Assembly: GCA_965202855.1 (NCBI GenBank)
Contig: CBDBBP010000003.1
Location: 400,941-464,940, forward strand
Source: Arenicellales bacterium
Lineage (GTDB): Bacteria > Pseudomonadota > Gammaproteobacteria > Arenicellales > JAJDZL01
DNA: 64,000 nt
Reading direction: 5' to 3'
Of the stretch, positions 1 to 64,000 are shown one piece after another; the first letter of the stretch is position 1; every line of letters begins with the position of its first letter. The translations under genes and the position numbers were made by a program. Under the pieces are notes generated by a model. That model was not told the DNA's origin. It did not search any database and worked only from the letters and a program-made list of their open reading frames with translations.

Positions 1-589
1 ATAGAAATTGCATTAGCTTCAATGTCTCTGTACGACATTCAATTTATAACCTGATCACAGTGTTGCTCCTTGAGCTGATTCTCACTCTGTTAGTCACGTT
101 GATTGTTCCCAGAAAGCATCTGAAAATTGTGAAGTGGTCATGTGAGTGACGATGTCTTAACAGAAATTTTCATTGTTCTCGCGAGCTTTATTCCAATCCG
201 GCGAAGCAAGACCAATGCTTGCTGATCCAACTTATAGCAATGTTGCACCAAGGTCCAGCGAGATCTGTCTATTTTGATGCTCCGAAACCGTAAAAGATAT
301 GAAGGCTCAAATTCTCAAGTACAAACTTGGTCGTTTCAGCACTATTCATGCAAATAACCAAACATTCACAGAATCGAGACTAGGAAACTCTTTGTTCGCA
401 GAAATGACATTGATTTGAGTAGTTTGAGTAGGAATTTGCTCTCGTCTATTCAACGACCGTTCTAGTGCAGCCCTTCCCTGAAAAGCGTTCATAGGAGTAG
501 TGCTAGTCGGTGCAGATGGTACCAAGGGCGGTGACAGTTTTGGATGCAGCTAGGATTTAGAATTTTGAGTTTTTTCGGCACTTATTTTT

Positions 590-1504
590 GTGTATAGTAG
601 AATTATCTTAGTTGGATGTGTAAAACGATTGGTGGACATTAAAGTGACTCTAAAAGAAGCAACATTTGTCAAACAAGTGGAACCCACACAAGCGAGCTTC
701 GTCTATCCGTATAAGAAAAAATTAAAGAGAAAAGAATACGAGGCGCAAAAAGCCGAGCTTCAAGTTGAATTGGTTAAAGCTCAAAATTGGGTCAAGACGA
801 ACAATGAAAAAGTAGTGCTTATATTTGAAGGCCGGGATGCCGCGGGAAAAGGTGGGACAATTAAGCGCTTCATGGAACACCTCAATCCGAGAACGGCACG
901 AGTTGTTGCTTTACCCAAACCTGGAGAAAAAGAGCGCGGACAGTGGTTTTTTCAAAGATACATTGTCCATTTGCCCACGAATGGAGAAATGGTGCTGTTT
1001 GACCGCTCTTGGTACAACAGAGCAGGTGTAGAGAAGGTGATGAAATTTTGCACCCGAATGGAGTATCTTGAGTTTATGCGCCAAACTCCTGCATTGGAAA
1101 GAATGCTGGCAGCCAGCGGCATACACCTTTTCAAATACTGGTTTTCTGTTACTCGAGACGAACAGAAACGTCGATTTGACGCACGCGCATCCAGTCCGTT
1201 AAAACGCTGGAAATTAAGTCCTATCGATAAACTTTCTCTTAACTTATGGGAGGAATACACAGAGGCCAAGGAAACTATGTTTTTCTATACAGATACTCGT
1301 GATGCTCCTTGGACAGTCGTACGTTCGGACGACAAAAAGAGAGCTCGAGTCAGTTGTATGCGGCACTTTCTTTACAACTTCCACTATCCAGACAAGAATC
1401 CAGACGTTGTTGTGCCACCCGATCCCAAGATCGTGGGACTGGCGGGTCACATCTTTAAATTTCAATCAGACGGCAGCTACGGAACAAAAGCCTCGCGCGA
1501 GTAG
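590..1504 (+). CDS. ppk2: Polyphosphate kinase 2 (PPK2) family protein
   Basis: 304-aa ORF with the PPK2-type P-loop FEGRDAAGKGGTIKRF and RSWYNRAG. It has a GTG start at 590 and no upstream ATG, so the exact start is uncertain. Confidence 0.85.
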   Translation: MYSRIILVGCVKRLVDIKVTLKEATFVKQVEPTQASFVYPYKKKLKRKEYEAQKAELQVELVKAQNWVKTNNEKVVLIFEGRDAAGKGGTIKRFMEHLNPRTARVVALPKPGEKERGQWFFQRYIVHLPTNGEMVLFDRSWYNRAGVEKVMKFCTRMEYLEFMRQTPALERMLAASGIHLFKYWFSVTRDEQKRRFDARASSPLKRWKLSPIDKLSLNLWEEYTEAKETMFFYTDTRDAPWTVVRSDDKKRARVSCMRHFLYNFHYPDKNPDVVVPPDPKIVGLAGHIFKFQSDGSYGTKASRE

Positions 1505-1519
1505 CCCGACTGATTTCGT

Positions 1520-2314
1520 TTACACCGTATACAGCTGACCAAATTCCGGTTTACGGTCTTTGATGCCAGCCAACCTTAGGCAATGCCAAGCCAGGGCATG
1601 ATTGCTTGACGTTACTGGTTTCCCAATGCTGCTTTCGATTTTGTTGATCACCGGTGCAATTCGCAAACTTGTACAAGAGACAAAAACAAGGTCGACATTT
1701 TCTAATTCACCCAGTTCGATCGCAGCACGTTTGATCGAATCGGTTGAAATTTTCGCTGCTCGATTATCGTCTTCCTCGTTAAACGAACCGAATGCAACGA
1801 CATTGAAGCCTTTATTTTCAATATAGCTGGCAACTTGATCATTAACGTCTTTCCGATAAGGAGTGAGTACGGCTAAATTGCTTGCATTCAAGGCACGAAA
1901 TGCTGCAAAAGCCGCTGTAATCGGTGTCGTGCATTTTGCTTCAGGACGTCTTTCGTGAATTCTCTCAAAAACACGCTCTTCACCGATAACCATGGATGCG
2001 GAGGTGCATCCATAAGCGATCACATCCAGATCTACACCTTCCAATATCACATCCGCGCAATCTGGTATTCTCTCTTCCATTTGCGCCAGAGTTTCCGGTG
2101 TAATAGTCGGAGAATTTTTAATTCTACTTTCGTAAAATCCTACTCCTTCAATGTCAAGGAAGGAGCGAAATTCATGCTCAATGGTATGATCGGAACCAAG
2201 AACTATCACACCGATGGCCGCTCGTTCTGCAATTCCACCATCTAATTCATAGGGAATATGGTTTCGGACCACGCGTTCAATATGATTTGATCTGGCAACG
2301 ACTTCCATCAGCAA
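1520..2314 (-). CDS. Asp/Glu/hydantoin racemase superfamily enzyme (maleate isomerase / EutA / arylmalonate decarboxylase-like)
   Basis: 264 aa. Paired catalytic-Cys motifs YGCTSAS and VSCTSLR sit in a two-lobe layout typical of maleate cis-trans isomerase-like proteins. Confidence 0.6.
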   Translation of the reverse strand: MLMEVVARSNHIERVVRNHIPYELDGGIAERAAIGVIVLGSDHTIEHEFRSFLDIEGVGFYESRIKNSPTITPETLAQMEERIPDCADVILEGVDLDVIAYGCTSASMVIGEERVFERIHERRPEAKCTTPITAAFAAFRALNASNLAVLTPYRKDVNDQVASYIENKGFNVVAFGSFNEEDDNRAAKISTDSIKRAAIELGELENVDLVFVSCTSLRIAPVINKIESSIGKPVTSSNHALAWHCLRLAGIKDRKPEFGQLYTV

Positions 2315-2447
2315 GCCCTCAATTAAGTGTATGTGTGAACAGTAGATGCTATAGATTATAGACAGTGCTCATCCGTTATCGGAGAGGACGAACGCTGCGA
2401 TTGACGTCAGATGTCAATCAGAAATTTTTATCTTTTCAAAGACTCGC

Positions 2448-3497
2448 TTATTCGTTATGAATTCGTTCTGTCAGATACTCTAGCCGTTCGGAGCCTGAAG
2501 GGTGAGTTGAAAACCAGGAAGCTTCTTCCATACATGCAGATTCACTATAAGAAACTAAGGATCCACAGACGTATTCAAACAAGTTTTTCATCGCTTCCAA
2601 AAGATGATTTGGATCGATGCCGCTGTTTTCTAAAATATCGGCTGCCAAAAGATCAGCTTCTTTCTCAAGTTCCCGACTGTGGCGCAAGGAATTGATGTCC
2701 GTAATCAATAGGACAAGTGAAGACGTGATTGCATCTTTTTCACCACCTATAGAGTTGAGCAACAATGCCGGTATTAATGTCATACCGAACAGTTCAACAA
2801 TTTTCTCAAGACCATGACGAAGTCGTACATGTGCCAGTTCATGCGCGATTATCGCTAGCGTTTGTTCACGATTATCGAGAATTCGAACTAATTCGTCAGT
2901 GATTAAAACCGGCCCACCTGGAAAAGCAATTGCGTTCGGTCCCAAGAATTCAGATGAGTGGAATACTATTTCTACGCGACGATTCATATTTGCAGCTGCG
3001 ATCTTTTCTGCATCGAGGCGAATGTCATCTTGGACTTGCGGTGAAAGATTGCTCTCTGAAAATGCAAACTGAAAAATTTCATAAACGCTCTGCCCAAGTT
3101 CTTCTTCCCACTTCTCCGGGTAGAAAAAAACAATCAGATCAGTCGCTGAGTGATAAATCACTCGAAAGGCGCCCACAAATACCGCTAAAGTTGCAAGCAA
3201 TAGCAATGCCTTTCGAAAATTAAAATCCTCTAGCCAATTGATGGCGAGTCGGACCTTGCCTTGAGCAATCGGATAAATCTCCTGAGGAAGGGGATCATCA
3301 GACTTGAAATAATACCCAGATTTGAAATAGATGCTCTCAGGTTCCTGAATCGATTGAATTACCAAGTCATCGACTCGTTCGAATTCGTTGCCATGTACGA
3401 CAATAGAGCTGCCCCGAGCTTCGAGAGTTGCTCTGTGACTTTTGGAGGATCGAGGAAGAAAGAAGTGACCCTTAATTTTCATTAAAGTTTCTTTCAA
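2448..3497 (-). CDS. M48 family zinc metallopeptidase with N-terminal membrane-anchored extension
   Basis: 349 aa. HEXXH motif IIAHELAHVRLRHG plus downstream EKEADLLAADIL, and a hydrophobic helix ALLLLATLAVFVGAF. Confidence 0.8.
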   Translation of the reverse strand: MKETLMKIKGHFFLPRSSKSHRATLEARGSSIVVHGNEFERVDDLVIQSIQEPESIYFKSGYYFKSDDPLPQEIYPIAQGKVRLAINWLEDFNFRKALLLLATLAVFVGAFRVIYHSATDLIVFFYPEKWEEELGQSVYEIFQFAFSESNLSPQVQDDIRLDAEKIAAANMNRRVEIVFHSSEFLGPNAIAFPGGPVLITDELVRILDNREQTLAIIAHELAHVRLRHGLEKIVELFGMTLIPALLLNSIGGEKDAITSSLVLLITDINSLRHSRELEKEADLLAADILENSGIDPNHLLEAMKNLFEYVCGSLVSYSESACMEEASWFSTHPSGSERLEYLTERIHNE

Positions 3498-3669
3498 GGA
3501 ACAAATCTTAACCTATTGTATTTATGAGAATTTATTTTATCTTTATTTGTTGCGCCAAGAACGTGGCATCAATTGGTTCCTTTGCTGATGGCGGCGACGG
3601 CGGTCGGTGGAAGGCTCTCAAGCATCATTTTTGATCGTAGGAGAGTGACAGAAGCTACATGCACTTCGC

Positions 3670-4707
3670 TCAGACTGAAATCTCAAATCCTTCCCAGTCG
3701 ACGTATTCTTCTCCAAACGCGTGGATTTTTTGTAGTTCTTCATCTATAAATTCGGATTCATCCTTTAAAAACAGATAACCAGTATGCTCACAAAGATAGC
3801 GGAATTTTCTTACAGTTGCCCACGGAATAAGCAATCCAAGCGAAAAGATGATCGCAATGCTGTTGGAAATGTTAATCCAAAGGTATATGAAAGGGTTTAA
3901 ATTAGCTTTGAACTTCACGCTTTCGTCAAGCACCAGCGTTTCCAATAGAATATTTCGGCACAATGCGAAATAAAGGATAAGACCAAATATAAAAATGACT
4001 CCAACAATTGGCGCGAATATGGTCAATGCTTCGGGGGTGGGACTCAACACAAACATCGCCAAACCAATTACAGCGGCAATTGCGACGATTACCGGTAACT
4101 GCACAGATAAAAAGTACGCTTTGAAGAACGCGCTCATAGTAGGTTGTGCGTGAAATTTAGTTGTTCCAAATGCATGATTCTTTGAATAATACTCATAGTG
4201 ATACTTGGTCGATACAGGTGTAAACAAACTTAGAGTAATTACACTCAATGCCGGATAAACAACAAAAAATAGTAGTGTGCGCCAGTAGTTTCCATGCCAG
4301 TTAAATCGAACATTTCTCCAAGAAGTCATTCTTGATCTAAATTTTAGAGATCGATTGATGACCCATGGCAGAACAAAAATTAATGCAAAACTGAGAACGA
4401 CGGAAATACCTGGGTATAGAATTGAAATGATGGAAAAAATTCCCAGCACTCCGACTGTAATCAGTCTTCCTATAAGCAACTGGATGCCAGTCGCGTGATA
4501 TCCCAATCTGAAATTTGCAATCTCTGTATGGCTATAGAAGTACTGAATTCGTCTAACTTTTGCCCATACGCTATAAATTCCTAAAGTGACAATTGTCAGT
4601 ACCAGATTTGAAATCCAAATGCCGAAATAGGTAGTGGCATTTCCTTTGAATTGAATTTTCCGAAACTCTTGATCGGAAGAAGTTTCAGATGACGCTTCAG
4701 GTGACAC
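3670..4707 (-). CDS. YjgN/DUF898 family polytopic inner-membrane protein
   Basis: 345 aa. The N-terminal FKGNATTYFGIWISNLVLTIVTLGIYSVWAKVR signature of DUF898 is repeated near the C-terminus (SLGLLIPWATVRKFRY). Multiple TM helices. Confidence 0.7.
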   Translation of the reverse strand: MSPEASSETSSDQEFRKIQFKGNATTYFGIWISNLVLTIVTLGIYSVWAKVRRIQYFYSHTEIANFRLGYHATGIQLLIGRLITVGVLGIFSIISILYPGISVVLSFALIFVLPWVINRSLKFRSRMTSWRNVRFNWHGNYWRTLLFFVVYPALSVITLSLFTPVSTKYHYEYYSKNHAFGTTKFHAQPTMSAFFKAYFLSVQLPVIVAIAAVIGLAMFVLSPTPEALTIFAPIVGVIFIFGLILYFALCRNILLETLVLDESVKFKANLNPFIYLWINISNSIAIIFSLGLLIPWATVRKFRYLCEHTGYLFLKDESEFIDEELQKIHAFGEEYVDWEGFEISV

Positions 4708-5216
4708 TAAGACGGGAAGATTGTTTCTATCAAGAATTCTGTCAATGTACGAATCGAAGCTGTAACGACTTATTGATGCTCTCTTCCAGAGTTCTGATTT
4801 TTCTGGTCAACTTCGTCATCTCGATGATGAAAAAAGGTCTGACTTTAAGTTAGGTATGCGTCGGACCAGCAATTCTTTCATTATATTCGTGAATCAATTT
4901 GGATAAGTTGACAAATCATCAGATTTGAATTGAGTTCAATTTCCAATTGAGTTAAATGTGAAAGGCAATTTCTCTGGCGAAATTGAAGAAATTTATAGAG
5001 TGAAAATTCTACCTGTTTGAGTCTAGGGACCGACCCGTTGCAGCAGAACAAAAGCACACTGCTTTGGATGTGTGCAAGGTTTAGAGAAGGACTTTGTCAG
5101 AGTTTTAAAGGATTTTGGAAATGAGTCGCACGACAGTTTATTGAGTAAATTTGAATTCGCAACGCTTAATCAATCCAAAAGACAACAAATCACTCAGTGA
5201 ACTACAAATATTCAGG

Positions 5217-6330
5217 AAGAGGCGATAGTTCCTCTCGTTGCACTAGTATTTTGTCAGTGCGCTCAGCTCTTCGCTCTTGGGATTCAATGGGAGGTTTTCA
5301 ATAATGGAAATCAAATTATCGAATTCTTTTACCATTTGATCTTCCAACGAAGACATCCGATCTTCGACAGCAGACATTCTAGTTTCGACAGCAGATATCC
5401 TAACTTCAAGCTTATCTCCAACATCGTGAATCAGGCGAACGAGGGAAAAATACATTTGCCCTGCGCTGATTAGAACAATGGCAGTGAAAACAATGGCAGA
5501 AACAGAAACGTGCCGCCAATTCATCTTGCTAAGAGATTCTATGTTGATTCGAAGAGAACTCATATCATTTCTTTCTTGACTTCGGGTAAATTCGTCTGTA
5601 ACCCTTTGATATTATTACGTCCATATTTCAAATAGGCACTACATCCTATCCCTTGCAACAGGGCTTTTATTTCCATTTCTCCTTCGTTCCTATGGCGTTT
5701 TCTAAAACTTCTTAGACGCGGCCGTCCGAACCTTCTGATGGACCGCAAACGGAATTTCATTCCAGTGCAGTCCGACACTTCGATAAATCCGCTTGGCACC
5801 GGTGAGCGCGTGGCTCGGCACCGCATATTTTCGTTGCGTCTTCTGCTCTGTCAAAATGCTGGTCTGCAAGGAATACAGTTCCCGCCGGATGCGATCAGCA
5901 TTCATGGTATGTCCTGAAGTCAAGAGGCGATAACGCCTCTCGTTGCACTAGTATTTTGTCAGCGCGCTCAGCTCTTCGTTCTTGCGATTCAATGGGAGGT
6001 TTTCAATAATGGAAATCAAATTATCGAATCCTTTTACCATTTGATCTTCCAGCGAAGACATCCGATCTTCGACAGCAGACATTCTAGTTTCGATATCAGA
6101 AATCTTAGTTTCGACAGCAGAAATCCTAGTTTCAAGCTTGTCTTCAACACCGTGAATTAGGCTAACAAGGGAAAAATACATTTGTCCTGCGCCAATTAGA
6201 ACAATTGCAGTGAAAACAATGGCAGAAACAGAAACTGAAATGTGCCGCCAATTCATTTTGCCAAGAGCTTCTATGTTCATTCGAATAGAACTCATATCCT
6301 CTCTTTGATGCGATTGCTCTACTTCAATTC
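5217..6330. repeat. Tandem segmental duplication, about 705-bp period, carrying the coiled-coil genes
   Basis: The string aagaggcgata...ctctcgttgcactagtattttgtcag...gggaggttttcaataatggaaatcaaattatcgaat occurs at 5217 and again at 5922. Homology runs through both ORFs, and about 350 bp between the copies is unique. Confidence 0.8.
5243..5563 (-). CDS. Small membrane-anchored coiled-coil protein, paralogue A (3 heptad units)
   Basis: 106 aa. One TM helix (VSVSAIVFTAIVLISAG) followed by heptads RISAVET/RMSAVED/RMSSLED. Near-identical to 5948..6400. Confidence 0.5.
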   Translation of the reverse strand: MSSLRINIESLSKMNWRHVSVSAIVFTAIVLISAGQMYFSLVRLIHDVGDKLEVRISAVETRMSAVEDRMSSLEDQMVKEFDNLISIIENLPLNPKSEELSALTKY

Positions 6331-6400
6331 GAGTGATGCGATCCTTTACTTCCGTAGTCAAATTAGTTACCGTTGTGATGTAGCGGTGCGACACCCTCAC
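5948..6400 (-). CDS. Small membrane-anchored coiled-coil protein, paralogue B (4 heptad units)
   Basis: 150 aa. Same architecture as paralogue A with an extra heptad (KISDIET). GTG start at 6400 is uncertain, and the internal MSSIRMNIE aligns with the start of paralogue A. Confidence 0.5.
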   Translation of the reverse strand: MRVSHRYITTVTNLTTEVKDRITRIEVEQSHQREDMSSIRMNIEALGKMNWRHISVSVSAIVFTAIVLIGAGQMYFSLVSLIHGVEDKLETRISAVETKISDIETRMSAVEDRMSSLEDQMVKGFDNLISIIENLPLNRKNEELSALTKY

Positions 6401-6718
6401 CCCATCCGTAAGGGGAGGGTTGATTCTGTGTCGAGAGTTCTCCCGACTGTGTCAATTGTTGCAATTCGTCCACAGTGCCCACTCAGGGCAACAACGCGTT
6501 TTGAGAACGCACATGGCTTATTGCGTCTTTACAATTATCCCCTTTCTGCTGGGTGAATGCAAATTGGAGCCGGCAGTAACCACTTGCATGCGTAAGTGTA
6601 TTCGTCAGATCAATGCTTCTTTGTCGTTTGGAGTCTTTCGTCAATTGAAACTATGGATACTCAAATTCAAATCTGAGCCAGATCAGGAATCAACTTACCG
6701 CCTGTCTGATAAAAATTT

Positions 6719-7981
6719 TCATTTCCTGTCTCTGTCTTGCACCCGAAAGGGAGAGTCATCGATATCCGGTAACTGTCCTGAAATCAAGTCTGAAGCAATT
6801 TTGGCTGAGCCGCAGGCCATTGTCCATCCCATATGCCCTTGCCCGGAATTGACAAACAAATTTTCATATTTCGTAAATCCGATGAAAGGCGTACCTTTAG
6901 GAGTCATCGGGCGGAAACAGGTTTTATAGATAGGAACATCGTAGGATGCGCCATTTGGCAAAAGATCTCGAACTGCACTTAGCATAGGTTGAAAGTCCTT
7001 CGGTTTGTGTGAACAATCATATCCGGCGAATTCCGCAGTTGACGTAGCTCTCAATGTATTGCCAACCGGAGTGAATGCGACTAAATTGTGTTCATCGACC
7101 GTTCCAATTTTGATCGGCTCGTGGTCTTCCTCGACGGTCAGACTTGTGGAATACCCTTTGACTGGATAAATGGGCAAGTCAATACCTACAGGTTTCAGAA
7201 CGAGTGGCGAATATGCTCCAAGACTTACAATAAACAAATCAGCATCGATATTTGCTTTGGAGGTTTTTACGTGGGAAATTTGATTGCCAGAGGTGATCAA
7301 TGAAATCACTTTTTCGTTGAATCGAAAATCTACATTATTAATTTTGCAGATGTTCGAAATTTTTCTTGTAAACAATTGAGAATTTCCAGATTCGTCCGTT
7401 GGACAGTAAATCGCACCTGCGAATTTATCTCGGACAGGACGGAAAGCAGGCTCTAAGTCCGCCACTTCCTCTGCGCTCAATACAGATAAAATTTGACCTT
7501 GCTCCTGAAGAATTTTCGAGTGCTCAATGCCTTTTTTGAATGCATCAGCGTGCCGATGAAGATAGAGAAGTCCCTTTGTGACTTGCTCGTATTCCAGATG
7601 ATTTTCTGTAACGATTTCGTTCAGCCTCTTTTGAGAATATACGCACAGAGCATGCTTTATGATCGTGTTCTTTATTGCATCCCGCTCGTTGCATTGCCTC
7701 AAAAACAGCGCTGTCCATTTCCAAAATTGGTAATCAAAGCGCAATCTTATGCGAAATGCCTGATCGTTCCGATAGATCGATTTCAATAGAATTGCAGGCA
7801 CTTTAGGTGAGGCCCAAGCAAATGCATGACCCGCTGCTATCATTGCGGCGTTAACAGCGCTAGCTTCGGTAGCGACATCGGCTGCCTGATCGATTACGGT
7901 AATTTGATGTTGCCCGCTGCGTGCAAGCTCATAAGCGGTCGTAATGCCGACAACACCCGCTCCAAGAATAACGATGCGCAT
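6719..7981 (-). CDS. dadA: D-amino acid dehydrogenase, FAD-dependent
   Basis: 420 aa. N-terminal dinucleotide fold MRIVILGAGVVGITTAYELA. YPVKGYS, RPMTPKGTPFIG and GHMGWTMACGS are collinear with E. coli DadA. Confidence 0.85.
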   Translation of the reverse strand: MRIVILGAGVVGITTAYELARSGQHQITVIDQAADVATEASAVNAAMIAAGHAFAWASPKVPAILLKSIYRNDQAFRIRLRFDYQFWKWTALFLRQCNERDAIKNTIIKHALCVYSQKRLNEIVTENHLEYEQVTKGLLYLHRHADAFKKGIEHSKILQEQGQILSVLSAEEVADLEPAFRPVRDKFAGAIYCPTDESGNSQLFTRKISNICKINNVDFRFNEKVISLITSGNQISHVKTSKANIDADLFIVSLGAYSPLVLKPVGIDLPIYPVKGYSTSLTVEEDHEPIKIGTVDEHNLVAFTPVGNTLRATSTAEFAGYDCSHKPKDFQPMLSAVRDLLPNGASYDVPIYKTCFRPMTPKGTPFIGFTKYENLFVNSGQGHMGWTMACGSAKIASDLISGQLPDIDDSPFRVQDRDRK

Positions 7982-8035
7982 CGCAAATCTTGCAGTAGTG
8001 AAGTTGACCGTTGTGGATTGTCGCTCGGTCAGGAC

Positions 8036-8386
8036 TTACGCGATGGCCGCAATTACTGAAATTTCAACAACAAATTGAGGCATCGCCAAGGTTGATTCAA
8101 CGCATGCGCGAGCAGGTTGATTGCCAGTTGAAACCCAAGCATCCCACACTTCGTTCATTTCATCGAAAGTGGTGATGTCTGACAGCCAAATTGTTGCGGA
8201 CAAAAGATTTGACTTGCTCGAGCCAGCTTGAGCCAAATAGTCATCAATTCGTTGCAGAATATCTTGGGTTTGCTCTGTCACACTTGTGCCTGGCGCACCT
8301 AATGCAACTTGACCTGCGAGATACACTGTGTTGTAGTGCACTACGACTTGGCTCATTCTTTGGTTGGTGTCAATCCGTTCGATCAT
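8036..8386 (-). CDS. RidA/YjgF family reactive-intermediate deaminase
   Basis: 116 aa with the typical RidA length and motifs (VYLAGQV, PARACVE). It sits directly upstream of dadA on the same strand. Confidence 0.85.
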   Translation of the reverse strand: MIERIDTNQRMSQVVVHYNTVYLAGQVALGAPGTSVTEQTQDILQRIDDYLAQAGSSKSNLLSATIWLSDITTFDEMNEVWDAWVSTGNQPARACVESTLAMPQFVVEISVIAAIA

Positions 8387-8428
8387 AATGGGTTCTCCAG
8401 AAATACCCTTATTACAGAGTTGTTGAAC

Positions 8429-9352
8429 TTAAGCTAATTCGGTGGGATGAAGTGGATCAATCAGTCGATCTTTCCACAGCCGGCGAAGAATTTGACTGTA
8501 ATTTTTGTAGTAAAAATTTCCATTTTTTCTCAAAATCTCATCCCTTTGTTCATGGAACACTTTAGCTACGAGTGACCAGTGCATCCCAGGATGTTCATGA
8601 TGTATCCAGTGAAAGTTGTTGTTTAGATACAGTAATTTAGTAAAGGGGGATCCTTCAACAATAATGCTGCGTTCATCGTCTAGCGGCGACCATCGGTGTT
8701 CTGTATAGGAGCGAAGCAGTGTAAATGAAATTCCTGGGTAAGCGAAGCACAAAAGGTATTTCCAGATCGGCATATTGCCGACAAATGAAACAAAATACAA
8801 AACTCCTACGCAAGTCAGAATATGGATCAACCAAATTCCAATTTGTTTCTTTTCTCCTGAATAGATTCGAAGTGCTTCACTTTTAAGTAACTGATAGTAA
8901 GAAACAATCGGTCCAATTAGCAATCGTCCCAGCAATGTAAACTGAAATCGATAGATGAACCGGCTCAATTCATTCAGCTTTGACCAATGTTCGCGCGATA
9001 CGTAAAGAGATTCCGGATCGACTTCAAAATCAGTGAGCTCTTCACAATAGTGATGTTCCAAGTGGCTTTCCCGGTAGACCGGATACGGATAATACAAGGC
9101 CAAAGGTGGAGTAGCGATCAACGTATTGAGCCAGCGGTGTCTAGTCGGTGAGCCATGAACGGCAATATGCTGCAGGCTTCCATGCAGACATGTAACGTAT
9201 CCGCCTGCGATAAACAACAATAGCATTGGTATTTGCTCGCCGTACCAAACGAGCAAGCCCCAAGCTGCGTATACGCCAATTACGACAAGCAGATCTTTTA
9301 TTGCGCAAGTATGAATGCTTTGCGCTTGCGCAGGCTCGACTCGACTGTTCAT
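8429..9352 (-). CDS. Membrane fatty acid desaturase family protein
   Basis: 307 aa. Histidine boxes HIAVHG, HLEHHY and HWIHHEHP, with TM segments. Confidence 0.8.
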   Translation of the reverse strand: MNSRVEPAQAQSIHTCAIKDLLVVIGVYAAWGLLVWYGEQIPMLLLFIAGGYVTCLHGSLQHIAVHGSPTRHRWLNTLIATPPLALYYPYPVYRESHLEHHYCEELTDFEVDPESLYVSREHWSKLNELSRFIYRFQFTLLGRLLIGPIVSYYQLLKSEALRIYSGEKKQIGIWLIHILTCVGVLYFVSFVGNMPIWKYLLCFAYPGISFTLLRSYTEHRWSPLDDERSIIVEGSPFTKLLYLNNNFHWIHHEHPGMHWSLVAKVFHEQRDEILRKNGNFYYKNYSQILRRLWKDRLIDPLHPTELA

Positions 9353-9385
9353 ACTTTAGACTTTAACTCGACTGATGAACAACCT

Positions 9386-10480
9386 CTAACTTTCGCCGGC
9401 AAGCCATCTATCGAACCAATGCTGGCGTATGGATCGTGTTTGAGCATACCAATCACTGTCAATTCGGATCTCGTTGCGATATCCTCCTTGTTCATTTGGC
9501 ATGTGCTTTATCATGGAGATGTTTGAGCCTTGGTGTAAACCAATTCGAGACCATGCTGATTGACGGGTAGGGCTGTAAGGAATTAAGCTCGAAAACACCG
9601 CCATTCTTTTTGTACTCGTTGCATAATTGATAAATTTCTTGGCATTCTCCTGTTGTTTGCTAAATTTGGAGACTCCCCAAACTCCAAACTCAAGTAGTGG
9701 CCCTTCATAAATGATCGACAGCGGAAGGTTTTGATTGACGATTGCGTCAAAAAAACGCCCATTGAATCCTACTGCCATTACCACTTCGCCGCTTTCCAGC
9801 ATTTTAATCGGTTCATCACCGCTATCCCACCAAACAATATGGTCTCTGATTTGGTTCAGGCGCCGCGATACTAATCTTAGCCCTCTTTCGGTACTAAGCA
9901 GATCATAAACCTGATTGACGGGCACACCGTAAGAAAGAAGGGCCCACTCCAAAATTCCTTTCGGCTCCCTTCGCAGGGCGCGCTTTCCAGGAAAGCGATC
10001 GATATCGAAAATATCATTTACGGAACTTGGTTTTTCGTCTTTGAATGCTCGGTCGTTATAACCAATCACTGTAGCGTACTCAAGGTGAGCGACGCCGCAT
10101 TCGAATAGGGAATCTTCGATGAAATCGTCTTCAGCATCTTCATTTTCCGCAGATGGAGCAACCATAGCATGATCGAATCGAGTTAGCAGCCCGAGATCAC
10201 ACGCTTCCTTTGCGTCGGATTCTGTCATGTCGATCACATCGAAAAGTACTGAGCCATTTTCCTCAGATGGTTTCAAGGATGCCACTCCGCCACTGTAAGG
10301 TTCGAGATTGATGATGATTCCATTAAAAAAGACAAATGGCTGAAAATAGGCTTCCGATTGCGCTTCCTCGTAGGCACCGCCCCAACTCGAAACTGTCAGC
10401 GTTCGACTGTCTTGAGCGTTCGCTTGAACCGTCAGTAAAAAAAGAAAGCTGATGATGATAATTCGATTAGAGAGTTTCAT
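9386..10480 (-). CDS. Periplasmic solute-binding protein, PotD/PotF-like, orphan (no adjacent permease)
   Basis: 364 aa. Signal peptide MKLSNRIIIISFLFLLTVQANA and a type-II SBP-like body. Its start overlaps the ClC gene stop by 14 nt. Confidence 0.65.
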   Translation of the reverse strand: MKLSNRIIIISFLFLLTVQANAQDSRTLTVSSWGGAYEEAQSEAYFQPFVFFNGIIINLEPYSGGVASLKPSEENGSVLFDVIDMTESDAKEACDLGLLTRFDHAMVAPSAENEDAEDDFIEDSLFECGVAHLEYATVIGYNDRAFKDEKPSSVNDIFDIDRFPGKRALRREPKGILEWALLSYGVPVNQVYDLLSTERGLRLVSRRLNQIRDHIVWWDSGDEPIKMLESGEVVMAVGFNGRFFDAIVNQNLPLSIIYEGPLLEFGVWGVSKFSKQQENAKKFINYATSTKRMAVFSSLIPYSPTRQSAWSRIGLHQGSNISMIKHMPNEQGGYRNEIRIDSDWYAQTRSIRQHWFDRWLAGES

Positions 10481-12215
10481 GTTCTTCTGCTTGTAGTCGC
10501 CTTTCGTTAAGCAAATATGTTCGCATTACATCGTATGGCCAAACCACTCCTAAAAGCTGTTGATTCTCGGACTCGACGACAGGAACAATGTCTATATTGA
10601 AGAATCGACATGCTTCAACTGCTTGCGCGACATTTGTTTCTTCGCTGAATGTCAGAGGCACTGATTCGTATGCGACGTCTATCGGTTGGTCTGAATCAAA
10701 GTCACTTGCCTTCTCCAACGTAACCAAGCCTAAAAATGTGTCATCTTCGTCAACAACAATGCCGGTTTGATGAAAACCGGTTTCAAGTTTATTGATCGCT
10801 TCACCAATATTTTCATCTGGCCTTAACGCCAAGAAATTCTCATGTGCAATTTCAGAGACTTTTTTGTAGATGGCAAGTGCGTGGCTTCGTCCCAAGGAAA
10901 GATCAAAACCTCGATTGAATAATTGGGCGTCATACATAGACCTGCCGAAAATTCGATATGCTACAAGATTGGAAAAAACAACCGCTACCATGGATGCTAT
11001 CGTCAAATCGTAGCTATGAGTCAGCTCAAAAACGATGAGAATTGTTGCCAAGGGGGCCCCGATTACGGGGCTTGCTGCAGCCATCATTCCACAAATGGCA
11101 TATGGAACCACGCTTGTTATTGCCAGAGGAACGACTAAATCGATAATGCTTTCGTACAACGCTCCAAATAAAATCCCAATCAGCAAAATTGGACTGAATA
11201 CTCCACCGGCAAAGCCGAAACTGATGCATAGGATTGTGACTGCAAATTTAGCAATCAGTATCAATGCTAACTCGTTAACTTCGAATGCATGATCAATCGT
11301 GGCAAAACGTAAAGTAGTTGATCCAATACCTAGTACATCAGGAATTTTGATTGCCACAATCCCAAGAATAAATCCTGCAATCATCGGGCGTACGAAAATT
11401 GGGATGTTTGATTTTTGCACATGGGCAGTAGCAATCATGATTCCTTTGGCAAACGCGATGGCGAGAAAAGCACACAGAATTCCAAGAATCCCAAAAAATA
11501 CGTACTCGTATGGGTATTGAACACCCTCAAACTGAACTGAAAACAACAGTGGCTGCTCTAAGATGATGTCTACAATCGTGTAGGCCACTGCTGCCGCTAC
11601 TGCGGTTGGAGCAAACGCCTGCATCGAATAGTGTCTCAAGATGACTTCATGTGCAAACACCAATCCAGCGATCGGAGCATTGAATGCCGCCGCAATTGCA
11701 GCAGCAACCCCACTTGCAATGCAGATAGACTGCAGATTGGAAATGCTAATTTGGAGTTTGCCGAGTGCCGCACCAACGATCGTTCCCAAATAAACCAATG
11801 GTCCGTATTGTCCGACAGAGGCGCCGACACCCAGGGAAATGGTCGCTGCAATAGTGGACATAATTCCACTGCGCATTGATTCGCCGGAAGAGTCTGTTTG
11901 GACCATCAAAATTGTGTCTGGCGGTCCGAGTGATCTTTTGGCTTTTACCAAGTATTGAAAGATCAGCCCAACTATCAGGCCCCCAATAGTGGGTACGAGA
12001 ATGGTCGCTGAGATCAATATCAGCAGTTCATCGTCAAATTGAATTCTTGTTGATGGAGAAACCAGCAGTATGTCATTCATCCACCTAACTGTTCTTAGAA
12101 ATACCTGAGCAAGTAAGGCAACGACTATGCCGATTATCGTACCGATCAAACTAAGCGTGATGATGCGGTAAATCATCAACAAATAAGGCTGTCTAACTTT
12201 AAACTTTATGTCCAT
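10467..12215 (-). CDS. ClC family voltage-gated chloride channel/antiporter with C-terminal CBS pair
   Basis: 582 aa. ClC selectivity-type motifs GASVGQYGP and GGVFSPILLIG in a polytopic core, with a CBS-like C-terminal portion of about 130 aa. Confidence 0.85.
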   Translation of the reverse strand: MDIKFKVRQPYLLMIYRIITLSLIGTIIGIVVALLAQVFLRTVRWMNDILLVSPSTRIQFDDELLILISATILVPTIGGLIVGLIFQYLVKAKRSLGPPDTILMVQTDSSGESMRSGIMSTIAATISLGVGASVGQYGPLVYLGTIVGAALGKLQISISNLQSICIASGVAAAIAAAFNAPIAGLVFAHEVILRHYSMQAFAPTAVAAAVAYTIVDIILEQPLLFSVQFEGVQYPYEYVFFGILGILCAFLAIAFAKGIMIATAHVQKSNIPIFVRPMIAGFILGIVAIKIPDVLGIGSTTLRFATIDHAFEVNELALILIAKFAVTILCISFGFAGGVFSPILLIGILFGALYESIIDLVVPLAITSVVPYAICGMMAAASPVIGAPLATILIVFELTHSYDLTIASMVAVVFSNLVAYRIFGRSMYDAQLFNRGFDLSLGRSHALAIYKKVSEIAHENFLALRPDENIGEAINKLETGFHQTGIVVDEDDTFLGLVTLEKASDFDSDQPIDVAYESVPLTFSEETNVAQAVEACRFFNIDIVPVVESENQQLLGVVWPYDVMRTYLLNERRLQAEEHETL

Positions 12216-12254
12216 GACCAGTCTATTGCTTGATTCGTGTGGGAGTAAACTGCC

Positions 12255-12602
12255 TTAAACAATCTCAAAAACTCGTGTTGGCGGACGGCCAACTATAGCC
12301 TTGCCATTTGCTAAAACAATGGGTCTTTCAATGAGAATTGGGTGCTCAACCATGGCTGCAATCAGATCTTCGTCCGAGCGGTCAGATGAATTGAGACCGT
12401 ATTGCTTATAGACCGCTTCTCCCTTGCGCATGAAATCACGAGGAGATTGGCCAAGCAAATTTAGAATTTCTGCAAGTTTATTTGAATCCGGTGGCGTTTT
12501 GAGATATTCAATAACTCGAACTTCTACATCGAGCTTTCGCAAAATACCCAGAGTCGTTCTTGACTTAGAGCAGCGAGGATTGTGGTAGATTGTTACGGAC
12601 AT
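12255..12602 (-). CDS. arsC: ArsC/Spx family arsenate reductase (glutaredoxin-type)
   Basis: 115 aa. IYHNPRCSKSRTTL catalytic-Cys motif and IERPIV near the C-terminus. No arsB or arsR lies nearby. Confidence 0.75.
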   Translation of the reverse strand: MSVTIYHNPRCSKSRTTLGILRKLDVEVRVIEYLKTPPDSNKLAEILNLLGQSPRDFMRKGEAVYKQYGLNSSDRSDEDLIAAMVEHPILIERPIVLANGKAIVGRPPTRVFEIV

Positions 12603-13102
12603 TGGTTAAACGTAGAAAATGATTAGATTCGAAAATCAAAATACTGGTCTGTTCGAAATTGTTTATTTAATTCTGAAACGCAAATGGATTTGACGTTAAA
12701 ACGATCCGCTTTGGAATTCGATCCCGCAATATCGCGTCAAAAACCTGCATCAATTTGATTCTATTCTACACTGCCCAAATAAAAAATTTCCCAATTCTGT
12801 TTTCTCAAGAAGTTCTTGTCGAAGATGAACGGTCCTTCAAGCTTTGCCTAGCTTTGGTCTGTGGGCGATAAAATCTGTATTCACAAGGTTCGGAATTCCA
12901 ACATTTGCAAGCCGAAAAACGAACACAATTCTACTATTGGAAAAACGAATTTGAAGTCAATCTGAATTCAAACAATTGGTAAAGCATCTACCGTGCGTTT
13001 GTTATTGCCTAATTCAAAAAAAGATTGCTATACTTCACTGTGGCGACCTGATTGCTTTGTTGAGTGACGTTATCGCACTTGGTTTAAATGATTGATTTGC
13101 AC

Positions 13103-13116
13103 AAAGCAGCTGCTTT
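13103..13116. promoter_or_regulatory. Perfect 14-bp palindrome AAAGCAGCTGCTTT, possible operator
   Basis: Read directly. It lies about 100 bp upstream of the first gene of the 13.2-29.8 kb operon, and a half-site taaagcag repeats immediately downstream. Confidence 0.2.
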
Positions 13117-13214
13117 TAAAGCAGTTTCAGGTCAACCCAAAAGGTCTGCCGAGCAGATTTTCATTTACCCTCATAACGTGAATAAATCAAAAAAAATATG
13201 ATTAGGAGAATAAT

Positions 13215-14291
13215 ATGCGATTTATGAACAAACTAGCAGGAGCGCTTTTTGTAATGGTGCTGTTTGTGACAGCAAGTGCTCACGGCGAAACTCTTCGATT
13301 GTTAACCTGGGGTTCATACGCTCCAGAGGATGTAGTGCAGAAATTTGAAGCCAAATACCCAGACATAAAAGTTGAAGTCACTTTTTCAAACAATGAAGAA
13401 ATGATTGCGAAACTACGCGCGACTGGAGGTGCCGGATACGATTTGGCACAGCCAAGCCATGATCGGATTCATGCGGCTCATTTGGAATACAACATTTATA
13501 AACCGATGGATTTGTCAAAAATCAATACCGAGGCCATGGAACCTAATCTGCTGGCAGGTGTGAAAGCGAATACAACGATCGATGGAGAAGTTTACGCAGT
13601 TCCGCATCAATGGGGCACATCTGGACTTATGGCAGACAAAACGAAGGCGCCAGACTTGAAAAGCTGGGCGGACCTTTGCGATCCTAAGTACAAGGGAAAA
13701 ACTTCAATGCGTCTAAAGCGTACGATTCTATTGGGGACAGCTTTCGCTATGGGGGAGGACCCTTTCGCTGCTTATGCAGATCTAGATAAATATCAAATGA
13801 TTTTGGATCGCGCAGTTGAGAAGCTGATCGCCTGCAAAGACAACATTAAAGCCTACTGGAAAGGCGGAGATGATTTGTCTGCGATGATGTTGTCTGGTGA
13901 AATAATTGCATCCGAAACTTGGGATTCCACCGCTTACCGCTTGTTCGGTCAAAATTCGAACATCGTTTTTGTGCCGCCAGAAACTGGAGCGTTGGCGTGG
14001 ATAGATACCTTTGCTCTTCCTCGAAAAGGCGAAGCAGATGACGCCGCTTACAAGTGGATAAATTTCGTGCTGGAACCAGAAAACGTTACTGCGATGTCAG
14101 CTAGCTCAGGCGCTGTTGGTGCAGTTAAGGGTGGGTTGGACTTGCTCCCACCGGACAAAAAAGCCGCAGTGAACGCTGCGTTCTCAGCTGAAGATATTGA
14201 AAATTTGCAATTTTTTGCAAACATTCCTCCGGGCATCGAAGACATGGAAGGAAAAGCTCTTGAAAAAATCAAGGCTGCGACAGGAAATTAG
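13215..14291 (+). CDS. ABC transporter periplasmic substrate-binding protein, polyamine (PotD/PotF) family
   Basis: 358 aa. AGGAG Shine-Dalgarno at 13203-13207, a signal peptide ending ASAHG, and PotD-like motifs (LLTWGSY, WGTSG). Confidence 0.85.
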   Translation: MRFMNKLAGALFVMVLFVTASAHGETLRLLTWGSYAPEDVVQKFEAKYPDIKVEVTFSNNEEMIAKLRATGGAGYDLAQPSHDRIHAAHLEYNIYKPMDLSKINTEAMEPNLLAGVKANTTIDGEVYAVPHQWGTSGLMADKTKAPDLKSWADLCDPKYKGKTSMRLKRTILLGTAFAMGEDPFAAYADLDKYQMILDRAVEKLIACKDNIKAYWKGGDDLSAMMLSGEIIASETWDSTAYRLFGQNSNIVFVPPETGALAWIDTFALPRKGEADDAAYKWINFVLEPENVTAMSASSGAVGAVKGGLDLLPPDKKAAVNAAFSAEDIENLQFFANIPPGIEDMEGKALEKIKAATGN

Positions 14292-14312
14292 ATTCGGTTC
14301 GACAGGAATATG

Positions 14313-14342
14313 TCCCGTGCGGTCGTTCTGGGCTGCACGGGA
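14313..14342 (+). terminator. Intercistronic stem-loop (possible attenuator/stabiliser after the SBP gene)
   Basis: tcccgtgc (14313-14320) pairs with gcacggga (14335-14342) across a 14-nt loop, followed by a T-rich stretch attcttctgtatt. Confidence 0.35.
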
Positions 14343-14398
14343 TTCTTCTGTATTGAAGCTAAAATGGCTTCAATTTTCATTTGATTAGGATCGATAAC

Positions 14399-15508
14399 AT
14401 GATCTATGACCTTGAATGCATTGATATTTCCAAGAATTTTGGGGAAATTCGTGCGGTTCGCAACGTATCCTTCCAAATTCCTGCGGGTTCTTTCTTCTCG
14501 ATTCTTGGGCCGTCAGGCTGCGGCAAGACCACAATCATGCGAATGGTTGCAGGATTTGAGACTCCAACTTCCGGTGAAATCAAGATTCGGGGCAAATCTG
14601 TCATCCACACCCCTGCAAACAAGCGAAATGTGAAAATGGTGTTTCAGCATTTGGCGCTGTTTCCAATGATGAATGTTTATGAAAACGTTGCCTATGGGTT
14701 GAGATGCAGAGGTGTGAATAAAACCGAAGTAGAGCGCAAAGTTAAAGATGTGCTGCGACGCGTCGCTTTGCCCGATGTAGGTCAGCGAGAAATTCACGAG
14801 CTGTCAGGAGGGCAAAAACAGCGTATCGCAATTGCTCGATGCATGGTGCTTGACCCGGATGTTCTGCTGTTGGATGAGCCGCTCGGCGCCTTGGATCTGA
14901 AGCTGCGCGAAGCGATGAAGATAGAACTGAAAATGCTTCAGCACCAGTTCAATACCACCTTTGTATATATCACTCACGATCAAGGTGAGGCATTGGTCAT
15001 GTCAGACCATGTGGCAGTGATGAAGGACGGCAAATTTGAGCAGGTGGGAATTCCTCAAGACTTATACCAAAATCCAATGACTGCGTTTGTAGCGAGATTT
15101 GTCGGTGAATCCAATCGATGGTTCGGCAAAATTGTCGGTTTTGACGACAGGACGGTCAAAGTGCAAACGAAAGGCGGACTTGGCATCATTTGCTCTTCGA
15201 CTCACTTGACCGCCAAGAAAATTCACCAGGAAGTGGAAATCTTCGTACGTCCTGAATTCATCACTACACAGCGTCAAGACCGGTCGTCAGCGTTTCCGTC
15301 TGACAGTATGAATGTCTGTGAAGGCCAAGTTGACAGCGTTCTGTTTAACGGCGCAAATAGTCGAATTTTGGTTCGAGACCTGAATCAGCAGCTGATTGAA
15401 GCCTCAGTGACTCTAACTGGCAGTGCAGATGATTTTCGCAACGGTGACAAAGTCCGCTTGATTTGGCCAGTTGAGCAGTCCATGTGTTTTTCTGCTTCCA
15501 GTGCGTGA
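14399..15508 (+). CDS. ABC transporter ATP-binding protein, PotA/PotG-like
   Basis: Walker A GPSGCGKTT, signature LSGGQKQR, Walker B LLLDEPLGALD and a C-terminal TOBE-like domain. ATG at 14399 is preferred over TTG at 14381. Confidence 0.9.
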   Translation: MIYDLECIDISKNFGEIRAVRNVSFQIPAGSFFSILGPSGCGKTTIMRMVAGFETPTSGEIKIRGKSVIHTPANKRNVKMVFQHLALFPMMNVYENVAYGLRCRGVNKTEVERKVKDVLRRVALPDVGQREIHELSGGQKQRIAIARCMVLDPDVLLLDEPLGALDLKLREAMKIELKMLQHQFNTTFVYITHDQGEALVMSDHVAVMKDGKFEQVGIPQDLYQNPMTAFVARFVGESNRWFGKIVGFDDRTVKVQTKGGLGIICSSTHLTAKKIHQEVEIFVRPEFITTQRQDRSSAFPSDSMNVCEGQVDSVLFNGANSRILVRDLNQQLIEASVTLTGSADDFRNGDKVRLIWPVEQSMCFSASSA

Positions 15509-15517
15509 TATTCAGCA

Positions 15518-16384
15518 GTGCAAAAAGATATAAAACGACTGTCTTTATTTCTGCTTTTTCTGCCATTTGCGCTATGGATCAGTTTGCTTGTTATTGTGCC
15601 GCATATCGGAATGGCGGTGCTCTCACTCCGGGAGAAAATTGCCCCTCGAGTGTATGAATTTGGTCTCGGGAACTATATTGACTTTATCAATGAACCAATT
15701 TATTGGAACACGTTGCTTCGCACAGGCTCGATGTCGCTGCTGGTTACCGCGCTGGCGCTTCTCATCGGTTTTCCAATTGCATATTACATCGCCAAAATAG
15801 CGGGATACAGAACTCGCGGCGCATTGTTTCTATTTTGCTTGATTCCCCTATGGGTAAGTGATCTGATCAGAGCATTCGGTTGGATTCTGCTATTGAGGGA
15901 AACCGGTGTTGTTTCGGGGATTCTGCAATGGACCGGAATTGTGCCAGGACCTGTTGAGTTTCTCTATAACGATGTAACGGTTATCGTAGGCTTGATTTAC
16001 ACGGTGATTTTGTTCATGATTGTTCCGATTGCCTCAACCCTGGATGGCATGGACAATTCAATGATTGAAGCGGGCTACAACTTGGGTGGCAATCACTTCA
16101 CCGTTCTGCGGCGGATCATTGTGCCATATGCGATGCCTGGCATCGCTTCGGGCTGTATCGTAGTTTTCATGCTGACAGCCGGCAGTTATCTAACTCCTAT
16201 TCTCTTGGGTGGAAAAAATTCGAGTTGGTTTACCGAGCAAATTTACGAACAGTTCATTACTCGCTACAATTGGGAGTCGGGTGCCGCATTCGGTTTTCTG
16301 CTTCTCGCCTTTACTTCTATCGTAGTATGGATTGGACTGAAGCTGACAGGCCAAACTCTTTCCAGTACAGTGTCGCGAAACTAA
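15518..16384 (+). CDS. ABC transporter permease (PotB/PotH-like)
   Basis: 288 aa, six TM segments, and an EAA-loop-like MIEAGYNLGGNHFTVLRRIIVP. Confidence 0.85.
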   Translation: MQKDIKRLSLFLLFLPFALWISLLVIVPHIGMAVLSLREKIAPRVYEFGLGNYIDFINEPIYWNTLLRTGSMSLLVTALALLIGFPIAYYIAKIAGYRTRGALFLFCLIPLWVSDLIRAFGWILLLRETGVVSGILQWTGIVPGPVEFLYNDVTVIVGLIYTVILFMIVPIASTLDGMDNSMIEAGYNLGGNHFTVLRRIIVPYAMPGIASGCIVVFMLTAGSYLTPILLGGKNSSWFTEQIYEQFITRYNWESGAAFGFLLLAFTSIVVWIGLKLTGQTLSSTVSRN

Positions 16385-16385
16385 G

Positions 16386-17261
16386 ATGAGCACGTTTTCC
16401 ATACAGCCAGTAAAACGCAACTCCTTGATTTGGCTGTATCGGGCTTATGTACTGGCGTTTTTGGTTTTTCTTACCGCACCTCTTGTCGCAGCCAGCATCT
16501 TTGCTTTTAATGACTCTTTATTTCCAGCTCTGCCGTGGCAAGGTTTTACATGGAACTGGTTTTTCAATGACTCTGAGCCACAGTTAGGAATGTTTCATGA
16601 TCGCAGACTGCTAAGAGGTCTGTATTATTCATTCATCATTGCGGTGATTGTTTCCATATTGTGTGTTTTCATAGGAACTTGCAACGCATTTCTATTCGAG
16701 CGTGGCCAATTTCGGGGCAAGAATTTTTTCTACGTGCTTATGATCTTGCCGTTGGTGATCCCAGGAGTCATACTTGGAATCTCCATTCTTGTGTTGGCTA
16801 GCACCATTGCCAATGGCCTTGAAGATTCTTACAACATTGATTTGGGATTCCTTCGTCCAGGCATAGTCCTTGTTGTTTTGGGACAAATTTCCTTTACATC
16901 TACAATTACGACACTTGTAATCTCGGCAAGATTGAAGAAGTTTGATCTGGCGATGGAAGAGGCTGCGTTAAATCTTGGAGCGAGCTGGGGAAGAGTATTG
17001 TTCACCATTACTTTGCCATTTCTTCGGCCTGCGATGATCGCGTCTGCCATCGTGGCATTTTTGGTATCGTTCGAGAACTTTAACACAACTTTGTTTCTTG
17101 TCGGATCAGAAGCGCCACTGACAATCACGATGTATGACCGAATGGCAAAAGTGGGCTCGACACCAGTATTGAACGCAGTGTCCTTTTTATTGATCATTGG
17201 GTCCGGCCTGCTCGCTTTGCTGTCAATTGTCGTACAGCGAAGCAAATCTTCTGACAAGTGA
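16386..17261 (+). CDS. ABC transporter permease (PotC/PotI-like)
   Basis: 291 aa. EAA loop MEEAALNLGASWGRVLFTITLP. It starts 2 nt after the preceding permease. Confidence 0.85.
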   Translation: MSTFSIQPVKRNSLIWLYRAYVLAFLVFLTAPLVAASIFAFNDSLFPALPWQGFTWNWFFNDSEPQLGMFHDRRLLRGLYYSFIIAVIVSILCVFIGTCNAFLFERGQFRGKNFFYVLMILPLVIPGVILGISILVLASTIANGLEDSYNIDLGFLRPGIVLVVLGQISFTSTITTLVISARLKKFDLAMEEAALNLGASWGRVLFTITLPFLRPAMIASAIVAFLVSFENFNTTLFLVGSEAPLTITMYDRMAKVGSTPVLNAVSFLLIIGSGLLALLSIVVQRSKSSDK

Positions 17262-17323
17262 CAAGCTCTATCTGTTGCTTTCTAAAATGTCTCAACTTCG
17301 ACTGAGTTAGTGCTCCGCTCGAA

Positions 17324-18988
17324 TTGGGTGAAGAGAATTTTTTATTGAGTTCAGTTCAGAAATCAACATTCGTACCCAGTTTCATCATCGTCGGTGCAGG
17401 TTCTGCTGGGTGTGTATTAGCCAGTCGGCTGACTGCTTATGATCGGTACAGCGTCCTGCTGCTTGAAGCCGGAGGCAGTGATTTCAATTTTTGGGTGCAA
17501 GTTCCAATAGGCTATGGCAGAGCGTTCTATCACCCCGGTCTAAACTGGATGTATGTCACCAAGCCAGATGCGGCTTTAAATGGCAGAAAGTTGTACTGGC
17601 CAAGAGGCAAGGTAATCGGCGGTTCCAGCTCGATCAACGCAATGGTTTACATTCGCGGTCATGCCGATGATTTTGATGAATGGGAAGCAATGGGAAATCA
17701 AAATTGGAATTGGCGGGAAGTGCTGCCGTATTTCAAAAAATCTGAGTGCAATGATCTTGGCGAAGATGAATTCAGGGGTGGACAAGGTCCATTGCATGTG
17801 TCGACTATGGAGCGCGATCTTCATCCGTTGTGTCAGAACTTTATTCGCGCCGCGAATGAATGTGGATTCCCTGCAAATCCAGATTTTAACGGCGCCAGTC
17901 AAGAGGGTGTAGGCCTCTATCAGAATACTGTTAAAAACGGCATTCGCATGTCTGCGGCACGCGCTTACTTAAATCCTGTAAGACGCCGAAAAAATTTGCA
18001 TATTGAAACACGTTCTCATGTCACACGGATATTATTCGAAGATAAAAGAGCAGCAGGCATCGAGTACGTCAAACGTGGCAAAAGAATTCAGGTCAAGGCC
18101 GGACGTGAAGTCATACTTTGCGCAGGTGCAGTCAATTCGCCTCAACTATTGCAGCTATCGGGAATCGGGTCATCACGGATGTTGAATTCGCACAACATTA
18201 ACGTTATTTGTGAACGCAATGGAGTGGGGGAGAATTTACAGGACCATCTGGGTGTTGACTATCTATATCGATCTTTGGTGCCGACACTGAACAATCAGCT
18301 GCATCCAATTTGGGGAAAAATGTGGCAGGGATTTCGTTATCTTTTGAATCGTCGCGGCCCTCTGTCTCTTGGTGTCAATCAAGGGGGTGGTTTTGTTCGC
18401 ACGCAAAGTCACTTGAAAAAACCGAATATGCAGCTCTTTTTTTCACCCGTCAGTTACACCAAAGCGCCACCCGGAAAGCGACCTCTGATGAATCCAGATC
18501 ATTTCCCGGGATTTTTACTGGGCATTCAGCCAACCAGGCCTGTGAGCAGAGGACGAATTGAGCTGGAGTCGGCCAGCCCGTTCAGCTCCCCAGCAATTTA
18601 TCCCAATTATCTGTCGGACGATGCTGATATTCAGGAAATGCTTGAGGGTGCGAAACTAATTCGAAAACTTGCCGCAGCTCCGTCACTTTCCAGCATTATC
18701 GACAAAGAGCTGTTACCGGGCTCGGATGTTCAGTCTGATCAGGAGCTCATTGAGGATATACGAGAGAGATCAACCACCGTATTCCATCCGGTTGGGACCT
18801 GTCGAATGGGACCTAACGTCAGTACAGATGTCGTTGATCACCAGCTAAAAGTGTACGGAGTCGATGCTTTGCGAGTGGTAGATGCATCTATTTTTCCAAC
18901 GCTTACGTCAGGAAACACCAACGCTCCCACAATAATGGTTGCGGAAAAAGCTTCCGATTTGATCATTCAAAGTCACGTGCAGAACTGA
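17324..18988 (+). CDS. GMC family FAD oxidoreductase (choline/alcohol dehydrogenase-like)
   Basis: 554 aa. FIIVGAGSAGCVLASRL, GKVIGGSSSINAM and C-terminal HPVGTCRMG...GNTNAPTIM. TTG start. Confidence 0.85.
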   Translation: MGEENFLLSSVQKSTFVPSFIIVGAGSAGCVLASRLTAYDRYSVLLLEAGGSDFNFWVQVPIGYGRAFYHPGLNWMYVTKPDAALNGRKLYWPRGKVIGGSSSINAMVYIRGHADDFDEWEAMGNQNWNWREVLPYFKKSECNDLGEDEFRGGQGPLHVSTMERDLHPLCQNFIRAANECGFPANPDFNGASQEGVGLYQNTVKNGIRMSAARAYLNPVRRRKNLHIETRSHVTRILFEDKRAAGIEYVKRGKRIQVKAGREVILCAGAVNSPQLLQLSGIGSSRMLNSHNINVICERNGVGENLQDHLGVDYLYRSLVPTLNNQLHPIWGKMWQGFRYLLNRRGPLSLGVNQGGGFVRTQSHLKKPNMQLFFSPVSYTKAPPGKRPLMNPDHFPGFLLGIQPTRPVSRGRIELESASPFSSPAIYPNYLSDDADIQEMLEGAKLIRKLAAAPSLSSIIDKELLPGSDVQSDQELIEDIRERSTTVFHPVGTCRMGPNVSTDVVDHQLKVYGVDALRVVDASIFPTLTSGNTNAPTIMVAEKASDLIIQSHVQN

Positions 18989-19255
18989 AATACGAAATTT
19001 TGTAGCATTGCAGTTGTTGCGTCATAATGGTTCAGTGTAGTTATTTTTCATTTTTCTGCGTCAATATCATTAACGATTTCAGTTACTTGTAACAATTTTC
19101 AACATTTTTGACTTGATGAGAATGTTCAATTGAACGCTCGAACTGGCATCAACTCATTACATCCAGCCAAAGTGGATTCGCAGTTATTTGGCTGTTTTCG
19201 AAGTAAATTGACAGACCGCGCTCAAAGGTATAATTTAAACACCGATATCAATCAG

Positions 19256-20950
19256 ATGCCTAGCCTTGAAATGTCTTTGCAATCCACTCAAGCACGTCAA
19301 AATTTGAACCACTTCAAATTGCGGCACGGCGGAAAAATTTTGGCCGATCAGTTGGCAATTCAGCAGTGTAAAGCCGTCTTTTGTGTCGCCGGTGAATCCT
19401 TTTTGCCAGCGCTTGATGGTCTGTACGATCACCCGGAAATCCAGACTGTAACCTGTCGCCACGAGGGTGGAGCCGCCATAATGGCGGAAGCATACGGCAA
19501 AATGACCGGTCGTCCCGCCGTATGTTTTGTAACTCGAGGTCCGGGTGCTACGAACGCCTCATTAGGAGCTCACATCGCCTTGCAGGATTCAACTCCGATG
19601 GTGTTGATGATCGGACAAGTTGAGCGTTCTTACTTAGATCGAGAAGCTTTTCAGGAAGTCGACTTTCGAACTATGTTTCGCCCCCTTGCAAAGTGGGTGG
19701 CTCAGGTTGAGGACCCTAGAAGAATTCCCGAATACGTGAGCAGAGCTTGGGCGACTGCGATGTCAGGACGTCAAGGACCGGTTGTTCTCGTATTTCCGGA
19801 AGATGTTCTGTTTCAGGAAGTTGAAGTCGAGGACCTGCTAACGGTAAACGTAGTTGAAGCGATCGCATCAGAGGGTACCTCGGAGCAAGTGTCATCATTT
19901 TTTAGCGGTGCAAAACGTCCGCTTGTTGTGGTTGGCGGGAGCGGATGGAGCGAGGAGTGCCGGGTCAGACTGGAGTCGTTTTCTGAGCGCAATAATCTTC
20001 CAGTCGCTGCCGAATTTCGCTGTCAGGACTATTTTGACAATCGACATCAAAATTACATTGGCGATCTCGGCATCAGTACAGGGCCTGGACTTGAATCGAT
20101 GATGCGAGAAAGTGATGCCGTTCTTTGTATTGGTGCGAGACTCGGGGAACTTCCAACTCAAAAATATTCACTAGTCCAAGCGCCGAATCCCCGTTCAACA
20201 TTATTTCACGTACATGCGGATATTGGTGAGTTAGGACGAGTCTATCAACCCACAGTCGCATGCAACGCTGCGTCATTGTCCTTTATCGCAAGGCTTGATG
20301 ACGTAGAATTAAGCAATCGAAATATCTGGTTGGACTGGACGAAACAAGGGCGAAAATACTTTCTGGGTCATTCCTCTACAGCAGGCTCGAACAGTCCTGA
20401 ATTGAATGATCAAGTTATTGAGTGGTTGCGGAACCAAGTGCCATCGGACACGATAGTTACGAGTGGGTCAGGAATCAGCACCGGCGTACTGCATCGTTAC
20501 TATTATTATGGCGCTCGTTTTCGCACGCAATTGGCGCCGATTGCTGGCTCGATGGGATACAGCTTACCAGCCGCCATTTCTGCAAAAATGTGTGCGCCTA
20601 GCCAAAAAGTTGTCTGCATTTGCGGCGATGGCTGTTTCATGATGACTGCCCCGGAGCTAGCAACTGCTGCACAGTTGAATCTTGACATTACGGTGATTGT
20701 TGTGAATAACGGAGTGCTTGGCACCATTCGTAAACATCAAGAAAAACACTACCCGGGTCGAGTTGTGGCGACGGATTTGCAAAATCCTGATTTTAGCCTG
20801 TTCGCGAAAAGCTTCGGCGCATTGGGATTCACTGCGACTTCATTTGCAGAATTTAAAGAAGCCTTTCTGAACGCAGATTCTCACAAAGGATTGGCGCTTA
20901 TTGATTTGCAACTGGATCGCTCGACTTACGTTCGCTCACTGATGACTTGA
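19256..20950 (+). CDS. Thiamine-diphosphate-dependent enzyme, acetolactate synthase/benzoylformate decarboxylase-like
   Basis: N-terminal Pyr domain (CRHEGGAAIMAEAYGK..TRGPGATN) and the ThDP-binding motif GDGCFMMT...NNG. The ORF opens at 19130, but ATG at 19256 or 19271 fits family length better. Confidence 0.8.
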   Translation: MPSLEMSLQSTQARQNLNHFKLRHGGKILADQLAIQQCKAVFCVAGESFLPALDGLYDHPEIQTVTCRHEGGAAIMAEAYGKMTGRPAVCFVTRGPGATNASLGAHIALQDSTPMVLMIGQVERSYLDREAFQEVDFRTMFRPLAKWVAQVEDPRRIPEYVSRAWATAMSGRQGPVVLVFPEDVLFQEVEVEDLLTVNVVEAIASEGTSEQVSSFFSGAKRPLVVVGGSGWSEECRVRLESFSERNNLPVAAEFRCQDYFDNRHQNYIGDLGISTGPGLESMMRESDAVLCIGARLGELPTQKYSLVQAPNPRSTLFHVHADIGELGRVYQPTVACNAASLSFIARLDDVELSNRNIWLDWTKQGRKYFLGHSSTAGSNSPELNDQVIEWLRNQVPSDTIVTSGSGISTGVLHRYYYYGARFRTQLAPIAGSMGYSLPAAISAKMCAPSQKVVCICGDGCFMMTAPELATAAQLNLDITVIVVNNGVLGTIRKHQEKHYPGRVVATDLQNPDFSLFAKSFGALGFTATSFAEFKEAFLNADSHKGLALIDLQLDRSTYVRSLMT

Positions 20951-21022
20951 TACTTTAGTGTTCATTTGACGAAAGCAAATCGACATCTTCACTTTTTGAT
21001 GAAACTGTATAAACTTTGAATA

Positions 21023-21790
21023 ATGCAATCTCGTTTTGACTTAACTGGGAAAACGGCTCTGATTACAGGCGCCTCAAGTGGGATTGGCAATCATTTTGCG
21101 AGAACGTTTGCATCAGTTGGCGCCAATGTCGTACTAACAGCGCGCAGAACTGATCGCTTAAAGGCGACCGTTGCAGAAATCAACAGCATGGGCTATGAAG
21201 CAGATTGGGCGAAACTCGACGTCACTAGTCGGGCGAGTGTCGACACTGCGTTTGCCAAATCAATCGAACGGTTTGGTAGAATTGACATAGTGGTAAACAA
21301 TGCAGGAATTGCGTCAACTTCCTATGCGCTTGATGTGTCTGAGTCCGATTGGGATCGTGTGATCGATACCAATCTAAAAGGAGCCTGGCTGGTTGCACAA
21401 CGAGCTGGACGACACATGGCAGGAGATCAAAACGGTGGGAGCGTGATCAATATCGTATCCATTCTTGGACGTCGCGTCATGGGTGGAGTTGCTCCCTATG
21501 CTGCAGCAAAAGCGGCTTTGGATCATCTGACTCGGATATTGGCGTACGAATGGGCGCGTTATGGTATTCGAGTGAATGCGATCGCACCCGGATATATTGT
21601 CACGGATATCAATCGAAATTATTTGGATTCGCCGAGTGGACAAAAAGCCCTTCGGAAAATACCACAAAAAAGATTTGGCCAACCGGAAGATTTAGACGGT
21701 GCGGTTTTGCTGCTTGCCAGCGACGCATCCTCGTACATGACGGGCAGTACGATCGTCGTGGATGGCGGGCACCTTCAGTCTTCTATGTAA
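21023..21790 (+). CDS. Short-chain dehydrogenase/reductase (SDR)
   Basis: 255 aa. TGASSGIG cofactor motif, NNAG, and catalytic YAAAK. Confidence 0.9.
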   Translation: MQSRFDLTGKTALITGASSGIGNHFARTFASVGANVVLTARRTDRLKATVAEINSMGYEADWAKLDVTSRASVDTAFAKSIERFGRIDIVVNNAGIASTSYALDVSESDWDRVIDTNLKGAWLVAQRAGRHMAGDQNGGSVINIVSILGRRVMGGVAPYAAAKAALDHLTRILAYEWARYGIRVNAIAPGYIVTDINRNYLDSPSGQKALRKIPQKRFGQPEDLDGAVLLLASDASSYMTGSTIVVDGGHLQSSM

Positions 21791-21811
21791 CAACACAACT
21801 ACTTTCTATTT

Positions 21812-23014
21812 ATGCACTTTGATTTAGACTCTAACGTTAAAGATTATCAGCGAAGAATTCGCGAATTTGTCAACGAACACATTATTCCAGTTGAATCGAT
21901 GCCGGATGCCTATGATGAGGGTGAAAATATCGCGGACTCGTATTTTCTGCCACTTCGAGAAAAAGCGCGCTCCGAAGGACTCTGGTGCCTGCAAATGCCG
22001 GAAGAACGAGGTGGATGTGGGCTGGACACCGTGGGTATGGCGGCCTGCTACGAAGAAATGGGACGCTCAATTTTTGGTCCAGTCGTATTCAATTGCGCCG
22101 CACCTGATGACGGCAACATGATCATTCTGGAACGTGTTGCAACTGCCGCTCAAAAAGAACGTTGGCTGCAGCCGATTATCGACGGAGATGTTCGTTCAGC
22201 CCTTGCCATGACTGAGCCAGCGCCTGGCTCTGGATCAGATCCTCTTGGAATGATGCTGACCAAAGCGGAAAAAAAACAAGACAAATGGATCGTTCATGGA
22301 CACAAGTGGTTCATTACTGGTGCCGGAGTTGCCCAACATTTCATATTGTTGGCTAGAACTTCCGATCATCCGCGAAAAGGATTGACCGCATTCTTGTTTG
22401 ACCGCGATGATCCCGGCTGGGAACTGGTGCGACGAGTGCCTATCATGGGGCCCGAAGAACACGGCGGTCATTGTGAGCTGAAGTTTGACGGCCTTGAAAT
22501 TCCCGACGAAAATCGGCTGATGGATGTTGGCGATGGAATGAAAGTTGTACAAATTCGATTGGGTACCGCACGATTGACTCACTGTATGCGATGGCTTGGA
22601 TTGTGTCGGCGAGCTTTGGAAATTGCAAGCGACTACGCAGGAAGTCGCAAAGCATTCGGCAAGTTATTGACTGATCACGAAGGTGTGCAGTGGATGTTGG
22701 GAGAAGCTGCCAGTCAAGTCCACATGGGACGCCTATTGACCATGCATGCTGCCTGGAAGTTGGCGCAAGGTGATTTCGCACGAAAGGAGGTTTCGATCGC
22801 GAAAGTTGTGGTGGCAGATACTCTTCATAGTGTTGTTGACACTGCAATCCAGCTTCTTGGAGCGAAAGGTTATTCGAAAGATACGATTTTGGAATGGATG
22901 TACCGCTACCAGCGTCAGTCCAGATTGGTAGACGGCGCGTCTGAAGTGCATAAAATGGTATTGTCAAGGTTTTACATGAAAGAAGGGGATGAGTTCTTTA
23001 GATGGGGCGTTTAG
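21812..23014 (+). CDS. Acyl-CoA dehydrogenase family protein
   Basis: 400 aa. ALAMTEPAPGSGSD and a three-domain ACAD layout, with the C-terminal helical domain ending RLVDGASEVH. Confidence 0.85.
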   Translation: MHFDLDSNVKDYQRRIREFVNEHIIPVESMPDAYDEGENIADSYFLPLREKARSEGLWCLQMPEERGGCGLDTVGMAACYEEMGRSIFGPVVFNCAAPDDGNMIILERVATAAQKERWLQPIIDGDVRSALAMTEPAPGSGSDPLGMMLTKAEKKQDKWIVHGHKWFITGAGVAQHFILLARTSDHPRKGLTAFLFDRDDPGWELVRRVPIMGPEEHGGHCELKFDGLEIPDENRLMDVGDGMKVVQIRLGTARLTHCMRWLGLCRRALEIASDYAGSRKAFGKLLTDHEGVQWMLGEAASQVHMGRLLTMHAAWKLAQGDFARKEVSIAKVVVADTLHSVVDTAIQLLGAKGYSKDTILEWMYRYQRQSRLVDGASEVHKMVLSRFYMKEGDEFFRWGV

Positions 23015-23035
23015 AGACTTGATTCTGAATTACTG

Positions 23036-26000
23036 ATGTTCGAAAACGTATCACTAGACGACAAATACACGAAACGATCCGGTCGTATCTTCATTTCCGG
23101 CATTCAGGCTTTGGTTCGGCTTCCTATGCTGCAATCTGCGCGGGACGCAGCAAATGGTTTAAGCACTGCCTGTTACATTTCAGGATATCGAGGCTCTCCG
23201 CTTGGAGCCTTTGATCTGCAGCTGTGGCAAGCAAAAGAATTCCTAGATCAACACAACATCGTCTTTCAGCCAGGGATCAACGAAGATCTCGCAGCTACGG
23301 CGCTTTGGGGCACGCAGCAAGCAGAAATAGACGGCTTTGGCAAGTTCGATGGTGTGTTTGGCATCTGGTACGGAAAAGGACCAGGTGTCGATCGATCAGG
23401 AGATGCATTTCGACATGCAAATCTCGCTGGAACATCTAGATATGGAGGGGTTTTGGCTGCGATGGGCGATGATCATGCATGTGAGTCATCGACGACAGCG
23501 CACCAAAGCGAATTTGCTCTTGTGGATGCCATGATGCCAATTTTGAATCCTTCTGGAGTTCAGGATATTTTGGACTTTGGCTTGATTGGCTGGGCGGTGT
23601 CGCGTTACTCAGGGTGCTGGGTAGGATTGAAGTGCGTCCATGACACGGTTGAATCGGCTGCGTCTGTGGACATCGAATTATCAAATCTTGAGTTTGATGT
23701 TCCAGAGGATTTTAAACTTCCGCCGGGTGGTTTGAACATTCGGTGGCCTGATACCCCGCTCCAGCAGGAACAGAGATTGCACCAGTACAAGCTGCCCGCG
23801 GTTGAAGCGTTTTGGCGAGCAAACAGCCTTGACAGAATTATTTTTGATCCACGTGACGCTCACTTTGGAATCGTAACCACAGGCAAGTCGTATTCAGATG
23901 TTCGGCGCGCTCTCAATGAACTGGGCATCAATGCGCAGTCAGCTCACAAAGCAGGAGTACGCTTATACAAAATCGCGATGAGCTGGCCGCTTGAACGAGA
24001 AGGACTGTACAAATTCGCGGAAGGCCTGCACAGAATATTAGTTGTAGAAGAAAAAAGAGGTCTTATTGAAGATCAAATCAAAACTTTGCTCTACGGTAGA
24101 GCCAATACACCTGTCGTTGTTGGCAAGTTCGATGAATCTGGCAACATTCTTCTGACATCAACTGCACGTCTTGAAGCGATGCATATTGCTTCAGTGATTG
24201 GACAGCAGCTTCTTTTACACGTGAATTCTGAATCCGTCAAGCTTCGGCTAGATCGAGTCTTTGCCAAAATCAACAAAGACTCAGACCAGTCGCCTCTTCA
24301 GCGGCTGCCGTATTTTTGTGCTGGATGTCCACACAACACATCGACCAAAGTGCCGGATGGGAGTATTGCCTTAGCCGGGATAGGCTGTCACTACATGGCA
24401 CAGTGGATGGATCGTTCGACAGCGCGATACACGCAGATGGGTGGTGAAGGCGCCAGTTGGATCGGAGAGAGCAAGTTTTCAAAACGCGAGCATGTTTATC
24501 AAAATGTAGGTGACGGCACTTATTTGCACTCAGGACTGTTGGCCATTCGAGCTGCTGTCGCATCGAACACCACGATGACATTCAAGCTTCTCTATAACGA
24601 CGCAGTGGCTATGACCGGCGGGCAACCTTTTGACGGTCCTCTTTCGGTTGCGCAAATTGCGCGCCAGCTGTTGGCAGAGGGGGTTCGGACGGTGACGGTG
24701 GTTACCGACGATGTTCACGGTTGTCGCGAGCGCAATAGCATTCCCACCGGTGTCGAGGTTCTGGATCGGAAAAATTTAGAATCTGTTCAGTTGGACCTAA
24801 GAAAACAACCCGGGGTGACTGCGATCATTTACGAACAAACCTGTGCCGCCGAAAAGCGTCGTCGAAGACGAAGAGGTGAGTACCCTGATCCACCGAAACG
24901 AGTATTCATCAATACGGCGGTGTGCGAAGGATGTGGAGATTGCGGAGTGCAGTCCAACTGTGTAGCGATCTTGCCACACGAAACCGAATTTGGCCGAAAG
25001 CGTCGTATTGATCAATCTGCGTGCAATAAAGATTACACCTGCGTCGAAGGATTCTGTCCCAGTTTTGTTACGGTACACGGAGGGCAATTGAGGAAACCTC
25101 ACTCAAGTGGAATCGTCAATTCCTCTGAATTGACAGATCTTCCTGAACCTGTGGTTGCGGATTTGAATAAGGAATACTGCATTGTAATCAATGGAGTGGG
25201 AGGTACTGGAGTACTCACTGTGAGTGCGATATTGGGAATGGCAGCTCATCTTTCGGAATTGGGCTGTTCCGTCTTGGACATGACGGGCCTAGCCCAAAAA
25301 GGCGGTTCGGTTATGAGCAATGTCATCATTGCCAAGACGCCTGAGGATATCTCGTCAATGCATGTCGCCAACGGTGGAGCCGACCTGATTTTGGGAGGCG
25401 ATCTTGTTGTGACTGCCAGCGAACTCGTGATTTCAACCGCGCAAGCAAACAAAACTCGTGCTGTTGTAAACGATTATGAAATGATGTCCGGTGATTTCAC
25501 CAGAATCAGCGATTTCCAATTGCCGGTCGTTCGAATGAAATCCATCATTAAAGATGCCGTCGGTGGTGCGAATGCAACATTCCTTAATACGAATCGGTAT
25601 ACAGAATCTCTTTTTGGAGACACGATTACATCGAACATTTTTCAGCTTGGAGTTGCCATTCAGCTTGGGTGTATTCCTATTCCCCTTCAAGCCATTGAAA
25701 GGGCGATTGAATTGAATGGAAAGTTAGTCGAAGTCAATAAGATGGCACTGCATCGAGGACGCCAATTTGTGGTGGATCAAGACAAACTGGACGAGGACCT
25801 TTCCAAACTTAAAGGCTGCGAGAAAAATCTCGAATCTTCTCAAACAAGAACTCTCGGCGAATTAATTGAGCATCGGGCAAAAATTTTAGTGAGCTACCAA
25901 AATCAAGTTTACGCAGAAAAATATCGCAATCAGGTTGCAATCGTAAAGGAAGCAGAACGCAAGAAATCGCCCGGTATAAGAGGCTTGTCAGAAAGTGTTG

Positions 26001-26506
26001 CGAAGAATTACTTTAAACTTTTAGCCTATAAAGATGAGTATGAAGTTGCTAGGCTTTTTACCGAACCGGAATTTCTGCGGGATTTAGAAGCGCAGTTTGA
26101 AGGGGATTACAAGCTCCAATTTCACATGGCGCCACCGATACTGGGCCGAAAAAACGGTGTAAGCGGAGAGCCCGTAAAGTCCCAATTTGGGCCGTGGATG
26201 ATGAAACTTCTAGGGGTGCTGGCAAAGTTTAAGTTTCTCCGTGGCAGCATGCTGGATCCATTTGCACGGTCGAAAGATAGAAAGTTGGAACGAAATTTAA
26301 TTTCCGAGTATGAGTCTGTATTAAGGGAAATTGTGGATAATCTTGAAGTCGAAAATCATGCGCTGGCTGTTCAAATTTCGAGTTATCCAGAACTGATTCG
26401 AGGTTATGGGCACATAAAGCGTCGACACGTCGATGCCTGCGCGAAAAATGTGGCGGAACAGCTGTCTAAATTTAAAGATGGCGTACCTGCCCGCGACGCT
26501 GCGTAA
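23036..26506 (+). CDS. Indolepyruvate ferredoxin oxidoreductase family protein (fused alpha/beta, 2-oxoacid:ferredoxin oxidoreductase)
   Basis: 1156 aa. Ferredoxin-like Cys clusters CAGCPHN and CEGCGDCGVQSNC...CNKDYTCVEGFCPSF, a ThDP-binding region, and a length typical of the fused proteobacterial form. Confidence 0.85.
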   Translation: MFENVSLDDKYTKRSGRIFISGIQALVRLPMLQSARDAANGLSTACYISGYRGSPLGAFDLQLWQAKEFLDQHNIVFQPGINEDLAATALWGTQQAEIDGFGKFDGVFGIWYGKGPGVDRSGDAFRHANLAGTSRYGGVLAAMGDDHACESSTTAHQSEFALVDAMMPILNPSGVQDILDFGLIGWAVSRYSGCWVGLKCVHDTVESAASVDIELSNLEFDVPEDFKLPPGGLNIRWPDTPLQQEQRLHQYKLPAVEAFWRANSLDRIIFDPRDAHFGIVTTGKSYSDVRRALNELGINAQSAHKAGVRLYKIAMSWPLEREGLYKFAEGLHRILVVEEKRGLIEDQIKTLLYGRANTPVVVGKFDESGNILLTSTARLEAMHIASVIGQQLLLHVNSESVKLRLDRVFAKINKDSDQSPLQRLPYFCAGCPHNTSTKVPDGSIALAGIGCHYMAQWMDRSTARYTQMGGEGASWIGESKFSKREHVYQNVGDGTYLHSGLLAIRAAVASNTTMTFKLLYNDAVAMTGGQPFDGPLSVAQIARQLLAEGVRTVTVVTDDVHGCRERNSIPTGVEVLDRKNLESVQLDLRKQPGVTAIIYEQTCAAEKRRRRRRGEYPDPPKRVFINTAVCEGCGDCGVQSNCVAILPHETEFGRKRRIDQSACNKDYTCVEGFCPSFVTVHGGQLRKPHSSGIVNSSELTDLPEPVVADLNKEYCIVINGVGGTGVLTVSAILGMAAHLSELGCSVLDMTGLAQKGGSVMSNVIIAKTPEDISSMHVANGGADLILGGDLVVTASELVISTAQANKTRAVVNDYEMMSGDFTRISDFQLPVVRMKSIIKDAVGGANATFLNTNRYTESLFGDTITSNIFQLGVAIQLGCIPIPLQAIERAIELNGKLVEVNKMALHRGRQFVVDQDKLDEDLSKLKGCEKNLESSQTRTLGELIEHRAKILVSYQNQVYAEKYRNQVAIVKEAERKKSPGIRGLSESVAKNYFKLLAYKDEYEVARLFTEPEFLRDLEAQFEGDYKLQFHMAPPILGRKNGVSGEPVKSQFGPWMMKLLGVLAKFKFLRGSMLDPFARSKDRKLERNLISEYESVLREIVDNLEVENHALAVQISSYPELIRGYGHIKRRHVDACAKNVAEQLSKFKDGVPARDAA

Positions 26507-26534
26507 TCAAATCAATTTTTAAAGGACTTAACAA

Positions 26535-27719
26535 ATGTTACGGAAAACGAAAGAAACATTTTCTTGGGTTGACCCCTTTCGACTGGAAGACCAGTTGGAT
26601 GAGTCTGAGCGACTTGTGCAAAACTCAGTACGTCGCTATGCCGAAGAATCTCTTTTGCCCAGAATCATTGAAGCCAACCGCAACGAGGTGTTCAATGTTG
26701 AAATCGCGGCAGAAATGGGTGAGCTTGGACTATTAGGACCAACCATTGATGGCTACGGTTGCGCAGGATTGAACAATGTCTGTTATGGCTTGATTGCGCG
26801 TGAAATTGAACGAATCGACAGTGGTTATCGTTCGTTTATGAGCGTACAATCTTCACTGGTTATGTTCCCAATTCACGCTTATGGGAGTGACGACCAGCGC
26901 GAGAATTACTTGCCGCGGCTCGCAGCTGGAAAAATAATTGGTTGTTTTGGGCTAACAGAGCCAGACCACGGTTCTGATCCTGGAGGCATGAAGACTCGAG
27001 CGAGAAAAGTGGAATCCGGCTACGTTCTATCGGGAGAAAAGACGTGGATTTCCAACGCTCCGATCGCAGATTTATTTGTTATTTGGGGCAAGGACGATGA
27101 CGGAGTTGTACGTGGATTTTTACTTGAGAAGAACTTCTCAGGATTGGAGACCTCTAAAATACAGGGAAAGTTTTCGCTTCGGTCTTCGGCAACAGGCAGC
27201 GTTTTTATGAATGACGTGTTCGTTCCTGAAGACAATGTATTGCCAACAGCGTTTGGACTGAAAGCGCCGTTTTCGTGCTTGAGCAAAGCGCGTTTTGGCA
27301 TTAGCTGGGGAGCGCTTGGCGCGGCTGAATTTTGTTGGCACGCGGCTTTAGAGTATGCGATGAATCGAAAACAGTTCGGACGGCCGATCGCCGCTACACA
27401 GCTCATTCAGAAAAAATTAGCCGACATGCAAACTGAGATTGCATTGGGATTGCAAGGTTGTCTGCGAGCTGGTCGTATGATGGATGAAGGAAAATTACCA
27501 CATGAATTAATCAGCCTGTTAAAACGCAATAATGCGGGGAAGGCATTGGACATTGCAAGAATGGCTCGCGATATTCACGGAGGCAACGGTATTTGCGACG
27601 AGTTTCACGTCATTCGACATTGTATGAATTTAGAAACTGTCAACACGTATGAAGGAACACATGATATCCACGCGCTGATTCTAGGCAAGGCTCAGACTGG
27701 AATTTCTGCATTCAATTAA
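26535..27719 (+). CDS. gcdH: Glutaryl-CoA dehydrogenase
   Basis: 394 aa. N-terminal [13 protein letters not shown]...[16 protein letters not shown] and [13 protein letters not shown], all typical of GcdH-type ACADs. Confidence 0.85.
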
Positions 27720-27732
27720 TTAGGGAGATGAA

Positions 27733-29190
27733 ATGAGTAGACATTTAAGTGATACGTCACTGCTGCGAGAAAAATGTTACATCAACGGTCAGTGGGTTGA
27801 TGCGGATGACGGTGAAGTCATTCAAGTTACGAACCCTTCAAACAACAAAATTATCGGGACTGTACCAAAGCTAGGCTCCGCAGAAACGAAAAGAGCAATT
27901 GATGCTGCCGATTCTGCATATCAATCCTGGCGCCACACGACAGCCAAACAACGCTCGGATCTCTTACGCGCTTTCGCTGACGCGATTGTTGAAAATAAAG
28001 AAGACTTGGCCGCATTGATGACACTTGAGCAAGGTAAACCTCTCATTGAATCGCAAGGCGAAGTTCTCTACTCCGCTTCGTTTTTTGAATGGTTTGCAGA
28101 GGAAAGTCGCCGAGTGTATGGAGATGTTATCCCTACAAATCTACCGGATCGCAGAATTGTGGTGATCAAAGAACCAATTGGGGTATGCGCTGCCATTACA
28201 CCCTGGAATTTCCCCTCGGCGATGATCTCCCGCAAAGCAGGTCCTGCGCTCGCAGCGGGGTGTACGATTGTGATCAAGCCAGCCAGTTCAACGCCGTATT
28301 CCGCTCTTGCTTTATGTGTACTTGCTGAACGGATCGGCATACCCGCAGGAGTGATTAACGTAGTTACTGGAAACTCGAGGATGATCGGTGGGGAATTGAC
28401 TTCCAATCCAATCGTGAGAAAACTAAGCTTCACCGGTTCGACTCATGTCGGCAAGATATTAATGAAACAGTGTGCCGATACAGTCAAAAAGTTGTCTCTG
28501 GAACTTGGTGGAAATTCACCTTTCATCGTTTTTGAAGATGCTGATATTGATGAAGCGATCAGTGGCGCTTTACTGTGTAAATATCGAAATTCAGGTCAGA
28601 CCTGCGTTTGTGCAAACCGTTTTCTTGTTCACGCTCGAGTGTATGACGAATTTACGGAGAAGCTAGCCACAGCAGTTTCCAAAATGAGGATCGGTGATGG
28701 ATTCGGAAACGGAATTGAGTTAGGTCCACTGATTGACGCTGCTGCTGTGCAAAAGGTTGAAGAACACATCATGGATGCAGTTGGCAAAGGCGCGAAGGTC
28801 GTTGTAGGCGGATCCAGACACGAAATGGGAGGAACTTTTTTTCAGCCTACCGTACTTACCAATGTTCGCGTTAACATGGCAGTCGCGAATGAAGAAACTT
28901 TCGGACCGCTCGCTCCCTTGTTCAAATTCGAAAGTGACGAAGAAGCGATCCAAATGGCAAACGATACAGAGTTTGGACTTGCTGCATATTTATATAGTCG
29001 TGACATTGGCCGAATTTGGCGAATTTCAGAAGCGCTCGAATACGGAATAGTCGGTATCAACACTGGAATCATTTCGACAGAAGTTGCTCCGTTCGGTGGC
29101 ATGAAGGAGTCTGGATTTGGTCGTGAAGGTTCTAAATATGGACTAGACGAGTACCTTGAAATCAAGTATTTGAGCATGGCTGGAATCTAA
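27733..29190 (+). CDS. gabD: Succinate-/glutarate-semialdehyde dehydrogenase (NAD(P)+)
   Basis: 485 aa, collinear with E. coli GabD (INGQWVDA..VTNP, MTLEQGKPL). Catalytic LELGGNSP and GQTCVCANR. Confidence 0.85.
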   Translation: MSRHLSDTSLLREKCYINGQWVDADDGEVIQVTNPSNNKIIGTVPKLGSAETKRAIDAADSAYQSWRHTTAKQRSDLLRAFADAIVENKEDLAALMTLEQGKPLIESQGEVLYSASFFEWFAEESRRVYGDVIPTNLPDRRIVVIKEPIGVCAAITPWNFPSAMISRKAGPALAAGCTIVIKPASSTPYSALALCVLAERIGIPAGVINVVTGNSRMIGGELTSNPIVRKLSFTGSTHVGKILMKQCADTVKKLSLELGGNSPFIVFEDADIDEAISGALLCKYRNSGQTCVCANRFLVHARVYDEFTEKLATAVSKMRIGDGFGNGIELGPLIDAAAVQKVEEHIMDAVGKGAKVVVGGSRHEMGGTFFQPTVLTNVRVNMAVANEETFGPLAPLFKFESDEEAIQMANDTEFGLAAYLYSRDIGRIWRISEALEYGIVGINTGIISTEVAPFGGMKESGFGREGSKYGLDEYLEIKYLSMAGI

Positions 29191-29212
29191 TCTTTCTAAT
29201 TAGAACGCTTCT

Positions 29213-29812
29213 GTGGACTCATCTCGCATCCAATCGTTTGAAGATCCGTTCGAGTTATTTGCAAGGTGGATGGATGATGCTTTAAAGGCAGGATTCGCAG
29301 AACCTTATGCAATGACCATTGCCACTGTGGGAGCCAACGGCAGACCTTCCGCTCGACAGGTTCTGCTGAAGTCGTATGGATTGTCACAGTTTGTTTTTTA
29401 TACAAATTATGAGAGTCGGAAATCCTCTGAATTGGATCATGTCCCATTTGCCAGTGCAGTTTTTTGGTGGGATAAGCTTTACCGTCAAGTTCGAATCGAA
29501 GGCAAAGTTCAAAAAATTTCAGAAGTAGAGTCCGACGAATATTTTGCGACTCGACCAAGGGGAAGTCAGATCAGTGCATGGGCATCTCCTCAAAGTCAAC
29601 CTATAGGAGATTTTGAAGATTTGATGCGACGATTTACTGAGTTAGAAAAACAATTTCAAAGTCGTTCGGTTCCGCGTCCTTCAAATTGGGGTGGATATCG
29701 GATTATTCCAGATTCAATCGAATTTTGGCAGGGACGCAAGGATCGATTGCATGAACGATTGCGATATCAACTGAAAAACGACACATGGGTTACTGGCTTA
29801 CTTGCTCCTTGA
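29213..29812 (+). CDS. pdxH: Pyridoxamine 5'-phosphate oxidase
   Basis: 199 aa. RQVLLK, IEFWQGRKDRLHERLRY and a terminal LLAP. GTG start. Confidence 0.9.
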   Translation: MDSSRIQSFEDPFELFARWMDDALKAGFAEPYAMTIATVGANGRPSARQVLLKSYGLSQFVFYTNYESRKSSELDHVPFASAVFWWDKLYRQVRIEGKVQKISEVESDEYFATRPRGSQISAWASPQSQPIGDFEDLMRRFTELEKQFQSRSVPRPSNWGGYRIIPDSIEFWQGRKDRLHERLRYQLKNDTWVTGLLAP

Positions 29813-30512
29813 GTACAAATTTAATTCGTATCGAATAGTTTAATTTCTCGTACAACAATTTGAACGAATAAATTTTTTCCTTCGTTATTTAATTTACTTA
29901 GTGAACAGTAAAATTGTATTTTCACTAAGACTTTATTTGATTTCTTCCGAGTTCACCATTGGAATAAGCCCCAAGCTTTTCCGAAAGTTTTTCTTGGGCA
30001 ATAGATCGTTAATTCGAGTGAGGTTTATTTGAGATCACACGAGGAAATTTGGTTGATCAATGTCCAAATTCTGCGCTACTATTACGGTCGAGGTTCAAAC
30101 TTATAAGCGTTGCCAATTTTCAAAGACGTTTTATTCTTTCTGCAACCCTAGTGAGTAGCTTCAATGCCTAAAAATATTGAAATTGCGCAATTTGAATTGT
30201 CAAACAATTTCGGCATTGCCTGCACAATGGAGCATAAAACTCTCGATTCTACTTTGACAAATTGGAGATGAATTAATGATGAAAGCAACACATAAAATCT
30301 GAGGAGAATCCATGATGATGCAATGGATTTCACCTAGGTGGAAATATCGCGGCAGATCCTATCGAAACGTGTCACCATTAGAGGTGCTAAATTGTGACCG
30401 CAAGTGAACTCTCAATACATTATTCGGGATCATCTTGGATGAAGATCAATTGTCTTTAGTCTAATTGAAGGAAATTCAAGTCAAATTTGGCAGATTTTCG
30501 AGGAGTTAGGCA

Positions 30513-31316
30513 ATGAAAAAAGTGGAAAATCCGCAAAATCATTTTGGCAAGACAGCGATTGTCGACATATATATTAGTTCGAAGTTTCGCGACGACATTC
30601 CGGCGCAGCTAAAATGCCTGCAACTTATTTACACTAAAGAACGCTGGTGTCAGAGGGTGTTTGAACTGTTGCTGGAAAAAGTTCGACCGGGGATGGTTGT
30701 GAAAGTGGGTTAGCCGAGCATGAACTTGTGGCGGATTTTAGTGCTGGCGGTTTTGTAACAAGGTTTAGATTGCGCCTTTGACTGTTTGCAGGAACTAGCC
30801 AACGAGCACCGGACGTAGCGTAAGATGCTGGGAAATAGCGACGGAATTGATCCCGAGCAGTAGAGTTATCAAGAGTAGCAGATGCTGTTCAACAATGTGT
30901 AGTTGCTAAGTCTGGAGTTGTTGTCCGAGATTAGTGAGGTAATGCGAAATTAGCCTGGTGAGCTAATGTGCTGGCGAATTGACAGTTATGTCATTGAGAC
31001 CGATTTTTGGCACCCAACATATGTCGGATTGATTCGTCACGCAACTTGTTGTGATATGCGAAAATTGGTTAAGAAAAGGTGCGTTTGCGAGCCGCCTTAT
31101 GCATCAACATCGCTCCGACTTGACCTGCTAGCCGCTCAGTCGCAGCGAGCAGAGATGGCTTTGTCTGCAAAACTGACCGTTCCAGAAAAATTGGAGAAAT
31201 CTGCTGCAAGTGAAAGATGTCACCGTTTAATTTTGAGACACAATTTATCACGGTCCGTCATCAAATTCACTTGGAATATTTACGACATTTTTTTGAATGT
31301 CGAAGTTTTCTGACAG
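30513..31316 (+). pseudogene. Relic of an IS5/IS1182/ISNCY-type transposase (N-terminal half only), riddled with in-frame stops
   Basis: A single reading frame gives G*PSMNLWRILVLAVL*QGLDCAFDCLQELANEHRT*RKMLG (DUF772-like N-domain) and CWRIDSYVIETDFWHPTYVGLI (compare DSTvvEtnvhyPTDsgLL). Stops lie at 30711, 30756, 30816, 30861, 30876, 30900 and 30951. No DDE core follows. Confidence 0.55.
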
Positions 31317-31627
31317 ACGCTAAATGATACGAGACTAACCAAGGCTACTTTCGAACGAGTGTCGAGCTCATGTTATGATGGTGGAATCACTTCGAGCTAA
31401 AGAGTCACACTAATCATAATCAGGTGTTCTTAGTTTATTGCAGATCTTATTCGTTCGTTTTACAAGCACCCTTTGATTGAATCAATGGGTGCTGGAACTA
31501 GCCCCTTTCAGTTATCACTAAAATTAACATCTAGACAGTTTATAGGAAATGCCTTATGAAACTAAATTCAAAAATGGAATTTATTGTGACAGCAAGATAA
31601 AATCCTGCTTAAATAAGATTACACTCC

Positions 31628-33267
31628 AGTTTCTGGGTTGAAAATTGGCTGGAGAACAAGACCTAAGTAATTGATTTAATGTATAAAGTAAGCCTCGAAT
31701 GGTATATAATGTTGTTATTGAAAAATCATCAACAAACCAAACGAGGCTATAGCATGAATCATTGTGCCAGTAAATCTGAACTGCCACAAAATATTGAACC
31801 GACGGTGCAGGATCGACAATCTTTTCGCCCAGATGTGGGCGGCATTGGGTTTGAACGGACACTTGGGGCGAGCCGGCATGAACAAGCGCAGCGGTTTGAG
31901 CGCACGCGAAACAGTGTTTCTGCTGCTGATGTGGCGTTGGCTGCGAGGCTCTTCGATCGCCATGTTCTGTCGTCACTCCCTGCAGGAATTTTTTCAAGCG
32001 CGCAAAGATGCGGTGTATGAGTTTTCCAAGCGTGAAGACATCAACTGGCGCGGTCTGAACTACCGCGCGGCTCGGGCGGTCTAACAGCGCTGCGATTTCA
32101 AGCGTTCGTCGCAGCATGCCTTTGTGATCGATGACACCATTGTCAGTCGTCGCGGCAAGAAGATGGAAGGGGTATCGGCACACTATGATCACTGCTTGGG
32201 GAAAACCGTGATCGGACAGCAGGTGGTGACCTTGGGGCTGGTGGGAGACGACGGTTTTTTACCGCTGGATTCGGAACTGTTCATCAGTTCCAAGAAAGTG
32301 CAGGGATTGAATCACAAGCACCGAGATGGGCGCAGCGTGGTGGCTCGGCGGTATCGCTGTGCCAAGTGCCAAAGCAAGCCACAAATGGTCATTGGCATGT
32401 TGAAAAAAGCGATGCGCATGGGTTTTGAGGCACCGTATTTTGTGGCCGATTCGTGATATGGAACCAAGCGCATCATTCAGTCTGCACTGGAGCTGAAGTT
32501 AACGGCGGTGTTGTGCATGAAAAGAGGAAATTAAAATATTGCGTGCTCCAAGCAGATGGCAACGAGGTGATGCTGGACGCCAAGCAGCTGTATGCCAAGG
32601 CGGTACGCAAAAAGTGGCGCAAAGTCGCAGGTCTGCCGTGGCGAGTGGTCTCTTGTACGGTACAGCTGAATCTTGAAGAGGATGAGAGCAAGCCAGAACG
32701 CTGGCAGCCGGTGAAGCTGCTGTTCGTGCGCGGCTTGGATGACGACGATAAAAACCCCAGCAACAAGAACTGGGCTCTGTTTCTTTCCACTGATCTTCAG
32801 TTGAGCACCGAACAAATGCTGCAGACCTATAGTCTGCGCTGCAGCATGGAAGTTTATTTCAAAGAAACCAAGCAGTGCTTGGGGTTTTGGTTCGAACAGA
32901 CTCGCAGTTTCGCCTCGTTCATCGCCTCCATCCATCTGTGTGCGACCCGTCATCTGCTGCTCAGCTATGCGGCTTTAAGCGAGCACGGACACAATGTCCC
33001 TGAAGTGCGCGAACAGATCAAAGAACAACTCGATACGATCTGTTTTGCACGCCGCCTGTGGAACTACTTCCGTAGCTTGGTGTACCGTTCCATCCGCGCC
33101 AGCAAAACCCTGACCGAGCGCAGCCTTGACTTCGTGATGCAAGCCATTGACCGAGAAGTCGAACAATTCTTGGAGAGATCACTTCAATTGGATGTCCTCA
33201 GCCTCCAAATGGAGGATGATCCAGCTGTTTTGTCAGGCTAAATTAGATGACTTTGAATCCAGAAACT
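31628..33267 (+). mobile_element. IS4/IS701-type insertion sequence, about 1.64 kb, inactivated
   Basis: Imperfect terminal inverted repeats agtttctgggttgaaaa (31628-31644) and ctttgaatccagaaact (33251-33267) match at 15 of 17 positions. They enclose one broken transposase gene. The element is visibly more G+C-rich than its flanks. Confidence 0.6.
31764..33241 (+). pseudogene. IS4/IS701-type DDE transposase, disrupted
   Basis: Motifs FVIDDTIVSRRGKKMEGVSAHYD and YFVADS*YGTKR. Three lesions are visible: an in-frame TAA at 32082-32084, a TGG-to-TGA change at 32454-32456, and a frameshift in the A-run near 32520-32530. The C-terminal part is 32453..33241. Confidence 0.65.
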
Positions 33268-33715
33268 TTTCTTAAAATGTAAGTACGCTATAGTTAAAAT
33301 GTTAAGACAACAATTAAGTCTGAGTATTATTTAAAACAGTATTAATTTTGGGGGAATGCAGTCGTGTCCACTGTAATGAGAAAGTCTCTAAAGATTTAAT
33401 ATTAATTGAATCTTCCTGTGGACGTAAATCAAAGCATGAAGGAATCAGAGAACGCCCCCGGGGGCGCGAAGGCTTTGTAATAGCATTTTATTTGGAAAAC
33501 AACGGTACGTGCATAAATAGGACCCAATTTTCAATGAAGTGATTGCTAGAGACGGACGTGGGCATTGCAGGGCATCATTCTGTTGGATTGAGGTCAAGCA
33601 GGAAACTGAATGACGAATATTCTCATATTCAATTGCACGACGATTCTCTGGTGACGGAATGATTCGGACTGTATTTTGAACCCCGAAACTCGAGGATTAC
33701 ATTAAAGGTTTTACT

Positions 33716-36115
33716 ATGCTATCGAGTTCCTCAAAGAACGAAAAAATGCTCTGGTCTGAGCTTGAACCACTCGTTGATTCGTTGCATGTCTTAGGTATCG
33801 ATCTAGGTACTACTAATTCCGTAATCGCAGAAATTGTGATGCAGCCTGGTGAAAAGTCACCATCGGTTAGATGTCTTGAAGTGAAACAAGATACTCTTCA
33901 AGGCCCAGATTTTAGTAGTCTTGTGCCGTCTGTTGTAGTAGACAGTGGAAGCGAAACGATTGTCGGAGAAGGTGCGAAGGAACGACGAGCTCGTTTAAAT
34001 GAGTTCAAGTTAGAACGAGAAAAAGACATTTTTTGGAATTGTAAAAACTACATGGGTGTTCGCCGGACTTACCACAGAGCGCAAGACGGCTTTAGGTCAG
34101 CTAAAGAAATTAGCGGGCAAATTCTTAAGTTTCTCGTAGACGCGGTACCGATGGACAAGCAAACAATTTTGACGCGAACAGTTATAAGTGTACCAGCATC
34201 TTACCAGAGCGCACAACGTAACGACACTGTTCAAGCGGCGGAATTAGCTGAGATAGACCTAAGAGATGATGGATTAATAGATGAGCCAATCGCAGCTTTT
34301 CTGTCGTTCCTATACCTTAATCGTGGCGAAATATTCACTGATCTCGAACAATCAAAGCGGCTCGTTGTTTTTGATTTCGGTGGTGGTACTTGCGACGTAG
34401 CGATATTTGAACTCTTTCCACAAAGTAGGAAACTAAATTTAAATGTTGCGCCACTCGTAGTTTCACGATATCACAGGCTTGGAGGAGGCGATATAGACCG
34501 AGCAATTGTAGTTGACGTGTTGCTACCTCAGCTCTACAAACAAAATAATGTGAGTGACGGCGAATTTGACTTTGGTGTGAAGTCCAAGTTCATTATTCCT
34601 GCGCTGCTTGGTGTCGCAGAAGAATTGAAGATTGGTATTTGTCGGGAAATTAATCGTCTTAAGAATTTAGGTCAATATGAATCAAAACGCAGTGATCTTA
34701 TAAAGAAAATTCCTGGCTTTTTTAAAGTTGATTTGAGAAGTAAGAAGAACCTGAAACTTACAGAACCTACATTAAGTGCGAGCGAATTTGAACGTGTTTT
34801 GGAGCCATTTCTAGAAAGCGAGTTACTTTATTATCGTGAAATGTCTGAGTACTACACGATATGCTCGATATTTGCACCTCTTGAAGACGCTTTAGAACGT
34901 GCAAATTTGCATGCTCGTAATATTGATTTGTGTCTATTAGTGGGAGGAAGCAGTCTAATACCACAGGTTTTTGAAGCTGTCGAAAAACATTTTTTTGCTG
35001 CAGAAATTTTGCGATTCGATAAATTAGAAGAAATTCAGACAAGTGTTGCACAGGGTGCGGCGTTGCAAGCGTTGTCTCAGATTTTAAATGGAAAAAGCGT
35101 AATTTCTCCAATTACAAATGACGGTATTCGTATCCAGACGGAAAGTGGACCAATAGAATTGATCCCCAAAGGCGAAGAATTGCCATATTATTCAAACGAA
35201 AATTGGGCGGTGAATGAAGATTTAGAAGTTCCAAACACCGGAAAGAATGTTGAATTGAACATTGAGATCAACAACTCTCACGACGAAATTTTAATGCAAT
35301 ATTTGTGGCGGATTGAACGGAGAGTCACTAAGGGCGATGCCCTTCGATTGTATTTTCGAATGGATAGCAATCAGGTTTTACACTTGAAACTTGAATTGGT
35401 GGATGACCCTACTTTTCAAATTGCGCGTTCGATAGAGAATCCATTAACGAATGTTGTGAATCCCAACAAAACTCGGAATAAAATTCTTGAATTGGAAGAG
35501 CAAATACGAACACAATCTATGACATCGGCGCAGATACGATTGAAAGTTCTTGAAGTTGCCAAACTGGAAGCCAAACTAAGCCACTTCGAAAAGGCTTTAC
35601 ATTTGTTGCGAGAGCTAAACAAACGGAAACCAGAGTCTCATATACTACATCGCATGGGTTTAATTTGTGGAGAAATGAGGGACTTCGAACGTGAAGAAAA
35701 ATTTTATCTTGAAGCTGCCCGAATATCGTCAAATGGAAGTGCGTCGCTGTTTAATCTCGCTTTGTCAAAAAAATCGCAGGGAAAATTCGAGGAAGCCATA
35801 GATATTATTGATGAAGCTATAAAGATTGAACAAGACCCGGCTTATTTGATTTTGAAAGCTCTATTGTCTGATCACTTGAATCTTTCTTCAGATAAACGCA
35901 ATAGATTGCTTCAAACTGCATTAGAGACTAGTGAACCTTTGCATCTAATGTCGGATTTTGATATCTATTGGTATGAACGTGGTAGCCAGTTGGCAGGAAA
36001 CAGCGAAAGAATAAATGAAGTGGAAGATGAAAAAAGGCGGAGAAAAAGAGCTTCAATTCCTAAGAGTGGAGGAGAATTACCCAAGAAAAGGAGTGAAAAC
36101 TCGAAGAACTCATGA
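33716..36115 (+). CDS. Non-canonical Hsp70 (DnaK-fold ATPase plus SBD-beta-like domain) with C-terminal TPR-like repeats and a basic tail
   Basis: 799 aa. Full actin-fold motif set: GIDLGTTNS (33794-33820), DEPIAAF, VVFDFGGGTCDVAI, LGGGDID, LLVGGSSLIPQV and AQGAALQA. A beta-sandwich-like segment (ISPITNDGIRIQTESGPIELIPKGEELPY ... LRLYFRMDSNQVLHLKL) follows, then about 200 aa of helical TPR-like repeats and the tail EDEKRRRKRASIPKSGGELPKKRSENSKNS. Confidence 0.85.
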   Translation: MLSSSSKNEKMLWSELEPLVDSLHVLGIDLGTTNSVIAEIVMQPGEKSPSVRCLEVKQDTLQGPDFSSLVPSVVVDSGSETIVGEGAKERRARLNEFKLEREKDIFWNCKNYMGVRRTYHRAQDGFRSAKEISGQILKFLVDAVPMDKQTILTRTVISVPASYQSAQRNDTVQAAELAEIDLRDDGLIDEPIAAFLSFLYLNRGEIFTDLEQSKRLVVFDFGGGTCDVAIFELFPQSRKLNLNVAPLVVSRYHRLGGGDIDRAIVVDVLLPQLYKQNNVSDGEFDFGVKSKFIIPALLGVAEELKIGICREINRLKNLGQYESKRSDLIKKIPGFFKVDLRSKKNLKLTEPTLSASEFERVLEPFLESELLYYREMSEYYTICSIFAPLEDALERANLHARNIDLCLLVGGSSLIPQVFEAVEKHFFAAEILRFDKLEEIQTSVAQGAALQALSQILNGKSVISPITNDGIRIQTESGPIELIPKGEELPYYSNENWAVNEDLEVPNTGKNVELNIEINNSHDEILMQYLWRIERRVTKGDALRLYFRMDSNQVLHLKLELVDDPTFQIARSIENPLTNVVNPNKTRNKILELEEQIRTQSMTSAQIRLKVLEVAKLEAKLSHFEKALHLLRELNKRKPESHILHRMGLICGEMRDFEREEKFYLEAARISSNGSASLFNLALSKKSQGKFEEAIDIIDEAIKIEQDPAYLILKALLSDHLNLSSDKRNRLLQTALETSEPLHLMSDFDIYWYERGSQLAGNSERINEVEDEKRRRKRASIPKSGGELPKKRSENSKNS

Positions 36116-37347
36116 GCTGGCTCTTATCTCGAACTGAACTGACAAATCCGCAAGATTCTGCCGTTGAATTATCACACGATGTACATCGGATAATTCTCGG
36201 CTCACCAGGTTCCGGTAAGACTTTGGTTTTGCTACATAGAGCAAAACACCTTGTAGATAAACTTGGTGTTTTACCTAAGCGCTTTCGAATATTCGTATTT
36301 ACCAGAGTTCTGAAGGAATACATTTCCCCAGCTCTTAGTGAACTCGAACTTCCAAGCAATTGCGTACTTACTTTTGATAGTTGGTGTCTGAAATTTCACA
36401 GAGAAAATATTGGTCGTCCACCGTGGGAAAGAAAACGAAAGGGGTTCGATTTCGGGAAAATTCGTGAAGGAGTATGGGAATATTTGCGATCAACTGAATT
36501 TCCAAAAATGTATGATTTCGTCATGGTTGATGAAGGACAGGATTTTGATCCTATTGTTTACAGAATTCTCGATGCAATTGCCATTCATGTGACGATTTTT
36601 ATGGATTCCAAACAACAAATTTATGAGAATGGACTTGATAAGCACGGTATCCAAATGGTTCTGTCATCGCTGACTCCAGAACGTACTTTGCTCCCTGCTT
36701 TTCGCTGTTCTCCATACATTGTGCGAGTTTCAGTGGAGTTTATCTTGGAGAAAAATGATCGGGATGCCTTCGTAGAACAAAATCGACAAAACCAAAGTAA
36801 AGAGGGGAAGGTTCCAAATCTTTACCTTGCACGTGACAGAGATGAAGAAAAAGAGCAACTATTGGAGGTTGTTCGAAATAGAAGCATTAAGAATGATCGT
36901 GTTGCTATTCTCGTACCGACTGTACGACTTGCTTATAGTTTGGGGTGGTTTTTAACTGAGAAAGGTATTGAGATAGAAATTCCGGGACGACCAGGTTCAA
37001 ATCGAAAAAAATCTCTACCCACAATTGATTTTGCATCACCGTCCCCAAAGATTATGCCTTACCCGAGTGCCAAAGGACTTACGTTTGACTCGGTATTGAT
37101 GCCGTTGCTGAGCAAAAAAAAGTTTTCTCGTCATATGAATTTAGATCTTATGACCAGGTGGTTGTTTGTCGGTATTACACGTGCGACAGAATGGGTTTAT
37201 TTTAGTTCAGTTTCTGATGACTGCGTATTCCTTAGGCAATTTCAAAAGCTGGAATCCAACCAGCAGCTTTGGATACAGACAGGACCGGTTACACTTCCTG
37301 AATGGGATAACTCAGAGGGTGATGATGACCTTATAGATATTTTTTAG
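36112..37347 (+). CDS. Minimal UvrD/Rep-like SF1 helicase-family ATPase with an acidic C-terminal tail
   Basis: 411 aa. Walker A GSPGSGKT (36199-36222), motif II VMVDEGQDFD, AKGLTFDSVLMP and motif VI VGITRA, ending EGDDDLIDIF. Its ATG overlaps the Hsp70 stop (ATGA at 36112-36115). Confidence 0.8.
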   Translation: MSWLLSRTELTNPQDSAVELSHDVHRIILGSPGSGKTLVLLHRAKHLVDKLGVLPKRFRIFVFTRVLKEYISPALSELELPSNCVLTFDSWCLKFHRENIGRPPWERKRKGFDFGKIREGVWEYLRSTEFPKMYDFVMVDEGQDFDPIVYRILDAIAIHVTIFMDSKQQIYENGLDKHGIQMVLSSLTPERTLLPAFRCSPYIVRVSVEFILEKNDRDAFVEQNRQNQSKEGKVPNLYLARDRDEEKEQLLEVVRNRSIKNDRVAILVPTVRLAYSLGWFLTEKGIEIEIPGRPGSNRKKSLPTIDFASPSPKIMPYPSAKGLTFDSVLMPLLSKKKFSRHMNLDLMTRWLFVGITRATEWVYFSSVSDDCVFLRQFQKLESNQQLWIQTGPVTLPEWDNSEGDDDLIDIF

Positions 37348-38058
37348 ACGTATCAAGAAAATATGCTTGAATATTGCGATTCAAACCACCAAAAATAAAT
37401 ATAGGGGGCTTTGTCGCATACTAGCGGGAATCGCCTGTCTGGATTAGGACTGTGCAATTCACTTTGCGTATGTTAGAAAACTGCGATGTTCGAACAAACA
37501 TCGTAAATTGATTCGTCAGAACAACAATTCGATCGAAATAGTGCTTCAATCAATCGCTTTTTTTTTCGGTCGAATTTCCAACTTCCAGACCGCACTGATT
37601 TTTCGACAAGTTTTCGAAAAATCTGAAAATTTTTCAGCACCTCTGTAATTCAAATGCTTTGAGAAGTCGTAAGAAAACCAAAATATTTTGTTCTTACAAA
37701 GTGTTATTCACAGACTCGAATTACCGAATTGCTGATGGATTGACCATATTCACAGATTTGAAATGGTCGTTTTAAAAATACCTTCTAGTTTCAATATGTT
37801 AAGTGATGGATCGGCCGCTGTATTGTTATAACCATCACCGAAACTTCGCATCAATGGATAAATTTAATGGATTCGAAGTCAAATAAAAATTTACGTTTTA
37901 TCGTGGAACTTTGCGAGTTGCTGATGCTGCCTGAGCAATTCAAGATGTGCGGAAGGAAACTCAATTTCAGTCTGTTTTAGCGGTATTCTATCTACGCAAA
38001 AAATTGATTCAGCTGTCTTGCGTTAGTGTTAAATTGTGACGAGACGCATGACCTAGGA

Positions 38059-39231
38059 TTATCTTCCTCGAATAGTTGACGAAGTGCTTGTAGTGGGTCG
38101 CACGAGCGGAACAGCAGTTATGATCAAAATAATGGAAGTTGCAATCAACGATGGTGTGAAGCTCGAAGTCGCGAGATGCAGCGCGCTCGCAAAGAAGGGC
38201 CCGATCAATTGTCCAACGGCGAATGCTGCTGTCATTACTCCGACATGGCGGGCGGCGTCAGTGGGTGTTGCGACGCGGTGTGCCTCATTTAGCCCCGCCA
38301 TTGTGATGACCATGAAAGTGCCTCCAACGCACAACCCCGCAGCGATGATCGAGAGGATGTGGGCATAAAGAACCGGCAGAATCAAACCAGTGGCCATCAC
38401 AAATTGACCGACACACCAGATTTGACGGTTGGAGAAACGACGATGGAGCCAGGCCGAAGCCAAGGTTGAAAGGAAGGCAGCGGTACCGAAAATAGGCCAC
38501 CCCCAGCCAAAAATCCATGGCGACGGCACAATTTCACGAGCCATCGCAGGCAGATACGTTCCAGGAATAATGTAACCTAGCCCAACCGCACCATATGCGA
38601 CAACGATACTCCACACGATAGGAGTTCGGCCTTCGGCACTCTCACTCTGAGAAGTATGCACAGCGGGAAGCGCCGCCCTCGAATTTTTCCAGATTAAACC
38701 TGAGATAAGAAGTGCCAATATGCCAATGAATTGCCAGCTGGCTGCGCTGGATACACCGCTGACCATCATGGAGAAACAGGCCAGTCCAGCAAGAGCGATC
38801 CCGGCACCGACACCTGAGAACACCCATCCCTTGTAGTCGGGCTGGCCAGCTTCCGCCAACGCCTTAATACAAAAGGTTCCTACCAAGACCAACACCCAGG
38901 CGCTAACAACTCCGGCGAGCCAGCGGAGCATCAGCCAGATCTCGAATTGTTCGGAAAACCCCATCGCCAGTGTGGCAAACCCAATTGCGACCAATGATGC
39001 TGGTAACAGCATGCGGGGTGACACTGGGACCCAAGCAGCCGTCAATGCTCCGATCAGGTAACCAATGAAATGGACCGTAGCGAGGAAGCCACCGTCCGAA
39101 ATCGTGATCAAACCATCGGCCTGCATCATGGGAAGAAGCGGTGTAAACGCAAACCGACCAATTCCTACGCCAACTGCTAGTCCGGCGAGACCGATGAAAG
39201 CAATTCGAAGCGTCGAGTCTTTTTTTGGCAT
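38059..39231 (-). CDS. MFS transporter, YbfB/YjiJ family
   Basis: 390 aa, about 12 TM segments, N-terminal GIGRFAFTPLLPMMQADG signature. The gene is conspicuously G+C-rich: a hand-counted 60-nt line is about 65% G+C, against roughly one third in the neighbouring Hsp70 gene. Confidence 0.8.
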   Translation of the reverse strand: MPKKDSTLRIAFIGLAGLAVGVGIGRFAFTPLLPMMQADGLITISDGGFLATVHFIGYLIGALTAAWVPVSPRMLLPASLVAIGFATLAMGFSEQFEIWLMLRWLAGVVSAWVLVLVGTFCIKALAEAGQPDYKGWVFSGVGAGIALAGLACFSMMVSGVSSAASWQFIGILALLISGLIWKNSRAALPAVHTSQSESAEGRTPIVWSIVVAYGAVGLGYIIPGTYLPAMAREIVPSPWIFGWGWPIFGTAAFLSTLASAWLHRRFSNRQIWCVGQFVMATGLILPVLYAHILSIIAAGLCVGGTFMVITMAGLNEAHRVATPTDAARHVGVMTAAFAVGQLIGPFFASALHLATSSFTPSLIATSIILIITAVPLVRPTTSTSSTIRGR

Positions 39232-39465
39232 ATTATTGCGGTTGAGATTTTGCTAAAGCAGCATATATTTGGATAACAGTGCGGGATTCGCCGCACGCGT
39301 CAGTTTGAGTATTCCATGCACGGCTCTCTGGAAATAATTTGGTTCTGTCAAAAGGCAGCTAGGAGTTACCAGACACTGGCAGATTTTCGGAAGAGTAAAG
39401 CAAGGATTTGAATGCAGCGAAGCGGGAGTTTGTCAGCATGTGTCGCGGGCATGCATACGGCAATC

Positions 39466-41673
39466 TCAATCACAAAGCCTTGTTCGAATCCAATTTCTTG
39501 TTGCATGTGAGTCGAATGCTTTGCGGCCGTAACCTTCATTTAGCAGAGACTCTGGAATAAATTTGTCGTATTTATCAGTGCACTTGTTTTTCAACTCAAG
39601 AGCTAGCTCAGTCTCATTGGGTAATTTTCCATTTGCTAAATCTATTAGATATTTCGCTACTTCGTCTCGAACAGCACCTTGAATTTCAACGACACCGCCA
39701 TTTGAGCTGGCATTGAATCCCTGTTGTTTCAATATGACGGTCAATGTGTTAACAATCTTGTCACCCATCCAAGTAAATAAATGACAATTATTCCCGACTT
39801 GTACAATTGACTGACGGGCCAAGTCAGACTGCTTAAAAAACTCAGCGCCTTCCTTGAAAAACTGCCGCGCCTGTTCATCTGCAAAATCTATCTTTCGAGA
39901 ATTTACTTCAATCCGATAGTCTCCTGCGGAATAAATTCTAAGCATCTCCTTCCGAACAACATCATGGACAGACATTCCGCTGCCATAAAATTTAGGCGGC
40001 TTGCCTCCTTTCGCTGAAACCACATGGACAACTCTTTTGATTTCGTCAATTTCTGTTACCTTCCAACGTTTGCCACTAAATACAATATGCTGATCCTTGT
40101 GAATGAAATTTTGTGCTGGCAACAGCCCTAAAGTCTTATTTTCAGTGACAATCCTATAGTCTAAAGGCGTATTGAATACAGAATAAAACGCATAGTGGCT
40201 GACAACGCGTTCTCCTTGAATTCCAAGTACCAGTTCGCCACTTCTAAACTGCTGTAACAATTGCTCTTTTCCCATCTGAGTTAGAAGCTGCTGGTACTGC
40301 TGAACGGAAATTTCTCTGAATGGACCTTGGTCACAGAGCAGAATATAAAGCTGGTCAATTCTAATGCTTCCCCATTGTGCGACTACTGCGAGTATCTGGT
40401 GAAGAAACGTTGAAAGATGCATTTGCCTTACATCTGGCGGTTCAAACCACTTGCGTACTATCATTAACCGAATCATTGCTAACGACTGAACCAGTTCAAG
40501 CCTAAGATGGTCGTTAATGTTTGACGTCTCATCCATTTGTCTCTCCGCGATAAGCATTTGAAGAACTGCCGGCGAGTTACGTCGACCAGACCGTCCTAGT
40601 CGCTGGCGCAAACTGGATACCGAGTGTGGCGCTGTTACCTGGATGACAGAATTCACTTTACCAATATCAATTCCAAGTTCTAACGTCATGGTACAGACTG
40701 CCGTCGTCGGAATGTTTTGTTGTTGTAGTCGAGCTTCTAGTTCTTCCCGTAAATTTTTCGCTAGGGAGCCGTGATGAGGAAAAAATTCGTTAGGTACGGA
40801 ATCTTGTTCACAAAAATCCGCTAAATTTACCGCTATATTCTCTGTCCGCTGACGTGTATTTGCGAACACAAGATGCGAATCTCCACGGCATCGTTGATAA
40901 ATCTCTTGGCAAATCTGATGCTCAGCAGGGGTAGGGGCTTGAGAATCATATTCCATGGTAGGAGCCGGTTCGATAAATCCCTTTATTTGAATTTTTATCA
41001 CGCTTCGAAATTTACTGCTCGTGATCGTTTTACAGGGTAGGCTTACGTTGGGTCTGAGATAAAGTGGAACTTTATCCAATTCTCCAAGCGTTGCACTTAA
41101 GGCTATTCTAGGTATGGGATCTTTGAGCCGATTTAACAGATGCTCTAACCTATTCAAAAGAGAAAGCAGTTGCTGCCCTCGCTCAGTCCCGATAAACGCG
41201 TGAAACTCGTCAACACAAACATATTTCAATTGAGAAAACGACTGTTTTACCCATCCTGCTTCGCGGACAAGAAGGGACTCCAGAGACTCTGGCGTAATTA
41301 GCAGAATCCCTTGGGGATTCCTTTTGAAATGCTTTTTCTTCGATTGCGAGACGTCACCGTGCCACGGGGTTACATGCATGTCAAGCATGTCGCATAATTC
41401 TCTCAGCCTCCGATACTGGTCGTTGATCAACGCTTTTAGGGGGCTTATATAGAGGATGCTGGCTGCTTGTTCCTGACCGACAACGGCACTGCATGCAGGA
41501 AGAAAAAATGCTTCTGTTTTGCCCTCTCCGGTGGATGCGCTGATTACTAAGTCACGGTCGCAAGATAATATTGGAAGGATTGCTTTTGACTGGATTTGAC
41601 GTAAATTGCTCCAGCCCTGTTTGTATACCCATTTCTGGATTTTTCGATCTAACTTCGCAAACGCATCCGTCAT
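39466..41673 (-). CDS. sngC: Shango SngC-like DEAD/DEAH-box helicase (Lhr/BrxHI-like)
   Basis: 735 aa. Q-motif/motif I ISASTGEGKTEAF, motif II VCVDEFHAF, motif VI QRLGRSGRR, and a long C-terminal extension. Its start overlaps the upstream ATPase stop (ATGA at 41670-41673). Confidence 0.75.
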   Translation of the reverse strand: MTDAFAKLDRKIQKWVYKQGWSNLRQIQSKAILPILSCDRDLVISASTGEGKTEAFFLPACSAVVGQEQAASILYISPLKALINDQYRRLRELCDMLDMHVTPWHGDVSQSKKKHFKRNPQGILLITPESLESLLVREAGWVKQSFSQLKYVCVDEFHAFIGTERGQQLLSLLNRLEHLLNRLKDPIPRIALSATLGELDKVPLYLRPNVSLPCKTITSSKFRSVIKIQIKGFIEPAPTMEYDSQAPTPAEHQICQEIYQRCRGDSHLVFANTRQRTENIAVNLADFCEQDSVPNEFFPHHGSLAKNLREELEARLQQQNIPTTAVCTMTLELGIDIGKVNSVIQVTAPHSVSSLRQRLGRSGRRNSPAVLQMLIAERQMDETSNINDHLRLELVQSLAMIRLMIVRKWFEPPDVRQMHLSTFLHQILAVVAQWGSIRIDQLYILLCDQGPFREISVQQYQQLLTQMGKEQLLQQFRSGELVLGIQGERVVSHYAFYSVFNTPLDYRIVTENKTLGLLPAQNFIHKDQHIVFSGKRWKVTEIDEIKRVVHVVSAKGGKPPKFYGSGMSVHDVVRKEMLRIYSAGDYRIEVNSRKIDFADEQARQFFKEGAEFFKQSDLARQSIVQVGNNCHLFTWMGDKIVNTLTVILKQQGFNASSNGGVVEIQGAVRDEVAKYLIDLANGKLPNETELALELKNKCTDKYDKFIPESLLNEGYGRKAFDSHATRNWIRTRLCD

Positions 41674-42992
41674 ATCCTGAAGCTGGCTAAATCGTCATAG
41701 TTGGAATTCCCATTATTATTATTGGCAGGGATTTCGGCAGTGTCACTTGGATTTTCCTTCTCAACTGAAATTCCATCGATTAGATCGGTCCAATGCATAT
41801 CAGGGTATTGTTCGAGTACCGCCAGAAAATCGAGAAAAGCTTTTATCGTATTCCTCGGTGTCCTGAAATACGCATCACCTATTTTTTTGCCACAATGTTC
41901 TAAAAATGCCTTTAATACATCATCTTGAACAAGATATTTGGACGCATCGCCTCCCGCGAATACATGACGTAAATTTTTCAATAGGATGAACATTTCTGCA
42001 GGAGTCAAGCTGGCTAGATGCAATGTGGGGGATGAATAATCTATTACTTTAGCTTTTCGTGCGAATGTGTTTTCCGCCAGGCGGGACTCTAAGGCCTCAT
42101 AACTAAATAAACCTTTCCTAGGATCTATCAGAAACTCTGGAGTGCCTCCCAACACAAAGCCAATATGCTCCGCAGGTCCTTGAAGACAATCATTCAGAAT
42201 TCGCAGTATTTGCTCGTAATTTGAAGTTCGTGCTTGGGTATGGCGTAATTTATAGAGATTGACCATTTCATCCAAGTTAATCAGCAACCCTTTGTACCCG
42301 GCCTGACGTACAAACAGACTCATTAGTTTTAAAGCGTCGTAGAATAAACCGTCAGAAATAATGGTTCTTACTCCAAGGTCTTTTCTCGCCTCAGTTTTAG
42401 TAGTGTATTCAGCACGCAGCCAACGAATGGAATTTGATTTTAATTCCTCGTCGCCAGTTTCATATCCTAGCCAGTAGGAATTGACTACATGCGCGAAATC
42501 ATAACCGCTTACCATTTCTCGTAGAGAAGCTAATTTTTTATGAATAAGACTCGAAACCTGTGCCTGATTCTGATCGGCCTCATCACGTGCAAGGGTGATG
42601 AAACGCTCCACTACACTAGGCAGCGCATTACCATCGGGTTTACTGAGCGTGGATAGGTTTCGCATCAATTCGGCGTATAAATTGCGAGCTTGCCCCGACG
42701 TGGAATGAATTCGTCGGACCGGAGACAGATCGGCATTCACCGTAACAAGTTTCTTCTTCAGTGCAATTGAGCGGATGACGCTCATAAAGAAAGTCTTGCC
42801 TGATCCGTAGTCACCAATGATCAACCTGAAAGAGGCACCGCCGTCGATGATTCTTTCAATATCCTTGTAGAGTGCTTTGATTTCATTGACTCGGCCAACT
42901 TGAACATGCTGAATACCGATATTTGGCGTAACCCCTGCCTTCAATGACTGAATTATTGCTTCTTTCTCTCTTAATCGAATATTCCGTGCCAT
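41670..42992 (-). CDS. sngB: Shango SngB-like ATPase (DUF2791 / BrxD-like)
   Basis: 440 aa. N-terminal IIQSLKAGVTPNIGIQHVQVGR, Walker A GDYGSGKTFF and Walker B-like LLINLDEM. Only 5 nt separate it from the upstream gene. Confidence 0.75.
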   Translation of the reverse strand: MARNIRLREKEAIIQSLKAGVTPNIGIQHVQVGRVNEIKALYKDIERIIDGGASFRLIIGDYGSGKTFFMSVIRSIALKKKLVTVNADLSPVRRIHSTSGQARNLYAELMRNLSTLSKPDGNALPSVVERFITLARDEADQNQAQVSSLIHKKLASLREMVSGYDFAHVVNSYWLGYETGDEELKSNSIRWLRAEYTTKTEARKDLGVRTIISDGLFYDALKLMSLFVRQAGYKGLLINLDEMVNLYKLRHTQARTSNYEQILRILNDCLQGPAEHIGFVLGGTPEFLIDPRKGLFSYEALESRLAENTFARKAKVIDYSSPTLHLASLTPAEMFILLKNLRHVFAGGDASKYLVQDDVLKAFLEHCGKKIGDAYFRTPRNTIKAFLDFLAVLEQYPDMHWTDLIDGISVEKENPSDTAEIPANNNNGNSNYDDLASFRI

Positions 42993-42997
42993 TGCGT

Positions 42998-45319
42998 CTA
43001 GACTTCTAATTCTTCAACAATCTCTTGATCGATATATATCGCATCGGCCGCTTCTTCAATCACAGGTGCTTCAACTCTCTCAAACGACCATTCGTTAATA
43101 AATTCTATAGCTGCATTGCTCATTAGACCCAATTGATTACATAATGAATTAAATTCATCACGGGACCACTTGGATTCAGCAGCTAGCATTTTATATAGGG
43201 AGTAATGCTGCTCATCAAAACCATTGACTGTCTGGTCGCTTTCAGATTTTTCTGGTGCATCAGTTTCATCGAATCGTTCTTCGTCTGTGAATATGTCATC
43301 TAGAAATGATTGAACTTCTTTGGTCTGTAATTCGTGGGCAGCGATTGAATTATTGTCAAATTCGACATCTCCGGCGGAGCTGTTTTCCCCGGTGATTCGG
43401 CTGTGAATATCAAGGCTGACCCGCGATTTATCGAGACCTAGCAAGGGGTACAGTTTTTCTAATTCTCTGATCTTATTGGGGTCATGCCTAGAGTCTGCTA
43501 AAGCGACATCAATTAGAATTTCGCCAACAGCTGTTTTTTCGACAGCGTTCATTGTGTCTAGACTCGCTTTCAGCCCGATTCGATTGGCCGGAGTGTTTAG
43601 ACGCCAGACAAGATAGGATTGCAGTGACTGTTTTTCTACGGATGACAGATTCGAATTATCTTGAATAAGCTGACTTAACATTGCCAATTCCGGTTGATCT
43701 GCATGAGAATTAATGGTCGCGACCATTGCCCCGAGCCGCAAGGCAATTCCCATATTATTGAATGTTTTGGAAGGCTTGAATTTCTTCCCGTGTCCTCCGC
43801 GAAATAACACTAGCTTCCCATTTAAGCTTGGCTTCGCATAGTGATACCTTGTGTCTGGGACAACTCCAAATCCAGTTTTATCTGCAAGTTCTTGAATAAG
43901 TTCATACTCTTTTTTGTTGATCTTGTCCGGAAGAGGGGTATTTGTGAATTTCCAGTAGGCACTTACGTCAACTAAACCACTGTTTTTTGAAGCGCATTTT
44001 TCGGCCCAGTTTCTAAATTTGTCTAGACCGCGGGAGTCTGCTAGATCACTTAGTTCTTCAGGAAGCAACAAAAGTGCGGAAATATCAGTTGGAGAATTAT
44101 GTTGTCTTCCCAAGTGGCGACTGTACGCATCTAGCGCATTGTTGCATTGATCCGCAACAACGATCAATTTTTTAAGTGAATCCCGAAAGGTGTATGGGTG
44201 CGGAAGGTCTTCCAGAGGAATTTTAATTGCCCGCAAAGAAGGACTCGCAGGCTCGTATTGGATTTTCAATTGGATGTACTTTCGATTTATATCGGGCTCT
44301 AAAACAATTCCCTCTTTAAACTTCTTCCTATAAGAGCGGTAAAACAGCTGCTTAAATTCATCTGCACAGCGCAGAGCAGGTGTTTTAAATTTGTAGCCAG
44401 AATAGAGATTGAGCCATACCCATGCCAAATCTGAGGGAATCGGTTTCCCATCACTAATTGTTTTTGCAAGCTTGTATTTGACTAAATGTGAGTTCCGATC
44501 GAAATTTTTTTCCAAATTTTGGTGTGAGACTACGTTTGGACGTAGGATGCACATTATTTGCAGCAACTGATCTGAATGATTGCTGAATGAATGTGACTTC
44601 AGCAACTGATTTGAATCATTTTTGAATGAGTGCGGTTCGCCATATATCTGATTCAGTCGCAGCACCTCTTGAAAGATGCTCCTGAATTCTTTATTGCTTA
44701 GTTCACGCTCATAGAAATCTTCAACAAGCCGTCTTTCTAATCCGTAGAAATAAAGAAAAACATATCCAAGCCGCGTTTTGGGGTCATCTCGATTGCTCGC
44801 CAGCCAATTTAGGTAGGCGCCACGGCAATCTGCTGATATGGAATTGTATTTAATCTCATAACGGAGGCTGTCATCTTCGTAGCTGACTGGCCGATTCACG
44901 GTATTCAGCGAGTCGTCAATCAAAGCCGCGTCCGTCGAAAAATTTTTCAGAGCGGGCAGCCTAACGCCAAAATAAAAGTTTCCTTTTGTTATTTCATAGC
45001 CTCTTATGTTGATTCTCTCGTGCGATTTCAACCAAGCAGCTAGTGGTTCAGTCTCGCCAGCGAAGTCTTCAAATTCATCGTCATAAAATGTCGCGAATTC
45101 GTCATCGTCGTATTCGCCATAATTTGGAGCCACTTGGTAAGTTGAAGCAGACGGATTTTCACTATTAGGATTCGTCCTGCCAAAATTTTTGTGCTGTTCG
45201 TCTGAATTCAACTTTGAAGATTTAGTTTTCCGTACAAAAAAAATGACGTGCTTGATAATGACAAACAGCAAGACAAAAGGAAAAGTCAGCGAGTATAAAA
45301 CATAAATTAGAATTTTCAT
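42998..45319 (-). CDS. sngA: Shango SngA-like membrane-anchored TerB-N / TerB-C domain protein
   Basis: 773 aa. N-terminal TM helix (ILIYVLYSLTFPFVLLFVII). TerB-N-like core (INIRGYEITKGNFYFG ... AYLNWLASNRDDP ... YVFLYFYGLERR). TerB-C-like end (EQHYSLYKMLAAESKWSRDEFNSLCNQLGLMSNAAIEFINEW). Confidence 0.7.
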   Translation of the reverse strand: MKILIYVLYSLTFPFVLLFVIIKHVIFFVRKTKSSKLNSDEQHKNFGRTNPNSENPSASTYQVAPNYGEYDDDEFATFYDDEFEDFAGETEPLAAWLKSHERINIRGYEITKGNFYFGVRLPALKNFSTDAALIDDSLNTVNRPVSYEDDSLRYEIKYNSISADCRGAYLNWLASNRDDPKTRLGYVFLYFYGLERRLVEDFYERELSNKEFRSIFQEVLRLNQIYGEPHSFKNDSNQLLKSHSFSNHSDQLLQIMCILRPNVVSHQNLEKNFDRNSHLVKYKLAKTISDGKPIPSDLAWVWLNLYSGYKFKTPALRCADEFKQLFYRSYRKKFKEGIVLEPDINRKYIQLKIQYEPASPSLRAIKIPLEDLPHPYTFRDSLKKLIVVADQCNNALDAYSRHLGRQHNSPTDISALLLLPEELSDLADSRGLDKFRNWAEKCASKNSGLVDVSAYWKFTNTPLPDKINKKEYELIQELADKTGFGVVPDTRYHYAKPSLNGKLVLFRGGHGKKFKPSKTFNNMGIALRLGAMVATINSHADQPELAMLSQLIQDNSNLSSVEKQSLQSYLVWRLNTPANRIGLKASLDTMNAVEKTAVGEILIDVALADSRHDPNKIRELEKLYPLLGLDKSRVSLDIHSRITGENSSAGDVEFDNNSIAAHELQTKEVQSFLDDIFTDEERFDETDAPEKSESDQTVNGFDEQHYSLYKMLAAESKWSRDEFNSLCNQLGLMSNAAIEFINEWSFERVEAPVIEEAADAIYIDQEIVEELEV
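44561..44638. repeat. Two tandem 39-bp in-frame units inside sngA
   Basis: cagcaactgatctgaatgattgctgaatgaatgtga (from 44561) and cagcaactgatttgaatcatttttgaatgagtgcgg (from 44600). They encode HSFSNHSDQLLQI / HSFKNDSNQLLKS. Confidence 0.7.
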
Positions 45320-45942
45320 ATCCAGCTTTTATCCATACCCAAATCAAACTTCAGCAAACGATTCTGGATATTTTCTCACAACTTCAGCGAACCGTATGTA
45401 AACAGTCAATTATTGATGCCGTTCTTGATGATGTCTAAGATGGGTTAATACTGGCGAGACCTAAAATCTCGCCGGCAGCGACTGCGTAGTTTTGAGTAAC
45501 TGAATGAATTGTTTGATCCGAGCAGGTGAACCTGCAGACGTTAAGTCGGGGACGCCAATTTGACAGGCCGGCTGACCAGTGCAGTTTAGTGAGTGTATGG
45601 TCGGCGGCAGCCAAGTCTGTTTTTACTTTGCCGGCAGTGCTGCTGAAAGCTGATTCAATTTGACGATTTTTGAGCGTTTTGTTCGGCGATGGAACCGCAA
45701 TTTATATGTTCTCGCTACCACGGAACACTTTCCAGTCCAGAACTATAAATCTTGAATTTGTCGGAATCCTCAGTCCATCACTTGCTTGGACTGAATCGCT
45801 TGGTACTTTTCTGATTGACATCGAGCGTCTTGCAATCGCTTATGTGGCTTCCAATTGTGGTCTTGCCCGACCGAGACAGCGGACATCTGTCGGCTGGACT
45901 GCCGCAACCACAAATCTACAGAAAGCGATCACTTGGGTATGT

Positions 45943-46326
45943 TTATCCAATGATGCCGTTGGAACTTGACCGAATGCGCTCGAACAGTTCCTCGGCAGTT
46001 TCGCAATGAATGATCAAGTCTCCTATCCGGTCAAGGGCTTCGGTTGTCGTTTGTCGCAGCAAGGTCTCGGACAACTGTTCGCGCACTTCAATCCCATATT
46101 TCGACTCGACCATACGCAGCAACAGATCGCGTTTGCCCGTTTTCAAACCCTGAACCTGACCTTCCTCAATGCCCTGAACCCGGCCTTCCTCAATGCCCTG
46201 AACCCGGCCTTCCTCAATTCCTTGAACCCGACCTTGAGCCTGGTAATCAGCGGCCCATTTCTTCAAATTCTCTGCCAGCATCCCCATATCTTCTACTCCT
46301 TCTATCCGATCGAAATGCTTCATCAT
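45943..46326 (-). CDS. Free-standing copy of the Rpn C-terminal domain (partial duplicate; possible RpnS-like small protein or pseudogene)
   Basis: 127 aa. From RIEGVEDMGMLAEN onward it is nearly identical to the last ~125 aa of 46554..47666, but with three instead of five GRVQGIEE repeats. It has its own ATGATG start. Confidence 0.55.
   Translation of the reverse strand: MMKHFDRIEGVEDMGMLAENLKKWAADYQAQGRVQGIEEGRVQGIEEGRVQGIEEGQVQGLKTGKRDLLLRMVESKYGIEVREQLSETLLRQTTTEALDRIGDLIIHCETAEELFERIRSSSNGIIG
46147..46242. repeat. 24-bp in-frame tandem repeat, 3 units plus 1 degenerate
   Basis: Unit gccctgaacccggccttcctcaat, read directly. On the minus strand it encodes (E)GRVQGIE. Confidence 0.9.
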
Positions 46327-46553
46327 TTACTGATGTCTTCAGCCAATTCCCTAGATCGGCTATCAGTTCTCTGATTTCTGAAGGCATGATCACATGCTTG
46401 GACAAAACGATGAGTATATCTTTTGACTGACACTGTGCGTGTTCCGCTTTCGCTGATGTGGCTTCCAATTGGTCTTGCCCGACAAGACAGCGGACATCTG
46501 TCGGCTGGACTGCCGCAACCACAGATCTACAGAAAGCGATCTCTTGGGTACGT

Positions 46554-47666
46554 TTATCCAATGATGCCGTTAGAACTTGAACGAATGCGCTCGAACAGTT
46601 CCTCGGCAGTTTCGCAATGAATGATCAAGTCTCCTATCCGGTCAAGGGCTTCGGTTGTCGTTTGTCGCAGCAAGGTCTCGGACAACTGTTCGCGCACCTC
46701 AGGCCCATATTTCGACTCGACCAGCCGCAGCAACAAATCGCGTTTGCCTTTTTCCAAGCCCTGAACCTGACCTTCCTCAATGCCCTGAACCCGGCCTTCC
46801 TCAATGCCCTGAACCCGGCCTTCCTCAATGCCCTGAACCCGACCTTCCTCAATGCCCTGAACCCGACCTTCCTCAATGCCCTGAACTCGACCTTGAGCCT
46901 GGTAATCAGCGGCCCATTTCTTCATATTCTCTGCCAGCATACCCATATCTTCTACTCCTTCTATTCGATCACGCAGCTGATCAGCGACCGCCGCTTTCAG
47001 CCACTTCGCCAAATCCGCTTTCAGTTCTCTGTCTCCCGGCTTCTGATACCATTCGGTAAATTCTCTAAAGACTTGGAACCACTCTGCGTCGGAATCTGTG
47101 CACTCCAAACGTATCAACATGCCTAGCGGATGGTCTGAATGCAGCAGTGCGAGTTCCCTGTACGCTGAAAGTTCCATCAGAATGAATCGGCATTGACCAA
47201 TGTATTGGGTCTTTACTGAGCCAATGACCGAGAACAGTTCCTTCAGCTCCAGCGGTGCCTTCCACCGTCCAGAACCATTATAAATGACGATGGGGATGAC
47301 CGACGGCAACCTCCCATCGGTGGCCAGCCGTTTCTGCCGAACCAGCTGTTCCAGCAGCAAAGAACAGTAGGTGTTCATGCGCAAAGGCATGAATCTGTCC
47401 ACCTTCGACTGAAACTCCACGGCCAGGTACAAGGCAATGCCAGCCTCGGTGCCGTACGCCTTCCAGACCAGGTCCTGCCGGCGCTGCTGCTTGCTTTTGC
47501 TCACCTGTTCGGTGGCCATCAGCTGCAGGTCGTCCATGTTGACGTCATCCAGCTGCGGTGACAGAAACCGCACCACTGCGCGGATCATTTTGGGGTGGGA
47601 GAAAACGCGTTTCAGCGCGGAATCATAATCAAAGTTGGCGGCAGGCACGAAACCTCCTTGAGTCAA
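46554..47666 (-). CDS. Rpn family recombination-promoting nuclease / putative transposase (YhgA-like PD-(D/E)xK)
   Basis: 370 aa. N-terminal DYDSALKRVFSHPKMIRAVVRFL, core RRQDLVWKAY...LYLAVEFQSKVDRFMPLRMNTY, and a C-terminal helical domain containing GRVQGIEE x5. Confidence 0.8.
   Translation of the reverse strand: MTQGGFVPAANFDYDSALKRVFSHPKMIRAVVRFLSPQLDDVNMDDLQLMATEQVSKSKQQRRQDLVWKAYGTEAGIALYLAVEFQSKVDRFMPLRMNTYCSLLLEQLVRQKRLATDGRLPSVIPIVIYNGSGRWKAPLELKELFSVIGSVKTQYIGQCRFILMELSAYRELALLHSDHPLGMLIRLECTDSDAEWFQVFREFTEWYQKPGDRELKADLAKWLKAAVADQLRDRIEGVEDMGMLAENMKKWAADYQAQGRVQGIEEGRVQGIEEGRVQGIEEGRVQGIEEGRVQGIEEGQVQGLEKGKRDLLLRLVESKYGPEVREQLSETLLRQTTTEALDRIGDLIIHCETAEELFERIRSSSNGIIG
46758..46901. 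repeat. 24-bp in-frame tandem repeat, 5 units plus 1 degenerate
   Basis: Units start at 46758, 46782, 46806, 46830 and 46854, with a degenerate unit at 46878. The unit matches the one at 46147..46242. Confidence 0.9.
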
Positions 47667-48381
47667 GCGGTATAAGGTAACCGAGCAGCCCGACAGAATA
47701 CGTCGGACCCATCAAGCCGAAGCGGCGCTCAGCGGTGTTAAGACAGCGGCGCTTCAAAGACGACCCTGGCGTTTTCAAACAGCGCCCGCAAATCTGCTGA
47801 CTTGCGACGCCACATGCAAGGGGAAGCCCCGCGAAAAAACAGTGTACCCAAAACGACCGACGATGGCAAGTATTTTGGATTATTCCCCTCGGACGCTCAT
47901 TGTGGAAGATTCAAGAAGATGACTTCAAACCGCAAGATTCAGCTGCGAGCAGGCGCTCAGTAATCAAGAATTCACTGCCAGAACGTACCATTAGGCCACA
48001 GATTCTTGTGTCAGTCAGCGATACGAAGAGATACGACACACATTGGACGGTGCAATTTGGATCAAAATACCTTGGTAATTGTCGTTTGTGATTAAAACGA
48101 CTCCAGCATTTGGAACTAACAGAATCTGCTTATTCTTTTGACATTCGCGATGATGCAAGGCTGTGTCTGAATGTGGCTGACCGCGAAGTTTATTGCAAAT
48201 CCAATCCTTCCAGGTCTGAAATCAGTCAACTCAAGACCTCAGCGTACTGCGTACAATCTCGGCAGAACATTTCAAATTGTTTTTAAATTTTCTTCTATCG
48301 CATATTTTAGGTAGAAAATCGAAATTAGAACTGTAAAATAAACGACAATAGATTGAACTCGTAATCCAAAAGGAGGACACG

Positions 48382-49497
48382 GTGAAAATTTGTTCCAGAA
48401 TAAGGAAACTTCGAAATTATTGTGTATTTTTGGCAGTGTTGTTTGCTTTCAGCGGCGGCGTTTATGCTGAAGGGACGCTGAATGTCTACAACTGGGCAGA
48501 ATATATTGGGGAAGATACGATTGCGAATTTTGAAAAAGAATTCAATATTGACGTCACTTACGACAACTATGATTCCGTTGAAACTGTCGATGCCAAGTTA
48601 CTTGCTGGAAACAGTGGCTATGACGTTGTAAGCCATTCGAGCAGTGCAGCTGCACGCCTCATTCCGGCCGGAGTTATCGCCGAACTTGACACCTCTCGGC
48701 TTCCAAACCTTAAGAACATCAGCAGTGAAGTCATGAGTCAGGTTGCCAAAAATTGGGATCCGGAGAACAAGTACATCATACCGTATATGTGGGGCACCCA
48801 CGGTGTGACCTATAACGAGGAACTGGTGAGAGAAGTATTTCCAGATGCTCCAATCGGTTCAATGGACCTGATATTCAAGCCAGAAAATATGGAAAAATTA
48901 GCACAATGCGGAGTTGCCTTTTTAGATTCTCCCACTGACATCATACCGATGACGCTTGCATACTTAGGACTGGATCCCAGCTCAGGCAACAAAAAGGATT
49001 ACGACGCCGCAGCGGAACTTCTTGCATCCATACGTCCGCATATCAAAACGTTTGACAACTATGCCTATGCACGCATGCCAGAAAAAGAATTTTGTGTAGC
49101 GGTTACTTGGGGTCCAGACGCATCATTTGCAACAAGTGCTGCCGAAGAAGCCGGCACCGGTGTGGTTCTCGACTTTTTTCTCCCGTCTGGTGAAGGCAAG
49201 GCGAATATTTGGGTAGATGGCTGGATCGTACCTGCAGATGCGAAGAATATCGATAACGCGTATTTGTTCTTGGACTATATGATGCGGCCGGAAGTGGCGG
49301 CAGGGGATTCCAATCTTACTTGGTATGCCACCGCGAATGCGCCCGCGAAGGAACTTATTGATCCCGCAATTACCAGTGCTCCTTCAATTTTTCCATCCGC
49401 AGAATCGGTGGCAATGATGTATCCATTAAAAGTTCTTCCGCGTAAAGTTGAAAGAGTTCGCACACGAGTCTGGACCAATTTCAAAAGTGGTCAATAA
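48382..49497 (+). CDS. potF: Putrescine/polyamine ABC transporter periplasmic binding protein
   Basis: 371 aa. Strong Shine-Dalgarno aaaggagg before the GTG start, a signal peptide, LNVYNWAEYIGEDTI and PYMWGT as in PotF. Confidence 0.8.
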   Translation: MKICSRIRKLRNYCVFLAVLFAFSGGVYAEGTLNVYNWAEYIGEDTIANFEKEFNIDVTYDNYDSVETVDAKLLAGNSGYDVVSHSSSAAARLIPAGVIAELDTSRLPNLKNISSEVMSQVAKNWDPENKYIIPYMWGTHGVTYNEELVREVFPDAPIGSMDLIFKPENMEKLAQCGVAFLDSPTDIIPMTLAYLGLDPSSGNKKDYDAAAELLASIRPHIKTFDNYAYARMPEKEFCVAVTWGPDASFATSAAEEAGTGVVLDFFLPSGEGKANIWVDGWIVPADAKNIDNAYLFLDYMMRPEVAAGDSNLTWYATANAPAKELIDPAITSAPSIFPSAESVAMMYPLKVLPRKVERVRTRVWTNFKSGQ

Positions 49498-49582
49498 GTA
49501 TTGGCATGTGGTCGCTACGAAAAAAATTCGTTCACTAGAATGACTGTAATTGCGAATTGAAACAAAGAGATTGTAAAAAAAG

Positions 49583-50740
49583 ATGGCAAAACAGGACATC
49601 GATCAAATCTACGTAGACCAACCCTGGCTTGATCCAGAAGCTGAACCGTTTGTAAAAATCCGAGGTTTAACAAAAACTTTTGGTGTCATCACAGCGGTAT
49701 CTTCGGTTGATTTGGACATTTATGAAAGTGAATTGTTTTCTCTGTTGGGTGGTTCCGGTTGCGGCAAGTCAACTTTGCTGAGAATGTTGGCAGGATTTGA
49801 GACACCGACCGCCGGTTCTATGTTCATTGATGGAGTTGACATGGCTGACGTCCCGCCTTACGAACGTCCTGTCAACATGATGTTTCAATCCTACGCACTG
49901 TTTCCCCATATGACAGTCGAACAGAATGTAGCCTACGGGTTAAAACAAGATCGTATAGACAAAAACGAAATCAAAGAGCGCGTCGACAGCATGTTGGAGA
50001 TTGTCGAATTGCCGATGTTCGCAGCCCGCAAGCCACATCAGCTCTCTGGTGGGCAGCGTCAAAGAGTCGCACTGGCACGAGCGCTCGTCAAAAATCCAAA
50101 AGTTTTGCTACTTGATGAACCTCTGGCCGCTCTTGATAAGCGTTTACGAGAACAGACACAATTTGAATTGATGAACCTTCAAGAAAAATTGGGGATTACA
50201 TTCATCGTCGTGACGCACGACCAGGAAGAGGCAATGACTTTATCTACGAGAATTGCGGTGATGAATCAAGGGCAGTTCGTTCAAATTGGAACACCTACCG
50301 ACATTTACGAATATCCAGATTCAAGATTTGTCGCAAATTTCATTGGAAACGTGAATATGTTTGAGGGCCGAGTCATTGAAAATCACAGCGACTCAGTTCT
50401 CGTCAAGTCAGTAAATTCGGATATTTCGTTTTATATTGATCACAGTGTGGATGTACGAGAGAACCTCCGCGTGTGGATTGCTCTCAGACCTGAAAAAATA
50501 CTGGTTTCGGATACACCGCCGGCAAATGGCGCTCAGCACAATCTTGCCAAAGGTGTTGTGGATGATCTTGGTTATCTTGGCAGTTTCTCAACTTACAAAA
50601 TTCGACTGGATAACGGCCGAATCATCGAAATTGTCCACCCCAACCAATCTCGACCGCGCGACGGCAGACATTTGGTTGAGTGGGAAGATGACGTCTATTT
50701 GAGTTGGCAGCCCTCAAGTCCGGTTCTTTTGACAAAATAA
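49583..50740 (+). CDS. potG: Polyamine ABC transporter ATP-binding protein
   Basis: 385 aa. Walker A GGSGCGKST, LSGGQRQR, LLLDEPLAALD, and a PotG-like N-terminal extension. Confidence 0.85.
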   Translation: MAKQDIDQIYVDQPWLDPEAEPFVKIRGLTKTFGVITAVSSVDLDIYESELFSLLGGSGCGKSTLLRMLAGFETPTAGSMFIDGVDMADVPPYERPVNMMFQSYALFPHMTVEQNVAYGLKQDRIDKNEIKERVDSMLEIVELPMFAARKPHQLSGGQRQRVALARALVKNPKVLLLDEPLAALDKRLREQTQFELMNLQEKLGITFIVVTHDQEEAMTLSTRIAVMNQGQFVQIGTPTDIYEYPDSRFVANFIGNVNMFEGRVIENHSDSVLVKSVNSDISFYIDHSVDVRENLRVWIALRPEKILVSDTPPANGAQHNLAKGVVDDLGYLGSFSTYKIRLDNGRIIEIVHPNQSRPRDGRHLVEWEDDVYLSWQPSSPVLLTK

Positions 50741-50780
50741 GTGTGAATTGGATTAACGATTAGGATAGGAATTTACTGGT

Positions 50781-51692
50781 TTGTTGCATCGATTTAAGCA
50801 GTGGATTGATTCTGCTTCAGCGTGGCAGTCAATCATCATTGCAATTCCCTATATCTGGCTGCTCATTTTCTTTCTTATCCCTTTTTTCATTGTTCTAAAA
50901 ATCAGCTTGGCGGAATACGTTCTTGCCAGCCCACCTTTCTCTGCGCTGTTTGAAGTTGTTGACGACACAATTGTCAACGTCAGGCTGATATTTGACAATT
51001 TCATATTTTTGTGGGAAGACGATCTTTATCTTCGCACGTATTTGAACTCAATTAAGATTGCGGCAATTTCAACGATTCTCTGCTTGCTGGTGGGTTATCC
51101 GATTGCCTATGGCATTGCAAGATCCGCTCCTACTGCGAAGAAACTTTTGTTATTGGCGATTATTTTGCCGTTTTGGACATCGTTTCTTTTGCGTGTCTAC
51201 TCTTGGATGGGTTTGTTGGCAGATCAGGGAACCATTAACAGTTTTCTGATTTGGATTGGAATTGTTGATCAGCCGATCAAGATGCTGTACACCGATTTTG
51301 CGGTCTATGTGGGCATCGTCTATACCTACGTTCCGTTCATGATTCTGCCGCTATACGCGAGTATAGAAAAGCTGGATTTGACACTTTATGAGGCAGCAGC
51401 AGACTTAGGCTCGCGGCCGTGGAACATATTTAGAACCGTAACAATACCTCTCACAATGCCTGGAATCATTGCCGGTTCTCTTTTGGTGTTTATTCCCGCT
51501 ACTGGAGAATTTGTGATTCCTGACCTGTTGGGCGGGGGGAATGTGTTAATGATCGGCAAGGTGCTCTATAGCGAATTTAATTCCAATCAAGACTGGCCGA
51601 TTGCATCAGCCGTAGCAATTGTTCTTTTGGTGGTCCTCGTTTTGCCGATGATGCTTTATCAAAAGTATCAAGCTCGAGAAACAGAAGGGTAA
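50781..51692 (+). CDS. potH: Polyamine ABC transporter permease
   Basis: 303 aa. EAA loop LYEAAADLGSRPWNIFRTVTIP. TTG start. Confidence 0.8.
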   Translation: MLHRFKQWIDSASAWQSIIIAIPYIWLLIFFLIPFFIVLKISLAEYVLASPPFSALFEVVDDTIVNVRLIFDNFIFLWEDDLYLRTYLNSIKIAAISTILCLLVGYPIAYGIARSAPTAKKLLLLAIILPFWTSFLLRVYSWMGLLADQGTINSFLIWIGIVDQPIKMLYTDFAVYVGIVYTYVPFMILPLYASIEKLDLTLYEAAADLGSRPWNIFRTVTIPLTMPGIIAGSLLVFIPATGEFVIPDLLGGGNVLMIGKVLYSEFNSNQDWPIASAVAIVLLVVLVLPMMLYQKYQARETEG

Positions 51693-51702
51693 TTACATCG
51701 CT

Positions 51703-52560
51703 ATGAATTCAGCCAAGCAAACAAAATTTACAATTTCTGTGCTGTGTTTCGGGATGGCGTTTCTCTATATCCCGATACTGCTAATGATGTTCTATTCGTT
51801 CAACTATTCGAAAATCGTACCGGTTTGGGGTGGGTTTTCATTACGTTGGTATGTCGTGCTGTTTCAGAGCGAAGAAGTGTGGAAAGCGGTAGCTCTCAGT
51901 TTGCAGATTGCTTTGATGAATGCTACTTTCGCAACATTACTTGGAGCTTTCGCTGGAATCGCAATGGCTCGAATTAAACGTTTTCGAGGCAGGACATTGT
52001 TTTCAGGCATGATTTCGGCACCTCTGGTTATGCCGGAAGTGATCACGGGCCTTTCGCTCTTGCTGCTTTTCATTTCTTTGGCTGAATTGATTGGTTGGCC
52101 ATCCAGAGGAATTACCACTATTACGATCGCACACATCACTTTTTCGCTGGCGTATGTTGCGGTAATTGTTCAGTCCCGATTGGTCGGTGTGGATCAATCG
52201 CTAGAAGAAGCGGCACACGATCTTGGCGCAAAACCGTTTCGCGTATTGATTGATATTACAATTCCACTTTTAGCTCCTGCATTGGCTGCTGGGTGGCTGC
52301 TGGCATTTACGCTGTCGCTAGATGATCTTGTTATTGCGAGTTTCGTTTCCGGACCGGGTTCTAATACATTGCCAATGCTGATTTATTCGAGAGTTAAATT
52401 GGGATTAAGACCCGATGTAAACGCACTGGCAACAATCATAATTTTGATTGTAGCGGCAGGAGTCTGTACAGCGGGTTGGATCATGTCGCGGCAGGAACAA
52501 CAGCGAGCGAGAGATATGCAGCTTGCAAGTACTGCGAAATATGATTTTATGGAAGAGTAG
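51703..52560 (+). CDS. potI: Polyamine ABC transporter permease
   Basis: 285 aa. EAA loop LEEAAHDLGAKPFRVLIDITIP. Confidence 0.8.
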   Translation: MNSAKQTKFTISVLCFGMAFLYIPILLMMFYSFNYSKIVPVWGGFSLRWYVVLFQSEEVWKAVALSLQIALMNATFATLLGAFAGIAMARIKRFRGRTLFSGMISAPLVMPEVITGLSLLLLFISLAELIGWPSRGITTITIAHITFSLAYVAVIVQSRLVGVDQSLEEAAHDLGAKPFRVLIDITIPLLAPALAAGWLLAFTLSLDDLVIASFVSGPGSNTLPMLIYSRVKLGLRPDVNALATIIILIVAAGVCTAGWIMSRQEQQRARDMQLASTAKYDFMEE

Positions 52561-54355
52561 TAGACTCGGACTCTAACATTTGCAGGTTCAAGTGACGAAC
52601 TGAACCTGCGGGCGGTTCATTCCTCAGCTTTGCTACTGGCAATTGACGTTGAATAGCCCGATGATATTCTCCGACACCAATTTCTGCTCCACGGTGTAGA
52701 TTCCAATCTGGATAAACGGAGGATTTCAATCCTTCCTGAATGGTAATTGTGTACGCTCTATCCTCCAGATCCGTCACTTTGTTAATTCGTCTGTTGAGGT
52801 AGCGAAGCGCTTTCATCATCGGGCGTTCGTCGGGTAATGCGTACACTCTCGAAATAATTTCGGTTTCCGTCAAGGATTTGGGAATAGTCATATAAATTTC
52901 CATCATATCCGGATATAGACCAAATATGATGTTCGGGAAAATTCCGAAATATAGCCATGAATTCTTGTGATCTTCTCTCAAGTGCTCGAAGTCCGGCAGC
53001 AATTTTCGATAGTTTTTCACACTCCAAAGCGAACTATTTCGTTGATTGAAACGCCCAATCGAAACAGGAATTCCATCGATAAAATTATCAGTGTAATCCT
53101 GACCGTACAGCTGATTGAGGCTTGGGTGGCCAATGGGGACATGGTATCCCTCATTGTCAATGTCATGAAAAACTTTCCAGTTTACAGGAACTGTGTATCG
53201 GTCGACCTTGGAGTAGGGTTCAACATCTTCCAGTTTGTAATCTTCAATTTCCGACACGATACTTTTCATTTGTGTCTGAAGAGATTCCCCGCCAGAAACC
53301 AGGCGAATGAAAATAAACCCCTGCCATATTTCAATGTCGACGGACACGAGGCTAATCGTATCCTTATTCAGGTGAGGAAACCCTTCGGGTCTTGGAATGA
53401 ATTGAAGTTTCCCCTCCAAGTTGTATCGCCAGCCATGAAAAGGGCATACCAAGGCTCGAGGGCAATTTCCTTCTCCACTCAATATTTTTGATCCCCGGTG
53501 CCGACAGATATTGTGAAAGGCATGCACCTTGCCATTTTCTGATCGGATCACGACTATCATTTCATTGAAACCTTCAAAGGTTAAATAGTCTCCAACATTC
53601 GGAATATCACTGACGTGTCCGACCAACATCCAGCTAGGTTTGAAGATTTGTTCAATTTCCAACTCAAACAACTCTGAATTTCGATAGGCCCAGGGAGGCA
53701 ATAAGTCGACCAGTTCTTTTTTATTCGTTTTCTTTTCGGATTGATTGAGTGTTGGAATTAATTTGTGGACGTAACGAAGGCAGAGATCAATTGAATGCTC
53801 TCGGTTTACCTCTTCGGTATGCAACAACGCCTGTTGCCACAATCGATCGATCAATCCGTTCAAACCGTGAACCAATACTTCGGTGTCAAGTGCGTCGTGT
53901 TTTTCGGAATCGAGCAACTTTTGAAAGCAACGCTGCAGAAGTTCGTGCTCACGCTGATCGTATTTGTCGCAAATCTGATGGTAATCTCTGCGTGCGTTCA
54001 TTTCGCTCCAGAATGCGTACCAAACCGCAATTTTGTCTTTCACGAAAATTTTCTCATCGAAACTCGCATGAATAAATGCTGTCAATACTTCTTGAGGGGT
54101 ATTTGCCGAAGCGAGATGATGTTGCTTGACTTGTTGATATTCGTGAACTAAGTGTTTCAGAGTATCCAACAGCAACTGTTGTTTTGATTTGAAGTAGAAA
54201 TTAATGATGCCGTTTGAGAATTGAGCTCGCTCGGTTATTTTCGACATTGTGACGTTCGATAAACCATTTTCAGCAATTGCACCTATTGTCGCGAGAATAA
54301 GTCGTTTTCTAGAATTGCGATTATTGGAGGTATTCGGTCGAGAGGACTGATTCAT
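52547..54355 (-). CDS. In-frame fusion of a TetR/BetI-like HTH regulator domain to a Rieske [2Fe-2S] non-haem-iron oxygenase alpha subunit
   Basis: 602 aa with no internal stop. Residues ~15-200 are TetR/BetI-like (RKRLILATIGAIAENGLSNVTMSKITERAQFSNGIINFYFKSK). Residues ~219-602 carry the Rieske motif CRHRGSKIL..x..CPFHGW and the mononuclear-iron motif DNEGYHVPIGH. The linker is PTLNQSEKKTNKKELVDL (nt 53702-53755). Confidence 0.75.
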   Translation of the reverse strand: MNQSSRPNTSNNRNSRKRLILATIGAIAENGLSNVTMSKITERAQFSNGIINFYFKSKQQLLLDTLKHLVHEYQQVKQHHLASANTPQEVLTAFIHASFDEKIFVKDKIAVWYAFWSEMNARRDYHQICDKYDQREHELLQRCFQKLLDSEKHDALDTEVLVHGLNGLIDRLWQQALLHTEEVNREHSIDLCLRYVHKLIPTLNQSEKKTNKKELVDLLPPWAYRNSELFELEIEQIFKPSWMLVGHVSDIPNVGDYLTFEGFNEMIVVIRSENGKVHAFHNICRHRGSKILSGEGNCPRALVCPFHGWRYNLEGKLQFIPRPEGFPHLNKDTISLVSVDIEIWQGFIFIRLVSGGESLQTQMKSIVSEIEDYKLEDVEPYSKVDRYTVPVNWKVFHDIDNEGYHVPIGHPSLNQLYGQDYTDNFIDGIPVSIGRFNQRNSSLWSVKNYRKLLPDFEHLREDHKNSWLYFGIFPNIIFGLYPDMMEIYMTIPKSLTETEIISRVYALPDERPMMKALRYLNRRINKVTDLEDRAYTITIQEGLKSSVYPDWNLHRGAEIGVGEYHRAIQRQLPVAKLRNEPPAGSVRHLNLQMLESESTTLP

Positions 54356-54541
54356 GATTGAAGTGATTCTAAATTATTAAATCTATTTTTAATTATATTA
54401 AATGATTATATAACCACATGGGCAATGATGTCATCTTGAATCTAGCAGATAGAAATTCTGCTCAGACCTGATGTCCGAGCTGAATATTGCGAGGTGTGAA
54501 TTTCAGCTTGCCATTGGAACCAGCAGGCGATTGAAATGAAT

Positions 54542-55915
54542 TCAAACGATATGTTGCTTGGCTACAATGTCAAGAGCAGCTTCCAGCATGTCGAACAGAT
54601 CGTTGATTTGCACCTCCGAAATGATGAGAGGAGGGCAGATGCCGAGAGTATCGCCAGCAGGCAGCGCTCGTAAAATCAGTCCTTGTTCAAGGCACTCCTG
54701 ATAAACTTGAAACGCCATTTTCAATTCTGGATCAAACGATTCTTTTGTAGATTTATCGGCAACCAGCTCCACCGCACCAATTAACCCCGAGCCTCTAGCT
54801 TCACCCACTAACGGATGAGATCCGATTGCTTTCAGGCGCTTTTGAAATGGGACTATGACCTCTCGAACGTGCTCCAGTATGTTTCGCTCTTCATAAATCT
54901 TTAACGTTTCCAGCGCGACCGCGGCAGCAACTGGATGGCCGCCATAGGTAAAACCTGTTCCAAATACTCCGTGACGATTGCTTGCTTCAGCGATCACTTG
55001 GTAAATTTCTTCAGAAATCATCGTTGCGCCAATCGGGATGTATGCCGATGACAGCTGCTTGGCGCAGGTCATGATGTCAGGATTCACAATTTCATAGGTT
55101 TCACTTCCCCATAAATTTCCGGTTCGCCCGAATCCTGTGATCACTTCATCAACGATCAATAGCACATCATATTTATTGAGGACTTCCTGAATTTTCTGAA
55201 AATATGTGCGCGGAGGAGGGATCACTCCTCCGGCGCCCATAACGGGTTCTGCAACAAGAGCTGCAACAGTGTCTGGTCCTTCCGCTACAATCAGCTCTTC
55301 CAATTCTTTAGCCCGACGGGAAGCGAATTCTTCCTCGCTCTCGCCATCTTCACCAAATCGGTAATAGTGAGGAGTTCCTGTCTGCTTAAAGCGACTCAGC
55401 GGTGCATCGAATGCCTCTTGAACAACGGGGATCGCGGTCAGACTCGTGCAAATAATGGTGACTCCGTGATATCCCTTTGTTCTTGAGATGATTTTTTTCT
55501 TGTCTGGTCGATCTAGAGCATTGTTGTAATACCAGACAAATTTCACGGCTGAATCTACGGCTTCGGACCCAGAAGAAACGAAATAGGCTTTGGACATCGG
55601 GTCGGGAGCAAGCGAGATGAGTTGATCTGCAAGCTCTGTGACGACTGGCGCTGTTCGACCTGCGAAACTATGATTGTAAGGTAACGTGCTCAGCTGTTTT
55701 GCAGCTGCGTCAATCAGTCGTTGTTCACTGAATCCGAGAGAAGTACACCATAATCCTGCGAGACCCTCTATAAATTTCTTACCGTGTTCATCCCAGATAT
55801 GCACGCCTTCACCACGTGTATACGTCTTAGGTCCAATTTGTTCGTGGACGATATGATTTGTGTAAGGATGTAGATTCGAACCAATGTCTTTTTGAGCAAA
55901 CGTGCGAGCAGCCAC
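54542..55915 (-). CDS. Class-III (omega) aminotransferase, SpuC / beta-alanine-pyruvate transaminase-like
   Basis: 457 aa. GLAGLWCTSLGF, VDEVITGFGRTG and the PLM-lysine context TCAKQLSSAYIPIGA. GTG start. Confidence 0.85.
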   Translation of the reverse strand: MAARTFAQKDIGSNLHPYTNHIVHEQIGPKTYTRGEGVHIWDEHGKKFIEGLAGLWCTSLGFSEQRLIDAAAKQLSTLPYNHSFAGRTAPVVTELADQLISLAPDPMSKAYFVSSGSEAVDSAVKFVWYYNNALDRPDKKKIISRTKGYHGVTIICTSLTAIPVVQEAFDAPLSRFKQTGTPHYYRFGEDGESEEEFASRRAKELEELIVAEGPDTVAALVAEPVMGAGGVIPPPRTYFQKIQEVLNKYDVLLIVDEVITGFGRTGNLWGSETYEIVNPDIMTCAKQLSSAYIPIGATMISEEIYQVIAEASNRHGVFGTGFTYGGHPVAAAVALETLKIYEERNILEHVREVIVPFQKRLKAIGSHPLVGEARGSGLIGAVELVADKSTKESFDPELKMAFQVYQECLEQGLILRALPAGDTLGICPPLIISEVQINDLFDMLEAALDIVAKQHIV

Positions 55916-55963
55916 AATCTATACCTCAATGAGTATGAAATGAAGAACCGTCATTGTACAGAA

Positions 55964-57499
55964 TTAAACTGATGAATCCGGGAATGATTGCTTGCGCCGT
56001 TCCATGTAATCATTCAGTGCCTGATCAATTGCGGGATCAAGTGGTGGAACTCGATAGTTTTCCAACATTCGCTTCCATAGAGCATTTGCGCGGTCTGCAG
56101 CACGCAAACTTCCATCTGCCTGCCATTGTTCAAAACTGTTGTTGTCCGCAATGGTTGAGCGATAGAAAGCGGTTTCAAAATTTCTCTGGGTATGCTGGCA
56201 GCCTAGAAAGTGGTTTCCAGGCCCGACTTCTCGAACGGCGTCAAGTGCTTGAGCATTTTCGTCTGTTTTGATGCCGCTTAGGAAGGTCTGCAAAATTGCT
56301 GCCTGGTCAACATCCATTACAAATTTTTCGTACCCCATAACCAGACCGCCCTCCAGCCAGCCTGCAGTATGCAACATGAAATTTACACCTGCCAACATTG
56401 CAGCCTGCAATGTATTGGCTGATTCATAAGCGGCTTGAGCATCTGGAATTTTTGATGCGCACAAACCACCACCGCTACGAAACGGAACATTCAATCTACG
56501 TGAAAGTTCAGCACAGATGAACAAGACAAACGAAGGTTCAGGCGTACCAAATGTCGGCGCTCCTGACTGCATAGAAATTGAACTGCTGAAAGTGCCGAAT
56601 ATGACTGGCGCTCCCGCCCTCACCAATTGCGCAAAAGCCATTCCTGCAAGTGCTTCTGCCAGAATCTGCGTGCAGGTGCCAACGACTGTCACCGGCGACA
56701 TGGCACCTGACAGAATAAAGGGTGAAATTACAGTTCCCTGTAAATTTGCAGCGTAGGCTTTCAACGCGGCTAACATCGTAGCGTCAAATGTCATTGGCGA
56801 ATTTACATTGATCAGAGAAACAATACAAGTGTTGTTGGAAACAAAATCATCGCCGAAAACGATCTTGGCCATTTCAACTGTATCTTGTGCTCGTTCTCCG
56901 CTGGTAACAGACCCCATAAACGGCTTATCGGAGTATTTGAGGTGACTGTAAACCATATCGAAGTGTCTTTTGTTCACTGGGAGGTCAACAGGTTCGCATA
57001 CCGTGCCACCGGAATGGTGCAATGAAGATGACATGTATGTCAACTTAACGAAATTTCGAAAATCCTCGATCGTCGCATAGCGTCGTCCTTCATCCAAATT
57101 ACGAATGAAAGGGGGGCCATAGGCAGGTGCAAAAACAGCTGTGTCGCGAGCGATTCTTATGCTTTTTTTAGGATTTCTCGCGTGTTGGATAAATTCGCTT
57201 GGAGCATTATTTTGAATGATTTCACGAAGCATCCCTGGTGGAAAGCGAACGCGTTCCCCGCTTACGGCTGCTCCTGCCTGTCTCCATATATCCAGAGCTT
57301 CAGGATCATCTCGAAAATCGATTCCAATTTCTTCTAGCAACAGGTCCGCATTTTTTTCAATCAGGTCGAGTGTCTCTTCTGGAGCAACACTATAAACCGG
57401 AACCTTTCGCGTGATATATGGAACCGATTCAATTCGTGTAGAGGAACGAGCCGCTTTACGGGCAGCTCGCCCTCCTGATCTTGTTCTACGTGCGTTCAT
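55964..57499 (-). CDS. MttB (trimethylamine methyltransferase) superfamily protein, non-pyrrolysine type
   Basis: 511 aa. The N-terminal RRTRSGGRAARKAAR leader and a TIM-barrel body are typical of glycine-betaine-type MttB homologues. The ORF is uninterrupted, with no in-frame TAG. Confidence 0.85.
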   Translation of the reverse strand: MNARRTRSGGRAARKAARSSTRIESVPYITRKVPVYSVAPEETLDLIEKNADLLLEEIGIDFRDDPEALDIWRQAGAAVSGERVRFPPGMLREIIQNNAPSEFIQHARNPKKSIRIARDTAVFAPAYGPPFIRNLDEGRRYATIEDFRNFVKLTYMSSSLHHSGGTVCEPVDLPVNKRHFDMVYSHLKYSDKPFMGSVTSGERAQDTVEMAKIVFGDDFVSNNTCIVSLINVNSPMTFDATMLAALKAYAANLQGTVISPFILSGAMSPVTVVGTCTQILAEALAGMAFAQLVRAGAPVIFGTFSSSISMQSGAPTFGTPEPSFVLFICAELSRRLNVPFRSGGGLCASKIPDAQAAYESANTLQAAMLAGVNFMLHTAGWLEGGLVMGYEKFVMDVDQAAILQTFLSGIKTDENAQALDAVREVGPGNHFLGCQHTQRNFETAFYRSTIADNNSFEQWQADGSLRAADRANALWKRMLENYRVPPLDPAIDQALNDYMERRKQSFPDSSV

Positions 57500-57537
57500 G
57501 GCAAATTAATTCATTATGATTATTGTGTTTTACTGTT

Positions 57538-59367
57538 CTATTTTGCACGTTCCGCTTTAGGTCTCGGAAACATGTTGGATCTTCGGTACGGATATACATC
57601 TACCAATACACCAGCTTTTATGAGTTCCTGCTTTTCCCGCCAAAACTCTACTGTCATTAAATCACCATGCGCTTGCGGAAAATGTTTGCGAATCAATGGG
57701 TGAACCAAAAAATATTTTTCAAATTCTTCTGGGAATACATCGTCGTCCCCGACAGAAAACCAAGGTTCCACTGCCATATCGTCATAGGGGTTGCGCGCAG
57801 GAGGAATTTTTCTAAAATTGCACTCCGTCAAATAGCGAATTTCGTCGTAGTCATAAAATACAACGCGTTTGTTTCGGGTGACGCCAAAATTTTTTAACAG
57901 CATGTCGCCAGGAAATATATTCGCTGCCGCCATATCCCGAATTGCATCTCCATAACTGATCGCAAAATACTTTGCTTCTGCATCATCCCTTATGTTTTGC
58001 AAAAATAGATTCAGGGGCGTCATTCGATGTTCGATGTATACATGTTTCAATACTACGATACCTTCATCGACGACAATTGATTTTGAGCAAGTTTCAAGTA
58101 TTTCATCCAACAGTTCTTCCGAGAATCGATTACGTGGCAAGGCGACATCGGAATACTCGAGTGTGTCTGCGAGACGGCCAACGCGGTCGTGTTGTTTTAC
58201 GAGATGATATTTTTCGATAACTGTAGAGCGAGATAATTTTTTTGGAGGCTCAAACGAGTCTTTTATGATTTTGAAAACGTAATTGTAAGAAGGCAAGGTG
58301 AACACCATCATTACCATTCCTCGCGTGCCGGGGGCTTCAATAAACTTGTCAGACGAGTGCGACAGATGATGCAAAAAATCTCGATAGAATGCCGTCTTCC
58401 CCTGTTTATGGAAACCGATTGCTGAATAAAGATCAGCTTTGCTCTTGCCCGGGAGAATGTCCATGAGGAAGCTTACAGTTGCAGACGGGACTCGGGTTTC
58501 CACCATAAAATATGCCCGGTAGAATCCAAAAACCGCATCCACATCATGCGGGTCCAAAATCAGCGCGTTGACATATAGACTGCCATTTTCGTTGTTAAGT
58601 ATGGGTACGATGAAAGGCGTCGTTTGGTGATCATTGATGACGCGCCCGATCAGATAAGCTGCTTTGTTTCGGAAAAATAGCGAATCCAAAACATCAATTT
58701 GATAATTGAGCGCAATTGAACGTTTGTCTTTTGGCAAATATTTCCCTAGATATCTCAAGATGTAGCGAACATCGCGCTGTAGGTTTTCGTACGGAAGATT
58801 AAATCCAAGATTTTTGAGAATCTCAGAAATTGTCGCAGGCAATCCACGAACAGACGGATAGTACGATCGATAGGTAGGTTTGTTTGAAAGAAGATACTCT
58901 CTGGATACTGAAGCTCGGACAAAAATGTGCGAGTTATTGTAGTATTGGCGATCAAATAACCTACAAAATACAGAATTAAAGAAGCTTTCTGCCAGCTCAG
59001 GCTGCAAGTGTTCCAGCAGGAGGTGAATATACCGAACTTTAACTTCAGTCCATAGCGGTTTGTTCAGTTGCTGTATATTGAGCTGACTGCGTAAAGCATC
59101 AACCGTTTCCTGAATTCTCTTGTCGTAAAAGTAGATTCGTTTTCGAGCGGCTTCTCGAACTTCATGCCACTCGGCTTGTTCGAATCTTTCTTGCGCACCG
59201 GAAGTGATTTCCTGAAACAGGGTAAAGTGATTTTCAAAACCCTTGAGTATTGTTTTCGCGATCTCTTTGGCTTGATTGATTTGATCATGCTGTGAGCTTG
59301 GTGGCGTTTGGATATCGAGTATCTTTGCTTGTGGATTAGGTTCGAATTTATGAGCGTGCTTTTGCAT
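57538..59367 (-). CDS. aceK: Isocitrate dehydrogenase kinase/phosphatase
   Basis: AceK-specific N-terminal regulatory domain (AKTILKGFENHFTLFQEIT..A..RFEQAEW) and a kinase domain. The ORF opens at 59406, but Met-14 (59367) fits family length. Confidence 0.85.
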   Translation of the reverse strand: MQKHAHKFEPNPQAKILDIQTPPSSQHDQINQAKEIAKTILKGFENHFTLFQEITSGAQERFEQAEWHEVREAARKRIYFYDKRIQETVDALRSQLNIQQLNKPLWTEVKVRYIHLLLEHLQPELAESFFNSVFCRLFDRQYYNNSHIFVRASVSREYLLSNKPTYRSYYPSVRGLPATISEILKNLGFNLPYENLQRDVRYILRYLGKYLPKDKRSIALNYQIDVLDSLFFRNKAAYLIGRVINDHQTTPFIVPILNNENGSLYVNALILDPHDVDAVFGFYRAYFMVETRVPSATVSFLMDILPGKSKADLYSAIGFHKQGKTAFYRDFLHHLSHSSDKFIEAPGTRGMVMMVFTLPSYNYVFKIIKDSFEPPKKLSRSTVIEKYHLVKQHDRVGRLADTLEYSDVALPRNRFSEELLDEILETCSKSIVVDEGIVVLKHVYIEHRMTPLNLFLQNIRDDAEAKYFAISYGDAIRDMAAANIFPGDMLLKNFGVTRNKRVVFYDYDEIRYLTECNFRKIPPARNPYDDMAVEPWFSVGDDDVFPEEFEKYFLVHPLIRKHFPQAHGDLMTVEFWREKQELIKAGVLVDVYPYRRSNMFPRPKAERAK

Positions 59368-59799
59368 TGGTCGGCCAATCAGGTTTAAAGTGATACTACT
59401 CACCATTGTTTAGAATCAGTAGTTTATCACAGTCGGTCAAATCAACAGCAAAACTCCACGAATCTCAGCGCGATGCGTTGAAGCGAATTAGAGTCTAAGT
59501 TGAAATGGAAATGAAATTCGAAAATTCGCGGCGCTTACAACCCAATTAACCAGAAATGTATCCACTTGATTGCTCCAAGCGAAAGGAAATTCGTGAACAT
59601 GCCTCTGTACAAGTTTAAGTTCAATCGGCAAATACAACCCTGGTGTGATTTGCCGCGGCATTCAACAAACGCCATGGTAGTTGACTTAGCCATTGGCGGT
59701 GATTGAAACGATACACGAATTTGGGGGGGGTACTCGTGCAAATTCAATCCATTGACACCAAGAAAGATGTTAACAAAGAGCATTTGAGATCGGAGAGCA

Positions 59800-60610
59800 C
59801 AATATGTACCTTCGGCTCCATTGGGCGGCTTGCTCCGGTGATTTCACTTTCGCTTGTTGTTCACAATGTTCAGGGAAGGATGAGCATCACTACGTACCGT
59901 GGCACGGAGATGCAGAAACTGAGTAATTTGCTAGATTGCTTGATTATCGACGCGTTCAAAAACTTTGCCAGCCATGAATCCACTGCCGTCGCCGCGTCAT
60001 TCGACTGCCAATAAGAGCGGTGTTTTGCCTTCAGTGCCCAGCCTCCTTTTTGCCGGAACATGTGCCGCCGCTGAAAGCATAATCAATTTCGGTCAAGCTA
60101 CGCAACGGATAGGCTTGTCCCGATCACTCATGGTTTTTCGCAGTTTGTGCAACATCTACTTTGCTTTGCGCCAAGTCACCTCGATCATGTGAGCCAGACG
60201 AGTGGCCGAAATGCCGCCTTATTCGGTACTCATCATATAGATGGCTGCGAACCATTGCGGCAGTGGCAATTTGTTGTTTTCAAACAGAGTACCGGAGGTT
60301 CCCGAGATTGGATGGTGACGTTGAGTGCACCGATGAAGGGTAGGGCGGCTGAGAACGTACGTTCGACCATAAACGCAGCGCGGGCTGAAAAAATGCCGTT
60401 CGGTCAGTGATGGTGATTCAGTTCTTCAAGGTAGGCTGTCGGGTGAAAAATGACTGCACCTAGTCGAGAAAGGTGTCTATTCATTCTTATTCGTAAGCAG
60501 TTGAAGTGCTTTTTTCTGTGTAAATCGACTGCCTTTGTTCCCGTCAGTTTATTTTTGAGATAAAACTCGAAGATCCTATGCGCGATACAAATTTCGAATT
60601 TTGTTATCAC
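59800..60610 (-). pseudogene. Decayed IS3-family transposase (OrfB/rve region) relic
   Basis: Minus-strand fragments in shifting frames read ITDRTAFF (compare TDITYI), CHCRNGSQPS (compare HSDRGSQYTS) and YWQSNDAATAVDSWLAKFLNASII (compare NCWDNAxxESFFxTLKxExI). Multiple stops and frameshifts. Confidence 0.4.
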
Positions 60611-60884
60611 TTTCTTCCTAGCCTGATGGTTGATGACTATTCTAGAGCAAAATTAACGGGCAGAAGAAAAAAGGGAAAAATTACCGGAACAAAACACTTT
60701 ATTGGATTTAAATACGTCAGATATTGTCATAAAAGGTGAAAATAATTTATGGTATACCAAATTATATTCTCAGAAGTGTTTATCATGTTAGGAACATTTG
60801 AAGTGCTAGATTTGCACTCTTAATATCCTATCGAACAATTTGTATCAATTCTTTTTTCAAAGCAATATCGAAATATGAGGCATC

Positions 60885-63476
60885 ATGCGCGGAGATTTAG
60901 GTAAATTTTCTCAGGATAGATCAATTGAGGAAGCGGCGAGATCTTTTTTATTTGCTGAAATTTCTGATTTTTATCGGCTAGATGCATCCCTAAAGCTTAA
61001 TCCCAAGCAACGGTCTGAACTTGGTCAATTCCTGACACCGACTCCGATATGTCGTTTTATGGCGAGCCTATTTTTTGATCTTACGGGAGATTTGCATATT
61101 CTTGACCCAGGGGCTGGTGTGGGATCATTAACCGCTGCTTTGGTCGAACGATTGTGTGATACTGAAGCAAATCCAAACTCTGTAAATTTGGTTGCCTACG
61201 AAATTGAGCCCTTGTTGGTGAATTATTTACGATGCACGATGGCTGATTCTCAAGCTCTTTGCGAATCCGTCGGAATTAAAGCACAGAGCACAATCTTTGA
61301 AGATGATTTTATCCTTAATCATCCAGAATCCCAGAAAGGTGAACTTGGCAACAGAACTTCATTAGGTGATAACTTTTTCACCCATGTCATAATGAATCCG
61401 CCATACAAGAAGATCAAGTCTTTATCCGCCCATCGATTAGCATTGCGTAAGGCAGGTATCGAGACTTCAAATTTGTATTCAGCATTTATGTATTTGGCTG
61501 CTTTACGTCTTCGCCGTGGTGGTGAAATGGTTGCGATTGTTCCAAGATCATTTTGCAACGGGCCTTACTTTAAACGATTCAGAATCCAGTTCTTCTCATT
61601 GATGGCATTGCGTCATATTCACGTCTTTGAGAAAAGGAATAGTGTATTTCGTGGGGACGAAGTCCTTCAGGAGAACATTATCTTGCACGCAGTCAAAGGA
61701 GCAACACCATCAAAAATAGTTATTACTTCAAGTCAGGGTGGAAATTTCAAATGTGACCAGGTTAATTATTCCTGCTTTAGCGAAGATTTGACACAGCGAA
61801 AGGTTGATTACAACTGTGTTATTTCTGAAAATGATCCAAACCGCTTTGTGCGCATTGCAACCAATAATCTAGAACAGTGGGTAGTGGATAGGATGGCGAA
61901 TTTCTCAGCTACCTTATCCGATTTAGGAGTGGAGGTGTCAACTGGGCCAGTTGTCGATTTTAGACTAAAGGATGATTTGTGTTTTACACCTGAAGATGGT
62001 GCGGTTCCTCTCCTGTATACAGCGCATTTTCAAGGTGGCAACATTGAATGGCCAAAATGTATGAAGAAACCTAACGCGATATATGTGACTGAAAAGAGTA
62101 GGAAATGGTTATGGAAGAATGAAGGACATTTTGTCATTACAAAACGTTTTTCTGCAAAAGAAGAACGGCGACGAATTGTTGCATTTGTATATTCATCGGA
62201 ATTATCGAGCAAATTGATAGGTTTTGAAAATCATTTGAATGTATTTCATACAAATCAAGTTGGTTTTTCTCCAAATCTGGCAAAAGGTCTTTTCGTGTAC
62301 CTTAACTGTTCACTCGTAGATCGATACTTTAGGCAGTTTAATGGTCACACGCAAGTCAACGCGACTGACTTGCGATCTCTCAAATACCCGGATAAACATA
62401 CATTAGAGAGAATAGGGAAGCGGATAGATTCTTTAGCACTTGCACAAGAAGACATTGACAACATAATTGAATTAGAAATATCTCACATGACACAAGATAC
62501 AAACCCATTGCTCGCTCAGCAAAAAATAGATGAGGCACTGAAAATATTAACGGCTTTCTGTTTGCCTAGAGGCCAACAAAATGAACGTTCAGCATTAACA
62601 CTGCTTGCTCTATTGAATCTGAGTCCTGAAAAACAGTGGCAAGAAATAGAAAAGCCTCTAATTGGGATTACACCGATAATGGAATTTGTTTATGAGTTTT
62701 ATGGACGGGAATATGCACCAAATACGCGTGAAACATTCCGTCGACAAACTATGCATCAGTTCGTTGAAGCGGGTGTTGCACTTTATAACCCTGATAAACC
62801 GGACCGACCTGTAAATAGCCCGAAAGCATGTTACCAAATCAGTGAAGAAGTTTTTCAGGTCATTACGAAATTTGGCACTGAAGATTGGGAGTCTGCACTT
62901 AGTTCTTACCTTAAAAGACAGGAATCCTTAGCTGCAAAATGGGCTAGACATCGTCATATGCAAATGATCCCTGTTGTAGTTGCAGATGGCAGTGAAATCA
63001 AACTTACACCTGGTGATCATAGTAAATTAATCAAAGCTATTATTACTCAGTTCGCGCCTCGATTCGCACCAGGGGCCGAAGTCATATATTTAGGCGATAC
63101 GGGTGAAAAAGTCGGCTATTTTCAGGAGGAAAGATTGGCTGAGTTAGGAGTCACGATAGACCAACATGGAAAAATGCCAGATGTAGTATTGTATTTTGGT
63201 TTTAAAGACTGGTTGCTTTTAATTGAATCTGTCACTAGTCATGGTCCGGTTGATTCTAAAAGACATAATGAACTAGCTTCTGTGTTTAAAGATGCGACAT
63301 CTGGTATTGTGTATGTGACGGCTTTTCCAAACCGCACAATTATGGCTCGATTTTTGGGAGAAATTTCGTGGGAAACTGAAGTCTGGTGTGAAGATGCACC
63401 AACACATCTAATTCACTTTAATGGTGAGCACTTATTAAGTCCTTATATTAAGAATATTGACGAAGATGGCATATAA
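60885..63476 (+). CDS. Single-polypeptide restriction-modification enzyme: gamma-class N6-adenine DNA methyltransferase fused to a BsuBI/PstI-family endonuclease domain
   Basis: 863 aa. Motif X-like FLTPTPICRFM, motif I ILDPGAGVGSL and motif IV NPPY (61395-61406). From Met-535 (62487) onward the BsuBI/PstI-type domain follows (LPRGQQNERSALTLLALL ... APNTRETFRRQTMHQF ... PDVVLYFGFKDWLLLIESVTSHGPV). Confidence 0.8.
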   Translation: MRGDLGKFSQDRSIEEAARSFLFAEISDFYRLDASLKLNPKQRSELGQFLTPTPICRFMASLFFDLTGDLHILDPGAGVGSLTAALVERLCDTEANPNSVNLVAYEIEPLLVNYLRCTMADSQALCESVGIKAQSTIFEDDFILNHPESQKGELGNRTSLGDNFFTHVIMNPPYKKIKSLSAHRLALRKAGIETSNLYSAFMYLAALRLRRGGEMVAIVPRSFCNGPYFKRFRIQFFSLMALRHIHVFEKRNSVFRGDEVLQENIILHAVKGATPSKIVITSSQGGNFKCDQVNYSCFSEDLTQRKVDYNCVISENDPNRFVRIATNNLEQWVVDRMANFSATLSDLGVEVSTGPVVDFRLKDDLCFTPEDGAVPLLYTAHFQGGNIEWPKCMKKPNAIYVTEKSRKWLWKNEGHFVITKRFSAKEERRRIVAFVYSSELSSKLIGFENHLNVFHTNQVGFSPNLAKGLFVYLNCSLVDRYFRQFNGHTQVNATDLRSLKYPDKHTLERIGKRIDSLALAQEDIDNIIELEISHMTQDTNPLLAQQKIDEALKILTAFCLPRGQQNERSALTLLALLNLSPEKQWQEIEKPLIGITPIMEFVYEFYGREYAPNTRETFRRQTMHQFVEAGVALYNPDKPDRPVNSPKACYQISEEVFQVITKFGTEDWESALSSYLKRQESLAAKWARHRHMQMIPVVVADGSEIKLTPGDHSKLIKAIITQFAPRFAPGAEVIYLGDTGEKVGYFQEERLAELGVTIDQHGKMPDVVLYFGFKDWLLLIESVTSHGPVDSKRHNELASVFKDATSGIVYVTAFPNRTIMARFLGEISWETEVWCEDAPTHLIHFNGEHLLSPYIKNIDEDGI

Positions 63477-63536
63477 CTGGATTGTACACACTGGGACTTA
63501 TATCCTATATAGATTGGATGCAGGTGTGGTGGGAAA

Positions 63537-63790
63537 AAGGCACTATTCAGCAGAGTTTAAGCAGTTGAGTCAGGAGAAGTTGTGAGCTAGCGTGTCGGTG
63601 AGTCAGTTAGACCCACGGAGTATAGGCCGTTAGCTCAGACTTTATACAAGTGGATGCGAAATATCGTTGATGTTGATGGACTCAAGATGGACGATATTGA
63701 AGCGGAGGACCGTCGTCTGAAGCGAGAGAACCGGCAGTTGCTCGTGGACAAAGCAATCCTGGAATAGGTTGCGTTGTGGTTTAAGTCGCG
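63537..63790 (+). pseudogene. Decayed IS3-family OrfA relic
   Basis: RHYSAEFKQ ... TLYKWMRN ... EDRRLKRENRQLLVDKAILE*, spread over two frames with in-frame stops. This matches the HTH plus leucine-zipper OrfA pattern of IS3 elements. Confidence 0.55.
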
Positions 63791-64000
63791 CCACTCATTA
63801 CTATGTTTCATCAGTTTACGAAACTTAGAACGAAGAACAGTCTCGTTCCAATTGAATTTGAAATTTGAATTTGTGGTGCATTTGGGTTCGTCAAAGACTA
63901 AGGCGATCGGAACTTTGGGAGTGAGCAGCTAACTTGATTTTCAAACACACGTAAAGCATATAAAATTTATCCCGATAATTTTTCCGGCATATAAAACTCG

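Follow-up and report, generated by a model that had tools for sequence, protein, structure and literature searches.

A window of 64,000 nt, the whole stretch of DNA analysed here, contains two adjoining genes encoding an Hsp70-like protein with TPR-like repeats and a minimal UvrD-like helicase, and raises the question of whether these genes form an undescribed defence system, as had been proposed from the letters of the sequence. On balance, we favour the explanation that the pair is a self-contained module of two genes, horizontally mobile and of the defence-island type, in which an Hsp70 gates a UvrD-type motor.

Architecture of the two proteins

The two genes and their parts, all on the + strand, are as follows.

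33716..36115, +: gene 1, a non-canonical Hsp70 (799 aa, ATG start) with a TPR solenoid replacing the helical lid
33782..35089, +: Hsp70 nucleotide-binding domain (NBD), residues 23-458, catalytic motifs intact (AlphaFold2 secondary structure)
35102..35437, +: SBD-beta-like beta-sandwich, residues 463-574, all-beta in the AlphaFold2 model
35468..36052, +: TPR-like solenoid of 11 helices, residues 585-779 (Pfam TPR and AlphaFold2 helices)
36053..36112, +: basic C-terminal extension of gene 1, in alignments an RRxRR-type stretch and then LP
36112..36115, +: ATGA start/stop overlap (36110-36116 reads tcATGAgc)
36112..37347, +: gene 2, a minimal UvrD-like SF1A ATPase/translocase (411 aa, ATG start)
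36199..36222, +: Walker A/motif I of gene 2, GSPGSGKT (K36)
36529..36543, +: motif II of gene 2, DEGQD (Walker B)
37297..37344, +: disordered acidic linker and conserved C-terminal peptide of gene 2 (…EGDDDLIDIF-COOH), residues 396-411, pLDDT <50

The translation of gene 1 contains GIDLGTTNS, DEPIAAF, VVFDFGGGTCDVAI, LGGGDID, and LLVGGSSLIPQV, and Pfam assigned HSP70 (E = 1.1e-26) together with TPR_8, TPR_1, and TPR_12. The AlphaFold2 model (pLDDT 90.4) comprises the NBD (residues 23 to 458), a beta-sandwich (463 to 574) preceded by a hydrophobic interdomain linker, and eleven helices (585 to 779). The best Foldseek superposition of this model was on the NBD and SBD-beta of DnaK in its substrate-bound, docked state (7kru_A; TMt 0.72, rmsd 4.7), and the beta-sandwich aligned with DnaK SBD-beta in matches covering ~590 to 700 columns. 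Among 117 homologues, D29, K110, E190, D220 to G224, T225, D227, G256-G257, D259, D261, and G410-G411 of the NBD were invariant, as were F679, N680, L681, and W752 of the TPR region, in which K662 and R659 were conserved. With its ATPase motifs, the linker between its domains, and the beta-sandwich for substrate binding all kept, gene 1 is, judged by its sequence and model, a working Hsp70. Its basic tail (EKRRRKRASIPKSGGELPKKRSENSKNS), in which L788-P789 is invariant in homologue alignments and residues 787 to 791 form a short strand in the model (pLDDT ~79), may be a cis pseudo-substrate of its own SBD. More than 1,800 homologues were found, of which the best 120 are all ~800 aa, and the family-specific half alone as query returned 298 clusters (E ≤ 1e-10) of uniformly ~800 aa.

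Gene 1 shares the NBD fold and catalytic residues with HscA, HscC, YegD, and DnaK, and the SBD-beta with DnaK, HscA, and HscC, but differs from these in its TPR in place of the lid, in the absence of a J-domain or GrpE partner nearby, and in its patchy, mobile-type distribution. Housekeeping Hsp70s (DnaK, HscA, and YegD types) were ruled out, as the NCBIfam scores of gene 1 (35 to 104 bits) fell far below every cut-off (331 to 1,019).

Pfam matches of gene 2 were UvrD-helicase (4.3e-15), UvrD_C, AAA_19, and UvrD_C_2, and its AlphaFold2 model (pLDDT 90.5) consists of two RecA-like domains and a disordered tail (residues 396 to 411). The best Foldseek matches were PcrA, UvrD, and Rep (E, 1e-17 to 1e-13), which are ~650 to 720 aa long versus the 411 aa of gene 2, and neither the domain search nor the model revealed a 2B, nuclease, targeting, or accessory domain. 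Invariant residues in the 118 homologues fall in helicase motifs I, II, III, IV, V, and VI, and include G30, P32, G33, G35, and K36 of Walker A and D140, E141, Q143, and D144 of motif II; the translation also carries VGITRA. The original prediction had described two same-strand, ATGA-overlapping reading frames encoding an Hsp70, with all nucleotide-binding motifs, an SBD-beta-like segment, and TPR-like repeats in place of the lid, and a stripped-down SF1 ATPase with no recognisable nuclease domain. Both reading frames exist exactly as described, and the quoted motifs and domains were all present in the translations, Pfam matches, and models.

Pairing and the acidic tail of the helicase

Gene 2 begins within the last 4 nt of gene 1, the start codon of the one and the stop codon of the other sharing the sequence ATGA. 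This −4-nt spacing was also the commonest among homologous pairs (32 of 58 callable pairs), nearly all others being spaced by ≤20 nt; the arrangement is one of translational coupling. Gene 2 lay directly downstream of gene 1 in 73/76 loci recovered from GTDB species with gene 1, and gene 1 lay directly upstream of gene 2 in 72/72 metagenome loci recovered with gene 2. Distance matrices of the two proteins were correlated (r = 0.68, Mantel p ~0.001, 113 pairs). The two genes are an obligate pair, and their co-conservation in unrelated genomes, which the original prediction had put forward as a check, holds in both directions and across >15 phyla.

The C terminus of gene 2 is conserved as D-[DE]-L-x-x-[LF]-[LF]: in 118 homologues, the final residue was F or L in 112, D stood at −3 in 102, and L stood at −5 in 81. 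The last 25 residues carry a median net charge of −5. Two unpaired NERD+UvrD relatives lack this tail. Of the 40 gene 1 columns covarying most with tail class, 20 lay in the TPR, versus 10.0 ± 2.8 (maximum, 17) for control traits, in a comparison of ~100 sequences in which trait and columns share phylogeny and tail classes were made by hand; in the LDFL class, R646 of gene 1 is replaced by L and L617 by D. This suggests that tail variants covary preferentially with the TPR and indirectly supports docking. The TPR solenoid is accordingly proposed, from sequence, as the docking site. In the earlier suggestion that the TPR docks the acidic tail, the conserved tail, its presence in paired helicases, and its covariation with the TPR are borne out, and physical docking itself is a step that we infer.

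In eukaryotes, the C-terminal EEVD of Hsp70 and Hsp90 is bound by TPR-clamp co-chaperones (Hop, CHIP, and PP5). The pair resembles this arrangement in the short acidic C-terminal peptide on a flexible linker and in the TPR within an Hsp70 machine, but the roles are swapped, the TPR belonging to the Hsp70 and the putatively bound peptide to the partner helicase, and the motif of gene 2 is not EEVD. Under the Hsp70-gated motor explanation, translational coupling would yield gene 2 in fixed proportion to gene 1, and the helicase tail would dock in the TPR groove, with the EEVD-TPR logic reversed, to form a stable Hsp70-helicase complex whose motor is gated by the Hsp70 ATPase cycle. The SBD would bind an infection cue, for which a phage protein or peptide that displaces the C-terminal pseudo-substrate of the Hsp70 is the most plausible candidate, and the resulting switch in chaperone state would release or activate the helicase. 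The motor would then turn on the nucleic acid of the invader, where it might strip replication intermediates, translocate along them, or consume NTPs. In this scheme, the sensor and effector roles, the direction of control, the identity of the trigger, and the anti-phage outcome are all inferred.

Genomic neighbourhood

The following features flank the pair.

32124-32456: DDE_5 transposase fragment
39466-45319, − strand: Shango SngABC (PADLOC E 1e-262, 2e-177, and 8e-73), 2 kb from the pair
46554-47666: YhgA/Rpn-like gene

The IS debris, the Shango module ~2 kb away, and the Rpn-like gene that had been named as a defence-island setting were thus all found, and such a setting recurs outside the window, where homologous pairs lie beside restriction-modification (R-M), type III CRISPR, and Schlafen genes. 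As had also been noted for dnaJ, no J-domain sequence was present in the 64,000-nt window; one match was found in 1.9 Mb, and no J-domain or GrpE partner was seen among the neighbours of the pair. One homologous pair is embedded in a type III CRISPR-Cas locus that also contains Csm6/CARF genes, another adjoins Schlafen and Type III R-M genes, and further immune neighbours across loci are HmaC, a Type IV REase, DpdF, PDC-S02, Cas6, and NERD-UvrD. The immune neighbours make the pair a candidate for a role in defence, against which it counts that many other pairs lie among housekeeping genes (e.g., methylmalonyl-CoA mutase, IGPS, and Pta).

R-M-type genes were found within 6 kb of the pair in 25/80 loci (15/41 among loci of ≥15 kb), and 33/35 of them had the same orientation as the pair (binomial p 3.7e-8). 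Type IIG/ISP-like and HKD-SNF2 genes were frequent, in the recurrent order HKD-SNF2, MTase-ISP_C, small ORF, pair (L010, L014, L020, and L029) or HKD-SNF2, pair, MTase-ISP_C (L001/L004). Because R-M genes in the same orientation accompany it in about a third of loci, the pair may not always work by itself. These counts and orders also speak for a different explanation, in which the pair is not autonomous but an accessory module of restriction by HKD-SNF2 nuclease-helicases and large MTase-TRD enzymes of Type IIG/Type ISP-like kind, possibly remodelling or recycling their translocating complexes when these stall, processing the DNA products, or protecting the complexes from anti-restriction proteins. 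We consider this unlikely: most loci lack such a neighbour, including the window, in which tblastn with all 35 R-M-type neighbours gave no match; the partners do not belong to one type but to several unrelated ones (IIG, ISP-like, Type III, and HKD-SNF2); and other loci have type III CRISPR or Schlafen genes instead. Such a mixture is better explained by island co-residence or optional cooperation than by obligate dependence. For the Hsp70-gated motor, this would mean action beside, and probably together with, restriction enzymes in about a third of the genomes.

Distribution and mobility

The family was found in 352 of 185,579 species genomes (~0.2%), scattered over >15 phyla, and the closest relatives of the window copy belong to other phyla (~50 to 54% identity). 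Gene 2 is truncated in four loci (L006, L014, L015, and L029), gene 1 is interrupted by an IS insertion in another (L056), and the window pair is lower in G+C than its flanks and adjoins IS debris. The pair is a horizontally mobile module with a patchy, transfer-like spread. It was not found in plasmid or phage collections or in E. coli-centred resources, and consequently no published screen has covered it.

This distribution weighs against a non-immune housekeeping or stress module, in which a dedicated chaperone would control a motor that works on nucleic acids to maintain the genome or transcription, for instance by recycling RNA polymerase in a HelD-like manner, clearing replication forks, or removing protein-DNA roadblocks. 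A precedent is the release of DnaB helicase from lambda P by DnaK/DnaJ/GrpE. In its favour, gene 2 is weakly similar to HelD (NCBIfam HelD_BACSU, 1.4e-08; HelD chains among the structural matches), metabolic genes make up a fair part of the neighbours, and no toxic, nuclease, or other effector domain can be recognised in either protein, which also counts against the defence reading. A maintenance function is nevertheless rather improbable for genes that are so rare, whose nearest relatives lie in other phyla, whose copies are frequently pseudogenised or IS disrupted, which in the window are compositionally distinct and next to IS debris, and which repeatedly stand beside several kinds of immune system.

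Comparison with described systems

PADLOC-DB v2 gave no match to gene 1, for which it has no Hsp70 model, and only generic UvrD-type matches to gene 2, and no described system with a homologous pair was found in a literature search. The best PADLOC match of gene 2 (1.6e-22) was to the helicase part (profile positions 201 to 555 of 559) of the single-gene NERD+UvrD candidate C3a187. Such genes adjoin the pair in L035 and L083, but they have neither the C-terminal tail nor an Hsp70 partner, and the NERD nuclease domain is missing from gene 2.

Gabija consists of GajA (an OLD-family ATPase/TOPRIM nuclease) and GajB (a UvrD-like helicase). It is likewise a two-gene defence-island module with a UvrD-like SF1 protein lacking a nuclease of its own, and gene 2 weakly and partially matched many GajB models (best, 7.5e-16). 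The pair is not Gabija, as its partner is an Hsp70-TPR protein instead of an OLD/TOPRIM nuclease and the pair is nuclease free; moreover, GajB ranked only 42nd among the structural matches of gene 2 (TMq 0.34), which at ~410 aa is shorter than GajB models (~500 to 650 aa).

bNACHT25 is reported to sense phage through host DnaJ (PMC12169576), a precedent for the Hsp70 chaperone network as an infection-sensing layer of a bacterial immune protein; there, a NACHT/STAND ATPase borrows a host co-chaperone, whereas the pair brings a dedicated Hsp70 of its own.

Among described prokaryotic immune contexts, an SF1 helicase is encoded together with an Hsp70-like protein carrying fused helical repeats only in the predicted Type III CoCoNuT, composed of CnuD (Hsp70-like NBD/SBD and HEAT-like repeats), the SF1 helicase CnuH, CnuB/McrB, and CnuC/McrC (PMC11090510). 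The pair falls outside this system, which is defined by a McrB-type GTPase and McrC homologues, both absent from the pair, and whose CnuH resembles UPF1 and carries coiled-coil and OB inserts, in contrast to the minimal, UvrD-like gene 2. The original prediction of an undescribed candidate defence system is thus supported: the pair matches no described system and is a strong candidate for a new anti-phage module based on a chaperone.

The joining of CnuD to CnuH, for which the authors argue RNA binding by CnuD from its degenerate ATPase motifs (PMC11090510), raises the possibility of RNA-directed surveillance by similar logic, with gene 1 binding RNA or ribosomes and the SF1 motor acting on RNA. 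The pair within the type III CRISPR-Cas locus with Csm6/CARF genes and the presence of Upf1/IGHMBP2 in the list of structures matched by gene 2 would fit. We regard this as very improbable, as the CnuD argument requires degenerate motifs and those of gene 1 are invariant, Upf1 (~1e-12 and below) ranked behind UvrD/PcrA/Rep, and no McrB, McrC, or HEPN partner was present in the window or among recurrent neighbours. Finally, the IS remnants directly upstream of the pair might suggest that IS activity joined two unrelated genes in the source genome, but such incidental adjacency is refuted by the same order, mostly with the same 4-nt overlap, in the 73/76 and 72/72 independent loci.

Co-conservation of the Hsp70-TPR and UvrD-like genes

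The two open reading frames (ORFs), together referred to as the pair, share an ATGA stop/start overlap, as predicted, and every motif quoted for them in the original prediction was found in their translations.

33716..36115, + strand: gene 1, ORF of 799 aa (Hsp70-TPR)
36112..37347, + strand: gene 2, ORF of 411 aa (minimal UvrD-like SF1 helicase)

Homologs of gene 1 numbered more than 1,800, and the best 120 were all approximately 800 aa long and matched over their full length with 43 to 54% identity; the gene 2 family was likewise uniform (about 410 to 440 aa). With only the family-specific half of gene 1 (residues 460 to 799) as the query, 298 clusters were retrieved (E ≤ 1e-10) among 1.84 billion representatives, the full-length matches again being uniformly about 800 aa. 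In a forward test on 80 loci fetched from GTDB contigs (one genome per species), a gene 2 homolog was present directly downstream on the same strand in 73 of the 76 loci with downstream room. In the reverse test, in which 80 metagenome loci were fetched with the gene 2 alignment, an Hsp70-TPR gene was found directly upstream in all 72 loci with upstream room, so that the predicted association was recovered from either side. Spacing was −4 nt in 32/58 callable pairs and rarely exceeded 20 nt, and pairwise distances within the gene 1 and gene 2 families were correlated (r = 0.68, Mantel P of about 0.001, 113 pairs). Both proteins are produced under fixed stoichiometric coupling; promoter and terminator scans performed no better than shuffles. 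We are nearly certain that genes 1 and 2 constitute a functional two-gene unit.

Unpaired or broken copies were found at several of the fetched homologous loci (designated L plus a number). The Hsp70-TPR gene stood alone in L074, gene 2 was lost in L081 inside a Schlafen/Type III R-M island, and gene 2 was truncated in L006, L014, L015, and L029. In L056 (positions 9782 to 14698), an insertion sequence (IS) with an rve-family integrase (348 aa) split the Hsp70-TPR gene between the SBD and the TPR, leaving a TPR remnant as a 184-aa ORF that overlapped the intact helicase gene. These loci appear to represent decayed copies, not different architectures.

Domain anatomy and catalytic motifs

The domains proposed for both proteins were recovered with Pfam, which matched gene 1 to HSP70 and several TPR families and gene 2 to UvrD-helicase, UvrD_C, AAA_19, and UvrD_C_2. 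AlphaFold2 models were built from alignments of 117 (gene 1) and 118 (gene 2) sequences. The gene 1 model (pLDDT 90.4, pTM 0.85) was composed of the following parts.

Gene 1 residues 23-458: nucleotide-binding domain (NBD)
Gene 1 residues 463-574: beta-sandwich
Gene 1 residues 585-779: TPR solenoid of eleven helices
Gene 1 C terminus: basic extension with a short strand at 787-791 around the invariant L788-P789

Foldseek matched this model to full DnaK and BiP chains, with the tightest superposition on 7kru_A (TMt 0.72, rmsd 4.7 Å), which is the NBD plus SBD-beta of DnaK in the docked, substrate-bound "stimulating" state. The residues of ATP binding and hydrolysis (D29, K110, E190, the FDFGGGTxD loop, GGGDID, and VGG) were invariant in 117 gene 1 homologs. 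By conservation and model, gene 1 is an Hsp70 whose catalytic residues are intact and which has an SBD-beta and its own TPR. A sequence search of the PDB returned no structure of the gene 1 family, only matches at the level of DnaK and BiP.

Gene 1 scored 35 to 104 bits against the NCBIfam models of housekeeping Hsp70s, the cut-offs of which range from 331 to 1019 (DnaK, 103.5 bits versus a cut-off of 648; HscA, 92 versus 708; PRK11678 [YegD-type], 35 versus 331). Scores so far under the cut-offs indicate that gene 1 is therefore no ortholog of any housekeeping Hsp70, and the possibility raised beforehand that it might group with such chaperones was not borne out. A tblastn search with the J-domain of E. 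coli DnaJ as the query yielded a single match in 1.9 Mb (the window plus 160 loci), located 8 kb from its pair, and the DnaJ and GrpE families were absent from the 25 commonest Pfam families listed for neighbors at 80 loci. The pair thus appears, on sequence searches, to have no associated J-protein. A DnaK, HscA, or HscC/YegD-type identity was rejected on both counts: the scores were under the cut-offs, and these searches found no cognate J-domain co-chaperone (DnaJ, HscB, or DjlC) or GrpE alongside.

The gene 2 model (pLDDT 90.5) contained only two RecA-like core domains, with residues 396 to 411 disordered. Its best matches were PcrA, UvrD, and Rep (E of 1e-17 to 1e-13), which measure 650 to 720 aa and possess full 1B and 2B accessory domains, whereas gene 2, at 411 aa, lacks these, 1B and 2B having shrunk to short inserts; against the approximately 630-aa resolved UvrD/PcrA/Rep chains, TMt was only 0.42 to 0.48. 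Motifs Q, I, Ia, II, III, IV, V, and VI were all present in the two RecA-like domains, which places gene 2 in superfamily SF1A. Q14, GxPGxGK36T, D140-E-G-Q-D144, D165/Q168, R198, K321-G-x-T-x-D326, and R357 were invariant or nearly so. From its alignment and predicted fold, gene 2 is a minimal SF1A motor whose catalytic residues are intact and whose tail is conserved. In the PDB, the sequence search found no gene 2-family structure and only matches at the level of PcrA and UvrD.

Acidic tail of the helicase and the TPR of the Hsp70

Across 118 gene 2 homologs, the last residue of the acidic C-terminal tail was F or L in 112, position −3 was D in 102, and position −5 was L in 81, with an acidic linker of variable length in front (the last 25 residues had a median net charge of −5). 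The form in the wider set was D-[DE]-L-x-x-[LFIW]-[LFI]-COOH. Judged from these alignments, the tail is a family-wide C-terminal linear motif; it was absent from two NERD+UvrD proteins (in L035 and L083) that have no Hsp70 partner.

We divided the tails into four classes (…SDLF, …xDLF, …LDFL, and …xxLL) and ranked Hsp70 columns by mutual information with class. In this comparison of about 100 sequences, the TPR held 20 of the 40 top covarying columns versus 26% of all columns. When the control traits, on the same phylogeny, were 84 columns of the gene 2 core with similar entropy, the TPR held 10.0 ± 2.8 columns (maximum, 17). At the strongest TPR positions, the …LDFL class showed a contact-like change (R/K646 to L and L617 to D), and K662, R659, N680, and W752 of the TPR were fixed in every tail class. 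We lean slightly toward the TPR being the partner of the tail, which would dock on it, and this specific mechanism now has indirect comparative support from covariation.

The C-terminal tip of SSB (DDDIPF) recruits many genome-maintenance proteins. The gene 2 tail (EGDDDLIDIF; positions 37297 to 37344) resembles that tip, and mimicry of the SSB tail would be an alternative to TPR docking. Docking on the TPR, the reading that we favor, has its own precedent in TPR clamps, which hold the EEVD peptide of eukaryotic Hsp70 and Hsp90. The likeness to the Hop/CHIP-EEVD carboxylate clamps would be one of working only: the pair swaps the roles, and K662, R659, and N680 are the candidate Lys/Arg/Asn residues through which the concave TPR groove would bind the C-terminal peptide.

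Comparison with known systems

The expectation that the pair would match no named system was upheld with PADLOC-DB v2, which gave no match for gene 1, whereas gene 2 matched just the helicase portion of a NERD+UvrD candidate and, weakly, GajB models. The nearest architectural analog is CoCoNuT Type III, which comprises an McrB-like NxD GTPase (CnuB), an McrC-like DUF2357 protein (CnuC), a UPF1-like helicase (CnuH), and a degenerate Hsp70 (CnuD) (PMC11090510). CnuD, compared by description only, has an NBD, an SBD, and helical repeats, as does gene 1. Its Walker A-like motifs are degenerate, however, whereas the phosphate-binding motifs of gene 1 are invariant, and CnuH is UPF1-like with a coiled-coil/OB insertion, whereas gene 2 is UvrD/PcrA/Rep-like and has no insertion. 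CnuB and CnuC were absent from the annotated neighbors in the window and from the recurrent neighbor families of 80 loci (25 commonest Pfam families listed). Membership in CoCoNuT was rejected, since no McrB/McrC homolog was found among these neighbors and the helicase is not UPF1-like; a degenerate Hsp70 ATPase, which also defines CoCoNuT, appears not to apply either.

Among PADLOC entries, the NERD+UvrD candidate (C3a187) stands closest to gene 2, but it has an N-terminal NERD nuclease-related domain, whereas gene 2 matched profile positions 201 to 555 only, had no Pfam NERD match, and was excluded from this candidate by the missing domain. In two unrelated loci (L035, positions 8873 to 10711; L083, positions 13638 to 15473), the pair was followed directly by a NERD+UvrD gene (about 612 aa), and the two helicase-based modules may share ancestry or cooperate.

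Gabija contains GajA, an OLD-family ABC ATPase with a TOPRIM nuclease, in the place of which the pair has an Hsp70, and the annotated neighbors in the window included no OLD/TOPRIM gene. Matches of gene 2 to GajB models were partial and weak (best, 7.5e-16 over residues 130 to 293 in PADLOC), and the GajB structure 8iud ranked 42nd (TMq 0.34). The absent partner, the lack of a full-length GajB match, and the structural rank rule out Gabija.

The Shango module claimed nearby proved to be a complete SngABC (39466-45319, −), separated from the pair by a transporter gene.

38059-39231: MFS (YbfB-type) transporter gene, between the pair and Shango
39466-41673, − strand: SngC (PADLOC E of 1e-262)
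41670-42992, − strand: SngB (PADLOC E of 2e-177)
42998-45319, − strand: SngA (TerB_N/TerB_C; PADLOC E of 8e-73)

Shango consists of a TerB-domain SngA, a BrxD-like ATPase SngB, and a DEAD/DEAH helicase SngC, and the pair matched none of these models. SngA, SngB, and SngC were absent from the 25 commonest PADLOC families matched by 80 neighbor proteins of homologous loci, and no Shango-like protein recurred among the neighbor clusters. The pair was thus rejected as an extension of Shango (opposite strand, intervening MFS gene, no model match, no recurrence) and is a separate unit. GTPase-tubulin-Hsp70 conflict systems (Kaur et al., PMC7159879) have different partners, with no GTPase or tubulin found here.

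The architecture of the pair is not filed under any known system. DefensePredictor made no mention of Hsp70, DnaK, or UvrD, and no description of the pair was found in the literature searched, outside which lay most subscription-journal papers, so that a report may have been missed. That the pair has been overlooked so far is explained by its near confinement to uncultured lineages and its absence from PADLOC and from plasmid, phage, and E. coli-centered screens.

Genomic surroundings and distribution

The IS remnants reported just upstream of the pair were confirmed; metabolic genes lie upstream of the IS debris.

30500-33300: IS debris; many short overlapping ORFs on both strands
32124-32456: DDE_5 transposase fragment
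32453-33241: 262-aa ORF without a Pfam match, right after the DDE_5 fragment
46554-47666, − strand: YhgA/Rpn-like gene (Pfam Transposase_31, E of 1e-16)

The last of these corresponds to the predicted Rpn nuclease; it had no PADLOC match at E ≤ 1e-5 and lies in a locally G+C-rich stretch (0.53). On entering the pair, the G+C content falls from about 0.48 to about 0.40, versus about 0.45 to 0.49 in the flanks.

A gene 1 relative was encoded in 352 of 185,579 GTDB genomes. The hosts, almost all represented by MAGs, included Acidobacteriota, Gammaproteobacteria, Desulfobacterota, Bacillota, the PVC group, Planctomycetota, Nitrospirota, Chloroflexota, Armatimonadota, Dependentiae, and others. The nearest relatives of the window copy were only about 50 to 54% identical and came from varied lineages, including Acidobacteriota, Candidatus Contendobacter, and Binatia. 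PLSDB plasmids contained no family member (only generic Hsp70s at 25 to 31% identity), INPHARED phages contained none, and IMG/VR yielded a single small family fragment; carriage on mobile elements was ruled out by these empty or near-empty searches. Two IMG/VR contigs (L085, positions 8001 to 9989; L086, positions 980 to 2968) carried Hsp70-like genes with 27% identity to gene 1 residues 26 to 686. As their alignment extends past the NBD, they may be distant phage-borne relatives of similar extended architecture.

No conserved third gene was found among the neighbors of the homologous loci. These neighbors included HKD-SNF2 with a Type ISP-like MTase-TRD, Type IIG enzymes, a Type III MTase, a type III CRISPR-Cas locus with Csm6/CARF genes, Schlafen/AlbA_2 with Type III R-M, HmaC, a Type IV REase, DpdF, PDC-S02, Cas6, PsyrT, and NERD+UvrD, as well as plain metabolic genes. 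R-M-type genes were present within 6 kb of the pair in 25/80 loci by raw count (including L004, L010, L014, L020, L029, and L031), and 33 of 35 such genes were co-oriented with it (P = 3.7e-8). They were large (HKD-SNF2, about 1,050 aa; Type ISP_C or Type IIG MTase, 1,120 to 1,570 aa; and Type III MTase), and some loci, with HKD-SNF2 and MTase-TRD on either side of the pair, looked like a Type ISP enzyme split by insertion of the pair. The window contained no R-M-type partner or remnant. Between the MTase and Hsp70-TPR genes, small ORFs of 160 to 271 aa without a Pfam or PADLOC match were found in L010 (9086-9898), L014 (9238-9915), L029 (9398-9877), and L031 (9378-9935), those of L010 and L014 being mutually homologous; they may be an extra component of an R-M-linked sub-architecture. 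Whether immune modules cooperate is a testable question, raised by how often the pair is co-oriented with large restriction enzymes.

The pair is a genuine module, conserved, rare, and widely transferred, that occurs in the neighborhood of immune genes. The reading of it as an undescribed two-gene defense or conflict system, the main interpretation of the original prediction, held in all tests proposed beforehand, and the underlying observation was confirmed. An immune or conflict role is probable.

Proposed working

In the mechanism that we propose, the tail would tether the helicase motor to the TPR, and the basic-flanked Leu-Pro tail of the Hsp70 would occupy the SBD as a cis pseudo-substrate. 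The latter is suggested by the strand at 787-791, by the invariance of L788-P789, and by substrate-bound DnaK giving the best superposition. A protein or peptide of phage origin would displace the pseudo-substrate, and the ensuing change in ATPase state would release or activate the motor on invader DNA, where it might displace replication proteins, consume NTPs, or hand off to adjoining restriction enzymes. With neither a nuclease nor a toxin domain in the pair, this effector step is the weakest part of the scheme. The division of roles into an Hsp70 sensor and a helicase effector is tentative. More doubtful still is the full scheme, an immune sensor using the entire Hsp70 cycle, in which the LP-primed SBD recognizes phage proteins and the TPR clamp relays ATP switching to a tethered minimal helicase that attacks or stalls invader DNA.

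If true, this would be the first Hsp70-centered anti-phage system. It would also be a prokaryotic, J-protein-free equivalent of the Hsp70-EEVD/TPR co-chaperone wiring of eukaryotes, and perhaps a forerunner of it, and the reversed EEVD/TPR logic bears on the evolution of Hsp70 co-chaperone networks. The bacterial immune sensors known so far are for the most part STAND/NLR ATPases, nucleases, cyclases, or ABC/OLD ATPases. With a dedicated Hsp70, peptide recognition of the chaperone type would join the ways of sensing infection. Such sensing would connect with a role of host DnaJ, which is reported to mediate phage sensing by the NLR-related bacterial protein bNACHT25 (PMC12169576). A J-protein-independent Hsp70 that regulates a bare SF1 motor would also be a compact model for Hsp70 allostery and helicase control.

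Long N termini in L005 and L008 were domain free and were set aside as probable artifacts of first-start ORF calling. A genuine variant was found in L244 (Logan SRR23238833, positions 659 to 5223), in which a Ser/Thr kinase is fused to the N terminus of the Hsp70-TPR (1,103 aa), the UvrD-like gene is retained after the fused gene, overlapping it by 4 nt, and the gene just upstream encodes a vWA domain. The fusion points to phosphorylation as an input or output of the module in some lineages.
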